The notes beneath the pieces are model-generated. The model was not told the DNA's origin. It saw only the letters and a list, made by a program, of their open reading frames with translations, and searched no databases. A stretch of DNA of 64,000 nucleotides, from contig JBBQZD010000001.1 of the NCBI GenBank assembly GCA_038208045.1, forward strand, positions 4,526 to 68,525, in the 5' to 3' direction. This stretch comes from Gemmatimonadales bacterium. Its GTDB lineage: Bacteria; Gemmatimonadota; Gemmatimonadetes; Gemmatimonadales; Gemmatimonadaceae. Each line of letters begins with the position of its first letter. Position 1 is the first letter of the stretch. The position numbers were made by a program, and so were the translations under genes. Positions 1 through 64,000 of the stretch are shown here, in pieces.

Positions 1-1
1 C

Positions 2-505
2 GTGTGCTGCCAACAGCGCCGCCGCGCTCGGGGTGATGCTTCCCTCGGCCGTCGGCAGGTGTTTCACGATCCACTTTCCCATTTGATCTTCACCCAACGG
101 GGCGAACGTCACCACGGTCGTGCGGGCGGGCCAGGTCTTCCCGGGCTCCTCGCCGGCCGGGAGAACAAGGACCAGCACGGTGTCGCGCGACGGGCGTTCG
201 AGATACGCGTCGAGCGCTGCCATCGCCGCCTTCTTCAGACCGTGCGCGTCCCGGATCACCGCCACGCGGCGTTCGGCCATCATGGGCAGCTGCTCCAGTA
301 CGCTGCGCAGTCCGGCGGGGTCGAGGTCCGTACCTCGCCGCACGTCGACATTGAAGTCGCGCATGGCCGGATCCGCCGCCGCGGCCAGCAACTGCCGCAA
401 CGCCTCTTCCTTCGTGTAGTCGTCGTCCCCGCACAGCACATACACCGGATCGAATGACCCGGTGTCTATGGCGGTTTTCAGCGTGCGTGGCGTCGCAGAC
501 GGCAT
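2..505 (-). CDS. holA: DNA polymerase III delta subunit (HolA), N-terminal part; 3' end lies outside the window
   Basis: Own translation of the minus strand from ATG at 505..503: MPSATPRTLKTAIDTGSFDPVYVLCGDDDYTKEEALRQLLAAAADPAMRDFNVDVRRG...RRVAVIRDAHGLKK. This fits the HolA N-terminal domain pattern. It is absent from the ORF track because it is open at the window edge; the 2..457 + ORF is its antisense shadow. Confidence 0.6.
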   Translation of the reverse strand, partial: MPSATPRTLKTAIDTGSFDPVYVLCGDDDYTKEEALRQLLAAAADPAMRDFNVDVRRGTDLDPAGLRSVLEQLPMMAERRVAVIRDAHGLKKAAMAALDAYLERPSRDTVLVLVLPAGEEPGKTWPARTTVVTFAPLGEDQMGKWIVKHLPTAEGSITPSAAALLAAH

Positions 506-544
506 CGGGGAGAATTATACCCCCACGGAGTCCGCCCTGCCGTC

Positions 545-1234
545 CTACTGCGCCAGGTAGCTCGCGAGTTGCAGTCGCGTCGGTGACGAGGAGAGTGCCG
601 ACGGACCGCGTCGCCCGGGTACGCGCCAGGCCGTGCGGACGGGAAGCGCCTCGAATCGCGGCAGCTCAGCGAGTGACTCGGCATGTGCTGTTGGCGCCAC
701 GGGTGCTCGCGGCGCCAGGTCGTCGCGCGGCGGCACCCTGGATCCGGTCGTCGAGAACACCGGCGCGGGCATGGATGCGGGCATGGATGCGGGCATGGAT
801 GCGGGCATCCGTTCGGGCAACCATCCCCGGGTCGTCACGAAGGTCGCCACGAGCATCGGCGTCGTTGCCAAGCCGGGTGCTCCCGGCCTCGCAACTCCCG
901 ATGCGCCTGCCAGAAGCAGGAAGGCCACCGATGCGGCGGTCATGACGGCGGCCACGCCCCATCGGACCCCAGGCCTCGGCGCTCGAAACACCACGCCATC
1001 ACCGGTCAGTCGCTCGTGCAGGCGCGCCCGGAAATCGGCCGACGGCTCGATCACGGGAAGCACCTGCAAGGCCAGCAGCGAGCGCCGCACTCTCACGTCG
1101 AGCGCCGAACAGGCCGGGCACGAATCCCCGTGTGCACGCATCGCCAGCGATTGCTCATCGCAGAGAAGGCCATCGACGAATTCCGCGTGCAGCCGACGGA
1201 ACTGGCGGCAGGAAAGCAAAGGGCGGCAAGGCAT
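545..1234 (-). CDS. anti-sigma factor (zf-HC2 type) with one TM segment
   Basis: Lies directly downstream of the ECF sigma gene. N-terminus MPCRPLLSCRQFRRLHAEFVDGLLCDEQSLAMRAHGDSCPACS has the H-x3-C-x2-C zinc-finger pattern. ATG at 1234 is preceded by GAGGG; the track ORF extends to a GTG at 1261. Confidence 0.65.
   Translation of the reverse strand: MPCRPLLSCRQFRRLHAEFVDGLLCDEQSLAMRAHGDSCPACSALDVRVRRSLLALQVLPVIEPSADFRARLHERLTGDGVVFRAPRPGVRWGVAAVMTAASVAFLLLAGASGVARPGAPGLATTPMLVATFVTTRGWLPERMPASMPASMPASMPAPVFSTTGSRVPPRDDLAPRAPVAPTAHAESLAELPRFEALPVRTAWRVPGRRGPSALSSSPTRLQLASYLAQ
765..808. repeat. 12-bp tandem repeat (gcgggcatggat, ~3.7 units) inside the anti-sigma CDS, encoding (MPAS)3-MPA
   Basis: Read directly from the sequence; in frame; the protein reads ...PERMPASMPASMPASMPAPVF... 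Confidence 0.9.
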
Positions 1235-1287
1235 CGACCCTCGATACCCGCCGCCCCCCACAGGGTTCCACCTCTACCGTCTATCGT

Positions 1288-1920
1288 CTATATCACCGCC
1301 GGCCGAACGATGTCGGCAAACGCCGACCGCGCCCGGTTCAGCCGCGACTTCACGGTCCCGAGGTTGCAGTGCGTGATCTCCGCGATCTCCTCGTACGAAC
1401 GTCCGTCCAGCTCCCGCAGCACGAAGACCTGCCGGTGATGCGCGGGCAGGCGGCGAACCGCCGCATCGACCAGCTCGCGCAAGTGCTTCCGGTCGAACGC
1501 GTCGTCGGGACGGGCATTCGCGTCTTCGAACTCGAGCGGTCGATCCTCGTCTTCCCAGCCCGACGTCATCGTCTGGAAATAGACCAGGGGATTTCGCGCC
1601 CGGTTGCGCAGCTCGTTCTTCGCCAGGTTCGACGCAATCGTGTAGATCCAGGTCGAGAACTTCTTCGACCGGTCGAAACGGCCAAGGTGCCGGTGCACGC
1701 GCACGAAGGCTTCCTGCACCAGATCCTCCGCCCGTTCACGGTCGCCAACGGTGCGGTACACGAAGTTCAGCAGCCGCGTCTGGTACCGTTCGACCAACAG
1801 GTCAAACGCCCGGCTGGCGCCGCCGAGATACGACGTTACCAGCGCATTGTCGTCCAACCCCTCCAACTCCGCGCGCCCAAGGGGCTTCGCGTATTCGACC
1901 TTCAGGGCAGCCTGCCGCAT
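1288..1920 (-). CDS. ECF (sigma-70 family, group 4) RNA polymerase sigma factor
   Basis: 210 aa with region 2 (DLVQEAFVRVHRHLGRFD...FSTWIYTIASNLAKNELR) and region 4 (VFVLRELDGRSYEEIAEITHCNLGTVKSRLNRAR). AGGAGG lies upstream of the ATG. Confidence 0.9.
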   Translation of the reverse strand: MRQAALKVEYAKPLGRAELEGLDDNALVTSYLGGASRAFDLLVERYQTRLLNFVYRTVGDRERAEDLVQEAFVRVHRHLGRFDRSKKFSTWIYTIASNLAKNELRNRARNPLVYFQTMTSGWEDEDRPLEFEDANARPDDAFDRKHLRELVDAAVRRLPAHHRQVFVLRELDGRSYEEIAEITHCNLGTVKSRLNRARSAFADIVRPAVI

Positions 1921-2002
1921 CTACTCCTCCTGTCGCCACGGGGCCAGCTTCTGATCGATAGTGAGTGCAGGGACCGTACCAGACCGGTCATTGGCAAATG
2001 AC

Positions 2003-2037
2003 AAAGGCAAGTCGTTTATTTTCAACGACTTGCCTTT
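2003..2037. terminator. perfect 14-bp stem-loop (AAAGGCAAGTCGTT-tattttc-AACGACTTGCCTTT)
   Basis: Seen directly, between the NUDIX/M16 operon end and the ECF sigma gene. The flanking T content is only modest, so terminator function is uncertain. Confidence 0.4.
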
Positions 2038-2094
2038 CTTGATTGTTCCGAAATATGTCCCGGACGCGAGAAGCTTGCGTCCACTTTTGTGGAC

Positions 2095-2282
2095 ACAAGC
2101 TTTGCAACTTCAATACGGTGGCACGGAGGAAAAGGGGAGGGTCATGGCGACTGCAAATACTCTGAAGGGGCTCGCGGTGAGATCTCACCACCAGGCCCCC
2201 CAAGAATCGCAATTGCATCCTCCGCGGCCCTCAGCCGTTCCTCCGCGCCTCCGTGTTGAAGCAGTTGAGGAAGGGCGCTCCA
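2095..2282 (+). repeat. nested-palindrome repeat (NPR) copy 1, degenerate, beta/beta' arms
   Basis: ttcaatacggtggcacggaggaaaaggggagggtcatggcgac ... ggggctcgcggtgagatctcaccaccaggcccccc ... cctccgcggccctcagccgttcctccgcgcctccgtgttgaag aligns with copy 2. Confidence 0.7.
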
Positions 2283-2286
2283 AACC

Positions 2287-2841
2287 TCAGACCCCGCAGT
2301 AGAACCCCGCCGCGTACAGAATGCCCAATGCCGTCTTCATATCCTCGATCTCACCGCGTTGAATCATCGCCAGGGCGCGGGACATCTTCATCGGCACCGA
2401 CTCGACGAACTCGTCGTCGTCGAACTCCGTGGCCTCCCGCGTGATGTCGTGCGCCGCGAAGAAGTGCAGCTTCTCGTCCGTGAACCCCGGCGTTGAATAG
2501 GCGTGGATCAGCGGATCAAGATGCGTCGCAACACACCCTGTTTCCTCGCGCAGTTCGCGCGCCGCGCATTCGGCCGGCGTTTCCCCGGGATTCGGCCGGC
2601 CAGCCGGGATCTCATATAGATGACCGTTGGCGGCGTAGCGATACTGGCGAATCAGCAGCAGTTGCGGGTCCTCGCCGTGCGGATCGCTCAGGAACGGCAC
2701 CACCACGCTCGCCCCCGTGTGCCGGATGATCTCCTGCTCACCCACGCGCCCGTCCGGGAAGCGCACCTGGTCCACGTTCAGCGTCACCACGCGCCCTTCA
2801 TAAATGCGGTGGCTCTGGATCGTCCCGGTCGGCTCGGTCAT
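2287..2841 (-). CDS. NUDIX hydrolase (ADP-ribose pyrophosphatase-like)
   Basis: Last 184 aa of the 2287..4281 track ORF, starting MTEPTGTIQSHRIYEGRVV. Nudix box GRPNPGETPAECAARELREETG. The ATG at 2841 overlaps the upstream stop (ATGA). Confidence 0.85.
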   Translation of the reverse strand: MTEPTGTIQSHRIYEGRVVTLNVDQVRFPDGRVGEQEIIRHTGASVVVPFLSDPHGEDPQLLLIRQYRYAANGHLYEIPAGRPNPGETPAECAARELREETGCVATHLDPLIHAYSTPGFTDEKLHFFAAHDITREATEFDDDEFVESVPMKMSRALAMIQRGEIEDMKTALGILYAAGFYCGV

Positions 2842-4205
2842 GCGTCGGCTCCGTCGTCGGCGTTCGTCACGGTCAGCGGGCCAAGCTCCAGGGCGGCGAG
2901 TGGTCCCTCGATGACACTCGCGTCGCCGACCGCCAGGATCTGCAGGCGCTCGGGGTGCAGGTGCGCTTGTGCGGCCGCCCGCACGTCCCCGGTCGTCACG
3001 GCCGACATCCGGTCGCGGTACGAGGTGAAGTAGTCGGGATCGAGACCATACACCGTCGCCATGGCCAACGCGGCCGCCACGGCGCCCGTCGTCTCGTACC
3101 GTATGGGAAAGACGCCGGCCAGATACTTCGTGGCCAGTTCCAGCTCGTCCGTGCTGATCTCCGCGTCGCGCATGCGGTCGATCTCCAGCAGGATCTCGCG
3201 CACGGCCGCATCCGTCGCCTCCGTCTTCACCGCCGTGTCCACCGAGAAGGGCCCGGCGTCGCGCCTCCAGTCGAACCCCGAGCGTGCGCCGTACGTCCAG
3301 GCGTGCGCCTCCCGCAGGTTCAGGTTGATGCGCGACGAGAACAGGCCGCCCAGTACCGCATTCATCACCACGATCGAAAAGTGATCGCGATGCGCCCGAG
3401 GCACCCCGACGCATCCCACCCGCAGCTCCGTCTGCTGCGCGTTCGCTTTCGCCACCACGTGCACCGCGCGCGTCGATCGGCGTGGCGTCACGTCCACCGC
3501 CGCAACGGGCAGCACGGGGCGTGCCCACGCACCCAGGTGCCGCGCCACGAGGGCCTGCACGCGCGCTGGCGTCACGTCGCCCGTCACCACGATCGTCGTC
3601 GTCGAGCTTGAGTAGCGCGCGTCGTGCCACGCGCGCACCGCCGCGTCGTCGAGCGCACGCACCGACCCCGGCGTGCCGCCCGCCGGCCGTGCGAACCGCG
3701 ATGACGACGCGTACGCCACGCCGGCAAAGCGTTCGTCCGCAAGTCCGCGAGGCTCCACGCGCTGCTGCAGCAGTTCGGCGAGGCGTTCCGCCTTCAGGCG
3801 CTCGACGTCCGCCGTCGCGAACCGCGGTGCCATCAGCACCTCCGCCAGCAGCGCCATGGCGTTGTCCAAGTGCCCAGGAGTCACGGTCAGACTGAGCGTC
3901 GCCTCGTCCCAGTCGGCGCCGGTTCCCAAGGATGTGCCCAGCCGCTCGAACGCGTCGGCGAGCGCCCCGGCGTCGCGCGTCGCGGTGCCCTCGGCCAGCG
4001 CCGACGCCGTGAGCGTGGCCAGTCCGTCCTGTCCAGGCGCATCCGCCGACGCCCCTGCGTCCACCACCGCCACCACGCTCACCAGCGGCAACCGTGGCAT
4101 CGGTGCAACGATGATGCGCAGGCCGGTGTCGAGCGTGAATCGCGTGGTCGCTGGAAACTCGTACGCGCGAGGCGCGCCGGGTTGCGGCCGTTCGCTCGCG
4201 GTCAC
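2838..4205 (-). CDS. M16 family peptidase, non-catalytic (no HxxEH) partner subunit
   Basis: 455 aa with insulinase-like layout and no HxxEH motif. 4-nt overlap with the upstream M16 gene. Confidence 0.8.
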   Translation of the reverse strand: MTASERPQPGAPRAYEFPATTRFTLDTGLRIIVAPMPRLPLVSVVAVVDAGASADAPGQDGLATLTASALAEGTATRDAGALADAFERLGTSLGTGADWDEATLSLTVTPGHLDNAMALLAEVLMAPRFATADVERLKAERLAELLQQRVEPRGLADERFAGVAYASSSRFARPAGGTPGSVRALDDAAVRAWHDARYSSSTTTIVVTGDVTPARVQALVARHLGAWARPVLPVAAVDVTPRRSTRAVHVVAKANAQQTELRVGCVGVPRAHRDHFSIVVMNAVLGGLFSSRINLNLREAHAWTYGARSGFDWRRDAGPFSVDTAVKTEATDAAVREILLEIDRMRDAEISTDELELATKYLAGVFPIRYETTGAVAAALAMATVYGLDPDYFTSYRDRMSAVTTGDVRAAAQAHLHPERLQILAVGDASVIEGPLAALELGPLTVTNADDGADA

Positions 4206-5485
4206 GCGGCCTCCGTGGCCGCACGGCGCGGCACGTACACCAGCGACGCGCGATTCTCCTCGCCCAGGAACTCGCGGGCAAACGCCGTCACCGCCTCGGC
4301 CGTCACCGCGCGGTAGCGTCCGAGCTGTCCGTTCACGAGAGCCGCGTCGCCAAAGATGGTCGCGAACTTCGACAGGGTGTCGGCGCGATCCCCCGCCGTC
4401 TGCAACGACGACACGTAGTCGGTCTCAATAAGGGCCAGGACACGCGCCACCTCGTCGTCCCGCACCCCCTCGGCGCGCAGTCGGTCGATCTCGGCGACCA
4501 CGGCGCGCTCGAGCGTGGCGGCATCGGTGCCCGGGCGGGCCGTCGCGTCCACGACGAACAGGTCGGCTCCCTTCGACAAGTCCCACGTGAACGCGCTCAC
4601 GTCGCTCGCCACCTCCTGCGCACGGATGAGCGAGCGGAACAGCCGGCTGCCGCGGCGCATGCCCAGCACCGCCGCACAGACGCTGCCCGCGAAGTACGCC
4701 TCGCTCCCGAACACCGGCACGCGAAACGCCAGGAAGAGTCGCGGCACCATCACGTCGTCCTCCACCTCGTCGCGCAACCAGCCCCCGAACGTCGCCGGAA
4801 GCTCCATCGGCGCCAGCGGCGGCCGGCCGCGGCCGCGCGCAATGCCGCCGAAGTGCCTCTCCACGAACCGGCGCGCCTCGGCCGCGTCAAAGTCGCCGGC
4901 AATCGAGAGCACGGCGTTGTCTGGCGTGTAGTACGTGCGGAAGAATTCCGCCACGTCGTCGAGGCTCGCGGCCGTCAGGTGATCCATCGAGCCGATGAGC
5001 GAATGATGGTACGGGTGCGCCGGCGGAAAGCACAGCGCGGGCAGTCGCTCCCACCAGGTGCCGTACGGCTGGTTGTCCACCGACCAGCGCCGTTCGTTTT
5101 TCACCACGTCGCGCTGTGTGTCGAGCTTCTCTTGCGTCATCGCCGGCAAAAGCGCCCCCATGCGGTCGGCCTCGAGCCAGAGCGCCAGTTCCAGGTGGTG
5201 CGACGGCACCGTCTCGAAGTAGTTCGTGCGCTCGAGCCACGTGGAACCGTTCAGCGTGCCCCCGGCTCGTTGGATCGACTCGAAGTGTTCGTTCGAACCG
5301 ACATGTTCCGACCCCTGAAAGAGCATGTGCTCGAACAGGTGCGCGAATCCCGTCCGGTCCTCGCGCTCGTTCGCCGATCCCACGTGGTACCACAGGTTCA
5401 CCGCCACGACTGGCGCAGAATGGTCCTCGGACAGCGTCACGAGGAGTCCGTTGGGCAGGCGGTACGAGTCGACGGGAATGTGCAT
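4202..5485 (-). CDS. M16 family zinc peptidase (pitrilysin-like), catalytic subunit
   Basis: 427 aa with the inverted zinc motif HLFEHMLFQGS near the N-terminus. Confidence 0.9.
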   Translation of the reverse strand: MHIPVDSYRLPNGLLVTLSEDHSAPVVAVNLWYHVGSANEREDRTGFAHLFEHMLFQGSEHVGSNEHFESIQRAGGTLNGSTWLERTNYFETVPSHHLELALWLEADRMGALLPAMTQEKLDTQRDVVKNERRWSVDNQPYGTWWERLPALCFPPAHPYHHSLIGSMDHLTAASLDDVAEFFRTYYTPDNAVLSIAGDFDAAEARRFVERHFGGIARGRGRPPLAPMELPATFGGWLRDEVEDDVMVPRLFLAFRVPVFGSEAYFAGSVCAAVLGMRRGSRLFRSLIRAQEVASDVSAFTWDLSKGADLFVVDATARPGTDAATLERAVVAEIDRLRAEGVRDDEVARVLALIETDYVSSLQTAGDRADTLSKFATIFGDAALVNGQLGRYRAVTAEAVTAFAREFLGEENRASLVYVPRRAATEAA

Positions 5486-5547
5486 CGGCCTAAAATGCCC
5501 GGTCGCGGGGGGTGGAGGTAGGGCTGTTGTGCACCATCCGGCTCAAA

Positions 5548-6180
5548 CTACCAGTCCGCGAGAACCGCCATCGGCACCTTGAACGACTCGGTTACCGCCT
5601 CCGGCCAGCGTCGCAGCATCCGGCCGCCACCGATGGGCGTCGGCGACGTGTGCACCTCCACGCCCATCCGGCGCGCCAGCACCTGCACGCGCAACAGGTG
5701 GTACGGGTCGCTCACGATCAGCGCCGAGTGCAGCCGCCGGCCGTCGAGCAGCGTCGCCACGCCATGCAGCGACTGGCTCGTGGACCGGCCTTCGGTTTCC
5801 ATCAGCAGCGCCGTGTCCGGCACGTCGTGCGCCAGCAGGTACACGCGCGCCACGGCGGCTTCGCTCGCGGTGTCGCCTTCGTTGGTACCGCCAGTGACGA
5901 TGAGGCGCGGTGACAGGCCGCGCTCCCAAAGCCGCAAGGCGTGGTCGAGTCGGGCCCGCAGGACCGGCGATGGGTGGCCGCGGTACTGGGCCGCCCCCAT
6001 CACGACGATCGCATCGCTTGGCTGCGCCCCGTCCCGCAACCCCGTGCCGACGACCGCCAGCAACACCACCATCCACAGCACCGCCAGCGCGCCCGCAGTG
6101 CGCGCCGCGTACCGGCCGAGCATCGGGGGACGTTGCGGCTCCATCAGGGCCAAGCTAGCGCGCCGGCGCGCGCCACGCAT
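5548..6180 (-). CDS. DUF218 / YdcF-ElyC family protein with N-terminal TM
   Basis: IVVMGAAQYRGHPSPVLRARLDHALRLWERGLSPRLIVTGG...LIVSDPYHLLR matches the DUF218 pattern. Confidence 0.7.
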   Translation of the reverse strand: MRGARRRASLALMEPQRPPMLGRYAARTAGALAVLWMVVLLAVVGTGLRDGAQPSDAIVVMGAAQYRGHPSPVLRARLDHALRLWERGLSPRLIVTGGTNEGDTASEAAVARVYLLAHDVPDTALLMETEGRSTSQSLHGVATLLDGRRLHSALIVSDPYHLLRVQVLARRMGVEVHTSPTPIGGGRMLRRWPEAVTESFKVPMAVLADW

Positions 6181-6181
6181 C

Positions 6182-7573
6182 TCACGACAGGGTGATCCGC
6201 GTCCCCGCGGCCGGTGCCTGCACCCGATAACCGCTCAACCGGAGACGCTCGGCGAATGCCTCCTGCGCCGGCACTTCGCCGTGCACGAGATAGACGTCCT
6301 TCAGGGCGGGCGATGACGCGCGCACCGCATCCAGCCATATCGCCAGCTCGGTGCGGTCGGCATGCGCGCTGTATCCGTTCAGCACTGCGACCTGCGCACG
6401 CAGCGGCACGTCGTCGCCGTACACCCGCAGCACCGCTTGCCGCTCCACGATGCGCCGTCCCAGCGTGTGCTCCGCCATGAACCCGACCACGAGGATCGTG
6501 TTGCGCGGGTCCGATGCGCCCTGTGCCAGGTGGTGCAGGATCCGGCCCGATTCCGCCATACCGGATGCAGCAATGATCACCATCGGCCCCGTCGCGCGCG
6601 CCAGCGCCTTCGAGTCTTCCACCTCGGGCGTGTACCGCAGCAGCGGAAACTGGAACAGCGACGTGCCGTGGTGCGACCGCACGAAGCCCTCGGTCTGGTC
6701 GAACACGTCGACGTTCTTCTCGAACGCTGCCGTCGCGCGTGTGGCGAGCGGGCTGTCGATGTAAATCGGCAGCTGCGGGATCTCCCCCGTCTCGGCCATC
6801 TGGTGCAGGTCGTACACGAGTTCCTGCGTCCGCCCCACCGCGAAGGCCGGCACCAAAATCCGGCCGCCGCGCGCCGCCGTCTCGCGCACCACGCGCGCCA
6901 GCGCGGCGCGCGCGCCGGCCACCGACTCGTGGTCCCGATTGCCGTACGTCGATTCCATCAGCACCCAGTCGGCCAGCGGCGGCGGATCCGGGTCGCGGAT
7001 GATCGGCAGGCCCGAACGTCCAATGTCGCCGCTGAACACCAGGCGCTTCGTCTCCGCGCCGTCCGTGACCTCGAGTGTCACCGACGCCGAGCCGAGAATG
7101 TGTCCCGCGTCTGAGAACGTCACGAACATCCCGGGTGCCACCGCAAATCGCTCGCCGTACGCGTGCGACTGCATCAGGTCGATCGTGCGCGCCACGTCGC
7201 GGGTGCCGTAGAGGGGTTCGAACACCTCCTTGCGGCGCTTCGCCAGGAACTCGGCGTCCTTTTCCTGAATGTGCGCCGAGTCGGCGAGCATCGGCATGCA
7301 CAGGTCGCGCGTGGCCGCCGTGCAGTGGATCGCCTTCGCGTAGCCCTCGCGCACCAGCAGCGGCAGGCGCCCCGAGTGATCGATGTGGGCGTGACTGAGC
7401 ACCACCGCGTCGAGCCGGTCGATCGGGACGGGCAGCTCCAGGTTCTTGCGCCGTACGTCACTGCGCTTTCCCTGGAACATCCCGCAGTCCAGCAGGATCG
7501 TTCGCCCGTGCGCCTGCACGATATGGCACGACCCGGTGACCTCGCGGGCCGCGCCGTGAAAGGTCAGTTGCAT
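6182..7573 (-). CDS. MBL-fold beta-CASP RNA-metabolising hydrolase
   Basis: 463 aa: [17 protein letters not shown]..., [11 protein letters not shown] motif, C-terminal beta-CASP motifs (YSAHAD). Confidence 0.85.
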
Positions 7574-7579
7574 CCGCGG

Positions 7580-7759
7580 TTACGAGGCGTCGGGCTTTGC
7601 GCGGCGCTCGAAGACCACAATGAGGCGCGCGTCGTCCTGCGTCATCATGGTCGGCTCCCAGCCCCCGCGGCTGCGTTCGTTCAGCAGATCCGTCAGGGCG
7701 TCCTCGTCTTCCCGGGCGTGGCGCGCCACGCGCAGGATCACCGCTTGGTATTCTTTCAT
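7580..7759 (-). CDS. small DUF4177-like protein (59 aa)
   Basis: [53 protein letters not shown]. The upstream part of the 174-aa track ORF overlaps upp in antisense and was discarded. Confidence 0.45.
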
Positions 7760-7787
7760 GTCCGCGAAGATACTAGCTTTGCCGTCT

Positions 7788-8435
7788 ATGGTCACCACCC
7801 CGACGCTGCCGGGCCTCACGGTCATCGAACACCCGCTCATCAGGCACAAGCTGTCGTTCCTGCGCGACCGCAACACGCCGACCAAGCTCTTCAAGGAACT
7901 GGTCGACGAGATTGCCATGCTCATGGCCTTCGAGGCGACGCGTGACTTGCCGCTCGAGCCGGTCACTATCGACACGCCGCTCGAGTCGATGCAGGCCCTG
8001 CGGCTCGCGGGCGCCGAACCCCTGCTCGTGCCCATCCTGCGCGCCGGACTCGGCATGGTCGACGGCATCCGCGCACTCATCCCGTCCGCGCGGGTCGGAC
8101 ACATCGGACTCTACCGCGACCACGACACGCTGCAGCCCGTGGAGTACTACTTCAAGGTGCCGCCAGACATCGCCAATCGTGATGTCTTCGTGCTCGACCC
8201 GATGCTCGCCACCGGTGGCTCCGCGGCCGACGCCATCACGCAGCTCAAGAAGGCCGGCGCGCGCCGCCTGCGCTTCATGTGCCTCGTCGCCGCCCCCGAG
8301 GGCGTCCAGCTCCTCCACACCACCCATCCCGACGTCCCCATCTTCGCCGCGTCGCTCGACCGCCAGCTCAATGACGTCGGCTACATCCTCCCCGGGCTCG
8401 GCGACGCCGGCGATCGGTTGTTCGGCACGAAGTGA
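7788..8435 (+). CDS. upp: uracil phosphoribosyltransferase
   Basis: [27 protein letters not shown]...[12 protein letters not shown]...[18 protein letters not shown], full-length Upp pattern. Confidence 0.95.
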
Positions 8436-8436
8436 T

Positions 8437-8637
8437 CGGTGAGGGATGCTCGGCTTTTTTCAACACGGAGACACTGAGGAAGAACTGAGGGCCACGGAGA
8501 CTGCTACTGCCAAATTCTTTGGGGCTCGGCGGTGAGATCTCCCCGCCGGGCCCCCGTTGAATTGTAGTTGTCGTCTCCGTGGCCCTCAGCTGTTCCTTCG
8601 TGTCTCCGTGTTGAAGCAGTAAAAGGAATCGCCACGC
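8437..8637 (+). repeat. NPR copy 2, beta/beta' arms (near-perfect long hairpin)
   Basis: TTCAACACGGAGACACTGAGGAAGAACTGAGGGCCACGGAGAC ... center ... GTCTCCGTGGCCCTCAGCTGTTCCTTCGTGTCTCCGTGTTGAA. It begins 1 nt after the upp stop. Confidence 0.9.
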
Positions 8638-8785
8638 AAAACCAACCAAGTGACCAACCGCACGCGTGGCGCGTCTTTTGCTCGGACTCCCGTGCTCTTG
8701 TTCGCACTCACGTGTGCCGGTATCTTCTCGCACGTCGCACTGCACTCCCCCGCCCGCTCGTCGCGACACGCCGCTACCCCATGCG

Positions 8786-9730
8786 ATGCTAATCAATCTC
8801 GTTCCGGACTTCTTCACGGTCCTGCAAAGCACCGATCCGGTTGCGGCTTACCAGCGCTACTTCGAGACGCATCGCCCGTTGCTCGAGGCGTACTGGCACA
8901 ACTACGTCCTCGACCCGAGCGGCCCGCATTTCATCGACGTCGTCCGCGAGGCCGTCTACGCCGACCGCGATGACCTGCGCGCAATGCTCGCGCGCGTGGA
9001 CGTCGTGGCCCTCGCCAAGTCTGCCGAAGCGCAGTGCGAGGCGTTGTTCCAGCTCGACTCGCCCGTCGACATCGTCCTCATGGTCGGCGTCGGCGGCGCC
9101 AACGCCGGCGAACTCGTCGTGGGCGGCAAAGGCATCGCCTTCGCCTGCCTCGAGCACTTCACCGGCGTTGCCAACACCTCCACGCGCGGCCTCGGCCTTG
9201 AGCCCGAACTGCTGCCCATGTGGCTGTCGCATGAAATCGCGCACGCCGTGCGCTATACCTCGCCGCAGAGCCGCAGCGCCATGCGCCGGTTCGTCGCCGA
9301 CCAGGGCGGGTATTACTCGTACTGGGAGACCGGGCGCCACGTCCCGCTTCGTGAGCACCTCGTCAACGAGGGCCTCGCCGTGCAGTCGGCGCGCCTGCTC
9401 AGCCCTGGGCATGCCCCGTGGGAGTACTTCGGCTTCCAGCGCCGGCAGTACGTCCGCACCCGCGAGATGGAACCGATTCTCTTCCGCTCCGTCGCCGAGG
9501 AGCTCGACAGCTCGGCGCTGGGCCTCCGCCTCCGCTGGCTCTCGGGCGGCATGAGCGATGACGCGCGTACCGTGGACCGCTACGTGATTCCGGAACGTGC
9601 CGGGTATTTCCTGGGCGCGCGTCTCGTCGAGGACGCCATCACCGAGCATGGCATCGCCAAGTGCCTGCGCATGTCGGCCGAGGAGATCCTCGGGATGGCG
9701 TCGGCAGACCTGGTGGCCCGCACCGCATAA
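8786..9730 (+). CDS. DUF2268-like putative Zn-dependent protease
   Basis: HEIAH motif (WLSHEIAHAVRY) followed by NEGLA. Start chosen at MLINLVPDFF; the upstream part of the track ORF overlaps the repeat flank. Confidence 0.55.
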   Translation: MLINLVPDFFTVLQSTDPVAAYQRYFETHRPLLEAYWHNYVLDPSGPHFIDVVREAVYADRDDLRAMLARVDVVALAKSAEAQCEALFQLDSPVDIVLMVGVGGANAGELVVGGKGIAFACLEHFTGVANTSTRGLGLEPELLPMWLSHEIAHAVRYTSPQSRSAMRRFVADQGGYYSYWETGRHVPLREHLVNEGLAVQSARLLSPGHAPWEYFGFQRRQYVRTREMEPILFRSVAEELDSSALGLRLRWLSGGMSDDARTVDRYVIPERAGYFLGARLVEDAITEHGIAKCLRMSAEEILGMASADLVARTA

Positions 9731-9768
9731 CCTGCGCGCCGGGCGTCGTGGCACGGCGCAGGACAGGG

Positions 9769-10659
9769 TCAGAAGATCAGCGGAGTGTGCGAGCCGGTTC
9801 CGGCCAGGCCGCGCGCGCGCGTTCGGTACGCCACGTCCGGCGGCGCGTCGCCGTTCGGCCAGTCGAGTGCTTTCCCCGCGTAGTCTGGGCGGGGTCGCGT
9901 CGCCAGAAACCCGGCGATGTCGAACGCCTGCTGTGGGGAGAGTATTCCAGGCGTGTCGCGCGGCATGTTGCGGCGAATGAACGCCGCGGCCACGCGGATG
10001 CGCGCCATGCCCGACCCGATATTGAACGCGCCGTCGCCCCACAGCGGCGTCCCCGACGTCAGGCTGTCGGCGGCAATCCGGCCTTCGCCGCTGGGGCCGT
10101 GGCATCGCGCGCAGTGCGCCGCGTACACCGCCAGGCCGCGCGCGGTGTCCGGAATCAGCGGCAGCAGCGAATCAATGCCACTCCCCCAGTTCCGGCGCCC
10201 CGACACGGTGCCGCGCGACAGCCACGAGATGTACGACACCAGGTCCCGCATGTCCGCGCCATCCGCCGGCAGCGGTGAGCCATCCATGCTCCGCTCGAAA
10301 CAGTCGTTGATGCGCTCCTCGATGTTCGCCACCTTCCCCGACCGCGAGCGGTACTGCGGGAACCGCCCGTAGGCACCGATCCACGGCATCGCGAAAGCGC
10401 GCGTGCCGTCGTCCAGATGGCACGACGCGCACCGCAGCCGGTTGCCGACGTGGTGCGGCAGTGAATCACGCGTGGCCCGCACCAGCGCCCGGCCGCGCCG
10501 GATGGACGCCGACAGCGGATCCTGCTTCAATGTCGATTCCGCCGGCGCGCGAAGGATCGTGTCCTGAGCGGCCGCCACACGCGAGGTGGCCACGTTCCCG
10601 CCGCCACCGCATGCCGACAGCAGCGCAATAACCAGGAGTCCTGTCGCCCTCGCTCTCAT
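9769..10659 (-). CDS. diheme c-type cytochrome (TsdA/thiosulfate dehydrogenase-like), lipoprotein signal
   Basis: Two CxxCH motifs (CASCH, CARCH). N-terminus MRARATGLLVIALLSACGG. Assignment to the TsdA-like family is by overall pattern only. Confidence 0.7.
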   Translation of the reverse strand: MRARATGLLVIALLSACGGGGNVATSRVAAAQDTILRAPAESTLKQDPLSASIRRGRALVRATRDSLPHHVGNRLRCASCHLDDGTRAFAMPWIGAYGRFPQYRSRSGKVANIEERINDCFERSMDGSPLPADGADMRDLVSYISWLSRGTVSGRRNWGSGIDSLLPLIPDTARGLAVYAAHCARCHGPSGEGRIAADSLTSGTPLWGDGAFNIGSGMARIRVAAAFIRRNMPRDTPGILSPQQAFDIAGFLATRPRPDYAGKALDWPNGDAPPDVAYRTRARGLAGTGSHTPLIF

Positions 10660-10701
10660 GCGGGGAAGATATGATCGCCGCGCCATCGCGTCACGCTGGC
10701 C

Positions 10702-12120
10702 TCACTTCCCCACACAGAACGTCCGGAACACGCGGTCCAGCACGTCCTCGACGTCCACGGCCCCGACCAATTCCTCCAGCGCCGTCACCGCCGCGCGCAG
10801 GTGCGTCGCCGCCACCGGAGCCGGGAGCGCCCGCTCCATCCACGCCGCGCGAAACGCCGCCAGTTCCTCGCGGGCACGCCGCAACGATGCCTCGTGCCGC
10901 GCCCGCGTCACCACCGGCGTCTCCTCATCCGGCGTCCCCACCCTCTCGAGCACTGCCCGCCGAATGGCCCCGCGCAACAACTGCAACCCCTCCCCACCAA
11001 CCGCACTAACGCAAACACCCCCCAAAGAAGCAGCCTCCGTGGCCCTCAGCCCTTCTCCGTGCCTCCGTGTTGAAGTTGCAGTAGCAGTTGCAGTAGCAGT
11101 TGCAGTAGCAGTTTCCCCCAAATCACACTTGGTCAGCACCGGCACCACCACCCCCGCAGTGAGCCCGCGCACCGCAACAACGGTGCGCTCCAGCACCTCG
11201 ACGCTGTCCGCGCAGGCAAGCACAACGTGCGCCTGCGCCACATACCGCTCGCTCACCTCGATGCCCAGCCGCTCCAGCGTGTCGCCGCTGTCGCGGAGCC
11301 CCGCCGTGTCGACCAGCCGTAGCGGGTACGGTGTGTCGTCTACCAGCACCTCCACCGCATCGCGTGTGGTCCCGGGGATCTCACTCACCAGCACGCGCGC
11401 CTCGCCCACCAGCGCGTTGAGCAGTGACGACTTGCCCGCATTCGGCGGTCCCGCCAGCACCACCAGCGCGCCATCCCGGCCGAGCGCCGCGGCCGGCAGC
11501 GTGGCGAGCAGCCGGTCTATCTGGGCCAGCGCCGCATCACACGCCGTCGCCACGCGCTCGCGCGACGGCGCCGCCTCGTCCTCCTCGGGGAAGTCGATCT
11601 CATAGGCAATCAGCGCATCCACCTGCAGCAGTGCCTCGCGCATCGCCAGCAGCCGCTGCGACAGCGCCCCGTCGAGTTGTCGCACCGCCGCGCGATGCGA
11701 CGCGCGCGACCGCGCATCAATCAGGTCGGCCACCGCCTCGGCGCGCACGAGGTCCAGCTTGCCGTGCAGCACCGCACGCTCGGTGAACTCCCCGGGCAGT
11801 GCCGGCCGCGCGCCCGCGGTCACGCACGCCGCCACCAGCAGCGTGCTCACCACCGAGCCGCCGTGCACCGCCAACTCCACCACGTCCTCGCCCGTGTACG
11901 AGTGCGGCGCGGCAAAGCGCGTCACGAGGCCGTGGTCAATCACCTGCGCCGGGTCGTCGGCGTCGTGCATCGTCACCAGCGTCGCCAGGCGCGCGCGCTC
12001 CGGAAACGGCGTCGTCACGCGTCGGGCGATGGCGAACGCCCGCGCGCCGCTCAGGCGCACGATTGCTATCGCCCCGCGTCCCGGGGCGGTGCTCACCGCG
12101 ACGATCGTGTCCGTGTTCAT
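10702..12120 (-). CDS. mnmE: tRNA modification GTPase MnmE (TrmE), carrying a repeat-derived insertion in the G domain
   Basis: 472 aa with GPPNAGKSSLLN (G1), DTAG (G3), TKCD (G4), SAVGGEG (G5) and C-terminal FCVGK. Confidence 0.95.
   Translation of the reverse strand: MNTDTIVAVSTAPGRGAIAIVRLSGARAFAIARRVTTPFPERARLATLVTMHDADDPAQVIDHGLVTRFAAPHSYTGEDVVELAVHGGSVVSTLLVAACVTAGARPALPGEFTERAVLHGKLDLVRAEAVADLIDARSRASHRAAVRQLDGALSQRLLAMREALLQVDALIAYEIDFPEEDEAAPSRERVATACDAALAQIDRLLATLPAAALGRDGALVVLAGPPNAGKSSLLNALVGEARVLVSEIPGTTRDAVEVLVDDTPYPLRLVDTAGLRDSGDTLERLGIEVSERYVAQAHVVLACADSVEVLERTVVAVRGLTAGVVVPVLTKCDLGETATATATATATATSTRRHGEGLRATEAASLGGVCVSAVGGEGLQLLRGAIRRAVLERVGTPDEETPVVTRARHEASLRRAREELAAFRAAWMERALPAPVAATHLRAAVTALEELVGAVDVEDVLDRVFRTFCVGK
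11018..11075 (+). repeat. NPR partial copy 3 (right half, beta'-type arm) embedded in frame in mnmE
   Basis: ccccccaaagaagcagcctccgtggccctcagcccttctccgtgcctccgtgttgaag matches the right halves of copies 1, 2, 5, 9 and 10. Confidence 0.8.
11075..11113. repeat. 12-bp tandem repeat (gttgcagtagca x3 + gtt) inside mnmE, encoding (TA)6-T
   Basis: Read directly; in frame; abuts the element half-copy. Confidence 0.9.
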
Positions 12121-12130
12121 CTCAGGTCTT

Positions 12131-12323
12131 GTGCGCCAGTCAGGGCGTGTTCAACACGGAGACACCGAGGAAGGCTGAGGGCCCCGGAGACCGCCTTGAA
12201 GGAAACAAGAAACAGGGGGCCGGCGGACGAATATGTCCCCCGAACCCCGATAATGAAGCAGCCTCCGTGGCCCTCGCCGTCAACTCCGTGGCTCCGTGTC
12301 GAAGAAAGGGCAGAATGGCGCAC
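12131..12323 (-). repeat. NPR copy 4, inverted orientation (beta left arm / alpha' right arm)
   Basis: ttcaacacggagacaccgaggaaggctgagggccccggag ... cctccgtggccctcgccgtcaactccgtggctccgtgtcgaa. It fills the yidC-stop to mnmE-start spacer. Confidence 0.85.
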
Positions 12324-12333
12324 CAAGACAGGC

Positions 12334-14040
12334 CTACGTCTTCACCCCGGTCGCACCCTTCGCCCGCTCATTGGCAATCAGCCATTGCTGCGGCAGCGCC
12401 GCCAGGTTCTGGATCGTGTAGTACAGGTTCAGCCCCGACGCAAAGTTGATCAGGAAGAACGTCATCATTGCCGGCATGATGTACGCCATCATCTTCGCCT
12501 GCGGGTTCGGCGGCGCGTTGCGCATGCCGATCCAGCTCAGCACGTACATCGACGCGCCCATCACGAGCGGCAGGATGTACAGCGGATCCTTCAGCGAGAT
12601 GTCGGGCAGCCACATGAACGACACGCCGCGGAACTCGATCGTGTTCTGGAACACGAAGAACAGCGCGAACAGGATTGGCATCGGCAGCAGCATCGGCAGG
12701 CAGCCCAGCAGCGGGCTCAGCGGGCTCATGCCGTGCTCGCTGTACAGCTTCATGATCTCGGCCTGCTGCTTCTGCGGGTCGCTCTTGTACTTGGCCTGCA
12801 GCGCCTGCATCTCGGGCTGAATGCGCTGCAGCTTCATGCTCGCGCGCATCGCCTTCTGGTTGAGCGGCCACATCATCAGGCGGATCACCACGCCGAAGAT
12901 CACCAGCACCCAGCCGTAGTTCAGGTGCGTGGTGGCCTTCATCCAGAGCAGCGAGCGCATCACGATGGTCGCGAACGGCTGCACCACGCCCTGCAGAAAG
13001 CCGCCGTAGGGGTTGGCATTTTCGAAGTCCCGCCCCAGGGCGCGCATGCGCTCCCATTCCTGCGGCCCGGTGTACAGGTCGAACGACACGGTGCCGTTGC
13101 CCAGTGGAAGCACCGCCGTCGCGATGCCGCGCGTGGCCATCTTCGACGTGCGCGCGCCGCCCTCGAAATGCACCTCGGCGATCGTGGGCGCCTTTTCCGA
13201 CGTCAGCAGCGCCACCACGAAGTACTTGTTCTTCGCCACCGCCCACAGCATCGGTCCCACCTCGAGCCGCTGTTCGCCCGGGTCGAGCTTGTGGAACGGA
13301 ATGCCCTTGGACCCGCCCTTCTGCGGCTTCACCGCATAGGCCAGCGCGTTCAGGTCCCCAAGCGTGTCGCCTTCCTGCGACACGAACCCCGTCGGCATGT
13401 CCACCAGCAGGAAGGCCGGGGTGGGAACGCCGGTCACGGTCGTCTTCACCGTGCTCAGATAGCTGTCGGGCGTCATCGTGTACTGCACGGTGATGTCGGC
13501 CGTGCCGTGCACGCCGTGGAACGTCACCGTCGGCGCGTCGCCAGCGCCGACCGCGCGCGTGCTGGTGAACTGCATCGTCGACAGGCGAATCGTGTCGTTG
13601 CCCGCCAGGATGCGATAGCGCAGCAGGGGCTCGCCCTTCTGGTGAATCGTCACGAGTCCCTTGTTCGGACCCAGGCCGTGATACCGCGGCACCTCCACGT
13701 CGAGCGGCGCGGCGCCGACACTGGAGAGACGCAGGTGGCTCAGCGCCGTGTTGACGGTCACCGTTTCCGGCACGACCATCGTCGGTGCGCCGGGGGCCGC
13801 CGCGCCGGCCGGTCCCTGGGTTGCGCCGACAGCGGCGCCGACGGCGGCGCCCATGGCCGGCACGGGCGCCGAGGGAGTCACGGCCGTCGGATTCGCCGCC
13901 GCTCCGGCGGCCGCATCCGACGACGCCACGACTTCCGTGGGCGCGGAAGATGGTGCGGGCTTGACGCGCGGAAACAGGAAGGGCGTGGCAACCACCACCA
14001 CCCCGGACAGCGCGAATGCTAGAAAGAGCTTTTTATCCAT
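12334..14040 (-). CDS. yidC: membrane protein insertase YidC
   Basis: 568 aa with a large periplasmic domain and a C-terminal 60-kDa IMP core (MKLQRIQPEMQALQAKYK...NLYYTIQNL). Conserved rpmH-rnpA-yidD-yidC-mnmE synteny. Confidence 0.95.
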   Translation of the reverse strand: MDKKLFLAFALSGVVVVATPFLFPRVKPAPSSAPTEVVASSDAAAGAAANPTAVTPSAPVPAMGAAVGAAVGATQGPAGAAAPGAPTMVVPETVTVNTALSHLRLSSVGAAPLDVEVPRYHGLGPNKGLVTIHQKGEPLLRYRILAGNDTIRLSTMQFTSTRAVGAGDAPTVTFHGVHGTADITVQYTMTPDSYLSTVKTTVTGVPTPAFLLVDMPTGFVSQEGDTLGDLNALAYAVKPQKGGSKGIPFHKLDPGEQRLEVGPMLWAVAKNKYFVVALLTSEKAPTIAEVHFEGGARTSKMATRGIATAVLPLGNGTVSFDLYTGPQEWERMRALGRDFENANPYGGFLQGVVQPFATIVMRSLLWMKATTHLNYGWVLVIFGVVIRLMMWPLNQKAMRASMKLQRIQPEMQALQAKYKSDPQKQQAEIMKLYSEHGMSPLSPLLGCLPMLLPMPILFALFFVFQNTIEFRGVSFMWLPDISLKDPLYILPLVMGASMYVLSWIGMRNAPPNPQAKMMAYIMPAMMTFFLINFASGLNLYYTIQNLAALPQQWLIANERAKGATGVKT

Positions 14041-14058
14041 CGGCGATTGGCGTGTTCG

Positions 14059-14268
14059 TCAGGGCACCGGGTCGTAACCGCCCGGCCGGAATGGATGGCA
14101 CCGCGCAATGCGCTTGACCGCGAGCCATCCACCACGCAAAGCGCCATGCTTCTCCAGCGCTTCGATGGCATAGTGGGAACAGGTTGGATAATAACGGCAC
14201 GACGACGGAAGATGCGGCGACAGCACCACCTGGTATCCGCGTACGAAGAGAACCAGCAGCTGTTTCAT
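14059..14268 (-). CDS. yidD: membrane protein insertion efficiency factor YidD
   Basis: 69 aa: [38 protein letters not shown]. Confidence 0.9.
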
Positions 14269-14693
14269 GGCGTCCGCTCCGGGTCCTGCGACGACGGTTG
14301 TACCGGCAGCGGCGGCACCAGCGGCGGCGCCAGCGCCACCGGTAGCTGCGCCCCCGCTTTCAGCAGCGACGCGCGCAACACGTCATAGCTCGCGCCATAC
14401 GCGCTCGGGGTCGCGCGAATCACCACGTCGAGGGCCGGTCGCGCCGCCAGCATCGGCAGTAGCTCCAGCCGCGTCAGCTCGCGCAACCTCCGCTTCACGG
14501 TGTTGCGCGACACCGCCGACTTGCCGTATCGCGGCACGATGATCCCGATGCGCGGACCTCCGGCCTCCGGAACACGAAGAGGGGAAGCGAGATATCGCAC
14601 CTCGAGCTGTCCGGTGCGCACTCGCTTCCCCTGAAGGCGAACCGCCTCGAGATCCCGCTCACGCGTCAGGCGCGACGCGCGCGGAAATCGCAA
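14265..14693 (-). CDS. rnpA: ribonuclease P protein component
   Basis: Position between rpmH and yidD; basic protein with the [24 protein letters not shown] motif. The apparent start is TTG, so the exact start is uncertain. Confidence 0.8.
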
Positions 14694-14697
14694 ACGA

Positions 14698-14862
14698 TTA
14701 GGCGCCGGCGTACTTCGACGGGAGCTTCACGGTGAGGCTCTTCCGCCCCTTCTTGCGGCGACGGCTCAACACCGCGCGCCCCCACTTCGTCTCCATGCGC
14801 GCACGAAAGCCGTGCGTGGCGATGCGGCGCTTGTTGCGGGGACGATACGTCGGCTTGCCCAT
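14698..14862 (-). CDS. rpmH: 50S ribosomal protein L34
   Basis: Own translation (below the 60-aa track cutoff): [54 protein letters not shown]. Confidence 0.9.
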
Positions 14863-14983
14863 ATGGACTCCAAAATGCGTGACTGCACTGCATGACTGCC
14901 ATTCGGAAACAGAACGCTAAACGTAGCCGGCAGGCGGAGATAGGTCAAGTCGCGTGAATTGGTTTGGACTCACGAGCGTTGAC

Positions 14984-14992
14984 TTTTCCACA
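14984..14992 (+). promoter_or_regulatory. DnaA-box-like 9-mer TTTTCCACA (1 mismatch to TTATCCACA)
   Basis: Seen directly in the rpmH-dnaA spacer. Confidence 0.5.
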
Positions 14993-15021
14993 TCGCTCCC
15001 GTAGTCTCGCCACCCCCGCAA

Positions 15022-15030
15022 TTGTCCACG
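15022..15030 (+). promoter_or_regulatory. DnaA-box-like 9-mer TTGTCCACG (2 mismatches)
   Basis: Seen directly in the rpmH-dnaA spacer. Confidence 0.35.
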
Positions 15031-15040
15031 CGTCGTACAG

Positions 15041-15100
15041 AACTGTCGTGCTCTGTCGTTCTCTGTCGTTCTCTGTCGTTCTCTGTCTTCCTCTGGTCCT
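15041..15100 (+). repeat. 10-bp phased tandem repeat (ctctgtcgtt x3, flanked by degenerate units) ending 2 nt before the dnaA ATG
   Basis: aactgtcgtg ctctgtcgtt ctctgtcgtt ctctgtcgtt ctctgtcttc ctctggtcct, read directly. Confidence 0.9.
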
Positions 15101-15102
15101 CC

Positions 15103-16494
15103 ATGTCCCTGTCCGCTGCCGACGCCTGGTCCCGTCTCCTCGACCGGGCGCGAGATCACCTTCCGGCACATACCACCGACCAGTGGCTCGCCCCGCTGGC
15201 AGCCGCCGAGTTCGACGGGCAGACGCTGACCCTCACCGCGCCAGACCAGTTTGCGGTGGACTGGGTCTCCACCAAGCACCTCGACCATCTCGAGAGCCTG
15301 GGCCCGGTCTGCCTGGGCCACCCGCTCAAGATCGTGCTCAAGGTCCAGGACGAGCGCCGAACGCGACCACAAATGGACCTCTTTGTGCCGCAGAATAACG
15401 CCACAATAGAGCCAGTAAAGGCAGACAATACCGTCATTTTGAGCCAGTTGAACGACCGCTACTCGTTCGATCACTTCGTCATCGGCAAGTCCAACGAGCT
15501 GGCCGCGGCCGCCGCCGCCGCCGTGTCCGAAGCCCCGGGCAAGTCCTACAACCCGCTCTTCATCTACGGCGCCACCGGGCTCGGCAAGACCCACCTGATG
15601 CAGGCCATCGCCCACCGCATCCTCAAGCGCGACCCGGCCGTCAGGGTCACATACATTACCGCCGAGCAGTTCCTCAACGACGTCATCAACTCCATCGAGA
15701 ACCGCTCGATGAATGACTTCAAGCGTCGGTACCGCCAGGCCGATCTCCTGCTCGTCGACGACGTCCACGTCCTCGCCGGCAAGCAGCAGACCCAGGAAGA
15801 GTTCTTCCACACCTTCAACGCGCTCTACGAAGCCGGTCGCCAGATCGTGCTCACCTCCGATCGTCCGCCCTCGGAGATTCCGCGCCTCGAGGACCGCCTG
15901 AAGAGCCGCTTCGAGTGGGGCATGGTCGCCGACGTCTCGGCGCCTGACCTCGAGCACCGCATCGCCATTCTCCGCCGCAAGGCGCAGATGGACCATCTCG
16001 AGCACACGATTCCCGATGAGGTCCTCCACTTCATCGCCGACCACGTGCAGGCCAACGTCCGCGAGCTCGAGGGGTCCATCATCAAGCTGCTCGCCTTCGC
16101 CTCGCTCAAGCACCGCGTGGTCACCGTCGACCTGGCGCGTGAGGCGTTACGCGACAAGCTGCGTGCGAACGATGCCGCCCCCGTGCGGTCGACACGCCAG
16201 GATAAGGTCCACCAGATCCAGCAGGCGGTCGCCGGCGAGTGGGGAGTCACGGTGGACGGATTGATCTCCAAGACGCGAACCAAGGTGCTCACCGTCCCGC
16301 GCCAGGTGGCCATGTACCTGACCCGGGAAATCCACGGGCTCCAGCTGGTCGAGATCGGCGCTGCCTTCGGAGGGCGCGACCACTCCACCGTCATTCACTC
16401 CCTGGAGCGGGTCACCGAGATGGTGCGGGAAGACACCGTGTTCCGAGGGCGTGTGGAAAAAGTGAGGGAAACATGTCGACACGTGCAGTGGTGA
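15103..16494 (+). CDS. dnaA: chromosomal replication initiator protein DnaA
   Basis: Start chosen at MSLSAADAWSRLLDRA. AAA+ core GATGLGKTHLMQAI, DDVHVLAGK, and C-terminal DNA-binding domain (VAMYLTREIHGLQLVEIGAAFGGRDHSTVIHS). Confidence 0.95.
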   Translation: MSLSAADAWSRLLDRARDHLPAHTTDQWLAPLAAAEFDGQTLTLTAPDQFAVDWVSTKHLDHLESLGPVCLGHPLKIVLKVQDERRTRPQMDLFVPQNNATIEPVKADNTVILSQLNDRYSFDHFVIGKSNELAAAAAAAVSEAPGKSYNPLFIYGATGLGKTHLMQAIAHRILKRDPAVRVTYITAEQFLNDVINSIENRSMNDFKRRYRQADLLLVDDVHVLAGKQQTQEEFFHTFNALYEAGRQIVLTSDRPPSEIPRLEDRLKSRFEWGMVADVSAPDLEHRIAILRRKAQMDHLEHTIPDEVLHFIADHVQANVRELEGSIIKLLAFASLKHRVVTVDLAREALRDKLRANDAAPVRSTRQDKVHQIQQAVAGEWGVTVDGLISKTRTKVLTVPRQVAMYLTREIHGLQLVEIGAAFGGRDHSTVIHSLERVTEMVREDTVFRGRVEKVRETCRHVQW

Positions 16495-16550
16495 ACATTG
16501 ACCGGTGGAGAACCAGCGGGTGACAAATGTTCATCCCACTGGTCCCGGTG

Positions 16551-16632
16551 TATTCCACAGGGGTTCCACGTGAGTTGAGGGCAGGAAAGTGCAAGCCGTT
16601 GAACCACTTGTATTGCTTTTCCACTTTCCACA
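16551..16632. promoter_or_regulatory. cluster of DnaA-box-like motifs in the dnaA-dnaN spacer (TATTCCACA, TTTTCCACT, CTTTCCACA)
   Basis: 9-mers with 2 mismatches each at 16551, 16617 and 16624, in a locally AT-enriched spacer. Confidence 0.4.
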
Positions 16633-16724
16633 CGCTACTACTACTACCGCCACGATATCCAATTCTCTTGGATTGGTTTAGAGATTCGCGCCAATCCCCA
16701 AAGGACCTAAACAAAAGGGTTGGA

Positions 16725-17834
16725 ATGCGCTTCACGATCTCTCGTGAGAAGCTGCAGGAAGGGCTCGCCGCTGTGGCATCTGCCGTGCCGTCAAAGACGA
16801 CCCTGCCGGTCCTCGCCAATCTCCTCGTCCAGACCACGGACAAGGGTATTCGCATTTCCGGCACGGATCTCGATATTGCCGTGTCCACGGAAGTCACGGC
16901 CGACGTCGAGGCGGCGGGCGCCATCACCATTCCCGCAAAGAAACTCTCGGAAATCGCCCGCGAGCTCCCCGCCGCGCCGGTCAAGATCTCGTCCTCCGGC
17001 GACCAGCGGATATCGCTCGAATGCGGGCGCTCGAAGTTCAAGTTGCTTGGCCTTCCAAAGTCCGAGTTTCCGAGCTTCCCGGCGGTGCAGTTCGAAAAAA
17101 GCATCCGCATTCCCTCCGGCGAGTTGCAGAAGCTCATCGCGCACACGGCCTTTGCCGCGTCCACCGAAGAAAGCCGCCCGATCCTGAATGGCGTGTTGTG
17201 GGAGATGCGTGCCGACCTCATGCGCATGGTGGCCACGAACGGACATCGCCTGGCCAAGATGGAAGTGCCGGTCCGCGGCAGTGGCGATCAGACCGACCTG
17301 ATCATTCCGCCGAAGGCGCTCGAGCAGATTCGCCGCCTGTTCCCGGCCGAGGAAGAGCTCGAAGTGGCCCAAGGCGAGAACCACCTCGGCTTCCGCTCAC
17401 CGTTCACCTCGGTCTTCACGCGCCTCATCGAAGGGCCGTACCCGAGCTACGATCAGGTCATTCCGAAGGACAACGACAAGATCGTCACGCTCGACAAGGC
17501 CGCGCTCATCGGGGCGCTCAAGCGCATGTCGGTCGTGGCGTCGGACCAGACGCACCGCATCCGCATGTCGTTCAACGCCGGCATGCTCAAGTTCAATGTC
17601 TCCACGCCGGATCTTGGCGAGGCGCAGGACGAGATGGCCATTCGCTATGATGGCGATCCGCTCGAGATCGGCTTCAACGCCGCCTATCTGCTCGAGATCC
17701 TGCGATTCATGCCGACCGACGAAGTGAAGATGAGCTTCAAGGCCCCGGAGCGTGCCGCAACCATCGAACCAGAGGGCTGGAGCGATCCGGCCAAGTATCT
17801 CTGCCTGCTGATGCCGCTGCGGCTGGTGGACTGA
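16725..17834 (+). CDS. dnaN: DNA polymerase III beta sliding clamp
   Basis: MRFTISREKLQEGLAAVASAVPSKTTLPVLANLLVQT..., ~370 aa, follows dnaA. Confidence 0.95.
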   Translation: MRFTISREKLQEGLAAVASAVPSKTTLPVLANLLVQTTDKGIRISGTDLDIAVSTEVTADVEAAGAITIPAKKLSEIARELPAAPVKISSSGDQRISLECGRSKFKLLGLPKSEFPSFPAVQFEKSIRIPSGELQKLIAHTAFAASTEESRPILNGVLWEMRADLMRMVATNGHRLAKMEVPVRGSGDQTDLIIPPKALEQIRRLFPAEEELEVAQGENHLGFRSPFTSVFTRLIEGPYPSYDQVIPKDNDKIVTLDKAALIGALKRMSVVASDQTHRIRMSFNAGMLKFNVSTPDLGEAQDEMAIRYDGDPLEIGFNAAYLLEILRFMPTDEVKMSFKAPERAATIEPEGWSDPAKYLCLLMPLRLVD

Positions 17835-17840
17835 GCCAGG

Positions 17841-18033
17841 GGCGCCATTCGGGGCTTTGTTCAACACGGAGCCACGGAGTTGACGGCAAGGGCCACGGAG
17901 ACTGCAACGGCAATTCAAGGGGGCCTGGGGGACAGCACGGTCCCCCGGGCCCCTGAGATTTTGTAATCGCAGCCTCCGTGGCCCTCAGCTTTTCCTCGGT
18001 GTCTCCGTGTTGAAAAAAGCCAAGAATGGCGCC
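17841..18033 (+). repeat. NPR copy 5 (alpha left arm / beta' right arm), full length with outer GGCGCCATTC...GAATGGCGCC palindrome
   Basis: Read directly. It fills the spacer between dnaN (stop 17834) and the convergent gene (stop 18045). Confidence 0.9.
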
Positions 18034-18044
18034 CCAGAACCCAG

Positions 18045-18899
18045 CTATGGCGTCCAGGAAACGGAAAGCCGGCTTTCCTGCTTCACGCGCTGGTTTCGGA
18101 TCTTGCTCTTGAATGACATCTCGAGGGTCGAGGTCCCGCTGGCCCGCAGCCAACGCGCCGCCGCGACATCAAGCGCGTAGCGAACCGTGCTCTCGCCCTG
18201 GGCCTCGATCGTCACGTGCTCCCCGAACTGTTCCCCGTCGCCGGTCATGCGGGATCGTGCGCGGCGCTCGATGGTCACGATGACGCGGTCGTTTTCGACA
18301 TCGGCGCGCGCCACGCGAAATTGCCGTGCGCTGGTGCCGTGCATCGGAATGCGATCACGGCAGGAGATCGTGTGAACGGTGTCCGTCCATTCAGTCCGCA
18401 GTCCGATCGTGTCCGGAAGGACCACCCATGCGTCGTACAGCCCCTGCATCACGCTGAGCGAGGGGTCGCTGCAGACATTCGACGCCGTCGGCAGCCGGAA
18501 GCCCGGCGTCGCGCCGCCGATGTCGGCACTGAACCGCGCGGGAAGCGCGAGCACGGCAATGGGCGTGGCGGCCCCCGCGCCGACCGCCACCTGGAAGGCG
18601 GTCAGGTGTCCGTCGAGGCGCCGAGGGTTGCCTGGCAGGCTCGCGTAGCTCGCGTCCAGCGTGGAGCGCAGGGTGTCCACACGCGCCGTGGTATCGCCCG
18701 TAATGGTCACCACGGCCTGTGTGCTGACCAGCACGTACTGTGAGGCGGTACTGGGCCGCAGGGCCCACGGGCCGGCCGTGGGGGGACCACTGGGCGCAGC
18801 GACGGGGCTGGCAGGGCGCGGCGCCGAGCGCACGGCCGGCGAGGTGACGCACGCGCCGGCCAGGAGCACCACGAAGAGCGATCGGGAGTGACGGAGCAT
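18045..18899 (-). CDS. hypothetical secreted protein or lipoprotein
   Basis: Start chosen at MLRHSRSLFVVLLAGACVTSP (signal/lipobox-like). No recognisable domain. The upstream part of the track ORF overlaps rnpB. Confidence 0.55.
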   Translation of the reverse strand: MLRHSRSLFVVLLAGACVTSPAVRSAPRPASPVAAPSGPPTAGPWALRPSTASQYVLVSTQAVVTITGDTTARVDTLRSTLDASYASLPGNPRRLDGHLTAFQVAVGAGAATPIAVLALPARFSADIGGATPGFRLPTASNVCSDPSLSVMQGLYDAWVVLPDTIGLRTEWTDTVHTISCRDRIPMHGTSARQFRVARADVENDRVIVTIERRARSRMTGDGEQFGEHVTIEAQGESTVRYALDVAAARWLRASGTSTLEMSFKSKIRNQRVKQESRLSVSWTP

Positions 18900-18965
18900 T
18901 GCCCTCAAGATGACGCCCGGCGCCCGGTGTCGAAAGCGGGGGCGGCGAGTTGTGCGCAACAAGAT

Positions 18966-18998
18966 CGCCCCGTTGCCGCACGAGGCGGCAACGGGGCG
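18966..18998 (-). terminator. perfect 14-bp GC-rich hairpin immediately 3' of rnpB
   Basis: CGCCCCGTTGCCGC-acgag-GCGGCAACGGGGCG, followed on the minus strand by ATCTTGTTG. Confidence 0.6.
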
Positions 18999-19002
18999 GG
19001 AC

Positions 19003-19367
19003 GACGGTGGGCCTGTAAGCCGGGTTCTGTCGGAACCGAAGTTCCGGACGGTCATTTCTCTCGGTGTACGGTCGCCCGCACACTCCAGCAACCAACCCGC
19101 GGCGTCTTGATCGCAGAGGACTGCTGCTCGCCGCCTATTTGGTCTTGCTCCCGCTGGGGTTTGCCGTGCCACACGTGTTGCCACGTGCGCGGTGGGCTCT
19201 TACCCCACCCTTTCACCCTTACCTCGGCTTTCGCCAAGGCGGTTTGCTTTCTGTTGCACTGTCCGTCACGCCTCACGGCGTGCCCAGGCGTTACCTGGCA
19301 GCGTGTCCATGGAGCCCGGACTTTCCTCGAAGCGGTTGCCCGCGTCGCGACCGTCCGGCCGCACCAA
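19003..19367 (-). ncRNA. rnpB: RNase P RNA, bacterial type A
   Basis: The minus strand contains CGAGGAAAGTCCGGGCTCCATGG (P4 5' strand), GCCAGGTAACGCCTGGG, AGTGCAACAGAAAGCAAACCGCC, GGTAAGGGTGAAAGGGTGGGGTAAGAGCCCACC and ACAGAACCCGGCTTACAGG (P4 3' strand). This is collinear with E. coli M1 RNA. The ends are estimated from P1 pairing (+/- 5 nt). Confidence 0.9.
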
Positions 19368-19430
19368 CGTCCACGGGAACAATAGCGTCGGACGGCCGCA
19401 GAAAGAAGCGCCGAACGGCGTCTGCCGCTG

Positions 19431-20408
19431 ATGACGTCGCGAGGTGGCGCCCATCACCCGGATGACAGCCGCGTGACGCCGCCGGCGAGCGTCTCCACGA
19501 ACCCCCCTCCGGAGGCACTCGTGACCGCTCGATTCGCGCCACCGCCCACCACCGCGGCCGTGCTCACCTGGCTCGAACCGACGGACCGTCCACGGGTGGA
19601 TGCCGCCGGCAGCGGGATCTATCGCGCCGTGCACCACGAAACCGTCGAGACCCTGCTGCGAGAGGTTCGTCGGTCACGGCCGGCGGCGGTCCTGATGTCC
19701 GTGGGGCGCACGCTCAGCGAGCAGGCACCGCGTGTGGCACGGCTGGTGCGCGAGTTTCCACGTGTTCCCATGGTGGCGCTCCTGTCGCGGGTCGATCAGG
19801 CCACGCCGCATGCCGTGCTCAACCTCGGAAACTGCGGCATCCGGAACCTGGTGGATGTTCGCGATGCCGCGGGCTGGCATCGCCTGCGCGAACTCGTCGC
19901 GCACGAGGCGGTCGGCGAGATCGACCGCCTGGCCCTCGGCATGCTGCGCGAGGAACTGGACGGCGCCAGTGATGATTGCTGGCGGTTCTTCGAGTCGCTC
20001 TTTCACGTCAGGACGCCGGCCGCGACGGTGCGCGAGTTGTCCAAGGCACTCGGGGTGCTTCCGAGCACGCTGATGAGCCGCTTCTTTCGCGCGCGGTTGC
20101 CGGCGCCGAAGCGCTACCTGGCGTGGGCGCGCCTGGTGCGGGCGGCCCGCGTGCTCGAGAATCCCGGCCTCAGCCTCGCCGACGCCGCGTACCAGCTCGA
20201 ATACTCGTCGGCGCAGAGCTTCGGGCGCCACATCAAGACGTTGCTGGGCCTCACGGCGGGCGAGTTCCGGCGGGCATACGACGGCCGGACGATGCTCCTG
20301 CGGTTTCGCGACGAACTGCTGCGTCCGCATCGCGAGGTGTTGATCGAACTGCGCCCCATTTCGGGGCGCCCGGCGGGCCATCGTCGCGGACAGCCGGTGT
20401 TCCACTAG
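19431..20408 (+). CDS. AraC-family transcriptional regulator with receiver-like N-terminal domain
   Basis: C-terminal HTH_AraC (LADAAYQLEYSSAQSFGRHIKTLLGLTAGEFR). The N-terminal half resembles a CheY-like fold with no obvious phospho-acceptor context. Start uncertain. Confidence 0.7.
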   Translation: MTSRGGAHHPDDSRVTPPASVSTNPPPEALVTARFAPPPTTAAVLTWLEPTDRPRVDAAGSGIYRAVHHETVETLLREVRRSRPAAVLMSVGRTLSEQAPRVARLVREFPRVPMVALLSRVDQATPHAVLNLGNCGIRNLVDVRDAAGWHRLRELVAHEAVGEIDRLALGMLREELDGASDDCWRFFESLFHVRTPAATVRELSKALGVLPSTLMSRFFRARLPAPKRYLAWARLVRAARVLENPGLSLADAAYQLEYSSAQSFGRHIKTLLGLTAGEFRRAYDGRTMLLRFRDELLRPHREVLIELRPISGRPAGHRRGQPVFH

Positions 20409-20420
20409 GCGCGCATGAGC

Positions 20421-20556
20421 AGGCAGCAGAGAAAGGCCGAGGGTCACGGAGCCGGCGACATACAGTCAAGCGAGGACATTATGAACCTCGAACCCGACAT
20501 TCCCAGCGTCGTCTCCGTGGCCCTCGGCCCTGCTCCGCGCCTTCGTGGTGAAGAAG
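20421..20556. repeat. NPR copy 6, degenerate (beta-type arms, replaced center) overlapping the 5' end of the GxxExxY gene
   Basis: The left arm gcagcagagaaaggccgagggtcacggagccggc matches ~24/34 to the copy 4 left arm. The right arm gtctccgtggccctcggccctgctccgcgccttcgtggtgaagaag aligns with the copy 1 right arm. Confidence 0.55.
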
Positions 20557-20969
20557 TTCACGCACCGAACGCGGCCAACACCGCCGTCGACCTCAAGCAC
20601 ACGCACGACCCGCTTACCGAACGCGTCATCGACGCCGCCATCGAGGTGCATCGGCAGCTTGGCCCGGGCCTGCTCGAGTCGGTGTACCAGCTCGCGCTCG
20701 AATACGAACTGCTCGCGCGGGGCATCTCGTTCGTCAGCGAGGTGCGGCTGCCGGTCCGCTACAAAGGGATGGAACTCGCCGGGCTGCTGCGGCTGGACCT
20801 CGTGGTCGAACGCGACCTCGTTGTGGAACTCAAGTCCGTGGACATCGTGCACGCCGTGAACCACGCGCAGGTGCTGACGTACCTCCGCCTTGGCGGCTTC
20901 CGCCGTGGGCTGCTGATCAACTTCAACGTCAGTCGGCTGGCCAACGGGGTGCGGCGGTTCGTGAGCTAG
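20481..20969 (+). CDS. GxxExxY protein (PD-(D/E)XK nuclease superfamily, TIGR04256-like)
   Basis: GLLESVYQLALEY (G-x-x-E-x-x-Y) and DLVVERDLVVELKS (D...ExK). ATG at 20481 with GAGGA 6 nt upstream. There is no alternative in-frame start downstream of the repeat arm. Confidence 0.8.
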   Translation: MNLEPDIPSVVSVALGPAPRLRGEEVHAPNAANTAVDLKHTHDPLTERVIDAAIEVHRQLGPGLLESVYQLALEYELLARGISFVSEVRLPVRYKGMELAGLLRLDLVVERDLVVELKSVDIVHAVNHAQVLTYLRLGGFRRGLLINFNVSRLANGVRRFVS

Positions 20970-20971
20970 GT

Positions 20972-21529
20972 TCAGGGCACCATTCGCGCGACGATCTCCC
21001 GGGCACCGGCCAGCGCTTCCACCGCAAGCCCCTCGGCCTCGAGCACTTCGCGCCCGCCCTCTTCGCGATCCACGACGGCGAGGACGCCGAGCACGTCGCC
21101 GCCGGCGGCGCGAATGGCGGCTACCGCTTTCAGCGCGGAGCCGCCGGTGGTGATGACGTCCTCAATCACCACGACCCGGTCGCCCGGCTGAAACGGACCC
21201 TCCACCAGCTTGCCTGTTCCGTGCGCTTTGACTTCCTTCCGCACCGTGAAGGCACGCACTGGGGTGTTGGCGAGCGCGCTGGCGTGCGCAATCGCATACG
21301 ATACGGGATCGGCGCCGAGCGTCAGCCCGCCAACCGAATCGGGCGACCATCCGCGCGCACGCATGCGCTCGAGGGCCAGCGGGCCGATCGTCGCGAGGCC
21401 GTCCGGGCTCATCGTCGTGAGGCGGGCATCGATGTACAGGTCGGACTGGCGTCCGGACGCCAGCGTGAAGCTGCCGCGCCGGGCGGAACGCGCGGCCAGC
21501 ATCTCGACCAACCGGGAATGGGGATCCAT
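20972..21529 (-). CDS. pyrE: orotate phosphoribosyltransferase
   Basis: 185 aa with PRPP-binding motif VVVIEDVITTGGSA. Confidence 0.95.
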   Translation of the reverse strand: MDPHSRLVEMLAARSARRGSFTLASGRQSDLYIDARLTTMSPDGLATIGPLALERMRARGWSPDSVGGLTLGADPVSYAIAHASALANTPVRAFTVRKEVKAHGTGKLVEGPFQPGDRVVVIEDVITTGGSALKAVAAIRAAGGDVLGVLAVVDREEGGREVLEAEGLAVEALAGAREIVARMVP

Positions 21530-21565
21530 GATGGCGGAGGTTATCGGCGCGTGAACGAGCGGTCA

Positions 21566-22657
21566 ATGCCGGAAGGCGGCACACGCCGATGGCAGTCGCG
21601 TCAGCGGCTCTCGTCGCTTGCGCTCGCGCTGGTGGTCGTCTTCGTCGTGGCGGGGCTGGTCGCTGGCGACCACCTCGCACGCCATGCCGCCGCGTTCGAT
21701 GCAGCCGCAAGCGTTGCGGCCTCGCTGCGTCGCGAGCGTGCCGTGCTCTGGGCCTGTGCCCTTGGCGCGCTGTCGGCGCTCATGCTCGCCCTGGTGCACG
21801 AACGGGCGCAGGCGCGGCGCATCGCCGAGCGCTCCGCCGACCTCGAACGGCTATCCATCGACCTGCTGCGCGCCAACCGCGCCAAGAGCGAGTTCCTGGC
21901 CAACGTGTCGCATGAACTGCGCACGCCGCTGGCGGCCGTCGTCGGGTTCATCGACCTGTTGCGCGATGGCGCGTACGGGGACCTGGCCCCGCGCCAGATC
22001 GCGCCGGTCGAGCGCATCGAGTCGTCGGCCAATCACCTCACGGAACTCGTCGACCAGATCCTCGACCTCTCGAAGCTTGCCGCAGGCCGGCTCGACGTCT
22101 CAGCGGAGAACCTGAGCCTGCGCGCCTTCGTCATCGACGTCGCGAGCGAGGTGGAGTCGCTGCTGAACGAAAAAGGGCTGTCCTTCAGCATCGCCGTGTC
22201 CGGGTCCCTGCCAAAGGTCGAGACAGACCCCACGCACTTGCGGCAGATCCTGATCAACCTGCTGGGAAACGCGATCAAGTTCACGGCACGCGGCACCATT
22301 GCGGTGCGTGCCACGCAGGTGCCCGACCACAGTGTCGCGCAGGTCGTCGCCAAGCTGCGCCGCCGGCCGATGCTTGCCGAGGGCGGGTCGTTCATCGCCC
22401 TGCAGGTGAGCGACACGGGACTGGGAATTCCAGAGAAGGATCAGGAGCGGATCTTCGAGGAGTTCGAGCAGGTCGATGCGGGGCCGCGGGGCGACTCAAT
22501 GCGGCGGGGGACCGGCCTGGGCCTCTCGATCTCGCGGCGTCTCGCGCGGCTGCTTGGCGGCGACATCACCGTGGAAAGCGAGTTGGGCGCCGGATCGACC
22601 TTCACGGTCTGGTTGCCGCTCGATGTCGTGGAACCGCGTCGTGCCACGAGGCTGTAG
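21566..22657 (+). CDS. sensor histidine kinase (two TM, HisKA + HATPase_c), no adjacent response regulator
   Basis: H-box FLANVSHELRTPL, N-box LINLLGNAIKFT, G-boxes DTGLGI and GTGLGLSI. A GTG at 21551 is an alternative start. Confidence 0.85.
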   Translation: MPEGGTRRWQSRQRLSSLALALVVVFVVAGLVAGDHLARHAAAFDAAASVAASLRRERAVLWACALGALSALMLALVHERAQARRIAERSADLERLSIDLLRANRAKSEFLANVSHELRTPLAAVVGFIDLLRDGAYGDLAPRQIAPVERIESSANHLTELVDQILDLSKLAAGRLDVSAENLSLRAFVIDVASEVESLLNEKGLSFSIAVSGSLPKVETDPTHLRQILINLLGNAIKFTARGTIAVRATQVPDHSVAQVVAKLRRRPMLAEGGSFIALQVSDTGLGIPEKDQERIFEEFEQVDAGPRGDSMRRGTGLGLSISRRLARLLGGDITVESELGAGSTFTVWLPLDVVEPRRATRL

Positions 22658-22697
22658 CGTCTGGTGGTTGAGGCGGGGCGGCAGCCTGGGCTTGTTC

Positions 22698-22735
22698 CAA
22701 CACGGAGACACGGCGTCCTCGGTGTCTCCGTGTTG
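22698..22735. repeat. NPR mini-copy 7: outermost stem only (CAACACGGAGACAC-loop-GTGTCTCCGTGTTG)
   Basis: Read directly. It lies between the convergent histidine kinase and Ser/Thr kinase genes. The GGGCTTGTTCC left flank resembles the full-length left flanks. Confidence 0.7.
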
Positions 22736-22762
22736 CAGCCGTTCCACCCCGCACGCAAAACA

Positions 22763-23677
22763 TCAGTCGCGCCGGAACAGCCCCTTCATCTTGCCGAAGA
22801 ACCCGTCGTCGGCGCTGCCGATCGCGTTCGGTGCCGCAAGCGCCTGGCCGAGCGCCTGTGAAAAGTCGAGCACGTCGGGATAGCGCGCCTTTGGCGTGCG
22901 CTCGAGGCCCTTCATCACCACCTGTTCGACGGCTGGCGAGTACTGCGGTCCCGGTCCGGACTTGTTGAGCGGCTGCGGCGGCTGCGACAGCAGCTGCGTG
23001 AACATCTCGCGGGGCGTCTTGGCCGCATACGGCAGCGTCCCCGCGAGCAGCAGGTACGCGATGGTGGCGAGACTGTACTGATCGGCCAGCGGCGTCACCA
23101 CTTCTCCGGAGAGCGCCTCGGGCGCCACGTACATCAGGGTCCCGACGAAGAATCCGGCGCGGGTAAGTCGCTCGTCCGGCGCCACGTCGGTGGATGTCGC
23201 GATCCCGAAATCGAGAAGCATGACGCCGCGGCTCACCGGGTCGTACATCAGGTTCTCGGGCTTCAGGTCGCGGTGCACGATACCCGCCGCGTGGGCGGCG
23301 TTGACGGCCTCGGCGATCTGCGTGATGATCGTGGCGACCTCGTCGGGCGGCAGCGGCGCATTGCGCTTCGCGTAGCCCTCGAGCAGTTCTCCCGGCGCCC
23401 ACTGGATGGCCAGGTAGTGCAACCCCTCGGGCGACTGGCCGGTCTCGAGCGTCTTCACCACCTTGGGGTGGATGACGCGCGTGCCGAACGTCGCCTCGCG
23501 GACGAACCGCGCAACCGCCGTCCGGTCCTGGCGCAGGCGTTCGCGCAGTACCTTTACCGCAACGGGTCCGTATGAAGCGTGCTCGGCCTTGTAGACGGTG
23601 GCGGTGCCACCTTCACCCACACGGTCGAGCAACAAATATCCGGCAACGGTCGTGCCGACGAGGGGGTCGCGAGCCAC
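22763..23677 (-). CDS. serine/threonine protein kinase (catalytic domain only, amphipathic C-terminal tail)
   Basis: GEGGTATVYKA (G-loop), VAVKVL, HRDLKPENL, DFGIA, APE. The tail is DDGFFGKMKGLFRRD. Confidence 0.9.
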   Translation of the reverse strand: MARDPLVGTTVAGYLLLDRVGEGGTATVYKAEHASYGPVAVKVLRERLRQDRTAVARFVREATFGTRVIHPKVVKTLETGQSPEGLHYLAIQWAPGELLEGYAKRNAPLPPDEVATIITQIAEAVNAAHAAGIVHRDLKPENLMYDPVSRGVMLLDFGIATSTDVAPDERLTRAGFFVGTLMYVAPEALSGEVVTPLADQYSLATIAYLLLAGTLPYAAKTPREMFTQLLSQPPQPLNKSGPGPQYSPAVEQVVMKGLERTPKARYPDVLDFSQALGQALAAPNAIGSADDGFFGKMKGLFRRD

Positions 23678-23757
23678 GCGGCAATCCTAACCGGCGTGAC
23701 CGGTGCTGGCAAGCAACCACGTGATCTTGTGCGCACCTTCGGGGTACCGAGAATTCG

Positions 23758-25185
23758 ATGACGATGCCCAATCCCACGATGATGACCGCCATGTCCCGCC
23801 CCTCGACCATCGTGCTCGCCGCCGCTGCTGCCATCGTGATGGCGTGTGGCGGACGCAGCCGGACTCCCGCCGACGGACCGGCACCACGCGGCGGTGCGAG
23901 CGCTGGCGCGAGCGCCGGTCGCGCGAGCGCCGCCGGACTCGAGTTCGATGCCTCGCGCCTCTATGCGCAGATGGGGCTGCTCGCGAGCGGTGCGCCGCTG
24001 CCGTTCGTCGGCGGGGTGTCCTACCTCGCCACGGCATCGCCCGACTCCACCAACCTCATCGTGGCGTTGTCGATGGCCAACTCCGCACTGGCCTTTTCGC
24101 GTGACAACGACCGGTTCCTGGCCGGGTACACCGTCAACCTCAGTCTGCGCCAGGGTGGAGTGACGATGCACGAACTCGAGGCGCACGAAACCGTGCGCGT
24201 GGCGGCGTACAAGGAAACCGGGCGCATCGACCAGAGCATCGTCTTTCAGCAGGGTCTGACCGCGGCGCCCGGCCAGTACGCCCTCGCCGTGTCGGTGCGC
24301 GACGACGGCAGCGGTCGCACGAGCCGGCAGGAACTGCTGCTCACCGTTCCCGCGTTGGGCGACGGCGCCCTCTCGACGCCGATCCCCTTTCTCCGCGTGG
24401 TGCCGCGCCGGTCGCGTGGTGTCCAGGCAGACCTCGTCAGTGATCCGCGGGCGACCGCGATTTTCGGGCGGGACACCGTCCTTTCCCTGTACCTCGAGGG
24501 CTATGGCGCCGGAGAGCGCCTGCCGGTCTCCGTCGAGGCGCGCAACGAAACGGGACAACTGCTCTGGCACGACACGGCCACGTTGCCACGGCACGGCGAC
24601 CTGTTCTCCGGCGTCGTTGCCGTGCCGGTGGCGAAGATCGGCATCGGCATTGCCGTCATCTCCATGTCGGCCTCCGGCATGAGCGACACGGCGCGCGCGC
24701 CGGTGTTCGTCGGGTTCGGGGAAGAACTGCCCGTCGCGAAATTCGAGGACATGCTCGTCTACCTGCGCTGGTTCGCCGCGCCGTTCCGGCTGAAGGTGCT
24801 TCGGGAGAGCGCGCCCGAGGCGCGGCCGGCCGCCTGGGCGCAGTTCGTCAAGGAGACCGACAGCACCCCGCTCACGGCCGTCAACGAGGACCTGCGCGAA
24901 TACTTCGCGCGCCTCCTGCTTGCCTCGGCGCGGTATCGCGAGGAAGGAACGCCGGGGTGGCTCACCGATCGCGGAAAGGTCTTCCTCGGACTCGGCGAAC
25001 CCGATCAGGTCTTCGATCAGGGTATGGCGGCCATGGGCGAGCGCGGGCGCGCCCAAGTATGGGAATACCGGCGCTTCAGCGTCCAACTCGTCTTCTATGA
25101 TCAGAGCGGATTCGGCCGTTGGCGCTTGACCAATGCGAGCGAAATTGAATTCCAGTCCCAGTGGCAGCGGCACGTGAACCGATGA
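23758..25185 (+). CDS. GWxTD domain-containing lipoprotein
   Basis: Lipobox ...IVMACGG. C-terminal PGWLTDRGKVFLGLGEPDQV...WEY matches the GWxTD motif. Confidence 0.8.
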   Translation: MTMPNPTMMTAMSRPSTIVLAAAAAIVMACGGRSRTPADGPAPRGGASAGASAGRASAAGLEFDASRLYAQMGLLASGAPLPFVGGVSYLATASPDSTNLIVALSMANSALAFSRDNDRFLAGYTVNLSLRQGGVTMHELEAHETVRVAAYKETGRIDQSIVFQQGLTAAPGQYALAVSVRDDGSGRTSRQELLLTVPALGDGALSTPIPFLRVVPRRSRGVQADLVSDPRATAIFGRDTVLSLYLEGYGAGERLPVSVEARNETGQLLWHDTATLPRHGDLFSGVVAVPVAKIGIGIAVISMSASGMSDTARAPVFVGFGEELPVAKFEDMLVYLRWFAAPFRLKVLRESAPEARPAAWAQFVKETDSTPLTAVNEDLREYFARLLLASARYREEGTPGWLTDRGKVFLGLGEPDQVFDQGMAAMGERGRAQVWEYRRFSVQLVFYDQSGFGRWRLTNASEIEFQSQWQRHVNR

Positions 25186-25246
25186 CGTGGTGCCAGCGGC
25201 GCCCTGCGCGAGACACGGAGTCAATGCGCGCGCCGCGGACCATGCC

Positions 25247-25275
25247 TTGACACCCCGTCCGGAAGACCGTAGAAC
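25247..25275 (+). promoter_or_regulatory. putative sigma-70 promoter of the cold-shock gene (TTGACA-17 nt-TAGAAC)
   Basis: Perfect -35, 17-nt spacer, 4/6 -10; ~65 nt 5' UTR. Confidence 0.35.
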
Positions 25276-25340
25276 AATTAGGCGGGCCGGCTGCCCTGCC
25301 GGCTGAGACGCGCACGGAACATTGGGCGCAGGAGGGTGCG

Positions 25341-25550
25341 ATGTTGAAGGGGAAGGTGAAGTGGTTCAATGACGCGAAAGGCTACGGGTTCATCGAACAG
25401 GATACGGGAGAGGACGTCTTCGTCCACTTCTCGGTCATCCAGATGGACGGGTTCAAGACCCTTGCCGAGGGCCAGACCGTCGAGTTCGAGGTGAAGGCCG
25501 GCGACAAGGGCCTTTCCGCCGCGAGCGTCATGCGATCTGACGGCGCGTAG
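25341..25550 (+). CDS. cold-shock protein (CspA family)
   Basis: [31 protein letters not shown] contains the RNP1/RNP2 motifs. GGAGGG SD. Confidence 0.95.
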
Positions 25551-25572
25551 CCGCAGGACCCACGCCCTGCGC

Positions 25573-25617
25573 CACGGCCGCCTGGCCCCGAAGGGGCAGG
25601 CGGCCGTGATCGTTTCC
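25573..25617 (+). terminator. intrinsic terminator after the csp gene
   Basis: CACGGCCGCCTGGCCCC-gaa-GGGGCAGGCGGCCGTG followed by ATCGTTTCC. Confidence 0.65.
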
Positions 25618-25656
25618 CGGCTGGTAATCCGCTGTCCCGACCGGCAGTTTTGCGTC

Positions 25657-28533
25657 ATGTCGCGTCCCCCGTCCCCTCGCCTCTTCCTCGTCGACGGCTA
25701 TGCGCTGATCTATCGCGCGTTCTTCGCCCTCGGTCAGCAGCCGCTGCGCAGCAGCCGCGGCGAAAACACGTCGATCGCGCGCGGCACCAACGACTTCATC
25801 ACGAAGCTCATCGAGAAGCACCAGCCCGAGTATCTCGGATGGGTGCATGACCTGGGGCTGTCGTTCCGCCACGAGTTGTACCCGGAGTACAAGGCCACGC
25901 GCGAACGGCTCGAGGCCGAACAGCAGGTCGACTTTGACGAGGGCGTGGCGCGCGTCGAGGAACTCCTCGGCGGGTACCGCATCCCGATTCTGTCGCTCGA
26001 GGGCTACGAGGCCGACGACGTCATCGGAACCGTCGCCCGGCTCGCGGTCGAGCGGCACGTGAACGTGGTGATCGTGTCGGGCGACAAGGATTTCGCGCAG
26101 CTCGTGCGGCCCGGAGTCTGGATCCTCAATCCGTGGCACGGACGTCCGGGTGCGACCACCGAGAAGTGGTACGACACGGACAACGTCATCGAGCGGCTGG
26201 GAGTCTCCGCCGACCGGGTCACGGATTTTCTGGCCCTGAAGGGGGATTCGTCCGACAACGTCCCCGGCGTGAAGGGCATCGGCGACAAGTCGGGGATCGC
26301 CCTGATCAACACATGGGGCTCACTCGAGAACATCCTCGCGCATGTCGACGAGACTGAGCCCACGCGCGCGCGGAATGCCCTCAAGGAGTACGGCGCCAAC
26401 GGCGTGCTCTCGAAAGAGCTGGTGACGATTCGCGAAGACCTGCCGGTCTCGCTCGACCTCGAGGCGCTGCAGCTCGAACCGCCGGACTGGGCGCGACTGC
26501 GCGACCTGTTTGTCCACCTCGAGTTCACGACCGCCGCGCGGAAGGCGGGTGCGGAGGCCGGCATGCAAGCCGACACCCCCGATGCCCCGGGCGCGACCCA
26601 GGGCGGGCTGGAGTCCGCGTCGGAGGTCGTGCACCCGGCGGCGCCCGAGGCGCACTATACGACGGTCGATACCGTCAAGGCGCTGCACGCGCTCGTGAAG
26701 CGCTGCCGCGCGGCAGGGAGCATTGCGGTCGACACCGAGACGGTCCTCGACGCCGATGCGCCGCCCATCGTGACGCCGATGCGCGCGAACCTCGTGTCCA
26801 TCTCCATCGCCGTCGCCCCGGGCGAGGCGTACTATCTGCCGTTCGCCCATCGTGGCAAGCGGGCCGACCAGGGTGCCCTGGACCTTGGCGAGGCACCGGC
26901 GCCAGTCACCCCAGGCATCAAGAATCTCCCACCACTCCTGAGCGCCGACGCCGAACCCCTGCGCGCGCTGCTCGAAGATTCCGCCGTCAAGAAGACGGCG
27001 CACAATGCCAAGTACGACCTGCTCGTGTTGCGTCGCGCCGGGGTCACGCTGCGTGGCCTCGACTTCGATTCCATGCTGGCTAGCTACGTGCTCGATCCGG
27101 GCCGGCGGTCGCATGCCATCGATGCGCTCGCCCTGGAATTTCTTGGCCGCACGATGACCGATTTCACCGACCTGTGCGGCAAAGGGAAGAACGCCATCGG
27201 CTTCGACGAGGTCGCCATCGACGTGGCGCGCGACTACTCGTGCGCCGACAGCGACATCGCGCTGCAGTTGCGCGCGCTCTTTGCCCCGCGCCTCGAGGAA
27301 CACGCGCTGACCTCCCTGCTGACGGACGTCGAACTGCCGCTCGTCGGGGTGCTGGCCGACATGGAATGGGCGGGCATCAGTATCGACGTGCCGTGGTTTG
27401 CATCGCTCAAGGCACGCTTTGCGCGCGAGCGCGGCGACGTGGAGCGCCAGATCTTCGCCGAGGCAGGCGAGGAGTTCAACATCCAGTCCAATCCGCAACT
27501 GCGGGAGATCCTGTTCGGCAAGCTCGGGCTTCCGGTCAAGAAGAAGACCGCCACCGGGCCCTCCACCGACGCATCGGTACTGCAGGAACTGGCCGACGAG
27601 GGCCACGCCTTGCCATCGTTGCTCATGGAGTATCGGGAACTCGCGAAGCTCGAGAACACGTACCTCGACACGCTGCCGGTCCTCGTGAACCCGCGGACCC
27701 ATCGGCTGCACACCTCGTTCAACCAGACGGTGGCGAGCACGGGGCGCCTGTCGTCGTCCGACCCGAACCTGCAGAACATCCCCATTCGCCGGGAACTCGG
27801 AAAAGCCATTCGTCAGGGCTTCATTCCGCGTCCGGGCTGGAAGCTGCTGGCGGCCGACTACTCGCAGGTGGAACTGCGGCTGCTCGCGCACCTCTCGCAT
27901 GACCCGGCCTTCGTCACGGCGTTCAAGGCAGGTGGCGACATTCATCGCCAGACCGCGTCGGTCATCTTCGGGGTCCCCATCGACGCCGTGACGGGCGAGA
28001 TGCGCGCCCGCGCCAAGACCATCAACTTCGCCACCATCTACGGGCAGGGGGCGCACTCGCTGTCGCGCGCCCTCAAGATCGAGCACGCCGAAGCCAAGGC
28101 GTTCATCGAGACGTACTTCGAGCGCTTCGCCGGCATTCGCACGTTTCTCGACAGCACGGTCGCGCAGGCCAAGCAGCGCGGGTACGTGGAGACCATCTTC
28201 AAGCGCCGCCGCTACATTCCCGAGTTGCAGGACCGCAATTTCAACGTCCGGGCGTTCGGCGAACGCACCGCGCAGAACTCGCCCATTCAGGGATCGGCCG
28301 CCGACCTCATCAAGGTCGCGATGCTCCGGATTCACGAATCACTGCGTCAGGAAGGGCTGCAGGCCACCATGCTGTTGCAGGTGCACGACGAATTGGTCTT
28401 CGAGGTGCCCCCCGAGGAGCTCGAACGGCTCCAGATCCTGGTCGATCGGGACATGACGACCGCCATTGCCCTGGACGTTCCGTTGGTGGTCGACATCGGC
28501 GTGGGAGACAACTGGCTCGCCTGCAAGTCGTGA
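25657..28533 (+). CDS. polA: DNA polymerase I
   Basis: 958 aa from MSRPPSPRLFLVDGYALIYRAFFAL (5' nuclease). Includes a 3'-5' exo domain and pol motifs (DYSQVELRLLAHLS, QVHDELVFE). Confidence 0.95.
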   Translation: MSRPPSPRLFLVDGYALIYRAFFALGQQPLRSSRGENTSIARGTNDFITKLIEKHQPEYLGWVHDLGLSFRHELYPEYKATRERLEAEQQVDFDEGVARVEELLGGYRIPILSLEGYEADDVIGTVARLAVERHVNVVIVSGDKDFAQLVRPGVWILNPWHGRPGATTEKWYDTDNVIERLGVSADRVTDFLALKGDSSDNVPGVKGIGDKSGIALINTWGSLENILAHVDETEPTRARNALKEYGANGVLSKELVTIREDLPVSLDLEALQLEPPDWARLRDLFVHLEFTTAARKAGAEAGMQADTPDAPGATQGGLESASEVVHPAAPEAHYTTVDTVKALHALVKRCRAAGSIAVDTETVLDADAPPIVTPMRANLVSISIAVAPGEAYYLPFAHRGKRADQGALDLGEAPAPVTPGIKNLPPLLSADAEPLRALLEDSAVKKTAHNAKYDLLVLRRAGVTLRGLDFDSMLASYVLDPGRRSHAIDALALEFLGRTMTDFTDLCGKGKNAIGFDEVAIDVARDYSCADSDIALQLRALFAPRLEEHALTSLLTDVELPLVGVLADMEWAGISIDVPWFASLKARFARERGDVERQIFAEAGEEFNIQSNPQLREILFGKLGLPVKKKTATGPSTDASVLQELADEGHALPSLLMEYRELAKLENTYLDTLPVLVNPRTHRLHTSFNQTVASTGRLSSSDPNLQNIPIRRELGKAIRQGFIPRPGWKLLAADYSQVELRLLAHLSHDPAFVTAFKAGGDIHRQTASVIFGVPIDAVTGEMRARAKTINFATIYGQGAHSLSRALKIEHAEAKAFIETYFERFAGIRTFLDSTVAQAKQRGYVETIFKRRRYIPELQDRNFNVRAFGERTAQNSPIQGSAADLIKVAMLRIHESLRQEGLQATMLLQVHDELVFEVPPEELERLQILVDRDMTTAIALDVPLVVDIGVGDNWLACKS

Positions 28534-28655
28534 GCCGTGGGCTCTTGCAGCTTGCGGCAATTTGCGCGAAACGTGGCCAGAAACGTGAGCTGATGTTCTG
28601 ATGCCTTGCCCGGCAACCCATTGTTTCGTATACATTTACGGAAATTCTGACGGCT

Positions 28656-28670
28656 TGGCCCCAGCGTTGC
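28656..28670 (+). promoter_or_regulatory. sigma-54-type -24/-12 promoter element TGGCCC-N5-TTGC
   Basis: TGGCCCCAGCGTTGC has correct GG-N10-GC spacing and lies ~98 nt upstream of the pilin ATG. Confidence 0.45.
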
Positions 28671-28768
28671 GACACTTGGGACATGTCCGTCTTGTGTAGG
28701 AAGCACTACGCTGGTGATCGTGCGTGATGAGTCGCGCACCGTGCCGGCCTTTCTGCAGCCCACCGACC

Positions 28769-29152
28769 ATGACAGCTCAGCGCCGCGGATTTACCCTGAT
28801 CGAACTGCTGATCGTCGTCGTGATCATCGGCATTCTTGCCGCCATCGCGATTCCGAAATTCCAGAATACGAAGGGCAAGGCGAATGCGGCGTCGCTGAAG
28901 TCGGACCTGCGCAACCTGGCCACGGCGCAGGAAGCGTATTTTTACGACAACACGGTCTACGCCTCGTCGACCACGCAGATGGCGTACGGACAGTCGCCGG
29001 GCGTCGTGCTGACGATCATCACTGCCACCGGCTCCGGTTGGTCGGCGCGCGCCACGCATCCGGCCTCGTACCCGCTGACGTGCGCGCTCTTCCAGGGAAA
29101 CGTGGCGGCCGCCACGCCGGCCACGGTCGAAGGACTGATCGGCTGTCAATAG
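28769..29152 (+). CDS. type IV pilin-like protein (prepilin N-terminal cleavage/methylation domain)
   Basis: MTAQRRGFTLIELLIVVVIIGILAAIAIPKF; two Cys near the C-terminus. Confidence 0.85.
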   Translation: MTAQRRGFTLIELLIVVVIIGILAAIAIPKFQNTKGKANAASLKSDLRNLATAQEAYFYDNTVYASSTTQMAYGQSPGVVLTIITATGSGWSARATHPASYPLTCALFQGNVAAATPATVEGLIGCQ

Positions 29153-29217
29153 CCTTCCCCGAGCCGAGATGGCCGTCGATTCCGCCATGGAAGGAGTTCG
29201 ACCATCGGCGCGACGGC

Positions 29218-29448
29218 ATGCTGCACGCGATGACCGGCGGCCTCTGGTTGCACCGCCACACTTGGATGGGGCGCGCCATGGCGCACCTCGTGTCCACCGA
29301 TCATGATCGCCTCGTCGCCGCCGCGCGCGACATCCGCTTTCCCGTGGAACGCCTGCAATTCAAACCGCTGAAGGATCCGCGCACCGGCCTGCGTCGCGAT
29401 GCCTGGCATTTCGACCTCGGCGGTCCGTTCCTGCCGCCGCACGCATGA
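29218..29448 (+). CDS. DUF4031-like small protein
   Basis: ...GRAMAHLVSTDHDRLVAAARDIRF...RDAWHFDLGGP resembles the DUF4031 pattern (H..SD...L..FA...G....HYDL). Start uncertain. Confidence 0.4.
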   Translation: MLHAMTGGLWLHRHTWMGRAMAHLVSTDHDRLVAAARDIRFPVERLQFKPLKDPRTGLRRDAWHFDLGGPFLPPHA

Positions 29449-30290
29449 AGCGCGGCATCGGTGCAGGCGTCCTCGCAGCGCTCATGGCGTGCGGCGCTCC
29501 CGTGCCGGATCGAGCGGCCACACCCGGCGTGGCTGCACCTGCTGGCGCGTCGCGCGATGCCGTGCGCACCACCACCGAGGCGTGGCCAGACGCCATCGGC
29601 GGCGTCCTCGCCCTCGCGAATCCCGTCACCGGCGAAGCGCTGCTCTTCCGCCGTGACACGCTCGTGCCGCCGCGCACCGTGGTGGTGGTGGGCTACGACT
29701 CCACGGTGCAGCCGGCTGCCATCCGCGACGTGCGTCCCCTGCCGTGCGCCGCGCGTGCCCTGCTGCGGGTGACAGGCGTCGCCGCCGGGTGGACGCTCGC
29801 GCTCGACGCCGAGAGCGCGGGTCGTGCGCGGCCACTGGCCATCGACGTGCTCGAGGATCTCACCACCGTCGATTCACAACGTGTCGTGGTGCGCATCCAG
29901 CGCGCGCTGAACACGCTTCCCGATACGGGCAGCGGCATGGAATTCCGCGGTCTTCCCGTTGTCGTGCGTGACGCGTGGCTGGTGTACGGACCGTCGGACA
30001 CCCTGGTCGTCGCGCGCGCGGCGCGCATGCGCAACCTCGAGGCCACCGCGCACGAGGAACTGCGTTTCGTCGTCCTCGAGGGCAACCAGCCCCGATTCGT
30101 GGCGCGCGTCGCGGGCGACGAGGAAGTCATCGAGTCGTGGGATCTGCTTGCCGCGCTCGACGTGCATGGCCAGCCCTGGCTTGCGATCGCGCGCGAAGGC
30201 GTCCGGTCGCTGCAACTCGAGGTCATCACGCGCGACGGTGCGGTGTGGCGATCGGCGTGGCGCAGTGATGCGCTCCGGTGTTCACGATAG
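29445..30290 (+). CDS. hypothetical lipoprotein
   Basis: MKRGIGAGVLAALMACGAP lipobox. ATGA overlap with the upstream ORF. No recognisable domain. Confidence 0.55.
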   Translation: MKRGIGAGVLAALMACGAPVPDRAATPGVAAPAGASRDAVRTTTEAWPDAIGGVLALANPVTGEALLFRRDTLVPPRTVVVVGYDSTVQPAAIRDVRPLPCAARALLRVTGVAAGWTLALDAESAGRARPLAIDVLEDLTTVDSQRVVVRIQRALNTLPDTGSGMEFRGLPVVVRDAWLVYGPSDTLVVARAARMRNLEATAHEELRFVVLEGNQPRFVARVAGDEEVIESWDLLAALDVHGQPWLAIAREGVRSLQLEVITRDGAVWRSAWRSDALRCSR

Positions 30291-30296
30291 TGTAGT

Positions 30297-30489
30297 CCGC
30301 CATACCGGGCTTGTTTCAACACGGAGCCACGGAGTCAACGGCGAGGGCCACGGAGGCAGCGACTACAAATTCCTTGGGGGTTTGGTGGACAGTCCCGTCC
30401 GCCGAGCCCCTTGGAATTGCGGGTGCAGTCCAGGTGGCCCTCGCCGTTGACTCCGTGGCTCCGTGTTGAAAGAAGCTTCAAATGGCGCC
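30297..30489 (-). repeat. NPR copy 8, alpha/alpha' arms (near-perfect hairpin), center inverted relative to copies 9 and 10
   Basis: The reverse complement of its center (ggggctcggcggacgggactgtccaccaaaccccc) matches the centers of copies 9 and 10. Confidence 0.9.
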
Positions 30490-30501
30490 CCACACTCGGC
30501 T

Positions 30502-31425
30502 TTACCGTGCGTCGTCATCCAGTGGTCGCCCAAGCCACGCCGGCGATTCCGCTCGCCGCTGCGTTCCCGCGAGCACGAGCAACGTGAGCACGTACGGCAG
30601 CGCCAGGAACAGCTGATACGGCACCGGCCAGCCCAGCGACTGGAACACGTACTGCAACTGGCTTGCCGCACCGAAGAGCAGCGCCGCCCCCGCCACACCG
30701 GGCGCCGACCAGCGGCCCAATACCACGATGGCAATCGCGATGAACCCGCGTCCGGCAGACAGGCCCTCGGCGAAGGTCCCTACCTGCGCGAGCACCAGCA
30801 CGCCGCCGGCAAGGCCGCCCATCGCGCCGCCGAACAGCAGTGCCATCGCCTGCACCTTCACGGGAGAAATGCCCGCGGCAAAAGCCGCCGCCGGTCGTTC
30901 GCCCGTGGCGCGGAGCGCCAGCCCGGCGTGCGTGCTCCGCATCCACCACCAGAGCGCGACGGCCAGCACGTACAGTAGATACGTCACGCTCGGTTGTTCG
31001 AAGAGCGCACGGCCGAACAGGGGAACGTCGGCGAGGGCCGCCACCCGAACGGGTGCGAGCGTCGGCACCGACAACGCGGCCCCCTGTGCGCCGTACCAGG
31101 CGCGGTACAGCGTCCCCGTGAGACCAAGCGCGAGCATGGTCACGGCAGTGCCCGCGATAATGGCGTCGGCGCGCAGCCAGAGCACCACGACCGCCATGAG
31201 CACCGAGACCGCGCAGCCCGCGGTGATCGCCAACGCAAAGCCCGCGCCGAGACTTCCGGCGCCGGCGCCGACGAGCGCCCCAAAGGCGCCGGCAATGATG
31301 GCGCCCTCGAGGCCGAGGTTGATCACGCCCGACCGCTCGACCACCAACTCGCCGTACGCCGCCAGCGCCAGCGGGGTCGCCGTGCGCACCGAAGCCTGCA
31401 GGAAGTCCGTATACTCGGCTGACAT
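30502..31425 (-). CDS. ABC transporter permease (BMP/nucleoside-type, YufQ-like)
   Basis: 307 aa polytopic membrane protein, last gene of the operon. Confidence 0.85.
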   Translation of the reverse strand: MSAEYTDFLQASVRTATPLALAAYGELVVERSGVINLGLEGAIIAGAFGALVGAGAGSLGAGFALAITAGCAVSVLMAVVVLWLRADAIIAGTAVTMLALGLTGTLYRAWYGAQGAALSVPTLAPVRVAALADVPLFGRALFEQPSVTYLLYVLAVALWWWMRSTHAGLALRATGERPAAAFAAGISPVKVQAMALLFGGAMGGLAGGVLVLAQVGTFAEGLSAGRGFIAIAIVVLGRWSAPGVAGAALLFGAASQLQYVFQSLGWPVPYQLFLALPYVLTLLVLAGTQRRAESPAWLGRPLDDDAR

Positions 31426-32450
31426 CAGTCAGTCCTGCCGCGTCGCGCATGATCCAGCGCCAGGACGCCGAGCACCACCAGCGCTTCCACCACGGCGGCG
31501 AGCACGGAGGGCACGTTGGCGTCACGCTGCATCGCCGCTGCCCCCGCTTCGAGCGCCCCGAACAGCAGCGAGGTGCCGATGATTGCCACGGGATGCAGTC
31601 GGCCGAGCAGCGCCACCGCAATGGCGCTGTAACCGTATCCGGGCGAGATCCCTTCGTACAGCGCGTACGTCACGCCGGTGACTTCACTGGCACCACCCAG
31701 GCCGGCCAGTGCGCCGCTCGCCACGAAGACCCAGGCAGCCGTGCGCGCGGCGTCGATGCCGCCCGCACTCCTCGCTGCGGACGCCCCGGCGCCGACGGCG
31801 CGCACGCGAAACCCGGCCGCGGTGCGCGTCAGGAACCACCAGAGGGCCACGGCGAGCAACACCGCCAGCACGTATCCCAGGTGCAACCGGTGTCCGTCGA
31901 ACAGCAGCGGCAGCCGAACGGCCGCTGACAACTCCGCCGTCTGGGGGTAGACATGCGTCGGTTCCTGCAGGGGTCCTCGCACGGCGAACGACACCCCGTA
32001 CGCCGCGATGAAATTGAGCATCAGGGTGCTGATCACCTCGAGCACGCCGAAGCGGCGGCGCAGCCACGCGGCGAGGCCGGCCCACCCGGCGCCGGCCGCC
32101 GCACCCGCCAACCGCGCCAGCGGCAGCGCGATCAGTCGTGGCCATCCGCCCACGGCGAACCCCGCGGCCACGGCCACCGTTGCGCCCGCCAGGAATTGTC
32201 CTTCGGCGCCGATGTTCAGCACGCCGGCGCGAAAGGCCAGCCCGACCGCGAGGCCGACGAACAGCAGCGGCGTTGCCCGCACCAGTGTAGCCGACACGAG
32301 GGAGTACGTGCTGCCAAAGGCGCCGTCCCAGAGCGCGTGCAGCGCACGCGCCGTGTCGTAGCCCCCCGCCTGCAGGATCCACAGTACGGAGCCAACGACG
32401 GCCAGGAGGGTCGCTCCCGGGATCACCCATCGGGCACCGGGGCGGTGCAT
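31425..32450 (-). CDS. ABC transporter permease (BMP/nucleoside-type, YufP-like)
   Basis: 341 aa polytopic membrane protein; 1-nt overlaps on both sides. Confidence 0.85.
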   Translation of the reverse strand: MHRPGARWVIPGATLLAVVGSVLWILQAGGYDTARALHALWDGAFGSTYSLVSATLVRATPLLFVGLAVGLAFRAGVLNIGAEGQFLAGATVAVAAGFAVGGWPRLIALPLARLAGAAAGAGWAGLAAWLRRRFGVLEVISTLMLNFIAAYGVSFAVRGPLQEPTHVYPQTAELSAAVRLPLLFDGHRLHLGYVLAVLLAVALWWFLTRTAAGFRVRAVGAGASAARSAGGIDAARTAAWVFVASGALAGLGGASEVTGVTYALYEGISPGYGYSAIAVALLGRLHPVAIIGTSLLFGALEAGAAAMQRDANVPSVLAAVVEALVVLGVLALDHARRGRTD

Positions 32451-33886
32451 CAGGCCGCGCCGATCATGGCGCGCGCCACGGCGTCGCGAGTGACCGCGAC
32501 TTCACTCAGCCGGCCAGCAAACATCACCAGCATCCGGTCGGCGAGCGGCAGCACGTCGTCGAGATCGCTCGAATGAATCACCACCGCGCTTCCTGCCGCG
32601 GCCGTCTCCCTGAGCTCTCGCAGGACGTGTGCCGACGCCCGGATGTCGAGTCCGCGCACCGGATTGTCGGCCACCACGAGCAGCGGCCGGTCGTCCAACT
32701 CGCGGCCCAGCACGAATTTCTGTTGATTGCCGCCAGACAGCGTGCTGGCCGCGACGTCCGGTGTCGGCGCGCGCACGTCGTGGGCGTGCATCACGCGCTC
32801 CGCCTGCGCGCGCAACGTCTTCCATGGCATCACACCCATGCGCTGGGACGCGTCGCGCAGCGCGAAATTCTCGGTGAGCGTGAATTCCTCGATGAGGGCG
32901 TCGCGGTGCCGGTCTTCGGGCGCAAATCCTACATGGCGTGGCAAGTGCGCGATGCCGTGCGAGGGCGCCAGCCGGCCGGCGAGCAGTCGCAGCAAGTCGC
33001 TGGCGCCCGATCCTTCCACCCCCGCCACGCCCACAATTTCTCCGGCGCGCAAGGCCACGGTGACCGGCTGCACGCGCACGACACCGCGGGCATCGCGCAC
33101 CTCGGCGGCCTCGAGCCGCGCTACGATCTGCCCCGGTGTTCGCGTCACGCGAAGCCCAGGGGTGTCCACGCCGTCGCTGTCTCCCGTCACGGCATCCACC
33201 AACCGGTTCACCGTCAGGCCGGCGGCGGGAGCCGACAGCACGTCGCGGCCGCGCCGGAGTACGGTGATGTCATCGGCCAGTGTCAGCGCTTCGGTGAGCT
33301 TGTGCGTGATCAGTACCGTGGTGCCGCCGCCTGCGACGAACCGGCGCAGCCAGGTGAACAACTCCTCGATCTCCGAGGGCGTCAGCACCGCCGTGGGTTC
33401 GTCGAGGATCAGGATCCGTGCGTTGCGAGCCAGGGCCTTCAGAATTTCCACGCGCTGTTGCGCGCCCACGCCGAGTGTGCTCACGCGAGCCGCCGGATCC
33501 ACGGGCAACCCGGCTCGTTCGGCGAGCGAGGCGACGCGGGCGTCGACGGTGCGCCTGCTGAACATCCCGCGTCCGCCCAGGGCGATGTTTTCGGCGGCGG
33601 TCATCGCCGGGACCAGCGTAAAGTGCTGGTGCACCATGCCAAGGCCACGCGCCATCGCGTCGGCGCTGGACGCAAGCCGCACCGCACGGCCGTCGAGGCG
33701 GATCACGCCGGCATCGGGACGCTGCATGCCGAAGGCGATGCGCATCAGTGTCGTCTTGCCGGCGCCGTTCTCCCCGAGCACGGCGTGCAGCGTGCCGCGG
33801 CGCACCGTCAGGGACGCCTTCGTCAGCGCAGTGGTGCCGCCGAATCGCTTGTCGACCGCCTCGAGCGCCAGGACGATGTCACTCAC
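32450..33886 (-). CDS. ABC transporter ATP-binding protein (duplicated ATPase)
   Basis: GENGAGKTT Walker A, LSGGNQQK signature, two NBDs. The GTG start at 33886 overlaps the NIF3 stop (GTGA); the track ORF extends to 33943. Confidence 0.9.
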   Translation of the reverse strand: MSDIVLALEAVDKRFGGTTALTKASLTVRRGTLHAVLGENGAGKTTLMRIAFGMQRPDAGVIRLDGRAVRLASSADAMARGLGMVHQHFTLVPAMTAAENIALGGRGMFSRRTVDARVASLAERAGLPVDPAARVSTLGVGAQQRVEILKALARNARILILDEPTAVLTPSEIEELFTWLRRFVAGGGTTVLITHKLTEALTLADDITVLRRGRDVLSAPAAGLTVNRLVDAVTGDSDGVDTPGLRVTRTPGQIVARLEAAEVRDARGVVRVQPVTVALRAGEIVGVAGVEGSGASDLLRLLAGRLAPSHGIAHLPRHVGFAPEDRHRDALIEEFTLTENFALRDASQRMGVMPWKTLRAQAERVMHAHDVRAPTPDVAASTLSGGNQQKFVLGRELDDRPLLVVADNPVRGLDIRASAHVLRELRETAAAGSAVVIHSSDLDDVLPLADRMLVMFAGRLSEVAVTRDAVARAMIGAA

Positions 33887-34656
33887 AAACCCGTCGGGGC
33901 CTCCACAAAGCTCCACGGCACGCCGGCCTCGTCCGCCATCCACGCCGCGAGCGCACGCACGCCGGGAGTCTCCGTGGCGTAGTGCCCGGCATAAATGATC
34001 ACGAGGCCCTTCTCCGCGGCGTCCACGGCGCTCCAGTGTGGTCCTTCGCCCGTGATGATCGTGTCCAGGCCCAGGTCCACGGCCTCACGTATCGTGTCCG
34101 CGGTGATACCGGCGCCAGTCACCACCGCCCACCGGCGGGTGCGACGACCCGGCGTGAACGCGGAGGCAATCGCCTGGCCACCGTGCGATCGCGCGAAGCC
34201 ATCACAGCTTGCCAGCAGGGCCGCCGTATTGACGTCGGCTTCGCCCTGCACGCCGCAGAAGATGCTCTGGTAGCGGCCGAATCCGCCGCTCGACGTGAGG
34301 CCCAGTTCCCCGGCGAGCAGAAACGAATTGCCCATCGTTTCGTGGGCATCGAGCGGGAGGTGCGCCGAATAGAGGGCCATGTCGTGCCCAAGCAGCAGCC
34401 GGATGCGCTCAAGATGCGCGCCGGTGAGCGGCTGCAATCCGCCCCAGAATAGGCCGTGGTGCACGATGAGCAGGTTGGCGCCGGCGTCAACCGCGCCACG
34501 GATGGTCCTCAGGGAGCAATCCACGGCGGCGGCGATCCGGCAGACCGGCGTGGCATTGTCCACCTGCAGTCCGTTGAGCGCCAGCGCATAGTCCGGTGTT
34601 TCGCGGCAGCGCAACAGGGCGTTGGCTCGTTGTGCGAGGTCGGTGGCGGAAATCAT
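33883..34656 (-). CDS. NIF3 family (GTP cyclohydrolase 1 type 2 homolog / YbgI-like) dinuclear-metal protein
   Basis: 257 aa from MISATDLAQRANALL. Contains LLIVHHGLFW, YSAHLPLDAH, ITGE..H motifs. It is the last part of the 33883..35520 composite track ORF. Confidence 0.85.
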   Translation of the reverse strand: MISATDLAQRANALLRCRETPDYALALNGLQVDNATPVCRIAAAVDCSLRTIRGAVDAGANLLIVHHGLFWGGLQPLTGAHLERIRLLLGHDMALYSAHLPLDAHETMGNSFLLAGELGLTSSGGFGRYQSIFCGVQGEADVNTAALLASCDGFARSHGGQAIASAFTPGRRTRRWAVVTGAGITADTIREAVDLGLDTIITGEGPHWSAVDAAEKGLVIIYAGHYATETPGVRALAAWMADEAGVPWSFVEAPTGL

Positions 34657-35687
34657 TGGTTCTCCGGCGGGCGTGCGAGGTATGGCGGCGTGAACGTGCC
34701 GTCGCGCATTGCCAGGCGCAGCGAGTCGACCAGGTGCGTGGTGCGTGCCGGGATCACCGAGACCAGGGCAGGATTTGCCACCCACCGCATGACGTCGCTC
34801 CGTGTGTCGAGCGTGATGACGCGCGGCCTGAACGTCCCGGCCTTCACGTCGCGGGCCACTGTGAGGAAGGCATGCGGCAGGTCGATCACCACGGAGCCGA
34901 GGGTCACGGTGGGCGCCACGGCGTTCTGGTCGGAATTGGAGCCGATGATGTAGACGCCCTTCGACTCCTTGGCGGCCTGGAAGATGCCGAGGCCGGCCGC
35001 ATCGGCGTTCTGGTAGATGACGTCCACTCCTCGCGCAATCTGTGCCAGCGCCTGTTCCTTGCCGGCGCTGGCGTCTTCCCAGTTGCCGAGGTAGGCCGTG
35101 ATGACCCTTGCACGCGGGTTCACGGCGTGCACCCCGGCGGTGAACGCCGCGAACCCCGACTTCACGGGCGGAAGCTCCGTCCCGCCGATGCAACCGATCA
35201 TTCCCGAGTGGCTGACGCTCGCGGCCACGAGGCCGGCGAGGTACGATGGCTCCTCGAAGGCAAAGGACATGGCCGCCACGTTGGCGCTGGTCCGCGTGCC
35301 GCCGGTCGTGATGTAGATCGTGCGTGGATACAGCGGTCCGACGCGGGCGGCGGCATCCTGAAACTCGAATCCGTGTCCGAAGACCAGTGCGTACCCCTGG
35401 GCGCCATACTGGCGGAAGTTCTCCTCGAACTCCGCGGGCGTCTTCGTCTGGATATGGCTGACCTGTGCGCCCAGCGAATCGCGAATTCGCATCAGACCGG
35501 CATAGGCGCCGCCGTTCCACGACTGATCCGAGATGGGGCCAGGCGTCAACAACGCCACGCCGAATGACAGTTTGGCGGTAGCGGCGGAGTCATTCTTCGA
35601 TGCCGAGCACGCACCGAGCATTCCCACAGCGATGTGGAAAAAACAGATAACCCGAATGACTGACCGGTTACGAATAATATATAACAT
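34653..35687 (-). CDS. BMP family (PnrA/Med-like) ABC transporter substrate-binding lipoprotein
   Basis: Signal MLYIIRNRSVIRVICFFHIAVGMLGAC, then the BMP-family pattern (GPISDQSWNGGAY...GHGFEF...). The stop overlaps the NIF3 ATG (ATGA). The 5' end is unusually AT-rich. Confidence 0.8.
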   Translation of the reverse strand: MLYIIRNRSVIRVICFFHIAVGMLGACSASKNDSAATAKLSFGVALLTPGPISDQSWNGGAYAGLMRIRDSLGAQVSHIQTKTPAEFEENFRQYGAQGYALVFGHGFEFQDAAARVGPLYPRTIYITTGGTRTSANVAAMSFAFEEPSYLAGLVAASVSHSGMIGCIGGTELPPVKSGFAAFTAGVHAVNPRARVITAYLGNWEDASAGKEQALAQIARGVDVIYQNADAAGLGIFQAAKESKGVYIIGSNSDQNAVAPTVTLGSVVIDLPHAFLTVARDVKAGTFRPRVITLDTRSDVMRWVANPALVSVIPARTTHLVDSLRLAMRDGTFTPPYLARPPENQ

Positions 35688-35791
35688 GTTTATTGGTAAT
35701 AACTTATAGAAATATAGCAAACAAATGAAGTGTGTTTTCCGCGCCTGTTGATAACACGAAAGTCTGTGCATTCATCGGCTGGTGCCACGAA

Positions 35792-36214
35792 TCAGATGAC
35801 GGTCTGTTCGTGACCACTCGTTGTCTGCTGGTCCCCCACGAGACGGATATCCGTCATCCGCACGCCGCCGTTGATGCGCGCGCCCTCGAGCACCACGATG
35901 GACTTGGTGTCAATGTCCCCGTTCACCATCGCCGAGCTCTGCAACTCCAGGCGTTCGTCGGCGACGATCGTGCCATCCACCACACCGCCGATCACCACTT
36001 CTCCTGCGTGCACGTTGCCGTGAATTGCCCCGCCACGACCCAGGAGCAACTGGCGTGCGCCGGTCACGGACCCATCGATGCGGCCATCGATCTTCAGGGT
36101 GCCCGTCGACTCCACGTCGCCCGTGACGTGCGTTCCCGCCGCGATGATCGACAGCGACGCTTCGGCCCCGGCGGCGCGTTCGCCCTTCTCGGTGTTCTTG
36201 CTCAGTAGTGCCAC
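35792..36214 (-). CDS. bactofilin family cytoskeletal protein
   Basis: 140 aa with repetitive beta-helix pattern: TGDVESTGTLKIDGRIDGSVTGARQLLLGRGGAIHGNVHAGEVVIGGVVDGTIVADERLELQSSAMVNGDIDTKSIVVLEGARINGGV. Confidence 0.85.
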   Translation of the reverse strand: MALLSKNTEKGERAAGAEASLSIIAAGTHVTGDVESTGTLKIDGRIDGSVTGARQLLLGRGGAIHGNVHAGEVVIGGVVDGTIVADERLELQSSAMVNGDIDTKSIVVLEGARINGGVRMTDIRLVGDQQTTSGHEQTVI

Positions 36215-36228
36215 GATGTCTTCCTCGG

Positions 36229-36780
36229 TTAGTGCGTGGTGTCGTTGGGTGCCTTCGCGGCCGCGGCCTTCTTCTTCGACGTGTCAGCGGCTGCGCTCGG
36301 CAGGACCTTGCCTGCCGGGGAAGTCTTTGCCGGTTTCTCGGGCGGTGGGGTGACAGGCGCCGGCACCTTGGTTGCGCCGGTCGTTTCCGACATGCCCTTG
36401 GCGGGCGCAGTGGTCCGGGTCGGCGCCGCGCTCAGCATCTGCTGGACCTGCTCATACCGTTTTTGCAGCTGCCCGAGCGTCGCCTGAAGCGTGTCGATCT
36501 TCGCGGCGTCACTCTCGAGGTGCGCGATGCGCTTGGTGAGGAACGGCACGCGCGCGGTCTGGATGGCAAAGTAACCCCAGCTCAGCGCAACCAGTGTCAG
36601 CACGAGCGCAAACCAGCGTGAGGTGACGAGGCGCAGGGCCTGCACCTGCCACGGACGCAACGTCAGTGTCCGATGTGCGAGGCCGTTCTCTCGTTGCACG
36701 TGAATGAACATGCTGCCCGAGCCACGGCCGAACACGTTGCCGTGCCGGTGATCCCTGGACTCGTGCGTGGTCCTGCTCAC
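36229..36780 (-). CDS. hypothetical bitopic membrane protein with coiled coil and Pro/Ala/Lys-rich tail
   Basis: TM segment WFALVLTLVALSWGYFAIQTA, coiled coil LTKRIAHLESDAAKIDTLQATLGQLQKRYEQVQQML, low-complexity tail. The GTG start overlaps the parB stop (GTGA). Confidence 0.6.
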   Translation of the reverse strand: MSRTTHESRDHRHGNVFGRGSGSMFIHVQRENGLAHRTLTLRPWQVQALRLVTSRWFALVLTLVALSWGYFAIQTARVPFLTKRIAHLESDAAKIDTLQATLGQLQKRYEQVQQMLSAAPTRTTAPAKGMSETTGATKVPAPVTPPPEKPAKTSPAGKVLPSAAADTSKKKAAAAKAPNDTTH

Positions 36781-37697
36781 GCCATCCCCCGCTCGGCTGT
36801 GCCGAGCAGAAGTTCGAGGAGACGCGAGAGGTCCTCGTTGTTGTAGAAGGAAAGTCGGATCTCGCCTTGGGCCTTGCCGCCAAGCGCGAGCTTGACATCC
36901 GTCTGGTACCGTCGCCGCAGCTGTTCTTCAATGAGGCGCGCTTCGGCCGGTCGTGAATCGCCGGCGACGGAACTGCCCTGCTTGGCCTTGCGTCCGCGGC
37001 CACCCGTGGTCTCGCGCACGCGCTGTTCCACCTCACGCACGCTCAGGCCATCGGTCACGACGATCCTGGCCAGATCGGCTATGCGAACGTCGTCGCCAAG
37101 CGCGAGCAGTGCGCGCGCATGTCCGAGCGACAGCGCGCCCTCGCGCACCTGTCGGCGCACGGAGGCTGGAAGTCCGAGCAGCCGCAACATGTTGGCAACG
37201 GTCGAGCGATCCTTGCCGACGATGTCCGAGGTCTCCTGCTGCGTGATCGAGAAGGTCGACATCAACTGCTGGTACCCCTCGGCCTCTTCGATCGGATTGA
37301 GGTCCGTGCGCTGCAGATTCTCGACGAGGGCGAGCGTGAGCAACTCCTTGTCACCGATTTCCTTGATGATCGCGGGAATGTCGGTCCATCCGAGTCGTTG
37401 GGCCGCGCGAAAGCGCCGCTCACCGGCGATGAGTTCATAGCCGCTGCCGGACGGTGCGGGCCGCACGGTGACGGGCTGCAGCAAACCGTTCACCCGCAGG
37501 CTCGACTCGAGGTCGGCAAGATCCGCTTCGCGAAATTCCTTGCGTGGCTGCATGGGATTCGGACGAATCTGCGCCATGGACAGGCGCCGCAACCCCTCGC
37601 GATCCGCGTGGGTGCGAGGCATTGATTCCGTTCGTGCGGTGGGCCTGCTTGAGAGCAGAGCCTCAAGGCCTCTACCGAGGCGCGGTTTGTCGGCCAT
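36777..37697 (-). CDS. parB: chromosome partitioning protein ParB
   Basis: 306 aa: MADKPRLGRGLEALL, GERRFRAA box, HTH. Confidence 0.95.
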   Translation of the reverse strand: MADKPRLGRGLEALLSSRPTARTESMPRTHADREGLRRLSMAQIRPNPMQPRKEFREADLADLESSLRVNGLLQPVTVRPAPSGSGYELIAGERRFRAAQRLGWTDIPAIIKEIGDKELLTLALVENLQRTDLNPIEEAEGYQQLMSTFSITQQETSDIVGKDRSTVANMLRLLGLPASVRRQVREGALSLGHARALLALGDDVRIADLARIVVTDGLSVREVEQRVRETTGGRGRKAKQGSSVAGDSRPAEARLIEEQLRRRYQTDVKLALGGKAQGEIRLSFYNNEDLSRLLELLLGTAERGMA

Positions 37698-37758
37698 ATG
37701 TCCCTATTATGTTGCTATGATGCTGCTATAATGGCGTGATTATCTGCCATTTTCGACA

Positions 37759-38562
37759 CTAAACGGCGATGTTTTCGCGATTATCGGCCTTTGTCTTCTC
37801 GATCAACTCCTTCGCGACGCCCATATAAGCTTGTGCGCCGACGGACGCGAGATCGTACAGGATGATCGGTTTGCCGAAGCTTGGGGCCTCCGCCAGGCGC
37901 ACGTTCCTCGGCACCACGCTATGAAAGACCTTGGCGCCGAAGTACTCGCGTGCGTCGGCTGCAACCTGCCGCGAGAGGTTGAGGCGCGCGTCGTACATGG
38001 TCAACAGCACCCCATCTATTCCAAGCGACGGATTCACGCCCTGCTGTACGAGGTTCACCGTGTTCAGTAACTGACTGAGCCCCTCGAGCGCGTAGTACTC
38101 GCACTGTAGTGGTATGAGCACGGCATCGGCCGCGGCCAGCATATTCAAGGTGATCAACCCCAGGGACGGCGGACAGTCAATCAGAATGAACTCATAGTCG
38201 CCGGTCACCATCTCCAGCGCCCGGCGCATCGAAAGCTCCCGGTCTTCCTTGTTCACCAGTTCCACCTCGGCGCCCGCCAGATCAGGCGTCGCCGGGAGCA
38301 CATCGAGAAAACGGAACTGCACCTCCTTCACGATGGCCGTGTCAATGGCGGACGGATCAAGGAGCACGTCGTATGTCGTGTCTCGCAGGTCTTCGCGCGA
38401 GAGACCTATGCCGCTCGTGGCGTTTCCCTGAGGATCCCCGTCGATCAAGAGCACGCGCTGCTCGGCGGCCGCAAGACAGGCGGCGAGGTTCACGGCGGTG
38501 GTGGTCTTGCCGACTCCACCCTTCTGGTTGGCAATCGCGATGATACGGGCCAAGGGGCGCAC
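37759..38562 (-). CDS. parA: chromosome partitioning ATPase ParA (Soj)
   Basis: IIAIANQKGGVGKTTTAVNLA deviant Walker A. GTG start at 38562 preferred; the track ORF extends to a TTG at 38586. Confidence 0.95.
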   Translation of the reverse strand: MRPLARIIAIANQKGGVGKTTTAVNLAACLAAAEQRVLLIDGDPQGNATSGIGLSREDLRDTTYDVLLDPSAIDTAIVKEVQFRFLDVLPATPDLAGAEVELVNKEDRELSMRRALEMVTGDYEFILIDCPPSLGLITLNMLAAADAVLIPLQCEYYALEGLSQLLNTVNLVQQGVNPSLGIDGVLLTMYDARLNLSRQVAADAREYFGAKVFHSVVPRNVRLAEAPSFGKPIILYDLASVGAQAYMGVAKELIEKTKADNRENIAV

Positions 38563-38642
38563 GACTCCAGCAAAGGTCCGGCACAAATAGAGAAGCGGGA
38601 GGCCGTATTATGGCCCCCCGCCCGGTCAATTGCTAGCCAAAA

Positions 38643-38658
38643 TGTTCCACGTGGAACA
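38643..38658. promoter_or_regulatory. parS centromere site TGTTCCACGTGGAACA (perfect 16-bp palindrome)
   Basis: Matches the parS consensus tGTTnCACGTGnAACa. It lies ~60-80 nt upstream of parA and is the only full site seen in the window. Confidence 0.85.
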
Positions 38659-38725
38659 ATGACATGGGTGCCGGAGCCGCTCTGTCAGCGGCCTTCGCAC
38701 CGAGGCCGACTCGCCGAGCTGAAGC

Positions 38726-39472
38726 CTACTCGCGTACCGCCCATCGTACGGTAACCGTTTCCGTCACCTTCAGTTCGCCAGGGTTCACTGGGGTTGGCCC
38801 CATTTCTGAGGATAGTTTCATTTGACGCGCGGGCGCATAGTCAACCATCGGAAAATCGTGGGAGGCGGACGCGATGATCTCGAGCAATCCGCCCAGCTGC
38901 AATCCGGCGGCCTTCACCATCGCCTCGGCATCCAGCTTTGCCGCCGACACCGCACGAGCCATCGCCTCACGGTGTGCCTCGACGGACTTGGAGGAGAAGA
39001 AGTTCAGCCCGCCAATCCCGCTGGCTCCTTTGGCCAGGCCAGCGTCAATGAGAATGCCCGTTTGGTCGAGTTTCAGCACCTCCACCCGCACCGAATTGCT
39101 GGCCACGTAGCCGGAGACCTTCGGCGGCAGCCCCTGCCCGGGATAGACCATCTCCGGGGCGACTTGCAGGTTGGACGTCTGCATCTTGTCGACGGCGACG
39201 CCAAGCCGCTGCAGCGTATCAATGACCGCCCGCTGCCGGCGGCTGTTCTCCGCCGCCGCCGCCGCCGCGGTGCTTGCCCTGGTCTCGACCGTGAACATCA
39301 CACTGGCGCGATCGGGCTTCAGTTCGACCTCGCCACGCGCGGTCGTGACAATCTGAGGCACTGGCGGCGAAGACGGCTGCTGTGCCCCGGCGACGATTGG
39401 ATGTAATGCGCCGAGGCCAAGCACCAAGGCAGACACAACGGAAAGCGACCGAATGATTGACGTACGACGCAT
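38726..39472 (-). CDS. SIMPL (DUF541) domain periplasmic protein
   Basis: Signal peptide, then ARGEVELKPDRASVMFTVETRASTAAAAAAENSRRQRAVIDTLQRLG..., the typical SIMPL pattern. Confidence 0.75.
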   Translation of the reverse strand: MRRTSIIRSLSVVSALVLGLGALHPIVAGAQQPSSPPVPQIVTTARGEVELKPDRASVMFTVETRASTAAAAAAENSRRQRAVIDTLQRLGVAVDKMQTSNLQVAPEMVYPGQGLPPKVSGYVASNSVRVEVLKLDQTGILIDAGLAKGASGIGGLNFFSSKSVEAHREAMARAVSAAKLDAEAMVKAAGLQLGGLLEIIASASHDFPMVDYAPARQMKLSSEMGPTPVNPGELKVTETVTVRWAVRE

Positions 39473-39579
39473 CGAAAGATCCTCGAAAAGCAGGGAAGAA
39501 GAAGCTCAACTAATAAGTAGCTAAATGATACTATTAAAACGGCACAGGGCGTTTAAACAGCGTTGCGTCCGTCCTGGAG

Positions 39580-41634
39580 TTATCGCGCTTCGCGCCAGGC
39601 CGCCATCAGCGAGTCGCGTTGCAGCGGCAAATACTGGAGTGGCGCATCAACCCGCGTGCCCGCGCGCTTCAATAGGTATACCGGGCGGCCGGCGAATTGT
39701 GCCAGCAACAGGGAATCACGACCCTGCAGATCCCGCGCGTAGACATTGTCGCCGGTCGTGATCAGGCGCAGCGGTGCGTAGTGCAAAAAGCCCGCGCGGT
39801 CATCCTCGATGTGCTGCAGGCAGGCGGGGGTGTAGCGCGCACCGGGACGCATGCGCTCCGTGGGATCGGGTGTGAGTGTGCTCTTCTGTACCACGGCCGA
39901 GTCACGCGCGAGCACGACGGCGAGCCGCTGCTCGGCCGCGAATCCGCGCACGCCTTCGCGCTCGAGGTCAGTGATCTCACGCTCGAGGTCACACGCGTCG
40001 GTGCCGCGATAGACCGACTCGGTCTTGGCGCGTGACACCCCGAGCCCCCAGAGCCGCGCCACGAGCTGTGCCCCCCAGCTTTCGCGCACGAAGACGAGCG
40101 CGCCGCGCACGCCGGCTTGCTCTGCGCGGCGGGCGTAGTCTACGCGCATCGACGTGAGTCCCGCGCGGTACGATGCCAGGCGTACCGGGAGATTGAAGAC
40201 CAACGCCCCCACGATGCCGAACGCGAGCGCGGCCGTGACGCCGCGGCGCAGGTGTGCCGACGTCAGGCGGTCAGCCACGACACGCGGCACGCGCGCTGCC
40301 CACAGGACGAGCACGGGCAGCAGTGGAAGAACGAAACGTGGACCGAGATAGAATCCGTCGTGCCAGTAGAGCAGGTAGAAGACGATGAGGAGCGCGCCGG
40401 AGCCGAGGAGATACTTGTCCAGGGCGCCGAGGCGTGCGCGCGTGAAGAACAGGGCGCCAACCGGCAGCAGGAGCGACGGAAACGGCGTCTCGAACAGGTA
40501 GGTCTGCAGCCGCCACTGGTAGAGCGAGGCGAGCGCGAGGCCGCGCAGCGGCGTATGCGGTGCCCCCCACGGCGCGGCATGGAAGCCCAACCCGTGCGTG
40601 GCGCCCCACAGCACTTCGTAGCCAAACAGGAGCGGTTGTCCCGTGGTCTGCAGGTTCACGTACATCATGGCGGCAAACGGAAGCGCGACGCCAAGACCGG
40701 CGATGACATTTTGAGTCCAGCGCCGCCAGTCGCTTCCCGCGCGCGCAACGAGCCACAGGGCTGCGGGGAGCGCGAACGCAAAGGCGTCAAGCGGCCGGAT
40801 GGTGGCGGCCGCACCGAGTCCGACGCCAACGGCCAGGCTGAGCGCTACGGTTCTCGGGCGCAGGGACGTGGCGTGGACGCGTCCTGCCGCCGCGGCATCG
40901 TCCGCGACGAGTGCGACGAGCGCGACGACCGCCACGAGGATAAAGAGCAGCGCGGTGACGTGGTTCATGTACGAGCCGAACATGAAGACGCCGAAGGGAG
41001 CGAGCGCAAACAGCAGCGTGGCGCCGACCACCCAGCCGTCCGACGCATCGGGTTCCGCGGCGCGAGCGATGCGTGAGAAGAGCCAGACGATGAGCGCGCC
41101 GCAGACCGGCCCCACCAGCCACGGTGCGCCAGCCATCACGCCGAGCCAGAGCATGAACGGTCCGCCGGAGGGAAACTGCGAGTACACCCGGTCTCCGGTG
41201 TCCACGAGGTGCAGGTACGAAAAGAACTCGCGATGCAACGGCGTCGGAATCCACAGGTGGCCTTCAGCGTATCGCTGTGCCTGCCAGAGCTGCGCCAGTT
41301 CGTCGATGAGCAATGGCCGGCGTGAGAAGACCACCGTCGCCACGAGCGCATAGAGCATCAAGGAGCCAAATGCGACCAATGCCACGCGCGCCGCGAGCCC
41401 CCACGGATGGGCCTGCCGCGGCGCGATGGACGGCCAGTGGCCGCGACGGGACGCCATCCACGCCAGCAGCGCGACGCCGAACGTCAGTGCGGTGCCCGTG
41501 CCCCAGTCCCGCAGCTGGGTGGAGAGTCCGGACATCTCGAGTCCGACGTCGAGCAATGCGGCGAACGGGATGAAGCCGAGCACGACGAGCACGAAGCCCG
41601 CCGCGCGCGCCGGCCAGACACCCCGGTCGTTCAC
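39580..41634 (-). CDS. GT-C fold (family 39 / ArnT-like) membrane glycosyltransferase with C-terminal soluble domain
   Basis: About 12 predicted TM helices; acidic first-loop motif LLIDELAQLWQAQRYAEG. The family call is from the pattern only. Confidence 0.5.
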   Translation of the reverse strand: MNDRGVWPARAAGFVLVVLGFIPFAALLDVGLEMSGLSTQLRDWGTGTALTFGVALLAWMASRRGHWPSIAPRQAHPWGLAARVALVAFGSLMLYALVATVVFSRRPLLIDELAQLWQAQRYAEGHLWIPTPLHREFFSYLHLVDTGDRVYSQFPSGGPFMLWLGVMAGAPWLVGPVCGALIVWLFSRIARAAEPDASDGWVVGATLLFALAPFGVFMFGSYMNHVTALLFILVAVVALVALVADDAAAAGRVHATSLRPRTVALSLAVGVGLGAAATIRPLDAFAFALPAALWLVARAGSDWRRWTQNVIAGLGVALPFAAMMYVNLQTTGQPLLFGYEVLWGATHGLGFHAAPWGAPHTPLRGLALASLYQWRLQTYLFETPFPSLLLPVGALFFTRARLGALDKYLLGSGALLIVFYLLYWHDGFYLGPRFVLPLLPVLVLWAARVPRVVADRLTSAHLRRGVTAALAFGIVGALVFNLPVRLASYRAGLTSMRVDYARRAEQAGVRGALVFVRESWGAQLVARLWGLGVSRAKTESVYRGTDACDLEREITDLEREGVRGFAAEQRLAVVLARDSAVVQKSTLTPDPTERMRPGARYTPACLQHIEDDRAGFLHYAPLRLITTGDNVYARDLQGRDSLLLAQFAGRPVYLLKRAGTRVDAPLQYLPLQRDSLMAAWREAR

Positions 41635-43598
41635 GCCACTCCAGCGGGAGAGGGGCCGCGCCGCCCGCGCCAGCGTTCCACCTCGAGCACGAGGTTCTGC
41701 AAGTCGGCCGGGCTCACGCCCGATAACCGGGCGGCCATCGCCAGCGACGTCGGCTGACGTGCGGAGAGCTTCTGGCGGGCCTCGATGGAAAGCGACTTCA
41801 GCGTCGCGTACGGCAGGTCGGACGGCAGCGCGAAATCGCCCATGCGCTGCAAGCGGTCGGCCGCTTCGCGCTCGCGCGCGAAGTACGTGACGTACTTGAT
41901 CTCGAGTTCGGCAGTCACCACGGCCTCGCCCGTCGGCGCATCGTCCACGCCGGCGGCGACGAACAGGTCGGCGAGGCCGATGTTCTGCCGGCGGGCGAGC
42001 TCGATGAGTTTCACCGACTGCGCCAGCGGTGCCGAACCCTGGCGCTCGAGCAGCGCGCGCGCCTGCTCGGGGCGCACGCTCGTCTCGGTGGCGATCCTGG
42101 CCGCGCGGTCTTCGTCGCGCAGGCGCGCGTCGATGGCACGCTGCTCGTCGTCGCCATAGAGGCCCAGCGACACGCCGACATGCGCGAGTCGCCGCAGCGC
42201 ATTGTCCTGCCGGACGGTCAAACGGAACTCGCTGCGCGACGTGAACAGTCGGTACGGTTCGTCCACGCCGCGCGAGACGATGTCATCCACGAGGACGCCG
42301 ATGTACGACGTGTCGCGGCCGAGGATGAGCGACTCGCGCTCCTGCACGGCGAGGCCGGCGTTGAGCCCCGCGACGAGTCCCTGCCCCGCGGCTTCCTCGT
42401 ACCCGGTGGTGCCGTTGACCTGTCCAGCCAGGTAGAGCCCCGGAATCTGCCGCACGGCGAGCGTCGGCTCGAGCTGCGTGGGCGGATAGTAGTCGTACTC
42501 GATGGCATAGCCCGCGCGCGTCATCTGCACCTGCCCGAGCCCGGGCACCGAGCGCAGCATCTCGAGCTGCACTTCGGCCGGGAGCGACGTGGAGAGGCCA
42601 TTCACATACAGTTCGTGCGTGTCCAGCCCCTCGGGCTCGAGAAAGACCTGATGCCGCTCCGCATCGGCGAAGCGGATGATCTTGTCCTCGATGCTCGGGC
42701 AGTAACGTGGACCGCGGCTGTCGATGGAGCCGCCGTACATGGCGCTGGCGCCGATGTTGTCGGAGACGATCTGCTTGAGATCGGAGCCGGTGTAGGTGAT
42801 CCAGCAGGGGAGCTGGGGTAACGAATCGCTACGCTCTACGCGGTCCGTCGTCCGCGGTACGGGCGCACGTGTTGGCGGGCGTCCCTCGTGTGGCGTCCCG
42901 AAGTGCGACCAGCGATAGTCGAAGTCGGCGAGTTCGCTGTGCTGGGCCGTGCACTTCGAGTAATCGACGCTCCGGCCATCGATGCGCGGTGGCGTGCCGG
43001 TCTTGAAGCGGCGCACCTCGAGGCCCACGTCGGCGAGCTGCTCGGCGAGGTGGGTGGTGGCGTTCTCGCCCGCCCGCCCGCCGGCCAGCTGCGTGGTGGT
43101 GCCGATATGGATCTTCCCGCGGCCAAACGTCCCCGTCGTGACCACCACGGCGCGCGCGCCGAAGCGGCGCTGCTCCAGCGTCTCGACGCCGACCACGCGG
43201 CCGTGCGCGATGAGCAGGCGGGCGACCGTGCCCTGAATGGCGGTGACGTTCGGGTGCGATTCGACGATGGATCGCACGGCGCGGCGGTACAGCCCGCGGT
43301 CGCACTGCGCGCGCGGCGCCCAGACGGCTGGACCCTTGCTCCGGTTGAGCATCCGGAACTGGATGGACGCGCGGTCGGTGGCGCGTCCCATGACGCCGCC
43401 CAGGGCATCCACTTCGCGAACGACGGTCCCCTTGGCGACGCCGCCGATGGCCGGGTTGCACGACATCTGCCCGATGGTCTCGAGCGCGCTCGTGATGAGC
43501 GCCACGCGGCAGCCCAGGCGCGCGGCGGCGACGGCGGCTTCGGTGCCGGCGTGCCCGCCGCCGATGACGACGACGTCGAAGGAGGATTCGGTGCGCAT
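41631..43598 (-). CDS. mnmG: tRNA uridine 5-carboxymethylaminomethyl modification enzyme MnmG (GidA)
   Basis: 655 aa: FDVVVIGGGHAGTEAA FAD motif. Internally longer than E. coli GidA around residues ~230-260. Confidence 0.95.
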   Translation of the reverse strand: MRTESSFDVVVIGGGHAGTEAAVAAARLGCRVALITSALETIGQMSCNPAIGGVAKGTVVREVDALGGVMGRATDRASIQFRMLNRSKGPAVWAPRAQCDRGLYRRAVRSIVESHPNVTAIQGTVARLLIAHGRVVGVETLEQRRFGARAVVVTTGTFGRGKIHIGTTTQLAGGRAGENATTHLAEQLADVGLEVRRFKTGTPPRIDGRSVDYSKCTAQHSELADFDYRWSHFGTPHEGRPPTRAPVPRTTDRVERSDSLPQLPCWITYTGSDLKQIVSDNIGASAMYGGSIDSRGPRYCPSIEDKIIRFADAERHQVFLEPEGLDTHELYVNGLSTSLPAEVQLEMLRSVPGLGQVQMTRAGYAIEYDYYPPTQLEPTLAVRQIPGLYLAGQVNGTTGYEEAAGQGLVAGLNAGLAVQERESLILGRDTSYIGVLVDDIVSRGVDEPYRLFTSRSEFRLTVRQDNALRRLAHVGVSLGLYGDDEQRAIDARLRDEDRAARIATETSVRPEQARALLERQGSAPLAQSVKLIELARRQNIGLADLFVAAGVDDAPTGEAVVTAELEIKYVTYFAREREAADRLQRMGDFALPSDLPYATLKSLSIEARQKLSARQPTSLAMAARLSGVSPADLQNLVLEVERWRGRRGPSPAGVA

Positions 43599-43693
43599 GG
43601 GGGGAGCCGAAATGTACGACCGCCGACGGTCGAACGGGATCGTGCGAGCGACCGAGGACGTTAGATTCCTGCATTCCCCAGCCGGACGTCCCG

Positions 43694-44011
43694 ATGCCTC
43701 TTCCGCTTTCCCACGGCGCCCCCACCCTGCTCATTCGCAAGCGTGCGTTTGAGGAGCATGCGCTGGCGCGCGCCGACTTCGACGTGGCCCTGCACCTGAC
43801 GGCCGATGAATTCCGGACCGAGGGCGACCTGATTGCCATCGGGCCCATCTACGACTCCGAGGGATTCACCGCGACGATCGCTGACCTGGAATCGAGAGGC
43901 CTGGTGTACTACGACGATTTCTTCGACTTCAGTGGCAACTGGCCGGAGTGGCTGTCGGTGCACGCGATGGCCAAGCGTGAAGGCTTCAGGGACTCGGCGA
44001 TCTCGCCGTGA
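43694..44011 (+). CDS. hypothetical protein (105 aa)
   Basis: Coding-like composition; its stop overlaps the rsmD GTG start (GTGA). No recognisable domain. Confidence 0.5.
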   Translation: MPLPLSHGAPTLLIRKRAFEEHALARADFDVALHLTADEFRTEGDLIAIGPIYDSEGFTATIADLESRGLVYYDDFFDFSGNWPEWLSVHAMAKREGFRDSAISP

Positions 44012-44520
44012 GGATCGTCGGCGGCAAGATCGCGGGGCGCGACCTCCTTTCGCCCAAGGACTTCCGGGTGCGGCCGACGGCGGAGCACGTGCGTGCGGCG
44101 GTGATGGACATGCTCGCGGCGGATCTCAAGGACGCCCGGGTGCTTGATTTGTTCGCTGGGACCGGAGCACTGGGCCTCGAAGCCATGTCACGCGGTGCCA
44201 AGTACTGCGACTTCGTGGAAGACCGGCCGTCGAGCCTGCATTCGTTGAAGGCGAACGTCGTGCGCTGCCAGGCGCAGAAGAAATCTCGCGTCTTCAAGAA
44301 GGACGCGCTTCCCTTCGCCCGCGACCTCAAGCCCGAGACGTACGACCTGGCGTTCTGCGACCCGCCGTACGAGTCGCGCATGCTGGATCGCGTCATTGAC
44401 CACTGGAAGGAAAATCGCTTCTCCAGAATTCTCGTCTGCCAGCACGCCACCGGGCACGAACTGCCGCGCGGCAAGGTGACGCGCAAATTCGACGATACCA
44501 CCATCACGATCTACCGCTGA
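44008..44520 (+). CDS. rsmD: 16S rRNA (guanine966-N2)-methyltransferase RsmD
   Basis: MRIVGGKIAGRDLLSPKDFRVRPT..., LDLFAGTGALGLEAMSRGA, CDPPY. Confidence 0.85.
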   Translation: MRIVGGKIAGRDLLSPKDFRVRPTAEHVRAAVMDMLAADLKDARVLDLFAGTGALGLEAMSRGAKYCDFVEDRPSSLHSLKANVVRCQAQKKSRVFKKDALPFARDLKPETYDLAFCDPPYESRMLDRVIDHWKENRFSRILVCQHATGHELPRGKVTRKFDDTTITIYR

Positions 44521-44534
44521 GCGCCGGAGGGACG

Positions 44535-44873
44535 ATGGCCTACGACGAGAAACTCGCGGAACGCATGCGCCGGGCGCTGGCCCCGCGGCGCAACGTCGTG
44601 GAGCGGAAGATGTTCGGCGGCGTCTGCTTCATGGTGGATGATCACATGGCGTGCGGCATCGTCATGGACATGCTGATGGTGCGCCTGTCGGCCGAGGCCG
44701 CAGCCGCGAGCCTGAAAGAGAAGCACGTGCGGCCGATGGACTTCACGGGCAAGCCGCTGAAGGGCTTCCTGTACATCGCGGCGGATGGCCTCAAGACGGC
44801 CGCGCAACTCAGGAAATGGGTGGAACGCGCCGTGGCGCACGCCGAGTCGCTGCCTGTAAAGAAGCGGCGCTAG
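44535..44873 (+). CDS. TfoX/Sxy N-terminal domain protein
   Basis: MAYDEKLAERMRRAL...ERKMFGGVCFMVDDHMACGI... Confidence 0.75.
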   Translation: MAYDEKLAERMRRALAPRRNVVERKMFGGVCFMVDDHMACGIVMDMLMVRLSAEAAAASLKEKHVRPMDFTGKPLKGFLYIAADGLKTAAQLRKWVERAVAHAESLPVKKRR

Positions 44874-44880
44874 CTTGGGT

Positions 44881-45082
44881 GGGCAATTCTGGGCTTCTTT
44901 CAACACGGAGCCACGGAGTTGAGGGCGAGGACCACGGAGACGGCAACGGCAATTCCAAGGGGGCTCGGCAAACGGGACTGTCCGCCGGGCCCCCCAAGTA
45001 TTTGTAGTTGCGGTCTCCGTGGCCCTCAGCCTTTCCTCTGTGGCTCCGTGTTCCGTGTTGAAAAAAGCTCAGAATGGCGCAC
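44881..45082 (+). repeat. NPR copy 9 (alpha / beta' arms; extra ccgtgtt duplication at the right end)
   Basis: Read directly. It fills the convergent spacer between stop 44873 and stop 45087. Confidence 0.9.
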
Positions 45083-45086
45083 CGAG

Positions 45087-46010
45087 CTACTTCAGGTTCC
45101 TGCGGAAGAACGCAACCGTCATCGGCCAGGCCTTCTTGGCCGCTTCGAGGTTGGCGGGCTGGTCCTGCGCGCGCAGGAATCCGTGTCCCGCCCCGTCGAA
45201 GATGTTGAAGGCATAGCGCTTCTTGAGTTCGCGCATGGTGGTGTCGGCCACGGGAATCGTGGCGTTCACACGCGCGTCGTTGCCGCCATAGAAGCCGATC
45301 ACCGGCACCTGGATCTTCGGCATGCTGTCCTTGGCCGGCGACGTGCCGTAGTAGACCGCGGCGGCGCCCAGACCCTTGTTGTTGAACACGGCGTGGTTGA
45401 ATGACGCCGAGCCGCCCCAGCAGTAGCCCACCACGCCGTACTTTTTGCTGGCGGCCGGCAGCGACATGCCGTAGGCGGCTGACGCGGCCACCCCCTTGTT
45501 CATCTCGCCGACGTTCACCATGCGGATGAGCTTGGTGGCGCTGTCGCTCTTGAGTTCGTCGGCGCTCGGGCCGCCGCGCACGCGCGACAGCAGATCAGGC
45601 GCCACGGCGATGAACCCGTCAGCGGCGAGCTGGTCGGCGACGCCGCGCACCCAGGTGGAGAGTCCGAAGATCTCGTGGATGACGACCACCACCGGCGCCT
45701 TCTTCTTCGATTCCGGGTAGACCACCCAGGCCATGAGCGAGTCGGCAGAGCCTGGTTCCCACGCGACCTTCACCCATTCACCGTGTCGCGTGCTGGCTGC
45801 GAGCCGCGCGGCGGCATCGGCGGCGCCGGCGGGAATGCCAGCCGTGCCTTGCGCCCTGGACATCGGGTCGGCGACTGCAGCCCCCGACATTTCGGTCATC
45901 ACGTGCCCGGTATGCGGATCCGTGTCGGAGGTGGCAATGGCCTGGCGTGCGGGCTCGTGCGAGCAGGCGCCGGCAAGGACGGCGAACGCAATGATGGAAC
46001 GGCGACGCAT
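45087..46010 (-). CDS. dienelactone hydrolase family protein (secreted or lipoprotein)
   Basis: MRRRSIIAFAVLAGACS signal; VVVIHEIFGLSTWVRGVADQLAADGFIAVAPDL; GYCWGG nucleophile elbow. Confidence 0.8.
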   Translation of the reverse strand: MRRRSIIAFAVLAGACSHEPARQAIATSDTDPHTGHVMTEMSGAAVADPMSRAQGTAGIPAGAADAAARLAASTRHGEWVKVAWEPGSADSLMAWVVYPESKKKAPVVVVIHEIFGLSTWVRGVADQLAADGFIAVAPDLLSRVRGGPSADELKSDSATKLIRMVNVGEMNKGVAASAAYGMSLPAASKKYGVVGYCWGGSASFNHAVFNNKGLGAAAVYYGTSPAKDSMPKIQVPVIGFYGGNDARVNATIPVADTTMRELKKRYAFNIFDGAGHGFLRAQDQPANLEAAKKAWPMTVAFFRRNLK

Positions 46011-46169
46011 GGGGGGCTCCGTGGATCGGGTACAGGCGATTGAACGTGGTGCGCCCCGGGAACGTTGCAGGGAGAGGGTTCGGCGCGCTACTTCGTGTTG
46101 ACGAAGCTCGGCATGGCGCACTACCAGGAATCTGGGATAATGTCAGGAAACCCCAGCCCGACCATCATT

Positions 46170-47231
46170 ATGAAGCGCATTTCCATCCTTGCCCTTGCGA
46201 TCGCCCTTCCCGTCGCGGTCTGCGCGCAATCACTGACGGTCGGCGGGACGTCGGCCGCCCCGGGAACGACGGCGTACGGCCGGCTCGACATACCGGCCGG
46301 TCCGGACTCGGCGACGTTCATTCCGTTCGCGCTCATCCAGGGCGCCAAGGCCGGAACGACCGTGGCAATTCTCAGCGGCGCGCACGGCACCGAGTACGCG
46401 AGCATCATTGCCGCACAGCGGGTGATTCCGCGCATCGATCCGGCCCAGCTCACCGGTGCCGTCATCGTGGTGCCGCTCATCAACCGGGCGAGCTTCGAGC
46501 GCATGCGGGTGCACATGAACCCCGTGGATGAGAAATCCATGAACGGCAACTATCCCGGGAGGGCGGACGGCACGCAGACCGAGCGAGCGCTCTTCGCCGT
46601 GGCGCGCGAGGTGATACAGAAGGCCGATGTGGTGATTGACCTGCACAACGGCGACATCGACGAGAACCTGCGGCCGTACTCGTACTGGTCGCGGTCGGGG
46701 AACGCGGCACGGGACAGTGCGGGGCTGGCGCTGGTGATGGCGATGGGGCTCGACCACGTGATCGTGCGCGACGTGGACCTGACCAACCCGGCGAGTACCC
46801 GGAGCGCCAGCGGTTACTCGGCGTCCCTCGGAAAAGTGGTGCTGGTGGCCGAGGCCGGCCGTTGGGCGCGCACCGACGAGTCCGACGTGAAGTCGCTCGA
46901 GGATGGGTTACTGGGCGTTCTGGGTCAGCTCGGCCTGTTGCAGCGCCCGAAGCCGGGTCCGATGAAGGTTACCTGGCTCGGCGATGACGCCCGGGTGCAG
47001 GCCGACAGCAATATGGTGTGGGTGGCGATCGTGGATCGCGACACCCGCGTGACGGCTGGGCAGGTGATCGGTTTCACGACGGACTACTGGGGCCGCAAGA
47101 TCGCCGACGTCCGGGCGCCGAAGGCGGGCCTGGTGACCTTCATCCGGAGCGTGCCGAGCGCGTGGCGTGGCGCGACGCTGGCGACGATCGCTGATGTGCT
47201 TGAGACACCGCCGCCCTGGCGAAAGCCGTAG
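46170..47231 (+). CDS. succinylglutamate desuccinylase/aspartoacylase (AstE/AspA, M14-like) family protein, secreted
   Basis: Signal MKRISILALAIALPVAVCAQ; SGAHGTEYAS...NP..EKSMNGNYPG...DLHNGD. Confidence 0.7.
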   Translation: MKRISILALAIALPVAVCAQSLTVGGTSAAPGTTAYGRLDIPAGPDSATFIPFALIQGAKAGTTVAILSGAHGTEYASIIAAQRVIPRIDPAQLTGAVIVVPLINRASFERMRVHMNPVDEKSMNGNYPGRADGTQTERALFAVAREVIQKADVVIDLHNGDIDENLRPYSYWSRSGNAARDSAGLALVMAMGLDHVIVRDVDLTNPASTRSASGYSASLGKVVLVAEAGRWARTDESDVKSLEDGLLGVLGQLGLLQRPKPGPMKVTWLGDDARVQADSNMVWVAIVDRDTRVTAGQVIGFTTDYWGRKIADVRAPKAGLVTFIRSVPSAWRGATLATIADVLETPPPWRKP

Positions 47232-47279
47232 TGTGCAGTAAATAAACTCAGAATCGAGTATTGCCAAAATAGTTGTTTA

Positions 47280-48269
47280 TTATGCTCTGTATTGAGTATT
47301 TGCCAGCCAGGCGATGACGCGCTCTTCCATGTAGTAGCGAGGTGCCCATGGCGGGCCTTCCGTCCAGCCAACGTGGCCGCCGCGCCTGGTGAACTCAACA
47401 TGAAGAAAGTCGTTGCTGCTGGCCACTTTGCGTGCGCTATCGAGAACATATGGAGGAACGAACGGATCGTCCGTTGCAGCCATCAATAGCGTCGGGCGGC
47501 GAATGTTGCCGATGAAGTGCATGGAAGACGAACGGTCGTAGTAGTCGTCGGCTCCGGCAAATCCGTGAACTGGGCCGGTGACCGCATCGTCGAAATCCCA
47601 GAATGTGCGGGCCTTCATCATGACGTCCCAGTCGCAGAGGTCAGGGAACTTGGCCCGTTTGGCCAGCGTCTTGGCTTTGAGCGACTTCATGAAGTGGTTC
47701 ACGTAGAGCTGGCCCATCGGGTTTTCGAGGTACCGACTACCGGCGCCGAGGTCGTAGGGGACTGAGACGCCGGCGGCGCAGGTGACATTGGGGGCGATAG
47801 AATGCCCCTGCTCACCGAGCCATTTCATCAGAACGTTGCCGCCGAGCGAGACGCCGACGGGGCGCAGGTCGAGCTGCGGGTGCTGGGCGATGAGGGTGCG
47901 GACCACGAAGTCCAGGTCGCCCGTTTCGCCAGAATGGTACAAGCGCCGCTGGTTGTTGATTTCGCCATCGCAGCCGCGGAACAGCAACAGGTCGGCCGAC
48001 CATCCTCGCCGGATCGCCTGGGCCATGAGGCCGTGCGTATAGTTGGAGCGGATGGTCCCCTCGAGTCCGTGCAGCACCAGCAGGTGCGGACGTCCCGGTG
48101 TGACCGTGCCGGCGCGCGCGATGGTGAGGTGATCGCCGTCGGGCGTGGCCCAACGCTCGAGCCGGTCGTGCGCAAACGGCTGCTGGCGGACCTTCTTTCC
48201 CCAGACGGAGGGAAGGTGGGGGCCAGGGAGCCACCACGCGTGCCGGTAATCTGACTTGAGTTCAGGCAT
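47280..48269 (-). CDS. alpha/beta hydrolase (YheT-like)
   Basis: LVLHGLEGTIRSNY..., GVSLGGN nucleophile motif. Start uncertain (48269, 48278 or 48350). Confidence 0.7.
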   Translation of the reverse strand: MPELKSDYRHAWWLPGPHLPSVWGKKVRQQPFAHDRLERWATPDGDHLTIARAGTVTPGRPHLLVLHGLEGTIRSNYTHGLMAQAIRRGWSADLLLFRGCDGEINNQRRLYHSGETGDLDFVVRTLIAQHPQLDLRPVGVSLGGNVLMKWLGEQGHSIAPNVTCAAGVSVPYDLGAGSRYLENPMGQLYVNHFMKSLKAKTLAKRAKFPDLCDWDVMMKARTFWDFDDAVTGPVHGFAGADDYYDRSSSMHFIGNIRRPTLLMAATDDPFVPPYVLDSARKVASSNDFLHVEFTRRGGHVGWTEGPPWAPRYYMEERVIAWLANTQYRA

Positions 48270-48400
48270 GCAGTTCATTCCGCGTCGGAACGGAGGAATT
48301 CGGTGGGAAAGCCAGCGCAAGCACGGCCGGGCAAGCGCCAGCGCTCCCAACTATTATAGTGGCGATCTACCGTCTACCATCCACCGTCTGCCGAACACTG

Positions 48401-48760
48401 ATGGAAGTCCAGATCTTCGGTATCGCCAAGAGCAAGGAAACACGTGCCGCCCAGCGGTTCTTCGCCGAGCGGCGAGTGACGGTGCATTTCGTGGACTTGA
48501 AGGAGCGCGGGATGGCCCGGGGCGAGTTGCAGCGCTGGGTGCAGAAGTTCGGCGTGACGCCGTTGATAGACAAAGCCAGTCGACGCTACGCCGAACTTGG
48601 CCTTGGCGTGGCCCGGCTGGGCGACGCGAGCTGGATGGAGAAGTTGATGGACGAGCCCCTGCTGCTGCAGATGCCGCTGGTGCGCTGGCAGCAGAAGGTG
48701 AGCATTGGCGAGGCGACCAAGGAGTGGGCGCAATGGATCGACGCGGCCAAGGGCGCCTGA
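48401..48760 (+). CDS. ArsC/Spx/YffB-fold protein lacking the N-terminal catalytic Cys
   Basis: MEVQIFGIAKSKETRAAQRFFAERRV aligns to the YGIKNCDTCKKA region of the family, with Ser/Lys where the Cys residues are expected. Confidence 0.6.
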   Translation: MEVQIFGIAKSKETRAAQRFFAERRVTVHFVDLKERGMARGELQRWVQKFGVTPLIDKASRRYAELGLGVARLGDASWMEKLMDEPLLLQMPLVRWQQKVSIGEATKEWAQWIDAAKGA

Positions 48761-48782
48761 TGTCAGCGCCCGTTCGCATGAC

Positions 48783-49796
48783 ATGGAGCCGGCGCCCGTG
48801 ATCTGGGCGTGGGTGGGATTCATCGTGTTCGTGGTGGCGCTGCTGGTGATCGACCTCGGCGTGCTGCACAAGGAAGTGCATGCGCCGAGCATGAAGGAAG
48901 CGCTCGGCTTCACGGCGGTGGTGATGGCGCTGGCGGTGGCGTTCACCGGGTTCGTGTGGGTGTCGCACCACAACGCGTGGTTCGGGTTGGGCACGTACGT
49001 GGACGCCGTGGACGGTCAGGTGAACGACGGCCGGCTGGCGGCGGTGAAATTCCTGACCGGGTACGTGATCGAGCTGTCACTGAGCATGGACAACGTGTTC
49101 GTGATCGCGCTGATCATGGCGCACCTGCGCGTGCCGCTGCCGTTGCAGCATCGGGTGCTGTTCTGGGGAATCCTGGGCGCGCTGGTGATGCGCGGCCTGA
49201 TGATTGGCGTGGGGGCGGCGCTAGTGGCGCGCTACCACTGGGTGCTGTACGTGTTCGGCGCGTTCCTGGTATATACCGGCGTGCGGATGCTGTTCACGAA
49301 GGATGAGGACGATGCGCCTGGTGAGAGCTGGGTGCTGGGGCAGCTGCGGAAGCGGTTCCCGATCACGGAGGAGTTCCACGGCGCGCACTTCGTGGTCTGG
49401 CTGAACGGGCGCCGGTGGCTCACGCCGTTGGCGGTGGCGCTGGTACTGGTGGAGACGACGGATTTGATCTTCGCGGTGGACAGCATTCCGGCGATCTTCG
49501 CGATCACGGCCGATCCATTTCTGGTCTTCACGTCGAACGTATTTGCGATTCTCTGTCTGCGGTCGTTGTACTTCGGGCTGGCGGGGTTGATCGAGCGGTT
49601 CCGGTACCTGAAGGTGTCGCTGTCGGTGATTCTCGCCCTGGTGGGCGTGAAGATGCTGGCGGCGAAGTGGCTCCTCCTCTGGGTGGGGGAGAGCCTGAAC
49701 TTCTGGATGTTGGGCCTCGTTGCGGGGATCCTGTTGCTGGGGGCGGTGGCGAGCGGTCGGCACGCACGAGGACCGGAGACGACCGAGGCACCGTAA
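48783..49796 (+). CDS. TerC family integral membrane protein
   Basis: YVIELSLSMDNVFVIALI and ETTDLIFAVDSIPAIFAIT motifs. Confidence 0.9.
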   Translation: MEPAPVIWAWVGFIVFVVALLVIDLGVLHKEVHAPSMKEALGFTAVVMALAVAFTGFVWVSHHNAWFGLGTYVDAVDGQVNDGRLAAVKFLTGYVIELSLSMDNVFVIALIMAHLRVPLPLQHRVLFWGILGALVMRGLMIGVGAALVARYHWVLYVFGAFLVYTGVRMLFTKDEDDAPGESWVLGQLRKRFPITEEFHGAHFVVWLNGRRWLTPLAVALVLVETTDLIFAVDSIPAIFAITADPFLVFTSNVFAILCLRSLYFGLAGLIERFRYLKVSLSVILALVGVKMLAAKWLLLWVGESLNFWMLGLVAGILLLGAVASGRHARGPETTEAP

Positions 49797-49860
49797 CGGA
49801 GATACCCGATCGGGCGGGAGCGAAGCGCTCCCGCCCGCGTTCGCCCCGTCGCTGAACCTC

Positions 49861-50814
49861 CTACTTGCCGATCGTGCCCCTGAGCGCGCCGCGGATGGCG
49901 TTCGGCGCCGACATGATGTTCATGAAGCTGTTCTTGCCCATCATGGACAACTCGGGGAAGCTGACGGCGATGCGGAACCGCGCGTACTGCGCATGAACCG
50001 TATTGCCCGACACCAGCATCTCGTACGGCAGGTGCGCCGAGGACTTGATGTCCTTGAAGTCGATCTCGCTCATGATGTAGGCATCGGCCTCGGACGCGCC
50101 GGTGGGAATGGCCCCGAAGAACTCGTTCGGCGGACCGTCCTTCTTGCCGACCTTGCCGGGCTTGCCGGCCATCGCCACACCGAAGACGGATTCCTGTTTG
50201 CCGGGAATATCGATGCGATAGACCTTGGTCACGCCTTCCCTGCCGGCCGCGAGCCCCGCCTCGACGGCCGCAATGGCCGCCTCGTGGTTCGGGAACGTGC
50301 CCAACTCGGTTTTGTCGTCGAACGACTCCATGCCGATCATGTAGTGGTACTTGCGCGCCTTTTTCTCCGTCATGGCCTTGTCCATGCCGAACTCTTCCAC
50401 GTTGCCGAGCGTGGCGGCGAGCTTGGCGTAGACGTCCTTCAGGTCGCCCTTCATCCGGTAGACATTGGCCATGTATGCCGGGTTGGTGTAGCTGACCTGG
50501 ATCTCCGATTTCACCTTGGTGATCGCCACGCGCTGGGCCGCACCGTACCCGCCGTGCTCCGAGGCGGCCGCGTTATCCTTGAGTTCGTCACTGGTGACGA
50601 TCAGGATCATCGCGCCGGGATAGGGCGAGTACGTGCCCACGATTGCAAATCCGCCGGCGGCAAGCGCGGCCTTTGTGCTCGCCACCTTCGCCTCCATGGC
50701 GCCGGGCCCGCGCGAAGCGAGGACGAACGGTTTCATCAAGTCATCATCGGCGGCCTTCGCCGCCGTGGCGCCCACCACCAGCAGCGCCGTCACGAACATC
50801 GATTTCACGGTCAT
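49861..50814 (-). CDS. hypothetical secreted protein (possibly DUF302-like N-terminal fold)
   Basis: Signal MTVKSMFVTALLVVGATAAKA; coding-like composition; the domain call is weak. Confidence 0.55.
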   Translation of the reverse strand: MTVKSMFVTALLVVGATAAKAADDDLMKPFVLASRGPGAMEAKVASTKAALAAGGFAIVGTYSPYPGAMILIVTSDELKDNAAASEHGGYGAAQRVAITKVKSEIQVSYTNPAYMANVYRMKGDLKDVYAKLAATLGNVEEFGMDKAMTEKKARKYHYMIGMESFDDKTELGTFPNHEAAIAAVEAGLAAGREGVTKVYRIDIPGKQESVFGVAMAGKPGKVGKKDGPPNEFFGAIPTGASEADAYIMSEIDFKDIKSSAHLPYEMLVSGNTVHAQYARFRIAVSFPELSMMGKNSFMNIMSAPNAIRGALRGTIGK

Positions 50815-50973
50815 GGTTCCTCCGGTGCCTTGAAATCAATGCCCGTAATCGCGTATGGCTATAAGCCAAACTCCCACATCCTGCCGGGTATTCGTCGTTG
50901 ACGGGACGGCCCCAGGCCGCATCCTGCGCGCGCCGCTGTGGTGGAGTGGCTACGCGGCGTATCTTAGCTCTCC

Positions 50974-51576
50974 ATGGCGACCCATGTTGGCACCGTCATC
51001 CGTACCACGGACGCGGAGAAGTTCCGCGCGATCTGCGCATCGGGACTGGACTGGCTGATGCTCGATGGCGAACACGTGAGTGTCGGGATGGCCGAAATCG
51101 AGTCGATGCTGCGCACGGTCGACGGACGGCTGCGCTGCTATGCGCGCGTGCGCACGCTCGAGGCCGTGCTGGTGAACAACGCGCTGGAGAACGGCGCCGA
51201 AGGGGTCGTGGTGCCCAATGTGGACACGGTGGCCCTTGCCGAGGCGTCGGTGCGTCTGGTGCGCGACTCGCGCTGGCCCAAAGCGCGCGTCGTGGTCCAG
51301 GCGGAGAGTGTGGACGCGGTGCGGAACATCCACCAGATCGTGCGCGTGTCCGGTATCGACTGGGTGTTGATCGGTCCCAACGACCTGACGGCGAGCCTGG
51401 GTGTTCCGGGACAGTTTGACGCGCCGGAATACCTCGAGGCAGTGGCTGCCATCGAGCGGGCGTGCCGGGCGGCCGATGTCCCGGTAGGGATCTTCGGCAT
51501 GACGCCCGAGTTGGTGGCGCCGTACGAGGCGCGCGGCTTTGCCTGGCTGCTGGTGGGGATCGATCGTCCGGCCTGA
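50974..51576 (+). CDS. HpcH/HpaI aldolase/citrate lyase family protein (short form)
   Basis: DWLMLDGEHV..., VVVPNVDT..., VQAESVDAV.NI..I..V.GIDWVLIGPNDLTASLG pattern. Confidence 0.75.
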   Translation: MATHVGTVIRTTDAEKFRAICASGLDWLMLDGEHVSVGMAEIESMLRTVDGRLRCYARVRTLEAVLVNNALENGAEGVVVPNVDTVALAEASVRLVRDSRWPKARVVVQAESVDAVRNIHQIVRVSGIDWVLIGPNDLTASLGVPGQFDAPEYLEAVAAIERACRAADVPVGIFGMTPELVAPYEARGFAWLLVGIDRPA

Positions 51577-51632
51577 GAGTTACCAATCCGGACGAACCGA
51601 CATCTCCGGGATATCCCCCGGTGGAAGACTCA

Positions 51633-51749
51633 ATGAATCGCTCTTCCAATAAGGGAGCCGTCGCGGACCTGATGACGCTTGCCGTGCCGGCCTGGGCACA
51701 GACGGGTTTCTTCGTCGGTGCGCAAGTCACCGGCGTCTCGCTCAAGTAA
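51633..51749 (+). pseudogene. possible remnant of an outer-membrane beta-barrel (porin-family) gene: 38-codon ORF with signal peptide only
   Basis: MNRSSNKGAVADLMTLAVPAWAQTGFFVGAQVTGVSLK* looks like a signal peptide plus the first beta-strand. The next frame continues SVGASWYVLGGK*. Confidence 0.3.
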
Positions 51750-51848
51750 TCGGTCGGTGCCAGCTGGTACGTGCTCGGCGGAAAGTAGACCGATAGCGAC
51801 CGGAAGGAGCGAAGGACGCGAAATGTCGGCCTCAGAGAAAAGTGGAAT

Positions 51849-51882
51849 GGGGGCCTGCCAAGTCGTTGCAGGTCCCCCTTTT
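51849..51882 (+). terminator. intrinsic terminator (GGGGGCCTGC-loop-GCAGGTCCCCC + TTTT)
   Basis: Read directly; lies upstream of the DEAD-box helicase 5' UTR. Confidence 0.6.
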
Positions 51883-51976
51883 GCATCCCTTCCGTGGTAT
51901 TTTCGATTGTTCGTCGTCCGAGGCCGCGACGCGGGGTCGAATTAGGTCTAAAGCCCTGAGGTGACTACGTTTATGA

Positions 51977-53659
51977 ATGACAAAACGTACGACGACTGAA
52001 GCTCCCGAAGCCGGCTTTTCCTCGCTCGGCCTCGATGATCGTTTGCTGGCGGCGCTGACCGCGCTGGGCTACGAAGAACCGACTCCCATTCAGCGGGCGG
52101 CCATTCCGCCGCTGCGCGAAGGGCGCGACGTGTTGGCGCAGGCCGCTACGGGCACGGGCAAGACGGCGGCCTTTGCGCTGCCGTTGCTGCACAACATCGA
52201 CCCGACGCTCCCGCCCAGGCAGCGCCTGCGCGCGCTGGTGCTGGTGCCGACGCGCGAACTCGCGATGCAGGTGGCCGAGGCGATCCACCGATACGGCAAG
52301 GTCTTCGGCGCCGTGGCGCTGCCGATCTACGGCGGCGCGTCCATGGAACAGCAGATCCGATCGCTCAAGCGCGGTGTGGACGTGGTGATCGCCACGCCCG
52401 GGCGCGCGCTCGACCACATCCGCCGCAAGACACTGTTCCTGAGCAGCGTGCAGGTGGTGGTGCTCGACGAAGCCGACGAGATGCTCGACATGGGATTCGC
52501 CGAGGACATCGAGGCCATCCTCAGCGAGGTACCGAACGAGCACCAGACCTGCCTGTTCAGCGCCACGCTGCCGCCGAAGATCACCAAGATCGCGAACTCG
52601 CACCTGAAGGACCCGTTCGTCGTGAAGATCGAGCGCCCGAAGATGGAAGCGGGCGAGACCGCGAAGGTGCGTCAGGTGGCCTATGTCGTGACGCGCGCGC
52701 ACAAGATGGCCGCGCTCGCGCGCATCCTCGACGTCGAGGCGCCGGAGAGCGCCATCGTCTTCTGTCGGACGCGCACCGAGGTGGACTCGCTCACGGAGAC
52801 GCTCATGGCGCGCGGCTATCGCGCCGAGGCACTGCACGGCGGGCTGAGCCAGGACCAGCGCGACCGCGTGATGAAGCGGTTCCGTGCCAAGGGAAGCGAC
52901 CTGCTGATCGCGACGGACGTGGCCGCCCGCGGTCTCGACGTGAAGCACGTGACGCACGTGGTGAACTACGACGTGCCGTGGGAAGCGGAGTCGTACGTGC
53001 ATCGCATCGGCCGCACGGGCCGCGCGGGGCGCGAGGGCGTGGCGATTACGCTCGCGGAGCCGCGCGAACATCGCCTGCTGCGCAACATCGAGGCGATGAC
53101 CAAGCAGAAGATCGACATCGGCGTGGTGCCGACGGCGGCCGACCTGCGCTCGCGTCAACTCGAGTTGTTGCGCGACCAGGTGGCGCAGTTGCTGGCGGAA
53201 GACGAACTGGACAAGTATCGCCCCATCGTCGAACAGCTTGCTGCAGAACATGACGTGATGGACATCGCCGCCGCCGCCATTCGGCTGGCGGCGAAGAAGA
53301 ATGACAGTGAGGCGGAAGTCGAGGATATCCCGAGTGTCACGCCACGCGGCGGCGAGCGCGTGGGATTCGCGCCCCGCCCGGCGCGACAGGGCCGGCGCGA
53401 ATTTGCCGGCAAGGTGGGCGGCAAGGTGGCGAAGATCTACGTCGGCGCGGGTCGCAAGCTGAAGATCCGTCCCGGCGACATCGTCGGTGCGATTGCCGGG
53501 GAGGCGGGGCTCAGCCTCGAACAGATCGGCTCCGTGACAATCGGCGACCGGCATTCGATTGTTGAGGTGCCGGAGGAAAAGGCCGATCTCGTCATCCGTG
53601 CGCTGAGCGCCAGCACCATCAAGGGCAAGCGGGTCCGGGTGCGGCGGGATCAATCCTGA
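51977..53659 (+). CDS. deaD: DEAD-box ATP-dependent RNA helicase with C-terminal DbpA-type RNA-binding domain
   Basis: AQAATGTGKTAAF, DEADEML, SAT, HRIGRTGRAG; C-terminal ...KIYVGAGRKLKIRPGDIVGAIAGEAGL... Confidence 0.9.
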   Translation: MTKRTTTEAPEAGFSSLGLDDRLLAALTALGYEEPTPIQRAAIPPLREGRDVLAQAATGTGKTAAFALPLLHNIDPTLPPRQRLRALVLVPTRELAMQVAEAIHRYGKVFGAVALPIYGGASMEQQIRSLKRGVDVVIATPGRALDHIRRKTLFLSSVQVVVLDEADEMLDMGFAEDIEAILSEVPNEHQTCLFSATLPPKITKIANSHLKDPFVVKIERPKMEAGETAKVRQVAYVVTRAHKMAALARILDVEAPESAIVFCRTRTEVDSLTETLMARGYRAEALHGGLSQDQRDRVMKRFRAKGSDLLIATDVAARGLDVKHVTHVVNYDVPWEAESYVHRIGRTGRAGREGVAITLAEPREHRLLRNIEAMTKQKIDIGVVPTAADLRSRQLELLRDQVAQLLAEDELDKYRPIVEQLAAEHDVMDIAAAAIRLAAKKNDSEAEVEDIPSVTPRGGERVGFAPRPARQGRREFAGKVGGKVAKIYVGAGRKLKIRPGDIVGAIAGEAGLSLEQIGSVTIGDRHSIVEVPEEKADLVIRALSASTIKGKRVRVRRDQS

Positions 53660-53663
53660 TTTG

Positions 53664-53863
53664 AACGCCATTCGGGGCTTTTTCAACACGGAGCCACGGA
53701 GTCAACGGCGAGGGCCACGGAGGCTGCAACGGCAATTCAAAGGGGGCTCGGCGAACGGGACTGTCCACCGGGCCCCCAAGTATTTGTAGTTGCCGTCTCC
53801 GTGGCCCTCAGCCTTTCCTCGGTGTCTCCGTGTTCCGTGTTGAAAAAGTCCGGAATGGCGCAC
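53664..53863 (+). repeat. NPR copy 10 (alpha / beta' arms), full length
   Basis: Read directly. It begins 4 nt after the helicase stop, and its last base overlaps the tag stop codon. Confidence 0.9.
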
Positions 53864-54471
53864 TACCGCCGGCCTTTCTCCGCGCGCGGCCGGATGTCAC
53901 ACCCATCGAGATGGTCGTTGACGAGCCCCATGGCCTGCATGAAGGCGTAGCAGGTGGTGGGGCCGACAAAGGTCCATCCGCGCTTCTTGAGGTCCTTCGA
54001 AAGCGCCGTGGATTCCGGGGTGGTGGCCATCTGCATCAGTGCGTTCCAGGTGATCTTCTTCGGACGAGTACGCGGGCCAGGTTCGAAGCGCCACACATAC
54101 CGGTCAAGCGATCCCTCGGCGTCGATGAGCTCGGCGCAGCGCCGAGCGTTGTTGATGGTGCTCTCGATCTTGCCGCGATGGCGCACGATGCCTGCGTTCC
54201 CCAGCAAGCGCTCGACCTTGCGGGGCGTGTAGCGTGCCACCTTCTCGAGGTCGAACGCGTCGAACGCGGCGCGAAAGTTCTCGCGCTTGCGCAGGATCGT
54301 GAGCCAACTGAGCCCGGCCTGGAAGCCCTCGAGGGAGAGCTTCTCGAACAGGCGCCGGTCATCGTGCACGGGAAAGCCCCACTCCGTGTCATGGTACGTG
54401 ACGTAGATGGGGTCGGCGGCGCACCACGCGCAGCGCGTCAGGCCGTCGGGCGATGCGAAGGAGCCGGACAT
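53863..54471 (-). CDS. tag: DNA-3-methyladenine glycosylase I
   Basis: RCAWCAADPIYVTYHDTEWGFPVHDDRRLFEKLSLEGFQAGLSWLTILRKRENFRAAF. Alternative start at 54492. Confidence 0.9.
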   Translation of the reverse strand: MSGSFASPDGLTRCAWCAADPIYVTYHDTEWGFPVHDDRRLFEKLSLEGFQAGLSWLTILRKRENFRAAFDAFDLEKVARYTPRKVERLLGNAGIVRHRGKIESTINNARRCAELIDAEGSLDRYVWRFEPGPRTRPKKITWNALMQMATTPESTALSKDLKKRGWTFVGPTTCYAFMQAMGLVNDHLDGCDIRPRAEKGRR

Positions 54472-54569
54472 TGGACGTTGGACCGTGGACATTGGTTGGC
54501 TGATGGGATGGAGCCGGGCGGTGTATCTTGCACGGTCAATCTCCACGCCCCGTCCCCATCCTCGCAATC

Positions 54570-55826
54570 ATGCGCCTGTTCCTCTTGGTCGTGCTGGCAG
54601 CGTCCGCGGGCTGTCGCGCGCCACGGCACGCCGAGCCGTCGCAGCACGCGCAGCACGCGCAGCACGCGCAGCACGCGCAGCACAAGGTGCTGCTGGTTTC
54701 GCTCGACGGATTCCGCGCCGACTACATCCAGCGGCCGGCCGCGGTGCGCCTGCGAGAGCTCGCAGCCCGCGGCGTGCGTGCCGAGCGGATGGTGCCCGCC
54801 TTTCCGTCGAAGACCTTTCCCAACCACTACACCATCGTCACCGGGCTCTATCCTGAGCACCACGGCATCGTGGCGAATGTGATCTGGGACGACGTCATCG
54901 GCAAGCGGTTCACGATTAGCGACACGCTCATCACGCACGATCCGCGCTGGTGGGGTGGCGAGCCGCTGTGGGCAACGGTCGAACGACAGGGCAAGCGCGC
55001 CGCGTCGTATTTCTGGGTTGGCTCCGACATCACCATCGCCGGCCGACGGCCGACGTGGTGGAAGGCCTATGACGGGCGTGTGCCGAACAGCGAGCGGGTC
55101 CGGCAGGTGCTCGAGTGGCTGTCGATGCCGGGTGACACCGCGCCGGTGTTCGTGTCGACGTATTTCAGCACCACCGACGACTCGGGCCACGCGCACGGCC
55201 CGGATGCGCCGCAGACCGACCTGGCGATCGCCGACGTGGACCGGCAGGTGGGTGCCCTCATGGATGGCATCGCCGCGCGTGGTTTGGCAGACCGTGTGGA
55301 CGTCGTCGTGGTCTCGGATCACGGCATGACAGCGCTGTCGGCCGAGCGGGTGATCTATCTCGACGACTTCATCGATCTCTCGAAGGTCGACATCGTGGAC
55401 ATGTCACCCGTGGGCGCGATTGCGCCGAAGGCCGGATACGAAGACGAGGCATACCGCCGGCTGAAGGACGCCCACCCGCACATGCAGGTCTACCGGAAAG
55501 GGGCGGTGCCGACTCGATTCCACTTCAACGCCCACCCGCGCATCACCCCGATCGTGACGATCGCCGATGAAGGATGGACCATGACGACGCACGCCAACGT
55601 GCGTCGCAATGGCCTGCCGAAGGGCGGAACCCACGGGTACGACAACCTGCTGCCGTCGATGGGTGCGCTGTTCGTGGCGGCAGGGCCCGACTTCAGGCAG
55701 GGGGTGGTGGTGCCCGCGTTCCAGAACATCCACGTCTACGAACTGCTGGCGGGCATCATTGGCGTGCGGCCGGCAGCGAACGATGGCTCGGCGGATTCGA
55801 CGCGGGGGATGCTCAGGAAGCGCTAG
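54570..55826 (+). CDS. ectonucleotide pyrophosphatase/phosphodiesterase (NPP, alkaline-phosphatase superfamily) lipoprotein
   Basis: Lipobox LAASAGC; VLLVSLDGFRADY, FPSKTFPNHYTIVTGLYPEHHGIV, SDHGM, GTHGYDN. Confidence 0.85.
   Translation: MRLFLLVVLAASAGCRAPRHAEPSQHAQHAQHAQHAQHKVLLVSLDGFRADYIQRPAAVRLRELAARGVRAERMVPAFPSKTFPNHYTIVTGLYPEHHGIVANVIWDDVIGKRFTISDTLITHDPRWWGGEPLWATVERQGKRAASYFWVGSDITIAGRRPTWWKAYDGRVPNSERVRQVLEWLSMPGDTAPVFVSTYFSTTDDSGHAHGPDAPQTDLAIADVDRQVGALMDGIAARGLADRVDVVVVSDHGMTALSAERVIYLDDFIDLSKVDIVDMSPVGAIAPKAGYEDEAYRRLKDAHPHMQVYRKGAVPTRFHFNAHPRITPIVTIADEGWTMTTHANVRRNGLPKGGTHGYDNLLPSMGALFVAAGPDFRQGVVVPAFQNIHVYELLAGIIGVRPAANDGSADSTRGMLRKR
54641..54683. repeat. 9-bp tandem repeat (gcagcacgc x4.8) in the NPP linker, encoding (QHA)4-QH
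   Basis: Read directly; in frame; lies between the lipobox Cys and the catalytic domain. Confidence 0.9.
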
Positions 55827-55857
55827 GAAGTGGAAGAGGCAGGGAACACGGGGGAAA

Positions 55858-55885
55858 GGGGCGCCGGTCAATCGACCGACGCCCC
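55858..55885. terminator. GC-rich hairpin between convergent genes (GGGGCGCCGGTC-aatc-GACCGACGCCCC)
   Basis: 11/12 bp stem, followed by TCTCGTATCG on the plus strand. Confidence 0.45.
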
Positions 55886-55916
55886 TCTCGTATCGTGCCA
55901 TGTTTCAATTGTGGGG

Positions 55917-56411
55917 TCAGTCGCGACTGACCAGTTCAGGAAGCCAGAGGTCTGCTTCGCGGGCCAATGCGGGGACCATTCCTGAAGCTGCCGCGAGGGC
56001 ATCGAGTACGTGCTCCAGAACCAGCGGAGCCGCGATTTCCTCGATGGCGTAACGGATCTCGTCATCCCTCCAGTACGCATAACCGATGCGCAGACGGTTC
56101 GCGTTGGCTTCGTTGAGCCACGCACAGAGATCCTCGCTAAACGGCACGTCGGTCCGCACAGTGCCCAGCACCCGCACCACCGGTGGTTCTTCCTGCACCT
56201 GGACTCCCAGGGGCACGTCATCCACGCCAACCACGATCAGACCCGTCTCGTCGATCTCGAGTGTGCCCTCCGGCACATAGGGAGCAAGCCCGGCAAGGAC
56301 TCGCTGTTTGAGACTGTGGTGATCGGAAGCGGGCCGTGATCGCGACCTGGACGACGTCGAAGACCGTGTGGTGCGAGCTGGCTTCCCGTGCAACTGCGGC
56401 ATCGGAAACAC
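55917..56411 (-). CDS. hypothetical protein, possibly YbjN/T3SS-chaperone-like fold, with Ser/Arg-rich N-terminus
   Basis: Coding-like composition; the weak pattern call rests on ...VVRVLGTVRTDVPFSEDLCAWLNEANANRLRIGYAYWRDDEIRYAIEE... Confidence 0.4.
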   Translation of the reverse strand: MFPMPQLHGKPARTTRSSTSSRSRSRPASDHHSLKQRVLAGLAPYVPEGTLEIDETGLIVVGVDDVPLGVQVQEEPPVVRVLGTVRTDVPFSEDLCAWLNEANANRLRIGYAYWRDDEIRYAIEEIAAPLVLEHVLDALAAASGMVPALAREADLWLPELVSRD

Positions 56412-56713
56412 CTCCCTGCGGTGAACGCATTGCTACCATGCCACGTCCATGCCGAAAAGGAAATAGGCAAGATGCCCACGCGTGCGTGGGGAGATTCTTT
56501 CCGATCAGGGTCTTCGCCGGTGCGGATGCATAAACCGCGCCATCAGGCAATCGCCACACCGCGCCGGCTATCTGGTTGCATCCGTTCGGCTTACCGCAGC
56601 GGCTTGCGTCGTTCCTGCGCGGAAGTCGGCCGGCCGCCATCAACGGCGGCACCCTACCGAAGGGATGTGACGGACGAGAGATTCTCGGCACCACTTCGCA
56701 CCAGAGAGCCGTC

Positions 56714-57994
56714 ATGACGAATCGCCGGGAGTTCCTGGGCCTCACCGCCACCGCCGCTGCCGCGACGGCGCTCTCGCCGCGCCATGCGTCGGCGAAGGCT
56801 CTCGAACATGCCGACGACCCGCCGGCGATCGCTGCGCTGACCTCCATGCGCGACCAGGCCACGCCAATCACGGTGGACGAACGGAAAGGGCGCCTGGAGC
56901 GTGCGCGCGCGCTGATGTCGGCCAATCATCTCGACGCCGTCATGCTCACCGGCGGCACGTCGCTCGACTACTTCACCGGCATGCATTGGGGGCTCAGCGA
57001 ACGCCTGCTGGCCGTGATCATTCCGGTGAAGGGCGAGGCCTTCCTGGTGACCCCGAAGTTCGAGGAGGAGCGCGCGCTGGAACAGGCACGCACCGGACCG
57101 CTGGGCAAGGGCGCCGAGGTGATGGCGTGGGAAGAAGACGAATCACCGTACGCGCTGGTCGCGAAGGGATTGCGTGCGCGCGGCATCGCCGCCGGCGCGA
57201 TGGGCATCGAGGAAACCGTCCGCTGGCAGTTCAGCGACGGCGCCGGACACCTCTTGCCGCAGATGCGACTGACGAGCGCGCTGCCGGTGAGCGCCGGCTG
57301 TCGCATGATCAAGGATGCGCACGAAATCGCGTTGATGCGCCTGGCCGCGCACGTGACGCTCAAGGCCTACGAAGCCGCGTGGAAGTCGCTGAAGGAAGGG
57401 ATGACACAGGGCGACTTTGGCACACTCGTTGGCCGCGCCCATGACAAGCTGGGTTTCAGCGGGGGCGGTGACGTGCAGGTGGGCAAATGGTCGGCGTTGC
57501 CGCATGGGTCGGTGACGCCGCAGGTGGTGCGCGAGGGGTCCATCGTGCTGCTGGACGGTGGCTGCAAGGTGCACGGCTACTCATCCGACATCAGCCGTAC
57601 GTTCGTGCTGGGCACGCCGACGCAGAAGATGAAGGACGTCTTCGACATCGTGCATCGGGCGCAAACGGCGGCCGTGAAGACAGCCCGTCCGGGACTCGCG
57701 TGCGAGGCAGTGGACGCGGCGGCTCGGCAGGTGATCACCGACGCCGGGTACGGGCCGGGCTACACGTACTTCCTGCATCGCGTGGGGCATGGCATGGGTA
57801 TGGACGGCCACGAATGGCCGTACCTCGTGAAGGGAAACACCCTGCCGCTCCAGCCGCACATGACCTTCAGTGACGAGCCCGGGATTTACATTCCGGAGGA
57901 GTTTGGCGTGCGACTGGAGGATGACATGCACATCACCGAGGACGGAGCGGAGTTGTTTACTCCGCAGTCGGAGAGTCTTGAGAAGCCATTTTAG
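56714..57994 (+). CDS. M24 family Xaa-Pro peptidase with Tat signal
   Basis: MTNRREFLGLTATAAAATALSPRHASA; metal ligands in the ...LLDGGCKVHGYSSDISRT..., HRVGHGMGMDGHE, EPG, LED context. Confidence 0.85.
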   Translation: MTNRREFLGLTATAAAATALSPRHASAKALEHADDPPAIAALTSMRDQATPITVDERKGRLERARALMSANHLDAVMLTGGTSLDYFTGMHWGLSERLLAVIIPVKGEAFLVTPKFEEERALEQARTGPLGKGAEVMAWEEDESPYALVAKGLRARGIAAGAMGIEETVRWQFSDGAGHLLPQMRLTSALPVSAGCRMIKDAHEIALMRLAAHVTLKAYEAAWKSLKEGMTQGDFGTLVGRAHDKLGFSGGGDVQVGKWSALPHGSVTPQVVREGSIVLLDGGCKVHGYSSDISRTFVLGTPTQKMKDVFDIVHRAQTAAVKTARPGLACEAVDAAARQVITDAGYGPGYTYFLHRVGHGMGMDGHEWPYLVKGNTLPLQPHMTFSDEPGIYIPEEFGVRLEDDMHITEDGAELFTPQSESLEKPF

Positions 57995-58045
57995 CGTGGG
58001 GAAGCTCTACGCCGTACGCCATGGGCCATACGACACGGCAATTTC

Positions 58046-58945
58046 ATGAGTAGTCCTGATTACGAATCACTGGCGCGGCAACTGGATGCCACCGGGGAGT
58101 TCAAGGTGCTCCGGCATTTCATGCCGCGAGCGTCGTACGGCGAACCCGACGCCGGCGAGGAGACGCGCTCGGCCTTGTTCGTGGATGTCGAGACGACCGG
58201 CATGCACTGGGCGTCGGATCGCATCATCGAGTTCGCTGGCGTACCGTTCAGTTTCGGCAAAGAGAGCGGCCGTATCGTGCAGGTGGGCATGCCGCTGGTC
58301 TCGCTGGAAGACCCGAAACGGCCGATTCCGCCGGAAATTACGCGATTGACACGCATCACTGACGAGATGGTGTCGGGACAGCGTATTGATGACGCCAAGG
58401 TCACGGCCATTGCGAACGAGGCACAGCTGATCATCGCGCATAACGCGCGGTTCGACCGACCGTTCGTAGAGGAACGCTTCCCCGTCTTCGCCGAGAAGCA
58501 CTGGGCCTGCTCCATCAACGACGTGCCGTGGGAAGCACATGGGTTGGGTTCCGTGAAGCTGGGCTGGCTGCTGATGGAGCATGCGGGCCTCTATTTTCGG
58601 GCGCATCGTGCGGAGGATGATTGCCTTGCCGCCATCCACATCCTGGCGACGCCGTTCGCCGACGATGACACGCTGCCGATGCGCCACCTGCTCGAGACGA
58701 GCCGTCAGCACACGGTCCAGCTGCGTGCCGTCAATGCGCCGTTCGACATGAAAGACCTGCTGAAAGCTCGCGGCTACCAGTGGGACAATGGTACCGCCGA
58801 TCGACCGAAGGCCTGGCAGAAGGAAGTGTTCGAGGATCTGCAGGCCGAGGAGACGGCCTGGCTGCGCGAGACGATCTACAAGGGGAGGGGCGCACCGGAG
58901 GCGAAGAAACTCACGGCGCGCACTCGCTACTCCGCGCGACGCTGA
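58046..58945 (+). CDS. DEDDh-type 3'-5' exonuclease (DnaQ-like) with C-terminal extension
   Basis: FVDVETTG (ExoI), IAHNARFDRPF (ExoII), HRAEDDCLA (ExoIII). Confidence 0.8.
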   Translation: MSSPDYESLARQLDATGEFKVLRHFMPRASYGEPDAGEETRSALFVDVETTGMHWASDRIIEFAGVPFSFGKESGRIVQVGMPLVSLEDPKRPIPPEITRLTRITDEMVSGQRIDDAKVTAIANEAQLIIAHNARFDRPFVEERFPVFAEKHWACSINDVPWEAHGLGSVKLGWLLMEHAGLYFRAHRAEDDCLAAIHILATPFADDDTLPMRHLLETSRQHTVQLRAVNAPFDMKDLLKARGYQWDNGTADRPKAWQKEVFEDLQAEETAWLRETIYKGRGAPEAKKLTARTRYSARR

Positions 58946-59011
58946 TTCGCGAGCGGCCGCTCGGAACTACTCGTCATCGCGCGACGTACGTGCCTCAGAG
59001 CCCCCGAAGTG

Positions 59012-61234
59012 ATGCCTCTTCACACCCTCCTCCTCCTGCTTGGGCAGGCCGTGTCCGTTTCGACGGCTCCGCCGCAGGTGCGCCGCGACACGGCGACGTA
59101 CGAGACCCCGGCCCTGCGTGCGCTCGTGACGGAAGCCGCGCGGCTGAACCGGCGGGTTCCTCCGGGGCTGGGCGCCTATCGCGCGCGCATGGAGAGCGAG
59201 ATCTCCATCGGGACACAGCGTCCCGACAGGGGCGAAGTGTCCGTATCCATCGAGCAGGTGGCGAGCGAACTGGCGTGGGACCGCACCGGGGCGTTCGAAC
59301 AGCACGTGACCGGCTATCGATCACAGGCCGTGGGCGTGCAGTTTGCGTCCCTCGGGTTCTTCCGCAACGCGTGGGCCGTGCCGTCGCTGTACGGCAACCG
59401 CCTTGCCCTGCTCTTCGGCCGCGACACCGTCCGGCGACGGACGCCGAGGCGAACCTCCCGAACGGACCGATCGACGGTCTACGCGGTGCATCCGCTGGCC
59501 GACGACCGCGAGCGGGTTTACCGCTTCCGCGGCGGCGACACGATACAGGTCCTGGGCGTGAGTGGCCGCGAGATTCCGATCATTCGGGTGGACGTCGAAC
59601 CGCGTCCCGACGTGCCCGACGCGACGGTGATTTTCACGGGCGAACTGGACCTGGACGCGACGCGCAAGCACATCGTGCGCATGCGCGGGTACTTTGCCCG
59701 CGTTGGCGGGCAAAAGCCGAAGTTCGACCTGCTCGCACAGGCGCGCCTGCAGGGCATTGCTTTCGTCGAACTGGTGAACAGCGAGGTTGACCAGTCGTAC
59801 TGGCTGCCGTCGTACCAGCGTTTCGAGGCGCAGGCCACGGCGCCGTTCATTGGCGATGCGCGGGCGGTGTTCCGCATCGTGTCGCGATTCCGCAGCTACG
59901 ACATCACCAGCCCAAGCGGCACGGTGACACGAGAAATTTCGCCCGCCGATACGCTGCAACTGCATGAGCACCAGCTGTCGTTTGCGCCGGCCGATTCAGT
60001 GCGTGCGTTCGGCGACTGGCGCACCGAGATGGGCACGCTGAGCTCGGTGGTTGCCGCCACCGACTTCGACGACGTCGCGCCCGACCTGTGGAAAGCCACG
60101 GGGCCGCCACGGACCTCCATGCGTCCGGAGCGGGTGAACGACGTCGTGCATCTCAACCGCGTTGAAGGGCTGTGGACGGGTCTCGGCGTGACGCACCAGT
60201 TTCGCGACGCACTTCCTGGGCTCACGGTGCGCGCGGTCGCGGGGTACGCCTGGAGCGAGCACGCGGCGCGCGGGCGGGCCATCGTCGAGTACCGGCGGGC
60301 CCGCACGCGGTGGTCGCTGCGCGCGGGCCGGTCACTCGACATCACGAATGACTTCCGCGTGGGGTTCGACTCGGGGAGTGCCACGAGCGCGCTGTTCGGC
60401 GTGGACGATTACGACTACGTGGACCGCTCCTCGGCGACGGTGTCGGCGGCCCGCTTGCTCCCCGACCGGTTCGGAAGCGCCCTGCGCCTCGACCTGGGCG
60501 TGGCCGACGACCGGGCAGCGCATGTCTCGATGCAGCGCTCTCCACTTGGACGGCGGCTCTTCCGGGACAATCGCGGCTCCCTCGATGGCCGCTATGCCCG
60601 CACCGGGGTGACGCTCGACTGGCGACCCGATGTCAGCGGCGATTTCATGCGCACGGGCGTCGGTGGGCGCGCCTACTACGAACGCGGCGACGGCGACATC
60701 GACTACCAGCGTGTGGAGTTGCGTCTCGCGACGCGGTGGAACCGTGGGCGGGTTACCGTGGCCGGACGGGCCGATGCCGGCGAGGTGTTCGGCTCGACGA
60801 TTCCTCCGCAGCAGCTGTTTGAGCTGGGCAGCACCGAGGCGTTGCCCGGCTACGACTACAAGGAGTTCGCCGGCGATCGCGCGGCGCTGGTGCGCGGCGT
60901 GGTCATGTACCGGCTGAACGTGCTGATGGCGCCGATTCGCCTGACGCGCCGCTGGTGGCTCCCGAGTCCCTCGCCGGCGCTGTCGGCGAGCATCCAGGCC
61001 GGATGGACGGACATCTCCAATGATGCAGCCCGAACGGCCGTGGCAGGTCTGGGTTTGGCGCAGGATCCCCGCACGCTGGCACTGTGGCGCCCCGTGAGCC
61101 GGTCCACCGACGGCGTGCGTGCCACGCTGTCGGGCGGCGTGCGGTTCTTCGGCGGCGCCGTGGGTTTGCTGCTCGCGCGACCGCTCGAAGCCGGGGGAAA
61201 ATGGCGGGTGCTGCTCTCGGTCGGACAGTACTGA
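59012..61234 (+). CDS. hypothetical outer-membrane protein (probable beta-barrel)
   Basis: Signal MPLHTLLLLLGQAVSVSTA; C-terminal alternating pattern ending ...WRVLLSVGQY (terminal aromatic). No recognisable domain. Confidence 0.5.
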   Translation: MPLHTLLLLLGQAVSVSTAPPQVRRDTATYETPALRALVTEAARLNRRVPPGLGAYRARMESEISIGTQRPDRGEVSVSIEQVASELAWDRTGAFEQHVTGYRSQAVGVQFASLGFFRNAWAVPSLYGNRLALLFGRDTVRRRTPRRTSRTDRSTVYAVHPLADDRERVYRFRGGDTIQVLGVSGREIPIIRVDVEPRPDVPDATVIFTGELDLDATRKHIVRMRGYFARVGGQKPKFDLLAQARLQGIAFVELVNSEVDQSYWLPSYQRFEAQATAPFIGDARAVFRIVSRFRSYDITSPSGTVTREISPADTLQLHEHQLSFAPADSVRAFGDWRTEMGTLSSVVAATDFDDVAPDLWKATGPPRTSMRPERVNDVVHLNRVEGLWTGLGVTHQFRDALPGLTVRAVAGYAWSEHAARGRAIVEYRRARTRWSLRAGRSLDITNDFRVGFDSGSATSALFGVDDYDYVDRSSATVSAARLLPDRFGSALRLDLGVADDRAAHVSMQRSPLGRRLFRDNRGSLDGRYARTGVTLDWRPDVSGDFMRTGVGGRAYYERGDGDIDYQRVELRLATRWNRGRVTVAGRADAGEVFGSTIPPQQLFELGSTEALPGYDYKEFAGDRAALVRGVVMYRLNVLMAPIRLTRRWWLPSPSPALSASIQAGWTDISNDAARTAVAGLGLAQDPRTLALWRPVSRSTDGVRATLSGGVRFFGGAVGLLLARPLEAGGKWRVLLSVGQY

Positions 61235-61249
61235 CGAGCGCCGGCGAAC

Positions 61250-62209
61250 TCAGAACTCGCCGACGAACCCGATCTCCGGTTCGAGCTGCTGACCGAACTG
61301 CCTGAACACGGCCTGCTGAGCGTGGGCAATCAACGCGCGCACATCGGCCGCCGTCGCGCCACCCAAGTTGACCATGATGTTGGCGTGGATGTGCGAAATA
61401 CCTGCGCCGCCGACCTGGAACCCCTTGAGACCGCACTGGTCGATGAGCCGTCCGGCGCCGACGCCCTCGATCTTCTTGAAGATCGACCCCGCGCTGGGGT
61501 GCACCTGGAGCCAGGGATGCCTCGACCCGCGCCACGACAGGTTTTCCTGCATCACCCGGTGCATCGTGCCGGGATCGCCGGGAGTCAACTGGAACGTGAC
61601 CGAAACGGCAACGTGACCTGGCTGGTGCAGCAGACTGGTGTCATAGCCGAATTGCATGCCGGCGCGGTCGACCGTACGGCGCGTCCCGCCGGCATCGAGC
61701 AGGTCCACGTCCTGCACCACCTCGGCGATGAACATCGTCCGGTCGCGATCGGGCGCAGGGGAGAGGAAGTGCAGGTTCTGCCAGACCGCGCCGCCCACGG
61801 TGCTCGGGATGCCGACGTAATGCTCGAGGCCAGTGAGGCCGTGCGCGACGGCCTGCGGGATGAGATCGGCGACGATGGTCCCCGATTCAGCCCAGAGCAC
61901 GCCGGCGTCACGGAACTCCACGTGCCGGGCCGTGTTACGAATAACGAGGCCACGGAACCCGCGGTCGCCGACGAGGATGTTGGCGCCAAGACCGAGGACG
62001 AAGTGCGGAGCGCCCAAGCGGCGGGCGGCGATGACGGCAGTAGCGAGTTCGGCGGCCGATGTGGCATCGTACAGGACGTCCGCCGGCCCGCCGATCTTGA
62101 ATGTCGTGTATGGGGCGAGCGGGACCGAAGTGCGCAGCCGGTCACGACCGAGCGCTGGGGAAAGCGCGTCGGCGAGGTCCGGCAATGAGGGCAGGCTCTT
62201 CTCTGACAT
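61250..62209 (-). CDS. murB: UDP-N-acetylenolpyruvoylglucosamine reductase
   Basis: Last 319 aa of the 61250..62620 track ORF from MSEKSLPSL...LAPYTTFKIGGPADVL...GLGANILVGD...AGSIFKK. Confidence 0.9.
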   Translation of the reverse strand: MSEKSLPSLPDLADALSPALGRDRLRTSVPLAPYTTFKIGGPADVLYDATSAAELATAVIAARRLGAPHFVLGLGANILVGDRGFRGLVIRNTARHVEFRDAGVLWAESGTIVADLIPQAVAHGLTGLEHYVGIPSTVGGAVWQNLHFLSPAPDRDRTMFIAEVVQDVDLLDAGGTRRTVDRAGMQFGYDTSLLHQPGHVAVSVTFQLTPGDPGTMHRVMQENLSWRGSRHPWLQVHPSAGSIFKKIEGVGAGRLIDQCGLKGFQVGGAGISHIHANIMVNLGGATAADVRALIAHAQQAVFRQFGQQLEPEIGFVGEF

Positions 62210-62213
62210 AATA

Positions 62214-63725
62214 ATGCGGTCACGAATCATACGACGCCTCACGCAGGCCGCCAACGGGCGCGGGTTTGCCGGCGGCACGGGAAGCAAGGGGATCTGGCTG
62301 TTCCTGGCGTTCTTGGCCGGGTTCGCGATGCCCCTGCAGGCCCAGCGTGCCGACCTCGAGAAGGTCATTCGGCAGCAGGTGCTTCCAAACGGACTCGAAG
62401 TGGTGGTGGCCGAAAACCACGGCGTGCCGCTGGTCACCCTCGAGGTGGTGGTGCGCAACGGGGCGTTCACGCAGACGCCGGAGTATGCCGGGCTGGCGCA
62501 CCTGTACGAGCACATGTTTTTCAAGGCCAACAACCGGTATCCCGCGCCCGAGCAGACCATCGAGCGCGCCTCGCAGCTGGGTGCCGTCTTCAACGCGTCA
62601 ACGCGCGAGGAGCTGGTCAACTACTACCTGACTCTTTCATCCGACTCGATTCTCGCCGGCATGGACTTCCTGGCCGCGGCGCTGCTGACGCCGAAGTTCC
62701 TGCCCGACGAGCTGTCGCGCGAACGCGAGGTGGTGATCGGCGAGTACGACCAGAACGAGTCGAGTCCATACTTTCGCTTCGACCAGGAGATGGGCAGGCG
62801 TCTGTGGGGCACGCAGTTCAGCCGCAAGAACACCATCGGCGACCGCGACGTGATCCGCGCCACGACGCCGGCAAAGATGCGGGCCATCAAGGACCTGTAT
62901 TACCTGCCGAACAACTCGCTGCTCATCGTTTCCGGCGACGTGGATCCGGAGGAGGTCTTCGCACAGGCGGCGCGTATCTTCGGTGGCTGGACGCGAGGCC
63001 CCGATCCCTTTGCCGCCGCTCCGGTGCCGCCGATGCCGCCGCTGACGAGGAACATCGGGTACATCCGCGACGAGGACGTGAACCTGGCCTCGGTGCAGAT
63101 CCAGTGGCATGGGCCGAGCGTGCGAAAGGACGAGACCGCGACGTTTGTGGCCGACGTCTTCAGCGACCTGCTCAATGCGCCCGGCTCGCGGTTCCAGCGA
63201 AAGCTGGTCGACAGCGGCCTCTGGGAGGGCGTGGTGGTGAACTACTACACGCTCAACAACGTCGGGCCCATCACCGTCAGCGGGCAGGCGAGCGCCGGCA
63301 AGCTGCGCGCCGCACTGAAAGCACTCGACACCGAACTGCGCGACGTGCTGAAGCCGGGATACTTCGGGGCCGAGGAGCTCGAGGCGGCCAAGTCGGAGCG
63401 CGCCGTTACGTCGGCCTTCGGGCTCGAGCGCAGTTCGGAGTTTGCGCACACCATCGGCTTCTGGTGGAGCGTGTCGGGCCTGGAGTACTACATGAAGTAC
63501 GTGGACGAGATGGCGCGTCAGACACCGACGCAGCTGCAGGACTACGCCCGCAAGTACATCATCGACCGGCCGCACGTCATCGGCGTGCTGCTCTCCCCCG
63601 AGGCGCACCAGGAGCTCACGCTGACCGAGGACGAACTGGCACGCTGGGGGGTGCGCGCGGAGCTCCCGGTGAAGCCGTCGGCGCCCACCGCAGGGCAGCG
63701 GCCCGCCGCGAGCGTGAAGCCATGA
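62214..63725 (+). CDS. M16 family zinc peptidase (HxxEH present), secreted
   Basis: Start MRSRIIRRL...IWLFLAFLAGFAMPLQAQ (signal); HLYEHMFFK motif. Confidence 0.85.
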   Translation: MRSRIIRRLTQAANGRGFAGGTGSKGIWLFLAFLAGFAMPLQAQRADLEKVIRQQVLPNGLEVVVAENHGVPLVTLEVVVRNGAFTQTPEYAGLAHLYEHMFFKANNRYPAPEQTIERASQLGAVFNASTREELVNYYLTLSSDSILAGMDFLAAALLTPKFLPDELSREREVVIGEYDQNESSPYFRFDQEMGRRLWGTQFSRKNTIGDRDVIRATTPAKMRAIKDLYYLPNNSLLIVSGDVDPEEVFAQAARIFGGWTRGPDPFAAAPVPPMPPLTRNIGYIRDEDVNLASVQIQWHGPSVRKDETATFVADVFSDLLNAPGSRFQRKLVDSGLWEGVVVNYYTLNNVGPITVSGQASAGKLRAALKALDTELRDVLKPGYFGAEELEAAKSERAVTSAFGLERSSEFAHTIGFWWSVSGLEYYMKYVDEMARQTPTQLQDYARKYIIDRPHVIGVLLSPEAHQELTLTEDELARWGVRAELPVKPSAPTAGQRPAASVKP

Positions 63726-64000
63726 CGAACCACGTCCGATTCCTTGCCACGCTCCTGCTGCCGATGATGCTGGGCGCACCGCGCGCCGGCGCTCAGCAGG
63801 TGAAGACCTCGCTCGTGCCGGGGCGGGTGCCGGTGCCGGCACGCTCGGCGACCGACACGACGATCACGAACAGCTACCTGGTCAACGGCGTGCGCGTGAT
63901 CCAGCGCAGCGGAGCTGCCAACCTCGTGGTCGTGAACCTCTACCTCCTGGGCGGCGTGCGCAACGCGACGCCCGAGACCGCGGGCGTGGAGCCGTTTTAC
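63722..64000 (+). CDS. M16 family peptidase partner subunit, 5' part (runs off the window)
   Basis: ATGA overlap with the upstream M16 gene. MTNHVRFLATLLLPMMLGAPRAGAQQ signal, then ...YLVNGVRVIQRSGAANLVVVNLYLLGG, typical of an M16 N-terminal domain. Confidence 0.6.
   Translation, partial: MTNHVRFLATLLLPMMLGAPRAGAQQVKTSLVPGRVPVPARSATDTTITNSYLVNGVRVIQRSGAANLVVVNLYLLGGVRNATPETAGVEPFY

Follow-up and report, generated by a model that had tools for sequence, protein, structure and literature searches.

Protein-coding genes of Rickettsia carry in-frame insertions of Rickettsia palindromic elements, or RPEs (Ogata et al. 2000, 2002; reviewed in PMC10969869), and close to half of the R. conorii copies are located within ORFs (PMC10969869). 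Intragenic fusions of ERIC, BOX and other MITEs have been described in enterobacteria, pneumococci and cyanobacteria (Delihas 2007; Croucher 2011; Wolk 2010; as cited in PMC10969869), and REP/REPIN populations have been reported elsewhere (Bertels & Rainey 2011, PMC3116915; PMC8049555). The mnmE gene of the Gemmatimonadaceae genome studied here resembles the RPE cases in that a member of a short, non-autonomous palindromic family lies in frame inside a conserved housekeeping gene, where it would add a peptide at a position predicted to suit the fold of an otherwise intact host protein, and is shared by related species. With the ERIC, BOX and MITE fusions it has in common a MITE-like repeat with open frames giving in-frame fusions or extensions of ORFs; those fusions are mostly terminal extensions or strain-specific events, whereas the mnmE loop is internal to an essential-type GTPase domain and is conserved across a clade. 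Like REP/REPIN populations, the repeats are palindromic, intergenic and abundant, and their copies make up a sequence population within each genome, with master sequences specific to that genome. REPs, imperfect palindromes that form pairs associated with a RAYT transposase, are ∼20–25 nt long, in contrast to arms of ∼65–80 nt with three CAC[G/A]GAG heptamers, a separate central hairpin module and a whole unit of ∼200 nt in the present family, which places it outside the REP/REPIN size range; to our knowledge, REPINs have not been described as translated protein loops.

The host gene occupies 10702..12120 on the minus strand of the window (i.e. the whole 64-kb stretch of DNA that was analysed; its genome is denoted W below) and is an intact ORF for the tRNA modification GTPase MnmE/TrmE, 472 aa in length. 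Its Pfam matches (TrmE_N, 2e-36; MMR_HSR1, 2e-19; MnmE_helical, 4e-44) are accompanied by the three-domain MnmE/TrmE architecture of an N-terminal TrmE_N domain and a helical domain within which the G domain is inserted. Solved MnmE structures in the PDB were matched at 7e-74, the top 10 Foldseek matches were all MnmE/TrmE, and the G domain had a target-normalised TM-score (TMt) of 0.73–0.77 against 2gj8. The G1 motif GPPNAGKS, the G4 motif TKCD (residues 330–333; codons at 11122..11133, minus strand, from the translation and codon listing), the G5 motif SAV (residues 372–374; 10999..11007, minus strand, from the translation) and the C-terminal FCVGK (C-x-G-K) were all present, and their residues, K331, D333 and S372 among them, were invariant in an alignment of 82 sequences. 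Codon comparison indicates that mnmE is under purifying selection, because 47 synonymous and only 11 non-synonymous differences separate the whole gene of W from its 97%-identical orthologue L081.

Between G4 and G5 the minus-strand translation reads ...TKCD-LGE-TATATATATATAT-STRRHGEGLRATEAASLGG-VCVSAV..., so that the insert is read in frame. The portion STRRHGEGLRATEAASLGG is encoded at 11018..11075 (minus strand) by half of a palindromic repeat element, the right half when viewed on the plus strand, as recognized by nhmmer, a shared 21-mer and alignment; the coding strand runs through it from the terminal TTCAACACGGAG up to the central GGGGGG. This 21-mer, GAAGCAGCCTCCGTGGCCCTC, lies at 11027–11047, recurs exactly at 12255–12275 and is found with 2–3 mismatches at four further element copies, with 0 matches expected from shuffled sequence. 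A profile HMM of the repeat family, made from six full copies, matched 11026–11075 on HMM positions 22–72 (E 3e-10 to 3e-9), and the same segment on the opposite strand gave an equivalent match to HMM positions 130–187. The C-run at 11018–11023 corresponds to the central GGGGG/CCCCC boundary of the element; what is kept is a single arm with the linker up to the central GGGGG. In common with RPEs, the segment has DNA-level homology to a repeat family dispersed in the same genome (nhmmer E 3e-10), the host frame is preserved and the protein is otherwise intact; it is not a complete palindromic element encoding a conserved peptide, since a single arm with its linker is present and the peptides differ among orthologues. 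The proposal that half the element was kept on account of stop codons in full elements was rejected, as one frame or more is fully open in 54 of the 74 oriented full elements. The stretch TTGGGGGAAACTGC directly after G4 resembles the centre boundary of the other element type, and was set aside as too short to mean anything.

The window has a spacer of 38 aa between the G4 D and the G5 S, against 19 aa for chain 9hip_A of the E. coli type, and the loop running from the G4 D up to beta6 measures 35 aa compared with 13–16 aa in MnmE from outgroup Gemmatimonadota. GC content is 58% across 11018–11113 and 71% for mnmE. An AlphaFold2 model of moderate quality (mean pLDDT 79, pTM 0.53) assigned pLDDT <50 to residues 339–356, between beta5/G4 and beta6/G5, and a weak helix was predicted at residues 356–365, where alpha4 would be; on this model the insert is probably a largely disordered, exposed surface loop. 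The stretch TATATSTRRHGEGLR is part of the predicted loop translation. An earlier sequence-only reading of this locus had placed a half-element at 11018–11075, in frame between G4 (TKCD) and G5 (SAV), with a spacer of 38 aa against ∼19 aa in E. coli MnmE, an open reading frame and an intact FCVGK, all of which held when examined with the repeat and nhmmer matches, the minus-strand translation, 9hip_A, and the Pfam and PDB matches of the 472-aa protein. Its expectation of a surface loop agrees, at low model confidence, with the structure prediction.

The family element is a nearly perfect palindrome of ∼200 nt. Seven long copies (six full-length and one of ∼175 nt) and three shorter partial matches, including the mnmE insert, were found in the window. 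The full copies, listed without strand, lie at 8438..8635 (nhmmer, 177 bits), 12129..12325 (146 bits), 17840..18036 (194 bits), 30294..30492 (184 bits), 44879..45084 (194 bits) and 53662..53863 (189 bits), and the copy at 17840..18036 folds as one hairpin of −146.5 kcal/mol with a fold z-score of −13.3. With terminal inverted repeats, small size, no coding capacity and multiple dispersed copies, the family is MITE-like in its sequence features. Only RNase P passed the Rfam gathering threshold in the window, the element itself gave no Rfam family and at most sub-threshold matches to miRNA hairpins, and a literature search for Gemmatimonas repeats did not recover the family. An insertion sequence fused to mnmE in L171 had an unrelated sequence context, and no link to these repeats was found.

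The copy at 12129..12325 fills the gap between yidC and mnmE. On the coding strand it lies ∼1.1 kb upstream of the insert and 9 nt before the start codon of mnmE, and besides the insert it alone has the exact 21-mer. The same gap is occupied by a copy in L081, L082, L084, L086, L087, L093, L094, L101 and L174. When matches outside mnmE were inspected gene by gene in L082, L084 and L088, none of ∼20 fell inside genes; the other copies in these genomes were intergenic or overlapped a gene end by a few bases at most. Coding insertions are therefore rare; the earlier remark that coding DNA can receive the element is correct, but mnmE is the exception.

In relatives, the upstream element is a frequent point of contig breakage (L172, L173), so the family does disturb assemblies, and the insert might be suspected of arising from misassembly through a repeat, or of being a chance resemblance in GC-rich, low-complexity DNA. 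We consider such an artefact highly improbable: the insert is in frame in independent assemblies from NCBI, ENA, JGI and Logan, shuffled sequences gave 0 expected matches, and the nhmmer E was 3e-10. Misassembly is further contradicted by the independent assembly L081 (GCA_046595275.1) and many metagenomic orthologues, which carry the same insert.

The insert is common to a clade of Gemmatimonadaceae whose MnmE proteins are ∼68–80% identical, represented by many independent assemblies, and is thus neither recent nor strain-specific. The same site, half and orientation were found in W, L081, L082, L084, L086, L087 and L088; these align from the outer flank and TTCA.CAC.GAG onward as far as the central GGGG, and the alignment stops just before the beta6 codons. 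The arrangement recurs in L093, L094, L097, L101, L091 and L172–L174; overall, the ∼15 orthologue genomes for which DNA was available (window included) have the same arm in the same orientation with the same GGGG end beside the beta6 codons. By nhmmer the intragenic match was significant in W, L081, L082, L084, L086 and L088, and likewise in L092, L093, L094, L097 and L101. The repeat family was present in 22 of 171 loci, all of them from close relatives. It was absent from all distant Gemmatimonadota loci examined and from the syntenic L090, the MnmE loop of which also lacks the motif. These loci came in part from a profile search with C-terminal alignment, which yielded at least about a dozen useful loci; a whole-protein search of genome contigs gave, among the matches listed, distant relatives (≤62% identity) that served as negatives for the family, and an exact DNA pattern across the junction (CTTCTTGGGG...GGATTNGTGCGGGTGAG) had 0 matches in metagenome contigs.

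The probable explanation of these observations is, in our view, that the repeat was captured once, in frame and long ago, was tolerated, and has since been rewritten through gene conversion by copies nearby. The ∼200-nt MITE-like intergenic palindrome, or its half, would have entered mnmE in the ancestor of a Gemmatimonas-like clade, directly after the G4 aspartate codon, replacing the short G4–beta6 loop. The second arm would then have been lost, a fate to be expected when a gene contains a long palindrome. In the frame used, the retained arm is free of stop codons, and within the Ras-like G domain it would sit at a distance from the conserved motifs, in the variable alpha4 region; for both reasons it is predicted to be translated as a tolerated, largely disordered surface loop. 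A single origin is not proven, because P0021/P0024 and L096, which have an ancestral-like 17-aa loop, fall inside the ingroup (29–61% bootstrap) of a poorly supported MnmE backbone tree.

To compare each insert with the repeats of its own genome, variants were typed at two diagnostic sites of the terminal 12-mer. The family arms were AG in 12 of 14 cases in W and 3 of 3 in L081, and both inserts are AG; in L082 the arms (14/14) and insert are CA, and in L084 (11/11) and L093 (2/2) arms and insert are TA. Insert and family were also concordant in L101, L172 and L091, which were read by eye. On these sites the intragenic half-copy usually carries the genome-specific family variant, with the proviso that the counts come from phylogenetically non-independent genomes with 2–14 arms each. 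A semi-global identity matrix of inserts and arms was dropped in favor of these anchored sites; it could not separate own-genome from foreign arms because cheap gaps and repeated heptamers inflated all values to 0.75–0.95.

Agreement extended beyond the diagnostic sites in several genomes. The L087 insert has an odd TCTCTCACGGAGACCGGAG, as do its own family copies; over 68 nt, the L084 insert matches the left arm of the copy immediately upstream at 96% identity; the exact 21-mer of the W insert, including a short linker, is found otherwise only in the upstream neighbour; and the linker GGACTGCTACTGCAACT is common to the L174 insert and its neighbour. Exceptions were also seen: the L174 and L173 inserts are beta-type next to readable adjacent arms of alpha type (both arms in L174, the right arm only in L173), those of L094 and L086 match a minority arm type only, and that of L089 is decayed. 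Insert and upstream neighbour are of one type in L084, L093, L172 and L101, and partly so in L086, but not in L174 and L173; an invariable match between them was dropped as a rule, and the partial agreement was kept as evidence for mosaic tracts. Loop history is also discordant with that of the rest of the gene. In one clade (90% bootstrap), loops of the alpha and beta types are intermingled, and across eight genes flank identity was 0.836 within and 0.844 between loop types, whereas loop identity was 0.751 within and 0.650 between types. The flanks of L173 (beta) are closest to those of L172 (alpha) at 0.89, yet their loops are 0.63 identical.

Gene conversion from other family copies may have overwritten the loop DNA repeatedly in short mosaic tracts, with the full copy ∼1.1 kb upstream in the yidC–mnmE gap as a likely donor, and as a consequence the insert would usually carry its genome's variant. 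We tentatively propose, as a plausible but by no means assured reading, that coding and non-coding copies evolve in concert, such that the dispersed family, and especially the gap copy, re-templates, re-frames and re-sizes the MnmE G4–G5 loop. Homologous recombination that swaps whole loop alleles between lineages would also produce a discordant history. Recurrent independent insertion at a G4–G5 hot spot, each event bringing the current variant of its genome, would account for the genome-specific inserts, for the interspersed alpha and beta types and for the ancestral-like "empty" loops of P0021/P0024 and L096 among insert-bearers in the weakly supported tree. We nevertheless find it unlikely, given that ∼15 genomes share arm, orientation and GGGG end and that ∼20 matches outside mnmE in L082, L084 and L088 include none inside a gene. 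Moreover, a half-element should not transpose as a unit because one terminus is missing.

The loop has not behaved as a conserved peptide. L086 (SSRRTAGGPRSSATATSWG) and L087 (LSRRPEEHGGHGD) translate the same arm in shifted frames, and compensated frameshifts and partial deletions occur in the loop among orthologues. Loop deletions separate sisters (P0020 versus P0043/P0037, 98% bootstrap; P0026/P0060 versus P0041/P0061). Loop amino acids change faster than the remainder of MnmE, and between W and L081 the loop contains 3 non-synonymous and 1 synonymous codon differences. These sequence comparisons show a loop that is not selected for its amino-acid sequence, but that drifts, shifts frame internally and shrinks by deletion.

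A selected function at the protein level, e.g. contact with MnmG, tRNA or a partner, tuned by (Thr-Ala)n, would be in keeping with the motif S-x-R-R-H-G-E...R-A-T-E that recurs in many orthologues, with maintenance of the frame over long divergence and with the helix predicted at 356–365 in the place of alpha4. The recurring motif, however, is what the family consensus DNA encodes, and frame-shifted (L086, L087) and truncated (P0026, P0041, P0037, P0043) loops persist in intact genes; with the mostly non-synonymous differences to L081 (3 versus 1) and a loop pLDDT <50, we judge recruitment quite unlikely. Where the sequence-only reading suggested that MnmE "tolerates, or has recruited" the repeat, tolerance agrees with our results, and recruitment as protein runs against the frame shifts, deletions and fast amino-acid change.

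Selection could alternatively act on the nucleic acid, the arm being kept as DNA or RNA that binds a factor recognizing the CAC[G/A]GAG array or pairs with the upstream arm in the mRNA. The nucleotide sequence does track the family while the peptide is not conserved, and a full copy stands 9 nt upstream of the mnmE start, with relatives having a copy in the same gap. Against pairing, the upstream element would fold very stably on itself (−146.5 kcal/mol, the figure listed for copy 17840..18036), and the L084 insert follows the direct-repeat (left) arm of its neighbour, not the complement of the right arm, where the arms differ. Most of the insert has been deleted in several lineages, and no trans-acting factor is known; such a function seems very unlikely.

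Adjoining the half-element is a 12-nt microsatellite at 11074..11113 (minus strand), with coding-strand unit ACTGCTACTGCA in 3.3 copies encoding (Thr-Ala)n. Tandem Repeats Finder (TRF) reported period 12, 100% matches and a score of 80, in line with the 12-bp tandem repeat proposed beforehand. The length polymorphism anticipated for it was also found, with 3.3 units in W and 2.3 in L081, exactly one unit apart, and one synonymous variant in the L081 array. Between near-identical strains only this repeat number varies, with two alleles so far. The ACTGC-rich junction would expand and contract by replication slippage in 12-nt multiples, which would give a (Thr-Ala)n stretch of strain-specific length. 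The unit ACTGCTACTGCA also matches element linkers at 8500–8511 and 17901–17912 (11 matches versus 2.2 expected); a link to the element linker is suggestive only, because most of the 11 matches are the array itself. In its unit of a multiple of three, perfect copies and copy number varying between close strains, the array is similar to in-frame coding microsatellites (simple-sequence contingency repeats), but it alters loop length and does not switch the gene on and off.

Compared with RPEs, the mnmE insert retains just one half of the palindrome and is, among dozens of copies seen, the sole intragenic one; it encodes a peptide that is not conserved and undergoes frame shifts, and it occurs in a different phylum, the Gemmatimonadota. 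It also seems to co-vary with the genome-specific variant, a behavior not mentioned for RPEs in PMC10969869. The best reading is of a known kind of event with an unusual concerted-evolution twist, and it would provide a second clear case outside Rickettsia. For work on these genomes, the family is a practical concern, since it breaks assemblies and inflates ORF calls, and the 12-nt repeat offers a ready-made strain marker. The locus indicates that a selfish palindromic repeat can persist over long periods within a universally conserved enzyme without abolishing its activity, and that the MnmE alpha4 region between G4 and G5 is a permissive site for at least 20 extra residues of arbitrary sequence. 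If the co-variation holds, the locus would let conversion between non-coding repeats and a coding copy be measured, and the repeats would generate protein-loop diversity; a selfish palindromic repeat would, if this is true, act as a donor pool for the surface loop of a universally conserved GTPase.

The mnmE ORF (10702..12120, minus strand) encodes a 472-aa protein with the complete MnmE/TrmE architecture (TrmE_N 2e-36, MMR_HSR1 2e-19, MnmE_helical 4e-44); the product matched solved MnmE structures (7e-74), as did its predicted fold. From a yidC-like ORF (12334..14040) and the syntenic gene tables of relatives, we infer the usual rpmH-rnpA-yidD-yidC-mnmE context, adjoining dnaA and dnaN. In the stretch that separates the G4 codons (TKCD, 11122-11133) from the G5 codons (SAV, 10999-11007), both on the minus strand, the coding strand reads GAT TTG GGG GAA (ACTGCTACTGCA)x3.3 AC-TTCAACACGGAGGCACGGAGAAGGGCTGAGGGCCACGGAGGCTGCTTCTTTGGGGGG-TGTTTGCGTTAGTGCG. 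Tandem Repeats Finder resolved a 12-nt array at 11074-11113 (3.3 copies, 100% matches), and the GC content of the inserted segment (11018-11113) was 58% vs 71% across mnmE. A 21-mer at 11027-11047 (GAAGCAGCCTCCGTGGCCCTC) recurred exactly at 12255, in the copy of a palindromic repeat element that fills the yidC-mnmE gap, and with 2-3 mismatches in four other element copies (0 matches expected from shuffles). A profile HMM built from six full copies matched mnmE at 11026-11075 (E = 3e-10), the match consisting of one arm of the palindrome and ending at its central G/C run. Because this segment matches the repeat family so strongly, the sequence-only reading of a half-element and a 12-nt array lying in frame between G4 and G5 was borne out in every detail, including a spacer of 38 aa compared to 19 aa in E. 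coli.

Seven long copies of the element were found in the window, six of them full-length and one of ~175 nt (2108-2282, 8438-8635, 12129-12325 in the yidC-mnmE gap, 17840-18036, 30294-30492, 44879-45084 and 53662-53863), together with shorter partial matches, besides the mnmE insert, at about 20431 and 22677. Every element is a near-perfect palindrome of ~200 nt, and the copy folded as 17838-18038 formed a single hairpin (-146.5 kcal/mol, z = -13.3). Each arm carries three CAC[G/A]GAG heptamers; the GC-rich central hairpin, a module separate from the arms, has two alternative forms that differ by lineage, and the terminal sequences are genome-specific. No Rfam family matched the element, our literature search found no paper on it, and the family is apparently undescribed so far; by its features it is not a REP. 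The family was present in 22 of the 171 fetched loci (1.97 Mb), all from close relatives, where its density is very high (7-9 matches per 21 kb; L082, L084, L086, L088 and L089 carry it). It was absent from every distant Gemmatimonadota locus fetched and from L090, which is perfectly syntenic and whose MnmE loop lacks the motif described below. Comparison of gene calls with element matches in L082, L084 and L088 placed all copies outside mnmE in intergenic DNA, many spanning the whole gap; the mnmE copy is a rare exception.

Several further observations concern the family. In two copies (45045-45059, 53822-53841) one terminus is longer by a 7-nt duplication (TCCGTGT / GTGTTCC), a small slippage event within the terminal repeat. 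Two metagenomic contigs start within the element upstream of mnmE (L172 1-199, L173 1-66), so the family evidently breaks short-read assemblies. The longest frame of a PDDEXK_3-type ORF (20415-20969, plus strand) starts inside a degenerate copy (20431-20555) and gives 184 aa vs 130 aa in relatives; either its start is over-called or the element provides an N-terminal extension.

A protein collection search and alignment of 120 homologues identified P0001 (97% identity) as closest, with the same loop minus one Thr-Ala-Thr-Ala unit. The 12-nt array is polymorphic in length and would change by slippage. Relatives are annotated as Gemmatimonas sp. or Gemmatimonadaceae. Variants of S-x-R-R-H-G-E-x-x-R-A-T-E occupy the same site in dozens of orthologues (68-80% identity), and the next clade out (~60% identity) has a uniform loop of 13-16 aa without this motif. 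DNA was fetched for 18 orthologous loci, and the same element half was found in the loop of ~15 genomes (the window plus L081, L082, L084, L086-L088, L091-L094, L097, L101 and L172-L174); L089 retains at this site a decayed remnant that scored below the nhmmer threshold. In the ~15 genomes the orientation is always the same, and the aligned part runs from the outer flank and terminal TTCA.CAC.GAG, immediately following the G4 Asp codon, to the central GGGG directly before the beta6 codons. The loop of mnmE is element-derived, in frame and clade-wide, and not strain-specific, an option the orthologue alignment had been proposed to check. Independent assemblies carry the insert, which excludes an artefact, the most improbable of the explanations weighed.

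Recurrent independent insertion at a hot spot is unlikely, since the genomes have the same half in the same orientation with the same end points, and since coding insertions of this element are rare. We infer a single ancestral capture as probable; against a single origin, P0021/P0024 and L096, with an ancestral-like LV.xSYE loop, were placed, with weak support, among insert-bearing sequences. The other arm would subsequently have been lost, since long palindromes are unstable. L096/L098, P0021 and P0024 share an ancestral-like 17-aa loop (LVATSYEMSAPEGARSA), yet a weak element match lies upstream of their mnmE. As candidate "empty site" lineages, they would help to date the insertion. In another relative, L171 (6001-8127), the mnmE frame passes directly from the G5 "SAT" into a DDE_Tnp_1_4/DDE_Tnp_1 transposase (708-aa product); either an IS has inserted a few codons beyond the loop, on its downstream side, or the contig is chimeric. 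In L086 (8671-9722) and L171 (4932-5980), a small element-flanked gene pair including an AbiEii-type toxin lies between yidC and mnmE.

The loop peptide is not conserved. The L086 loop has a 1-nt insertion (GGAG-C-TCACGGAG) that changes the frame, and the same arm is translated as SSRRTAGGPRSSATATSWG; in L087 it is translated as LSRRPEEHGGHGD. Loop deletion is progressive in well-supported sister groups (P0020, 24 aa, vs P0043/P0037, 12-13 aa, 98% bootstrap; likewise P0060/P0026 vs P0041/P0061, 84% bootstrap). Between the window and L081, the whole of mnmE differs by 47 synonymous and 11 non-synonymous codons, and the 35-codon loop by 1 synonymous and 3 non-synonymous, plus an indel. These frame shifts, deletions and substitutions make a selected protein function of the loop improbable. 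In G domains of the Ras-like type, the segment running from G4 through alpha4 and beta6 to G5 is situated opposite the switch regions. An AlphaFold2 model of moderate quality (82-sequence alignment, mean pLDDT 79) gave pLDDT < 50 for residues 339-356 (TATATATATATSTRRHGE) and a weak predicted helix at 356-365, at the expected alpha4 position of a Ras-like fold. A permissive alpha4 region would explain why the loop is tolerated.

The inserts were compared with the repeats of their own genomes after anchoring arms on the first heptamer (2-14 arms sampled per genome, from incomplete genomes). The terminal 12-mer was diagnostic for the genome: TTCAACACGGAG in the window (12/14 arms), TTCACCACAGAG in L082 (14/14), TTCATCACAGAG in L084 (10/10 arms listed, 11/11 in another count), TTCACCACGGAG in L089 (14/14) and an odd variant, TCTCTCACGGAGACCGGAG, in L087. 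The insert had its own genome's majority state in the window, L081, L082, L084 and L093 and, judged by eye, in L101, L172, L091 and L087; its state was that of a minority of arms in L094, L086 and L088, disagreed with its own family in L174 and was decayed in L089. Internal features were also concordant (CACAAAGGGCC in L084, the third heptamer GGCCACAGAG in L082). By these comparisons, insert DNA co-varies with the local family, and some inserts are closest to the copy directly upstream of mnmE: the L084 insert and the left arm of that copy share 96% identity over 68 nt, and in the window an exact 21-mer with an unusually short linker (GCTGCTTC) is common only to the insert and the neighbour at 12255. 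In L174 the linker GGACTGCTACTGCAACT is common to insert and neighbour and the remainder is of another type, a pattern suggestive of mosaicism in short tracts.

The history of the loop is also discordant with that of mnmE. In neighbour-joining trees with a weak backbone, one clade (90% bootstrap) holds two loop types, alpha (TATDSSQRHGGARRATEDYNG.FLGG) and beta (LPRSSRRTAGGPRSTATATSWGN), which correspond to two arm subfamilies and two reading frames. The types are interspersed, with P0017 (alpha) and P0013 (beta) as sisters (83% support) and likewise P0022 (beta) and P0019 (alpha; 67%). For the DNA of four alpha and four beta genes, flank identity was 0.836 within and 0.844 between types, and loop identity 0.751 and 0.650. 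The nearest flanks to L173 (beta) are those of L172 (alpha), at 0.89, and the loops of this pair are only 0.63 identical, so replacement or exchange of the loop has occurred separately from the remainder of mnmE. That the insert functions at the DNA or RNA level seems unlikely: at positions where the two arms of the neighbour differ, the L084 insert agrees with the direct-repeat arm and does not complement the other. Gene conversion from elsewhere in the family, above all from the direct-repeat arm ~1.1 kb upstream, probably keeps the insert family-like. Concerted evolution of the intragenic copy with the repeat family is the more novel reading, and is judged slightly less likely than not.

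The array unit ACTGCTACTGCA resembles the third heptamer-to-centre linker of several elements (ACTGCTACTGCC, CAACTGCTACTGC; window 8500-8511 and 17901-17912, L093 2800-2815, L174 about 620-640), and the element may thus be the source of the (Thr-Ala)n tract as well. The window has three more short tandem repeats that are perfect or nearly so, at 765-808 (12 nt x3.7), 15043-15095 (10 nt x5.3) and 54640-54683 (9 nt x4.9); those with units of 12 and 9 nt may likewise be coding microsatellites in frame. The sole Rfam family above threshold was bacterial class A RNase P RNA (19000-19367, minus strand, 287 bits).

Rickettsia palindromic elements provide the nearest precedent: they are reported to lie in frame within numerous housekeeping genes, at fold-compatible positions (Ogata et al. 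2000, 2002, as reviewed in PMC10969869). The same review cites intragenic fusions of ERIC, BOX and cyanobacterial MITEs, which are further precedents. The principle is common to both; however, the mnmE insert keeps only half of the palindrome, is the one intragenic member of a family whose other copies are intergenic (as checked in L082, L084 and L088), encodes a peptide that is not conserved, and appears to evolve in concert with its family. For the genome-specific character of the repeat population, REPIN populations (PMC3116915, PMC8049555) are a conceptual parallel. In-frame palindromic insertion is already known, and the new aspect of the mnmE insert would be its possible concerted evolution with the repeat family.

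Follow-up and report, generated by a model that had tools for sequence, protein, structure and literature searches.

The origin region of this Gemmatimonadales chromosome raises the question of what kind of element a long palindromic repeat represents that recurs between its housekeeping genes, and whether a dedicated enzyme stands behind it. The stretch analysed, hereafter the window, comprises 64,000 nucleotides at 67% GC and carries rnpA, yidC, mnmE, dnaA, dnaN, RNase P RNA, polA, parAB and gidA. One of the proteins encoded there has Gemmatimonadaceae MAG proteins as its nearest relatives, which makes a source within Gemmatimonadota probable. An initial annotation made from the letters of this DNA had described seven full and three partial copies of a nested palindrome of about 190-200 bp. 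A profile built from the seven full copies re-found every one of them at the coordinates claimed (nhmmer E 5e-46 to 2e-61) and recovered the three partial copies too, with no other match in the 64-kb window, and the same repeat families were returned there by an independent repeat finder.

The repeat is built in nested layers, and every layer that had been proposed is visible in the alignment of the seven copies. The outer layer (GGCGCCATTC...GAATGGCGCC) is clear in five of the seven and degraded in the copies at 2095 and 8437. Each arm is an array of the octamer N-CACGGAG, the two arrays being inverted relative to each other and closed by TTCAAC...GTTGAA, and the heptamer CACGGAG occurs 52 times in the window against 16 +/- 4 expected, with the majority of the occurrences inside the ten copies. 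The arm pattern of the class proposed below, inverted CACRGAG and CTCYGTG arrays spaced by 8-9 nt with TTCA(A/C)C...G(T/G)TGAA closure, is present in all seven full copies. Variants of the arm heptamer include CACGGAG, CACAGAG, CACGAAG and CGCAGATAA. A segment of 18 nt within the arm, previously called variable, does exist, but it comes in two alleles, alpha (CCACGGAGTYRACGGCGAGGGCC) and beta (ACACCGAGGAAARGCTGAGGGCC), as the alignment revealed. Since these alleles combine in four ways (alpha/beta', beta/alpha', alpha/alpha' and beta/beta'), the family is a mosaic; its copies lie in mixed orientation in the window. Each copy can form the single long imperfect hairpin that had been predicted. 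The copy at 17841-18033 folds with -138 kcal/mol on either strand (z = -14 versus shuffles), and for the seven full copies, folded as RNA together with a little flanking sequence, the values lie between -94 and -155 kcal/mol.

The focal copy (17841..18033, alpha/beta') may serve as an example of this design. Its left arm core, TTCAAC-ACGGAGCC-ACGGAG (17860..17879, + strand), is an octamer array and corresponds to the motif found across phyla. The inner left arm GGGCCACGGAG (17890..17900, +) pairs with CTCCGTGGCCC at 17974-17984, and between the two lie a central GC-rich hairpin, GGGGGCCTGGGGGAC-AGCACG-GTCCCCCGGGCCCC (17919..17953, +), flagged as terminator-like, and a T-rich tail, TGAGATTTTGTAAT (17954..17967, +), with its mirror tail TTGAATTGCCGTTG on the minus strand. 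The right arm core CTCCGTGTTGAA (18003..18014, +) was read from the sequence and the alignment.

A stop codon lies 2-12 nt from the start of each of the seven full copies, which nearly fill their spacers; the gene context is convergent in four cases, tandem in three and divergent in none. The focal copy is situated between the dnaN stop (17834, +) and the stop of a convergent ORF (18045, -), and the copy at 30297..30489 (alpha/alpha') between the convergent stops 30290 and 30502. The copy at 44881..45082 is enclosed by the stops of a TfoX-like gene (44873) and a dienelactone hydrolase gene (45087), and that at 53664..53863, which is 89% identical to it, by the stops of a DEAD-box helicase gene (53659) and a Tag glycosylase gene (53863). 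In tandem context, the copy at 2095..2282 (nhmmer E 5e-50; fold -94/-99 kcal/mol) lies between a Nudix stop (2287, -) and an ECF sigma start (1920, -), neighbours that were named from Pfam. The copy at 8437..8637 (beta/beta'; nhmmer E 5e-58) begins 2 nt past an upp-like stop (8435, +) and lies upstream of a DUF2268 gene (+), also in tandem. The copy at 12131..12323 (beta/alpha'), inverted relative to the one at 17841, fills the spacer from the yidC stop (12334) to the mnmE start (12120).

The three copies recorded as partial are all present, and each turned out to be something more specific. What had been delimited as 22698-22735 is really a complete mini-hairpin, CAACACGGAGACAC-(10 nt)-GTGTCTCCGTGTTG at 22676..22738, consisting of the outer layers only. 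The copy at 11018..11075 (- strand) is a left half-element, TTCAACACGGAGGCACGGAG..GAGGGCCACGGAGGCTGC, which lies in frame within mnmE, contributes the residues STRRHGEGLRATEAA and follows an (ACTGCW)n Thr-Ala repeat. The copy at 20421..20556, which has lost its left outer arm and kept its right arm intact, lies directly 5' of the domain of a GxxExxY nuclease and overlaps its ORF, a gene that the earlier reading had missed. A three-way comparison additionally identified a terminal-palindrome remnant, GGGCACCATTCG (20975..20986), which now provides C-terminal codons of a phosphoribosyltransferase gene. A possible solo arm fragment, CTCCGTGTCTC (25210..25224, on the - strand), occupies a place at which the related contig L170 carries a full element (4402-4581).

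The statement that the element is not a canonical intrinsic terminator holds for the outer 85-bp stem, which has no T-tract, but probably not for the central GC hairpin with its T-rich tails. In the focal copy, the hairpin at 17919-17953 with the tail GAGATTTTGT was flagged by a simple terminator scan, and per-copy folding showed that the pairing of the central stem is kept while its sequence changes (CTTGG/CCAAG, TGTGG/CCACA, CGTGG/CCACG). The T-tracts are interrupted and not canonical, with 5-10 T in 14 nt overall. In convergent contexts both tails are T-rich (5-8 T in 14 nt, about 2 expected), and in tandem contexts the sense tail has 6-10 T and the antisense tail 2-4 T per 14 nt in six of seven cases. 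Thus the sense (-) tail of the copy at 12131, TGTTTCTTGTTTCC, has 9 T versus 2 on the antisense side, and that of the copy at 8437 has 7 T versus 3. In all three tandem contexts of the window, the fold of the sense strand is also the more stable one, and across phyla an A-tract 5-8 nt upstream of TTCAAC was found in 30% versus 4%. From this we infer, with support from both tails and folds, that the central hairpin is terminator-like and that the direction of its tail follows local transcription. We grade this no higher because the samples are small (seven tail and three strand-stability cases) and the T-tracts are interrupted.

A comparison of orthologous loci for presence or absence of the repeat and for target-site duplications had been suggested in the initial annotation. 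Syntenic relatives, obtained by a metagenome scan and protein look-ups and sharing 76-84% nucleotide identity, carry these sites empty, reduced to a mini-hairpin, full or tandemly multiplied. The focal 17841 site is also occupied in L245 (7093-7284), and the yidC/mnmE spacer is occupied in L245 (one copy), L148, L186, L129 and L196, the relatives having one to three tandem copies. L227 also has a copy at the 44881 site and lacks the two genes to the left of it. The 30297 site, filled in the window, is empty in L245, where an 11-nt spacer remains and both stop codons are part of a small hairpin at the empty site; this filled/empty pair (window 30297-30489 versus L245) shows no target-site duplication. 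The spacer between the HisK and Pkinase genes (the 22676 site) holds the mini-hairpin in the window, is empty in L245 and contains a full nested element in L170. The 20421 site, partial in the window, has a full copy in L245 (9805-9992). On the 3' side of the nuclease gene, a 2-nt spacer and a terminal remnant of 11-12 nt in the window correspond to a full element in L245 and L170. Two of these presence/absence cases are better read as deletion in the window lineage than as insertion. Protein and DNA alignments showed that the half-element in mnmE adds 15-19 residues, is decayed in L148 and L245 and is absent in L129. Copies within this genome are 80-89% identical, whereas positional orthologues share 66-73% and the flanking genes 82-84%. 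This closer resemblance among the copies of the genome indicates recent copying or gene conversion between them.

The gene next to the 20421 copy provides a candidate for the enzyme behind this behaviour. The ORF 20415-20969 was identified as PDDEXK_3 (PF13366, E 5e-38) and as a GxxExxY protein in NCBIfam (TIGR04256, E 8e-39); the gene is placed at 20481..20969 (+), with the conserved domain starting from ~20613. GxxExxY proteins have a length of ~125 aa and belong to the PD-(D/E)XK nuclease family. The database product begins within the remnant 20421-20556, so that its first ~33 residues derive from translation of the arm. The catalytic residues D73/E83/K85 are invariant in 27 homologues, and the AlphaFold model (AF2; pLDDT 92.6) has Cas4, lambda exonuclease and LHK-Exo as its nearest solved folds. 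A sequence search of the PDB returned no solved relative, and no PADLOC defence-system model matched. The initial annotation had stated that the window contains no transposase or RAYT-like gene. This is correct for those domains, since a Pfam search of the 40 window ORFs detected no transposase, RAYT/Y1_Tnp or integrase domain, but it overlooked the PD-(D/E)XK nuclease gene.

The nuclease gene of the window is syntenic in three related genomes, which argues against recent movement, and its customary start codon has been lost. Arms accompany the PF13366/TIGR04256 gene within the same genome: the partial copy at its 5' end in the window, a full element on each side in L245, and one full and one partial element in L170. 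The GxxExxY family is very large: no fewer than 7,985 clusters matched at E<=1e-5 when the search was restricted to candidates. A published survey exists in which PF13366 is classified as 'unknown' with multiple transfers between divisions (PMC3424549), and our search of the open-access and bioRxiv literature found no paper that links the family to repeats.

Outside the window, the arm motif TTCAACACGGAGNCACNGAG was found at no fewer than 119 loci from at least 10 phyla in a scan of one genome per species, where chance would give ~17 matches in the whole collection (2 x 596 Gb / 4^18). Among the matches listed are Acidobacteriota, Planctomycetota, Chloroflexota, Bacteroidota, Verrucomicrobiota, Myxococcota, Gemmatimonadota and others, as well as Desulfuromonadales and Alpha-, Beta- and Gammaproteobacteria. 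The cross-phylum matches have the same hairpin design, with 2-4 CACRGAG heptamers spaced 8-9 nt, and at least two reverse heptamers lie within 320 nt in 60% of the cross-phylum matches listed versus 4.8% of control windows. Judged from sequence, the arm motif is common to many phyla and the element is not private to one lineage. In viral contigs both the motif (4 loci) and the GxxExxY nuclease (2 loci) are rare. The family matched no known Rfam model at the gathering score in the window and 31 related loci, where only RNase P RNA and tRNAs were recognised, and at E<=10 there were only spurious miRNA models. The impression that it had not been described before also stood, as no description of it came to light in the open-access and bioRxiv literature, nor did the motif strings turn up there in any paper of relevance.

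The proteins encoded next to these loci were then compared with each other. All-against-all BLAST of the neighbours of the cross-phylum loci (at least 119) gave clusters that are generic domains or translated element arms, and, among the matches listed, no protein other than GxxExxY recurs beside them. In ~250 loci no transposase-sized ORF lies between inverted arrays, GxxExxY being the sole ORF family enclosed. Nine of the motif-selected loci have a GxxExxY homologue, and the gene is mostly located between a CACRGAG array and a CTCYGTG array, which is to say in the hairpin loop. Since loci fetched with the motif had been selected by the motif itself, the formal test was based on loci chosen by protein similarity alone, eight by exact protein sequence and two from a protein scan of viral contigs. 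Arrays within 200 nt of the gene were present at 9/10 of these loci and in 7.9% of control windows from the same loci (P~1e-9). Two added loci, L257 and L258, fit as well, so that 11 of 12 protein-selected loci have arms.

We were able to distinguish several arrangements among them. The gene is situated inside the hairpin loop in L248 (Gemmataceae, doubly nested), L249 (Maioricimonas), L251, L254, L255, L256 and L257 (Chloroflexia), and is bordered by complete gene-less hairpins in L245 (both sides), L250 and L253. A Gemmatimonadaceae paralogue, L258, has arms of the GAGGGCCACNGAG type. The exception is L252, which has a different repeat, and two of the 12 protein-selected loci have a one-sided hairpin only. 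Arm-bracketed GxxExxY genes occur in Gemmatimonadota, Planctomycetota, Chloroflexota, an alphaproteobacterium and unclassified metagenome contigs, and the genes occupy unrelated operon gaps, such as the carA/carB gap and a microcompartment operon. A survey of the N-termini of 120 GxxExxY homologues for array-derived peptides was uninformative, because gene callers mostly choose the true start.

These results make it probable that the ~190-nt unit belongs, as a non-autonomous member without a gene, to a palindromic family whose autonomous form is the nuclease together with its arms. Our best reading is a REPIN/RAYT-like system with a different nuclease fold, in which the nuclease would, by analogy, mobilise the repeats. 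The nuclease may recognise the octamer arrays, probably in the form of a DNA hairpin or cruciform, and may promote copying of the arm-bounded DNA via break repair or gene conversion, which would be a parallel to RAYT transposases and their REP/REPIN elements. Indications of such an action on the arms are indirect, namely the intact catalytic D/E/K residues, the turnover at orthologous sites and the homogenisation within the genome. In the gene-less copies, the position of the gene is occupied by the GC-rich hairpin with T-rich tails. As all gene-less copies share this central module, which is absent in gene-bearing forms, they descend from a gene-less ancestor and not from seven gene deletions. 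A derivative that carries its own terminator would be harmless or useful only just past stop codons, and this might be the reason why the copies sit there. Decay would proceed by deletion from the centre outwards, since long palindromes are unstable, and would leave mini-hairpins and terminal remnants. We propose more tentatively, as a possibility deserving serious attention, that GxxExxY proteins (PF13366) are in general the nucleases of an unrecognised, phylum-spanning class of mobile hairpins. In such a class the gene would reside in the loop, act on the arms and spawn gene-less, terminator-carrying families that can make up ~2% of local sequence, a second, independent instance of the REPIN/RAYT-style lifestyle with another nuclease fold. 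The dependence might also run in the reverse direction, with the nuclease gene homing into pre-existing hairpins.

A related explanation treats the hairpins as host elements, namely bidirectional terminators or RNA-stabilising or RNase III-processed stems, and GxxExxY as a selfish gene in its own right that enters their loops by homing. The hairpins would then be its targets and not its passengers, and would spread or persist for reasons of the host or through another mechanism. We consider this explanation unlikely, albeit worth keeping in view, as much of the evidence would suit it. All seven copies abut stop codons (four convergent, three tandem, none divergent), the T-rich tails of the central hairpin track transcription and A-tracts are enriched upstream of TTCAAC across phyla. 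The gene lies exactly in the loop, as would be expected for homing insertion, and the empty site of L245 is itself a small hairpin over both stops. However, an arm sequence of 20 nt common to at least 10 phyla would be unexpected for host terminators, the sites are dispensable, being empty in close relatives, and a half-element is found within a coding gene (mnmE). Tandem multiplication and homogenisation within a genome are, moreover, the behaviour of a replicating sequence. The idea of a structured non-coding RNA gene, either an sRNA or a cis-regulatory RNA with the long hairpin as its functional product, is very improbable. It would be consistent with the very stable folds, with stem pairing that is kept despite different sequences and with the systematic G:T wobbles on one strand in relatives from Anaerolineae. 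On the other hand, the element has no promoter of its own, a near-perfect palindrome gives the same fold from both strands, the alpha/beta' combinations disrupt pairing in one segment, orthologous sites can dispense with the element, and an Rfam match is absent.

The family might alternatively be an ordinary MITE that descends from an insertion sequence of the DDE type, or a REP/BIME that depends on a RAYT (HUH Y1) encoded elsewhere in the genome. It is indeed interspersed, palindromic, intergenic and high in copy number with mosaic arms, REP superfamilies that extend across phyla have been described (PMC3733652), and our view of the genome covered 64 kb. Nevertheless we regard this as quite improbable, since the 40 window ORFs contain no transposase or Y1 domain, GxxExxY is the only recurrent protein at the cross-phylum loci (at least 119) among the matches listed, and the pair of sites examined has no target-site duplication. 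In addition, the hairpin foot has no unpaired GTAG or CGTC tag, the unit has five times the size of a REP, and no F...R array pair surrounds a transposase-sized gene in ~250 loci. Integron attC recombination sites, which are imperfect palindromes of 50-150 nt, came into question because the TTCAAC/GTTGAA closing boxes loosely fit RYYYAAC/GTTRRRY (YYYAAC/GTTRRR). This identification is hardly credible: no integrase is encoded among the 40 ORFs, the copies are solitary between mixed-orientation housekeeping genes of the origin region and not arranged in cassette arrays, the R position is not conserved, and octamer arrays are not known from attC.

The system that we favour, a nuclease dedicated to high-copy palindromes, is already known in principle from REP/REPIN and RAYT (TnpA-REP), which together are called REPtrons. 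There, as here, high-copy intergenic palindromes lie just downstream of genes and form dimers and clusters, and a repeat-flanked nuclease gene is inherited at one fixed place in conserved synteny, as seen here for the window, L245 and L170. REPs are imperfect palindromes of 20-40 nt, one end of which has an unpaired GTAG or CGTC tag, and their superfamilies, defined by a conserved short motif, span phyla (PMC3733652), a feature shared by the elements described here. The repeats of the present family, in contrast, are hairpins of 50-200 nt composed of 8-nt tandem arrays; in the window the unit measures 190-200 nt and has a paired TTCAAC/GTTGAA foot, with GTAG found only in the inner spacer of some copies. 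RAYT is a HUH Y1 transposase, whereas the repeat-flanked gene here encodes a protein of the PD-(D/E)XK fold (PF13366), and Y1_Tnp is absent from the 40 window ORFs. Unlike in REP/RAYT, the gene is located within the hairpin loop in most phyla and has apparently been inserted in many unrelated operon gaps. Compared with the searchable literature (open-access and bioRxiv), the protein fold, the octamer arms, the gene in the loop and the built-in terminator are new.

Other palindromic families resemble the present one in single aspects. BIMEs of enterobacteria, too, follow the 3' ends of genes, where they have been proposed to act in termination and in stabilising mRNA. Both families combine arm modules of different types into a mosaic (Y and Z REPs in BIMEs, alpha and beta in our copies) and form tandem clusters, but there is no sequence relation, and the modules are nested here in one long hairpin where BIMEs have alternating REPs. 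Correia/NEMIS of Neisseria, ERIC, RUP and Nezha are abundant, intergenic, co-transcribed inverted-repeat units of 100-200 nt that form RNase III-sensitive hairpins and can terminate transcription; in size, abundance, intergenic location and inverted-repeat structure, these and other MITEs are similar to the units described here. MITEs have terminal inverted repeats and target-site duplications and are derived from DDE insertion sequences. Our family differs from them in that no duplication is seen at the examined pair and no transposase partner was found, nor did any of ~250 loci have a transposase-sized ORF between array pairs that could represent a parent insertion sequence. Rickettsia palindromic elements are likewise able to lie in frame within coding genes, but only one case, a half copy, is known here, and they belong to another lineage and have no sequence relation. 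The 23S rRNA IVS with an S23p ORF, for instance in Coxiella burnetii, have a long stem whose loop contains a small ORF, and the stem allows RNase III to excise them from the host transcript (PMC4990558). They correspond to our elements in being selfish and in having an ORF in the hairpin loop, and differ in that they reside in rRNA helices and encode a four-helix-bundle protein, while the elements here lie between protein-coding genes and encode a nuclease.

A better knowledge of this association would be of general importance if the proposal is true, since a very large protein family so far listed as 'unknown' would gain a function and a substrate that can be tested. It would also account for a common origin of spurious ORFs and of unusual N-terminal extensions in genomes from soil and sediment. 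With one protein of 125 aa and one hairpin of ~50 nt, the system is simple enough for direct biochemistry, and its gene-less members indicate portable, sequence-defined terminator cassettes for high-GC bacteria, whose terminators are poorly understood. Beside REPIN/RAYT, the single well-studied case, a second system of a nuclease plus palindromes would then be available, so that general rules of intragenomic replicators could be compared.

The element, a nested-palindrome repeat of about 190 nt whose arms are inverted arrays of the octamer N-CACGGAG, reaches into coding sequence at several places in the window. The start ATG of the gene for the GxxExxY nuclease in the relative L245 has been lost from the window gene (20481-20969, plus strand), where CCATGACC of L245 has become CCAACACC. 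The recorded window product, a putative protein, begins at 20481, within an element remnant, and its N-terminal extension (..SVVSVALGPAPRLRGEE..), which concerns the stretch 20481-20612, is the repeat arm in translation. At the other end of this gene only 2 nt separate it from the convergent phosphoribosyltransferase gene, whose final codons and stop are supplied by a terminal palindrome remnant of the element (window 20967-20990); the element behind this 3' remnant is of full length in two relatives. A further case is mnmE (10702-12120, minus strand), which carries an in-frame insertion, chiefly at 11018-11120, in a variable loop past the G domain. The insertion is composed of an (ACTGCW)n repeat, corresponding to (Thr-Ala)n, followed by the left half of the element, which encodes STRRHGEGLRATEAA; the insertion is found in a decayed form in the relatives L148 and L245 and is absent from L129. 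The empty counterpart of the site of the 30297-30489 copy, at 19781-19811 of L245, is a perfect 12-bp hairpin, CCCGGTGAGCAC GCG GTGCTCACCGGG, within which both convergent stop codons fall.

Some genes also differ in their presence among the relatives. The SoxA/TsdA-like di-haem cytochrome c gene (9769-10686, minus strand), situated between the DUF2268 gene and mnmE, is missing in L148, with an element in its place, and in L245, with a spacer of 84 nt. Both the RsmD-like methyltransferase gene (44008-44520) and the TfoX-like gene (44535-44873) are missing from L227 (window 43996-44895), and the left end of the 44881-45082 copy lies at the boundary of this indel between the window and L227.

Among the landmarks of the window are dnaA (15.0-16.5 kb) and parAB (36.8-38.6 kb), and the GC skew is negative over 1-18 kb, near zero over 18-40 kb and positive past the 40-kb mark. 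A match to the class A bacterial RNase P RNA (19000-19367, minus strand, 287 bits) shares sequence with the mechanical ORF 18045-19184, over the 5' part of that ORF, and therefore the true gene there must be shorter. For this ORF, as for 28714-29448, 29445-30290, 39580-41634, 49861-50814 and 59009-61234, none of the Pfam families matched.

In related genomes represented by SESE01/SESH01 metagenome contigs (L129, L143, L186, L196 and L199) the density of the element exceeds that of the window, reaching up to 5 copies per 4 kb, and head-to-tail tandem pairs occur with about 16 nt between their members. In copies on three Anaerolineae MAG contigs (L014, L096 and L112) the arm opposite the CACGGAG array is made of CTTCGTG units, an arrangement that in several copies gives, per octamer, one G:T wobble on one strand versus an A:C mismatch on the other, and this asymmetry hints that these arms may be selected on one strand, as RNA or single-stranded DNA. 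Arrays of the CGCAGATAA type surround a GxxExxY gene of 45% identity in the protein-selected locus L252 (1-1977), and a CACGGAG hairpin at about 2731 of L026 (reverse strand) has CACAGATGRA arrays nested within it. These array types suggest that the arm 'alphabets' of tandem-array hairpins may form a wider set than the CACGGAG type.

Follow-up and report, generated by a model that had tools for sequence, protein, structure and literature searches.

Among the described systems closest to the locus analysed here, REPIN-RAYT pairs REP doublets with a REP-associated tyrosine transposase (PMC3116915, PMC5581495, 10.1101/2022.05.22.493013). Another relevant case is Coxiella burnetii's 23S rRNA intervening sequence (IVS), which carries an S23p ORF and has been described as a selfish genetic element (PMC4990558), the S23p protein (PF05635) being a four-helix bundle related to DGR Avd (PMC10053308). 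Two further classes offer points of comparison, namely, autonomous transposons with their MITEs and the Rickettsia palindromic elements (RPEs), the latter along with further repeats that are translated as parts of host ORFs. In the latter, palindromic repeats contribute in-frame codons to functional host ORFs. Here we describe a locus in a 64-kb stretch of Gemmatimonadaceae DNA (hereafter, the window), in which a gene of the GxxExxY family (PF13366) begins inside a diverged copy of a dispersed hairpin repeat. The function of PF13366 is given as "Unknown" by Steczkiewicz et al. 2012 (PMC3424549), and our searches of the literature (GxxExxY, PDDEXK_3, the arm sequences and Gemmatimonas repeats) retrieved neither a description of the protein-repeat association nor a functional paper on PF13366/GxxExxY.

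As REPIN-RAYT is presented in the above accounts, the two systems share dispersed, hairpin-forming, non-coding intergenic repeats, a repeat population that is homogeneous within a genome, and a partner gene that, judging from the loci compared, occupies one syntenic, vertically inherited, repeat-flanked locus, the last of these applying here within the clade of the window. The partner protein, however, is a PD-(D/E)XK fold of ~125-130 aa, whereas RAYT is a Y1/HUH transposase of the IS200/IS605 type; the arms consist of three tandem 8-9-nt units in place of the REP palindrome; and most phyla have the gene, possibly in several copies, within a single hairpin. Because the protein is a PD-(D/E)XK one and not a Y1 (HUH) transposase, we treat the system as an analogue of REPIN-RAYT rather than a member. 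With the 23S IVS, it has in common a small ORF of unknown function within an element bounded by complementary arms, but the element is located outside rRNA genes (the window contains none), its ORF belongs to PF13366 rather than to S23p/PF05635, and dispersed gene-less copies exist. The terminal inverted repeats with conserved termini (TTCACC.../...GGTGAA), as well as the coexistence of a long one-gene form and a short gene-less form that share arms and have bimodal loop sizes, are reminiscent of autonomous transposons and MITEs, although no recognized transposase family is involved and, from species to species, the gene-bearing form stays mostly fixed and in synteny. Finally, the 32 repeat-derived N-terminal codons of the window's gene and the arm-encoded N-termini of other GxxExxY genes resemble the RPE contributions, with the differences that here the ancestral start codon was lost and the repeat apparently provides one in its place, and that the host gene belongs to a family systematically associated with the repeat.

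The arm motif GCCGAGGGTCACGGAG occurs 19 times in the window with up to three mismatches, against 1.9 occurrences expected. Approximately ten copies of the repeat could be aligned, including six full ones (~190-200 nt) and four that are partial or diverged, all of them between ORFs (Table 1). The repeat is a nested hairpin with outer and inner arms that contain CACGGAG units (TTCAACACGGAGCCACGGAG...GAGGGCCACGGAG). A family profile built from the six full copies matches positions 20428-20560 on both strands (E = 3e-11 and 2e-11), and for the corresponding region a long hairpin is predicted (-83.5 kcal/mol, z = -6.4). The profile, the alignment and the predicted fold all bear out the first-pass annotation, which had recognized left and right repeat arms beside an AraC-family gene. 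This diverged copy (20421-20556) retains both inner arms and, on the right, the outer arm; its left outer arm is degenerate, and it lacks the usual GC-rich apical stem. Gene-less copies abut the 3' ends of genes and fill gaps between convergent ORFs, and the density of hairpins in Gemmatimonadaceae is 3-5 per 10 kb. The window copies are 73-89% identical to each other and 73% identical to the copies at the orthologous site in other genomes, a pattern of concerted evolution. At the gathering threshold, Rfam 15 recognized only RNase P RNA in the window, with no match to the repeats; across seven cassette and hairpin loci, it recognized only RNase P and one tRNA, the arms again being unmatched.

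Table 1. Positions of the repeat copies, the GxxExxY gene and its neighbours in the window
Feature	Positions	Strand	Basis and remarks
Diverged copy	2108-2281		alignment and family profile
Full gene-less copy	8438-8635		alignment and family profile
Partial copy, right arm only	11025-11083		alignment and family profile
Full gene-less copy	12129-12324		alignment and family profile
Full gene-less copy	17839-18035		~95-bp stem, -146.5 kcal/mol, z = -13; orthologous-site copy in L002 and L006
AraC-family (HTH_18) regulator gene, upstream neighbour	19431-20408	+	PF12833, E = 6.4e-13; same position in L002, L006 and L091
Left arm of the diverged copy	20421-20457	+	inner arm GCCGAGGGTCACGGAG well kept, outer arm degenerate; pairs with 20508-20530 in the predicted fold
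Variant centre	20458-20507	+	mini-hairpin CGAGG/CCTCG; SD-like GAGGA at 20472-20476; ATG 20481 in the apical loop
GxxExxY (PD-(D/E)XK, PF13366) ORF	20481-20969	+	162 aa as callable today: 32-aa repeat-encoded extension and 130-aa ancestral protein
Right arm	20508-20556	+	inner CTCCGTGGCCCTCGGC and outer CTCCGCGCCTTCGTGGTGAAGAAG; translated ...SVVSVALGPAPRLRGEE; holds in-frame GTG 20517
Ancestral start codon position, now AAC	20577-20579	+	alignments and codon tables of orthologues
Conserved GxxExxY domain	20613-20966	+	G63-L-L-E66-S-V-Y69, D106 and E116-L-K118 all intact
pyrE (orotate phosphoribosyltransferase), downstream neighbour	20972-21529	-	TIGR00336, E = 5e-43
Minimal hairpin, outer arms only	22678-22742		AACACGGAGACACGG...CGGTGTCTCCGTGTT; alignment and family profile
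Full gene-less copy	30294-30491		alignment and family profile
Full gene-less copy	44879-45083		alignment and family profile
Full gene-less copy	53662-53864		fills the gap between two convergent ORFs

The assignment of the ORF to the GxxExxY (PD-(D/E)XK) family, made at first from the letters of the sequence, holds in profile searches, with significant matches to TIGR04256 (E = 1.6e-38, 131.6 bits, cut-off 35) and PF13366 (PDDEXK_3; E = 3.7e-38, 130.9 bits, cut-off 22), as well as in motif content and the AF2 fold. The family profile matches only from residue 45 onward. The PD-(D/E)XK signature, comprising the G63...Y69 motif, D106 and E116-L-K118, is (near-)invariant across homologues, and sequence comparison shows that the catalytic residues E66, D106, E116 and K118 are present. 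In the AF2 model, the core (pLDDT >90) adopts the H-H-E-E-E-H-E-H-E topology of the PD-(D/E)XK alpha-beta fold, residues 1-43 score below 50, and there is no additional nucleic-acid-binding domain, that is, the protein is minimal. The best structural neighbours in the PDB, all weak, are Cas4 SSO0001 (4ic1, E = 3e-3), the lambda-exonuclease family and splicing endonucleases. Sequence searches against the PDB, PADLOC and PHROGs gave no match for the protein, tblastn detected no GxxExxY paralogue within the window, and nothing was found in a promoter and terminator scan of 20200-21100. With 162 aa, the ORF departs from the family, in which proteins of ~125-130 aa typically start a few residues before the domain; the 32 extra codons leave the family membership of the domain unaffected. 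The ORF retains 37 of the 38 highly conserved columns and contains no frameshift or stop, with G51D and H127N substitutions at well-conserved positions, and the dN/dS of the gene (0.10-0.17 at dS 0.7-1.3) indicates purifying selection.

The gene order AraC-like/GxxExxY/pyrE is conserved at orthologous Gemmatimonadaceae loci, and in the window, the GxxExxY and pyrE stop codons lie just 2 nt apart. Downstream of the gene, L002, L006, L010, L012, L013, L014, L089, L090 and L091 carry a full repeat, which the window and L001 lack; hairpins flank the gene on both sides in L002, L006, L010, L012, L013 and L089-L091, and in the window upstream only. The window's GxxExxY gene is a resident, syntenic, vertically inherited protein gene, which in this lineage adjoins or lies between complete hairpins and not inside one. 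The left arm at 20421-20457 has its orthologue in the left arm of 'element 1' of L002, L006 and L091 (77-86% identity), and the full 'element 2' located just upstream of the gene in the same three loci has a right arm matching the 3' part of the right arm in the window. The normal centre of the repeat had been reported to be replaced by 48 nt. Such a variant centre, of 48-50 nt, is indeed real but not unique to the window, being conserved at the orthologous site to 78-80% in L002, L006 and L091, 64% in L089 and 54% in L090, with a compensatory stem change (TGAGG/CCTCA) in the last of these; in related genomes, it is not the start of the gene. L002, L006 and L091 have a two-element architecture, and L089 and L090 contain a single element with the variant centre. 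Judging from these alignments, the odd repeat of the window seems to be a chimera that arose by deletion from two neighbouring elements, whereby the loss of ~200 nt would have fused the left half and centre of 'element 1', the diverged one, with the right arm of 'element 2', the full one. Because the window centre is closest to those of L002, L006 and L091, the comparison favours this deletion over insertion of a second element. The view that the window is a one-off recent derivative of the L002-type layout had to be partly revised, given that L089 and L090 also are single-element loci with the variant centre.

All in-frame ATG, GTG and TTG codons upstream of the domain (ATG 20415, ATG 20481 and GTG 20517) lie within or before the repeat, and the next start after these, GTG 20646, falls inside the conserved first helix, so that, as the first-pass annotation stated, no usable in-frame start exists downstream of the arm. 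At the 20577 site, the codon is ATG in L002, L006, L009-L014 and L089-L092, AAG in L001 and AAC in the window; the Gemmatimonadaceae orthologues are 130 aa long, with the N-terminus M-T/P-A/G-I/F-D-L-K. Given that the ancestral ATG has mutated to AAC and that no start lies downstream of the arm, translation probably begins within the element; the simplest candidate is ATG 20481 in the apical loop, which would yield a disordered 32-aa leader. The proposed GAGGA-N6-ATG signal is present as to motif and ATG, but the spacing is 4 nt and not 6. A small conserved stem (CGAGG 20471-20475/CCTCG 20486-20490) has the GAGG as its 5' half and the ATG in its loop, the GAGG being partly paired in the predicted fold. 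The ATG in the variant centre is found only in the window and L089, and is not conserved in L002, L006, L090 and L091. A conserved long ORF running through the repeat is ruled out by in-frame stops 5-8 codons upstream of the ATG in L090, L091 and L006. The obligatory fusion to the repeat that had been proposed is supported, as far as the sequence can tell, by the AAC codon, the lack of any other start downstream and the intactness of the gene. L001 likewise lacks the ancestral ATG yet is conserved (dN/dS of 0.095 versus the window). The in-frame fusion is a lineage-specific accident, involving a deletion and the loss of a start codon, and not the basis of the link between protein and repeat. 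The local hairpin copies are still well formed, even though the window gene has lost the downstream element and its start codon; hence, their upkeep may not depend on that particular gene.

Hairpins are so dense in Gemmatimonadaceae that flanking of one orthologous gene could be due to chance there, and the link therefore rests on the cross-phylum pattern and on the homology of the arms. We analysed 81 GxxExxY genes from 80 genome loci of more than ten phyla. Inverted arms enclose 67 of the 81 genes, which for flanking inverted repeats score above the 99th percentile of 1620 random controls; the other 14 lack clear arms by score. With the flanks of 782 control ORFs (250 aa or longer) as the reference, 61 of 73 genes score above the 99th percentile (Mann-Whitney p = 3e-39). 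The typical cassette (~470 nt) consists of a gene for a PD-(D/E)XK protein of ~125-130 aa between two inverted arms of ~33 nt (median 33 nt, ~92% complementary) composed of approximately three tandem 8-9-nt units of the CACNGAG type (CACGGAG, CACAGAG, CGCAGAG, CACCAAG, CACAAAG, etc.) and ending in TTCA(C/A)C.... The arms are located a median of 9 nt before the domain and 7 nt after the stop codon. Of the 44 arm pairs with a loop longer than 150 nt, 42 contain a GxxExxY gene, and 28 gene-less hairpins were identified in 17 loci, the loop sizes being bimodal (10-120 nt or 300-600 nt). The cassette and the gene-less hairpins close to it mostly have their lineage-specific units in common, as in six of eight loci compared. 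When a metagenome scan was seeded with the window's repeat arm, 8 of 70 loci, representing about six distinct genes, carried a GxxExxY gene at the arm match; these genes belong to another lineage, and in the four seeded loci with contigs reaching both ends, the gene is located exactly between such arms, which in L126 are perfect over 42 nt. RefSeq examples of the cassette include Bacteroides finegoldii and Bernardetia.

GxxExxY genes are thus associated with hairpin repeats, as the first-pass annotation had hypothesized: other members of the family are enclosed by arms of the same CACNGAG-unit type in 67 of 81 cases, and matching gene-less hairpins co-occur with them. Arm-encoded N-termini also are found elsewhere, and in 13 of 61 cassettes, every start lies either within the left arm or upstream of it. 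The family itself is large, with more than 7,800 significant matches to GxxExxY (PF13366) in one search; one homologue was found in viral contigs, a distant one with no arms. The cassettes are mostly syntenic between species and vertically inherited in many lineages; among similar cassettes, dissimilar flanks were found only for L126 versus L146 and L032 versus L048. Since the cassettes are mostly syntenic and no obvious target-site duplication was seen when the element ends were read by eye, classical cassette transposition is not evident. The orientation of the gene relative to the arms carries no information, since either strand of an inverted repeat gives the same reading.

The ~190-nt nested hairpins of the window are the gene-less form of the cassette, with the same arms. 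On balance, we lean towards the view that the GxxExxY gene and the hairpin repeats form one system, a partnership of the REPIN/RAYT kind that employs a PD-(D/E)XK protein. The protein would be a structure- or sequence-specific nuclease that recognizes the repeated units or the hairpin or cruciform formed by the arms, binding or cleaving them, and it might thereby maintain, homogenize or propagate the hairpin population, as RAYT does for REPINs. Host recombination could be another source of the concerted evolution. Conceivably, although we advance this only tentatively, GxxExxY proteins are the dedicated nucleases of pan-bacterial hairpin elements with tri-unit CACNGAG arms, which recognize the arms and drive the spread, homogenization or excision of both gene-bearing and gene-less forms; this would amount to a second replicator of the REPIN/RAYT kind, with another mechanism and a minimal PD-(D/E)XK enzyme as its basis, found in at least ten phyla.

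Alternatively, the hairpins could be independent and spread by another enzyme or by the host, with GxxExxY being a selfish or cargo ORF that resides in or homes into their loops and does not propagate the gene-less hairpins. PD-(D/E)XK homing endonucleases exist, and homing-endonuclease genes in introns and the S23p ORF in the 23S rRNA intervening sequence provide parallels. The gene always sits in the loop of a structure that is also found lacking the gene, the bimodal loops fit 'empty' and 'occupied' hairpins, the cassettes are stable and syntenic, and the window's hairpins look healthy although the local gene has lost an arm and its start codon. However, GxxExxY is the sole cargo seen between such arms in ~1.6 Mb of loci, whereas a generic vehicle might carry others, the arm unit types in a given genome mostly follow those of the neighbouring cassette, and no empty/filled polymorphism of one hairpin was observed. 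We consider this scenario unlikely.

The stem might instead act in cis, as RNA, with the 5' and 3' arms around the mRNA serving as an RNase III site, a translation gate or a stabilizer; the gene-less hairpins would then be decayed cassettes or REP-like terminators or stabilizers kept for the benefit of the host, and the substrate of the protein would be unrelated to the repeats. RNase III is known to excise the 23S IVS of Coxiella. The position of the arms directly outside the coding sequence, often overlapping the start region, the very high predicted stability of the RNA hairpins, and the location of gene-less copies at gene 3' ends and in convergent-ORF gaps all agree with such a role, and the ORF-bearing stem of the Coxiella IVS is a precedent (PMC4990558). 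Nevertheless, mismatches between the arms show no bias towards G·U-compatible pairs on the sense strand (49 versus 58, p = 0.44) and include many transversions, and stem cleavage would decapitate those ORFs whose ATG precedes the arm. A cis-acting RNA also leaves unexplained why the same tri-unit arm design accompanies one protein family in more than ten phyla and why dispersed copies evolve in concert, and it appears improbable to us. That a common repeat merely came to lie beside an unrelated gene, the ORF being a young pseudogene with a meaningless upstream ATG, might be argued from the many intergenic gaps filled by hairpins in this clade, the single copy out of ~10 in the window that touches the gene, the poorly conserved centre ATG, the partly paired SD-like GAGG and the two substitutions, but is hardly credible because the cross-phylum enclosure statistics and the arm-seeded retrieval of other cassettes exclude a chance association, and because the reading frame, the conserved columns and the dN/dS values of the window's gene, as well as the conservation of L001 without the ATG, speak against decay.

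Under the preferred reading of one protein-repeat system, the near-universal, sequence-defined partner of PF13366, consisting of tri-unit arms and gene-less derivatives, makes the function of this family directly testable. In practical terms, the arms could help annotation pipelines to place the start codons of GxxExxY genes and to flag the repeats, and the local case illustrates that a repeat can rescue a gene after the loss of its start codon. If correct, the reading would explain where the abundant hairpin repeats of Gemmatimonadota, Acidobacteriota, Planctomycetota, Bacteroidota and other phyla come from and supply a candidate factor for their maintenance, and the REPIN/RAYT concept of long-lived, vertically inherited intragenomic replicators would extend to another class of enzymes.

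The region at 20421-20969 has the layout described in the first-pass annotation, with arms, centre and a GxxExxY open reading frame (ORF) all present, apart from the spacing between GAGGA and ATG, which is 4 nt and not six. In the predicted fold, GAGGA is one half of a 5-bp mini-stem and ATG 20481 sits in its loop. The window has a GC content of 66.5%, and the taxonomy of its closest homologues and loci points to Gemmatimonadaceae. Canonical in-frame starts of the ORF (ATG 20415, ATG 20481 and GTG 20517) are all found within the repeat or upstream of it, the following one, GTG 20646, falls within the conserved first helix, and similarity to TIGR04256/PF13366 begins at residue 45. Upstream, no clean protein gene is apparent at 19000-19367 because an RNase P RNA is located there.

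Features around the GxxExxY gene (window coordinates)
Feature	Position	Sequence or length	Setting or match
RNase P RNA, class A, bacterial	19000-19367 (-)		between the 18045-19184 ORF region and the AraC-like gene; 287.5 bits
AraC/HTH_18 gene	19431-20408		repeat copy comes after its stop
Left arm of repeat copy		GCCGAGGGTCACGGAG	downstream of the AraC/HTH_18 gene stop
Centre of repeat copy		~50 nt	between left and right arms
Right arm of repeat copy		CTCCGTGGCCCTCGGC...CTCCGCGCCTTCGTGGTGAAGAAG	3' of centre
GxxExxY ORF	ATG 20481 to stop 20969		TIGR04256, E = 1.6e-38; PF13366 PDDEXK_3, E = 3.7e-38
Minimal hairpin, outer arms only	22678-22742	AACACGGAGACACGG / CGGTGTCTCCGTGTT	between histidine-kinase and Ser/Thr-kinase genes

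The arm motif occurs 19 times in the window against 1.9 expected matches, and six full (~190-200 nt) and four partial repeat copies can be aligned; the stretch 20428-20560 matches a profile of the full copies at E about 1e-11. A full copy is predicted to form a single ~95-bp hairpin (-146.5 kcal/mol, z = -13), and the gene-adjacent copy folds at -83.5 kcal/mol (z = -6.4). On a crude GC3-based gene map, the full copies at 8438-8635, 30294-30491, 44879-45083 and 53662-53864 lie within a few nt of ORF ends, a placement like that of REP/BIME, and such copies can occupy the entire space between convergent ORFs.

Within the window, only one of about 10 repeat copies touches a GxxExxY gene, and a search of the window for GxxExxY paralogues found none. 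Hairpins reach a density of 3-5 per 10 kb in the clade, so that their presence beside a single orthologous gene says little by itself. Nevertheless, the link between protein and repeat, put forward as speculation in the first-pass annotation, recurs elsewhere. In 80 genome loci from many phyla, we aligned the 220 nt 5' of the GxxExxY domain to the reverse complement of the 220 nt 3' of it. The median inverted-repeat score was 47, compared to 18 for 1620 random same-span controls, and 67 of 81 GxxExxY genes are enclosed by inverted arms scoring above the controls' 99th percentile. When the flanks of 782 ORFs (250 aa or longer) served as controls, 61 of 73 genes scored above the 99th percentile (Mann-Whitney p = 3e-39). 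GxxExxY genes are systematically enclosed by inverted arms of three units, and gene-less hairpins with the same arms occur alongside.

Metagenome contigs scanned with the pattern CTCCGTGGCCCTCNGCNNTTCCTC, drawn from other window copies, yielded 70 loci, 52 of which carry the Gemmatimonadaceae-type repeat. In eight of the 70 (about six distinct), a GxxExxY gene of a different lineage lies directly at the match. The gene in contig L126 is located exactly between perfect 42-nt inverted arms (CACGGAGGAAGCGCGGAGGGCCACGGAGGGCCACAGGAGTCG and its reverse complement), a layout shared by L094, L127 and L131; L099, L146 and L161 have the same type of upstream arm, with the contig ending at or before the downstream one, and L104 has arm-like sequence upstream only. 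Two of these gene-bearing cassettes are decaying: an internal ~40-nt direct duplication breaks the frame in L131 (around 435-806, minus strand), and the L161 cassette is truncated after about 90 codons.

The cassette arms (median 33 nt, 92% complementary) consist of three tandem units, for instance ACCACGGAGACACGGAGGCACGGAG, CACAGAG, CGCAGAG, CGCCAAGA, CACCAAG, CACAAAG or CATATAAG. Median distances are 9 nt from the end of the left arm to the domain and 7 nt from the stop to the start of the right arm, and the entire cassette spans about 470 nt. The layout is present in RefSeq-annotated records of Bacteroides finegoldii and Bernardetia; a Treponema RefSeq record has an 11-nt match only. Loop sizes of arm pairs are bimodal (10-120 nt or 300-600 nt), and 42 of the 44 long-loop pairs contain a GxxExxY gene, with no other cargo seen in this set. 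The 28 gene-less hairpins, found in 17 loci, mostly match the neighbouring cassette in their lineage-specific unit and TTCACC/GGTGAA-type termini. The window repeats (TTCAACACGGAGCCACGGAG...GGCGAGGGCCACGGAG) are of the cassette arm type, and canonical single-hairpin cassettes occur in other Gemmatimonadales (loci L032, L048, L059, L060 and L088). The minimal hairpin of the window resembles short gene-less hairpins from other phyla. Two loci, L027 (Rhodocyclaceae) and L069 (Opitutaceae), each encode two GxxExxY paralogues less than 20 kb apart, each with its own arm subtype, near gene-less hairpins of several subtypes (CACAGAGG-, CGCAGAGG- and CACCAAGG-type). Homologues of about double length (257-273 aa; P0009, P0017, P0021, P0033, P0044, P0046, P0049, P0055 and P0110) could represent tandem fusions of two domains or adjacent cassettes joined by read-through.

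The closest homologues are 130 aa long, and their N-terminus, M-(T/P)-(A/G)-(I/F)-D-L-K, aligns to window residues N33-T-A-V-D-L-K. Their contigs retain the order dnaA, dnaN, an unnamed gene, RNase P RNA, AraC-like, GxxExxY, pyrE (minus strand), histidine kinase and Ser/Thr kinase; hence, the window gene is a vertically inherited orthologue. Its ancestral start codon is AAC (20577), AAG in the related locus L001 and ATG in the 12 other orthologous loci examined. Nonetheless, the gene looks functional by its sequence: 38 alignment columns reach 90% conservation or more across 120 homologues, and the protein matches 37 of them, E66, D106, E116 and K118 among these; it departs from >70% consensus residues at two sites (G51D and H127N). 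Compared pairwise with relatives, the gene has a dN/dS of 0.10-0.17 (dS 0.7-1.3), the range seen among the relatives themselves, and of 0.095 against L001, which also lacks the ATG. Translation must therefore start upstream, where the window offers only repeat-encoded candidates, and the obligatory fusion suggested at first pass holds. Arm-encoded N-termini are a habit of the family rather than a peculiarity of the window, given that 13 of 61 cassettes have in-frame starts only upstream of or inside the left arm; one example is the N-terminus M-I-H-H-G-D-T-E-T-R from Acidobacteriota, which is translated arm. The product is a minimal PD-(D/E)XK protein with an intact predicted active site. Its AlphaFold model comprises a confident core, weakly nearest to the Cas4 and lambda-exonuclease family, and 43 disordered N-terminal residues, more consistent with a tolerated leader than with a new domain.

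Where the ATG survives, no conserved long ORF runs through the repeat, with in-frame stops in the orthologous loci L006, L090 and L091; the fusion is, judging from these alignments, a lineage-specific rescue. The centre ATG (ATGAATCTCGAA) is common to the window and L089 (190-330), where it is in frame and open into a GxxExxY gene that retains its normal ATG, and a longer isoform may have predated the loss of the ATG. Two elements occupy the AraC-GxxExxY spacer in L002, L006 and L091: the first has the unusual centre of the window copy (78-80% identical) and a right arm of its own, and the second is a full normal copy that stops about 20 nt short of the ATG. The window copy joins the left half and centre of element 1 to a right arm that is element 1-like at its 5' end and element 2-like at its 3' end, including the outer arm, an arrangement best explained by a putative ~200-nt deletion between the two right arms. 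As L089 and L090 each have just one element, with the variant centre, the sequence of events is only partly settled. A full element between the GxxExxY and pyrE stops in relatives is absent from the window and L001. The last pyrE codons and stop (…ARMVP*; 20972-20990, minus strand) overlap GGGCACCATTCG, which is similar to GGCGCCATTCGG, the conserved outer flank of the repeat occupying that site in relatives; the element seems to have been deleted, with about 12 nt left that now code for the PyrE C-terminus.

Repeat copies are 73-89% identical within a genome versus about 73% between orthologous sites of related genomes. The dnaN-side copy (17839-18035) is 77-82% identical to other window copies and 73% to its positional counterparts in L002 (2098-2282) and L006 (1932-2113), and the L006 copies are likewise closer within the genome. 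Such a pattern indicates concerted evolution or turnover, by which the hairpin population would be actively homogenised. In several phyla, synteny of the gene-bearing cassettes is mostly kept among related species, a behaviour closer to that of the domesticated, vertically inherited RAYTs than to that of hopping transposons.

By analogy with REPIN/RAYT, in which a repeat population likewise has a dedicated resident gene, we infer that the GxxExxY protein would recognise the arm units or the hairpin/cruciform and cut there, and that this cutting would sustain the hairpins. Membership of REPIN/RAYT itself is ruled out by the different enzyme class, here PD-(D/E)XK. A passenger or homing role for the ORF within the hairpin loops is rather improbable. 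Similarly unlikely, the arms could be cis-acting RNA structures, for which the ORF-bearing 23S IVS is a precedent (PMC4990558); however, mismatches in the arms are not biased towards G·U on the sense strand (49 vs 58, p = 0.44), so that a purely mRNA-level constraint is unsupported by that test. Identity with IVS is ruled out, the element lying outside rRNA and its ORF belonging to a different family. Chance juxtaposition is effectively excluded by the cross-phylum enclosure statistics.

The arms of the window and seven cassette or hairpin loci have no Rfam match. Neither the arms nor the gene-repeat association is described in the searched literature, although annotators may know the pattern informally. 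The function of PF13366 is given as unknown (PMC3424549). The association is of high interest, as the very large orphan GxxExxY family gains a concrete, testable partner.
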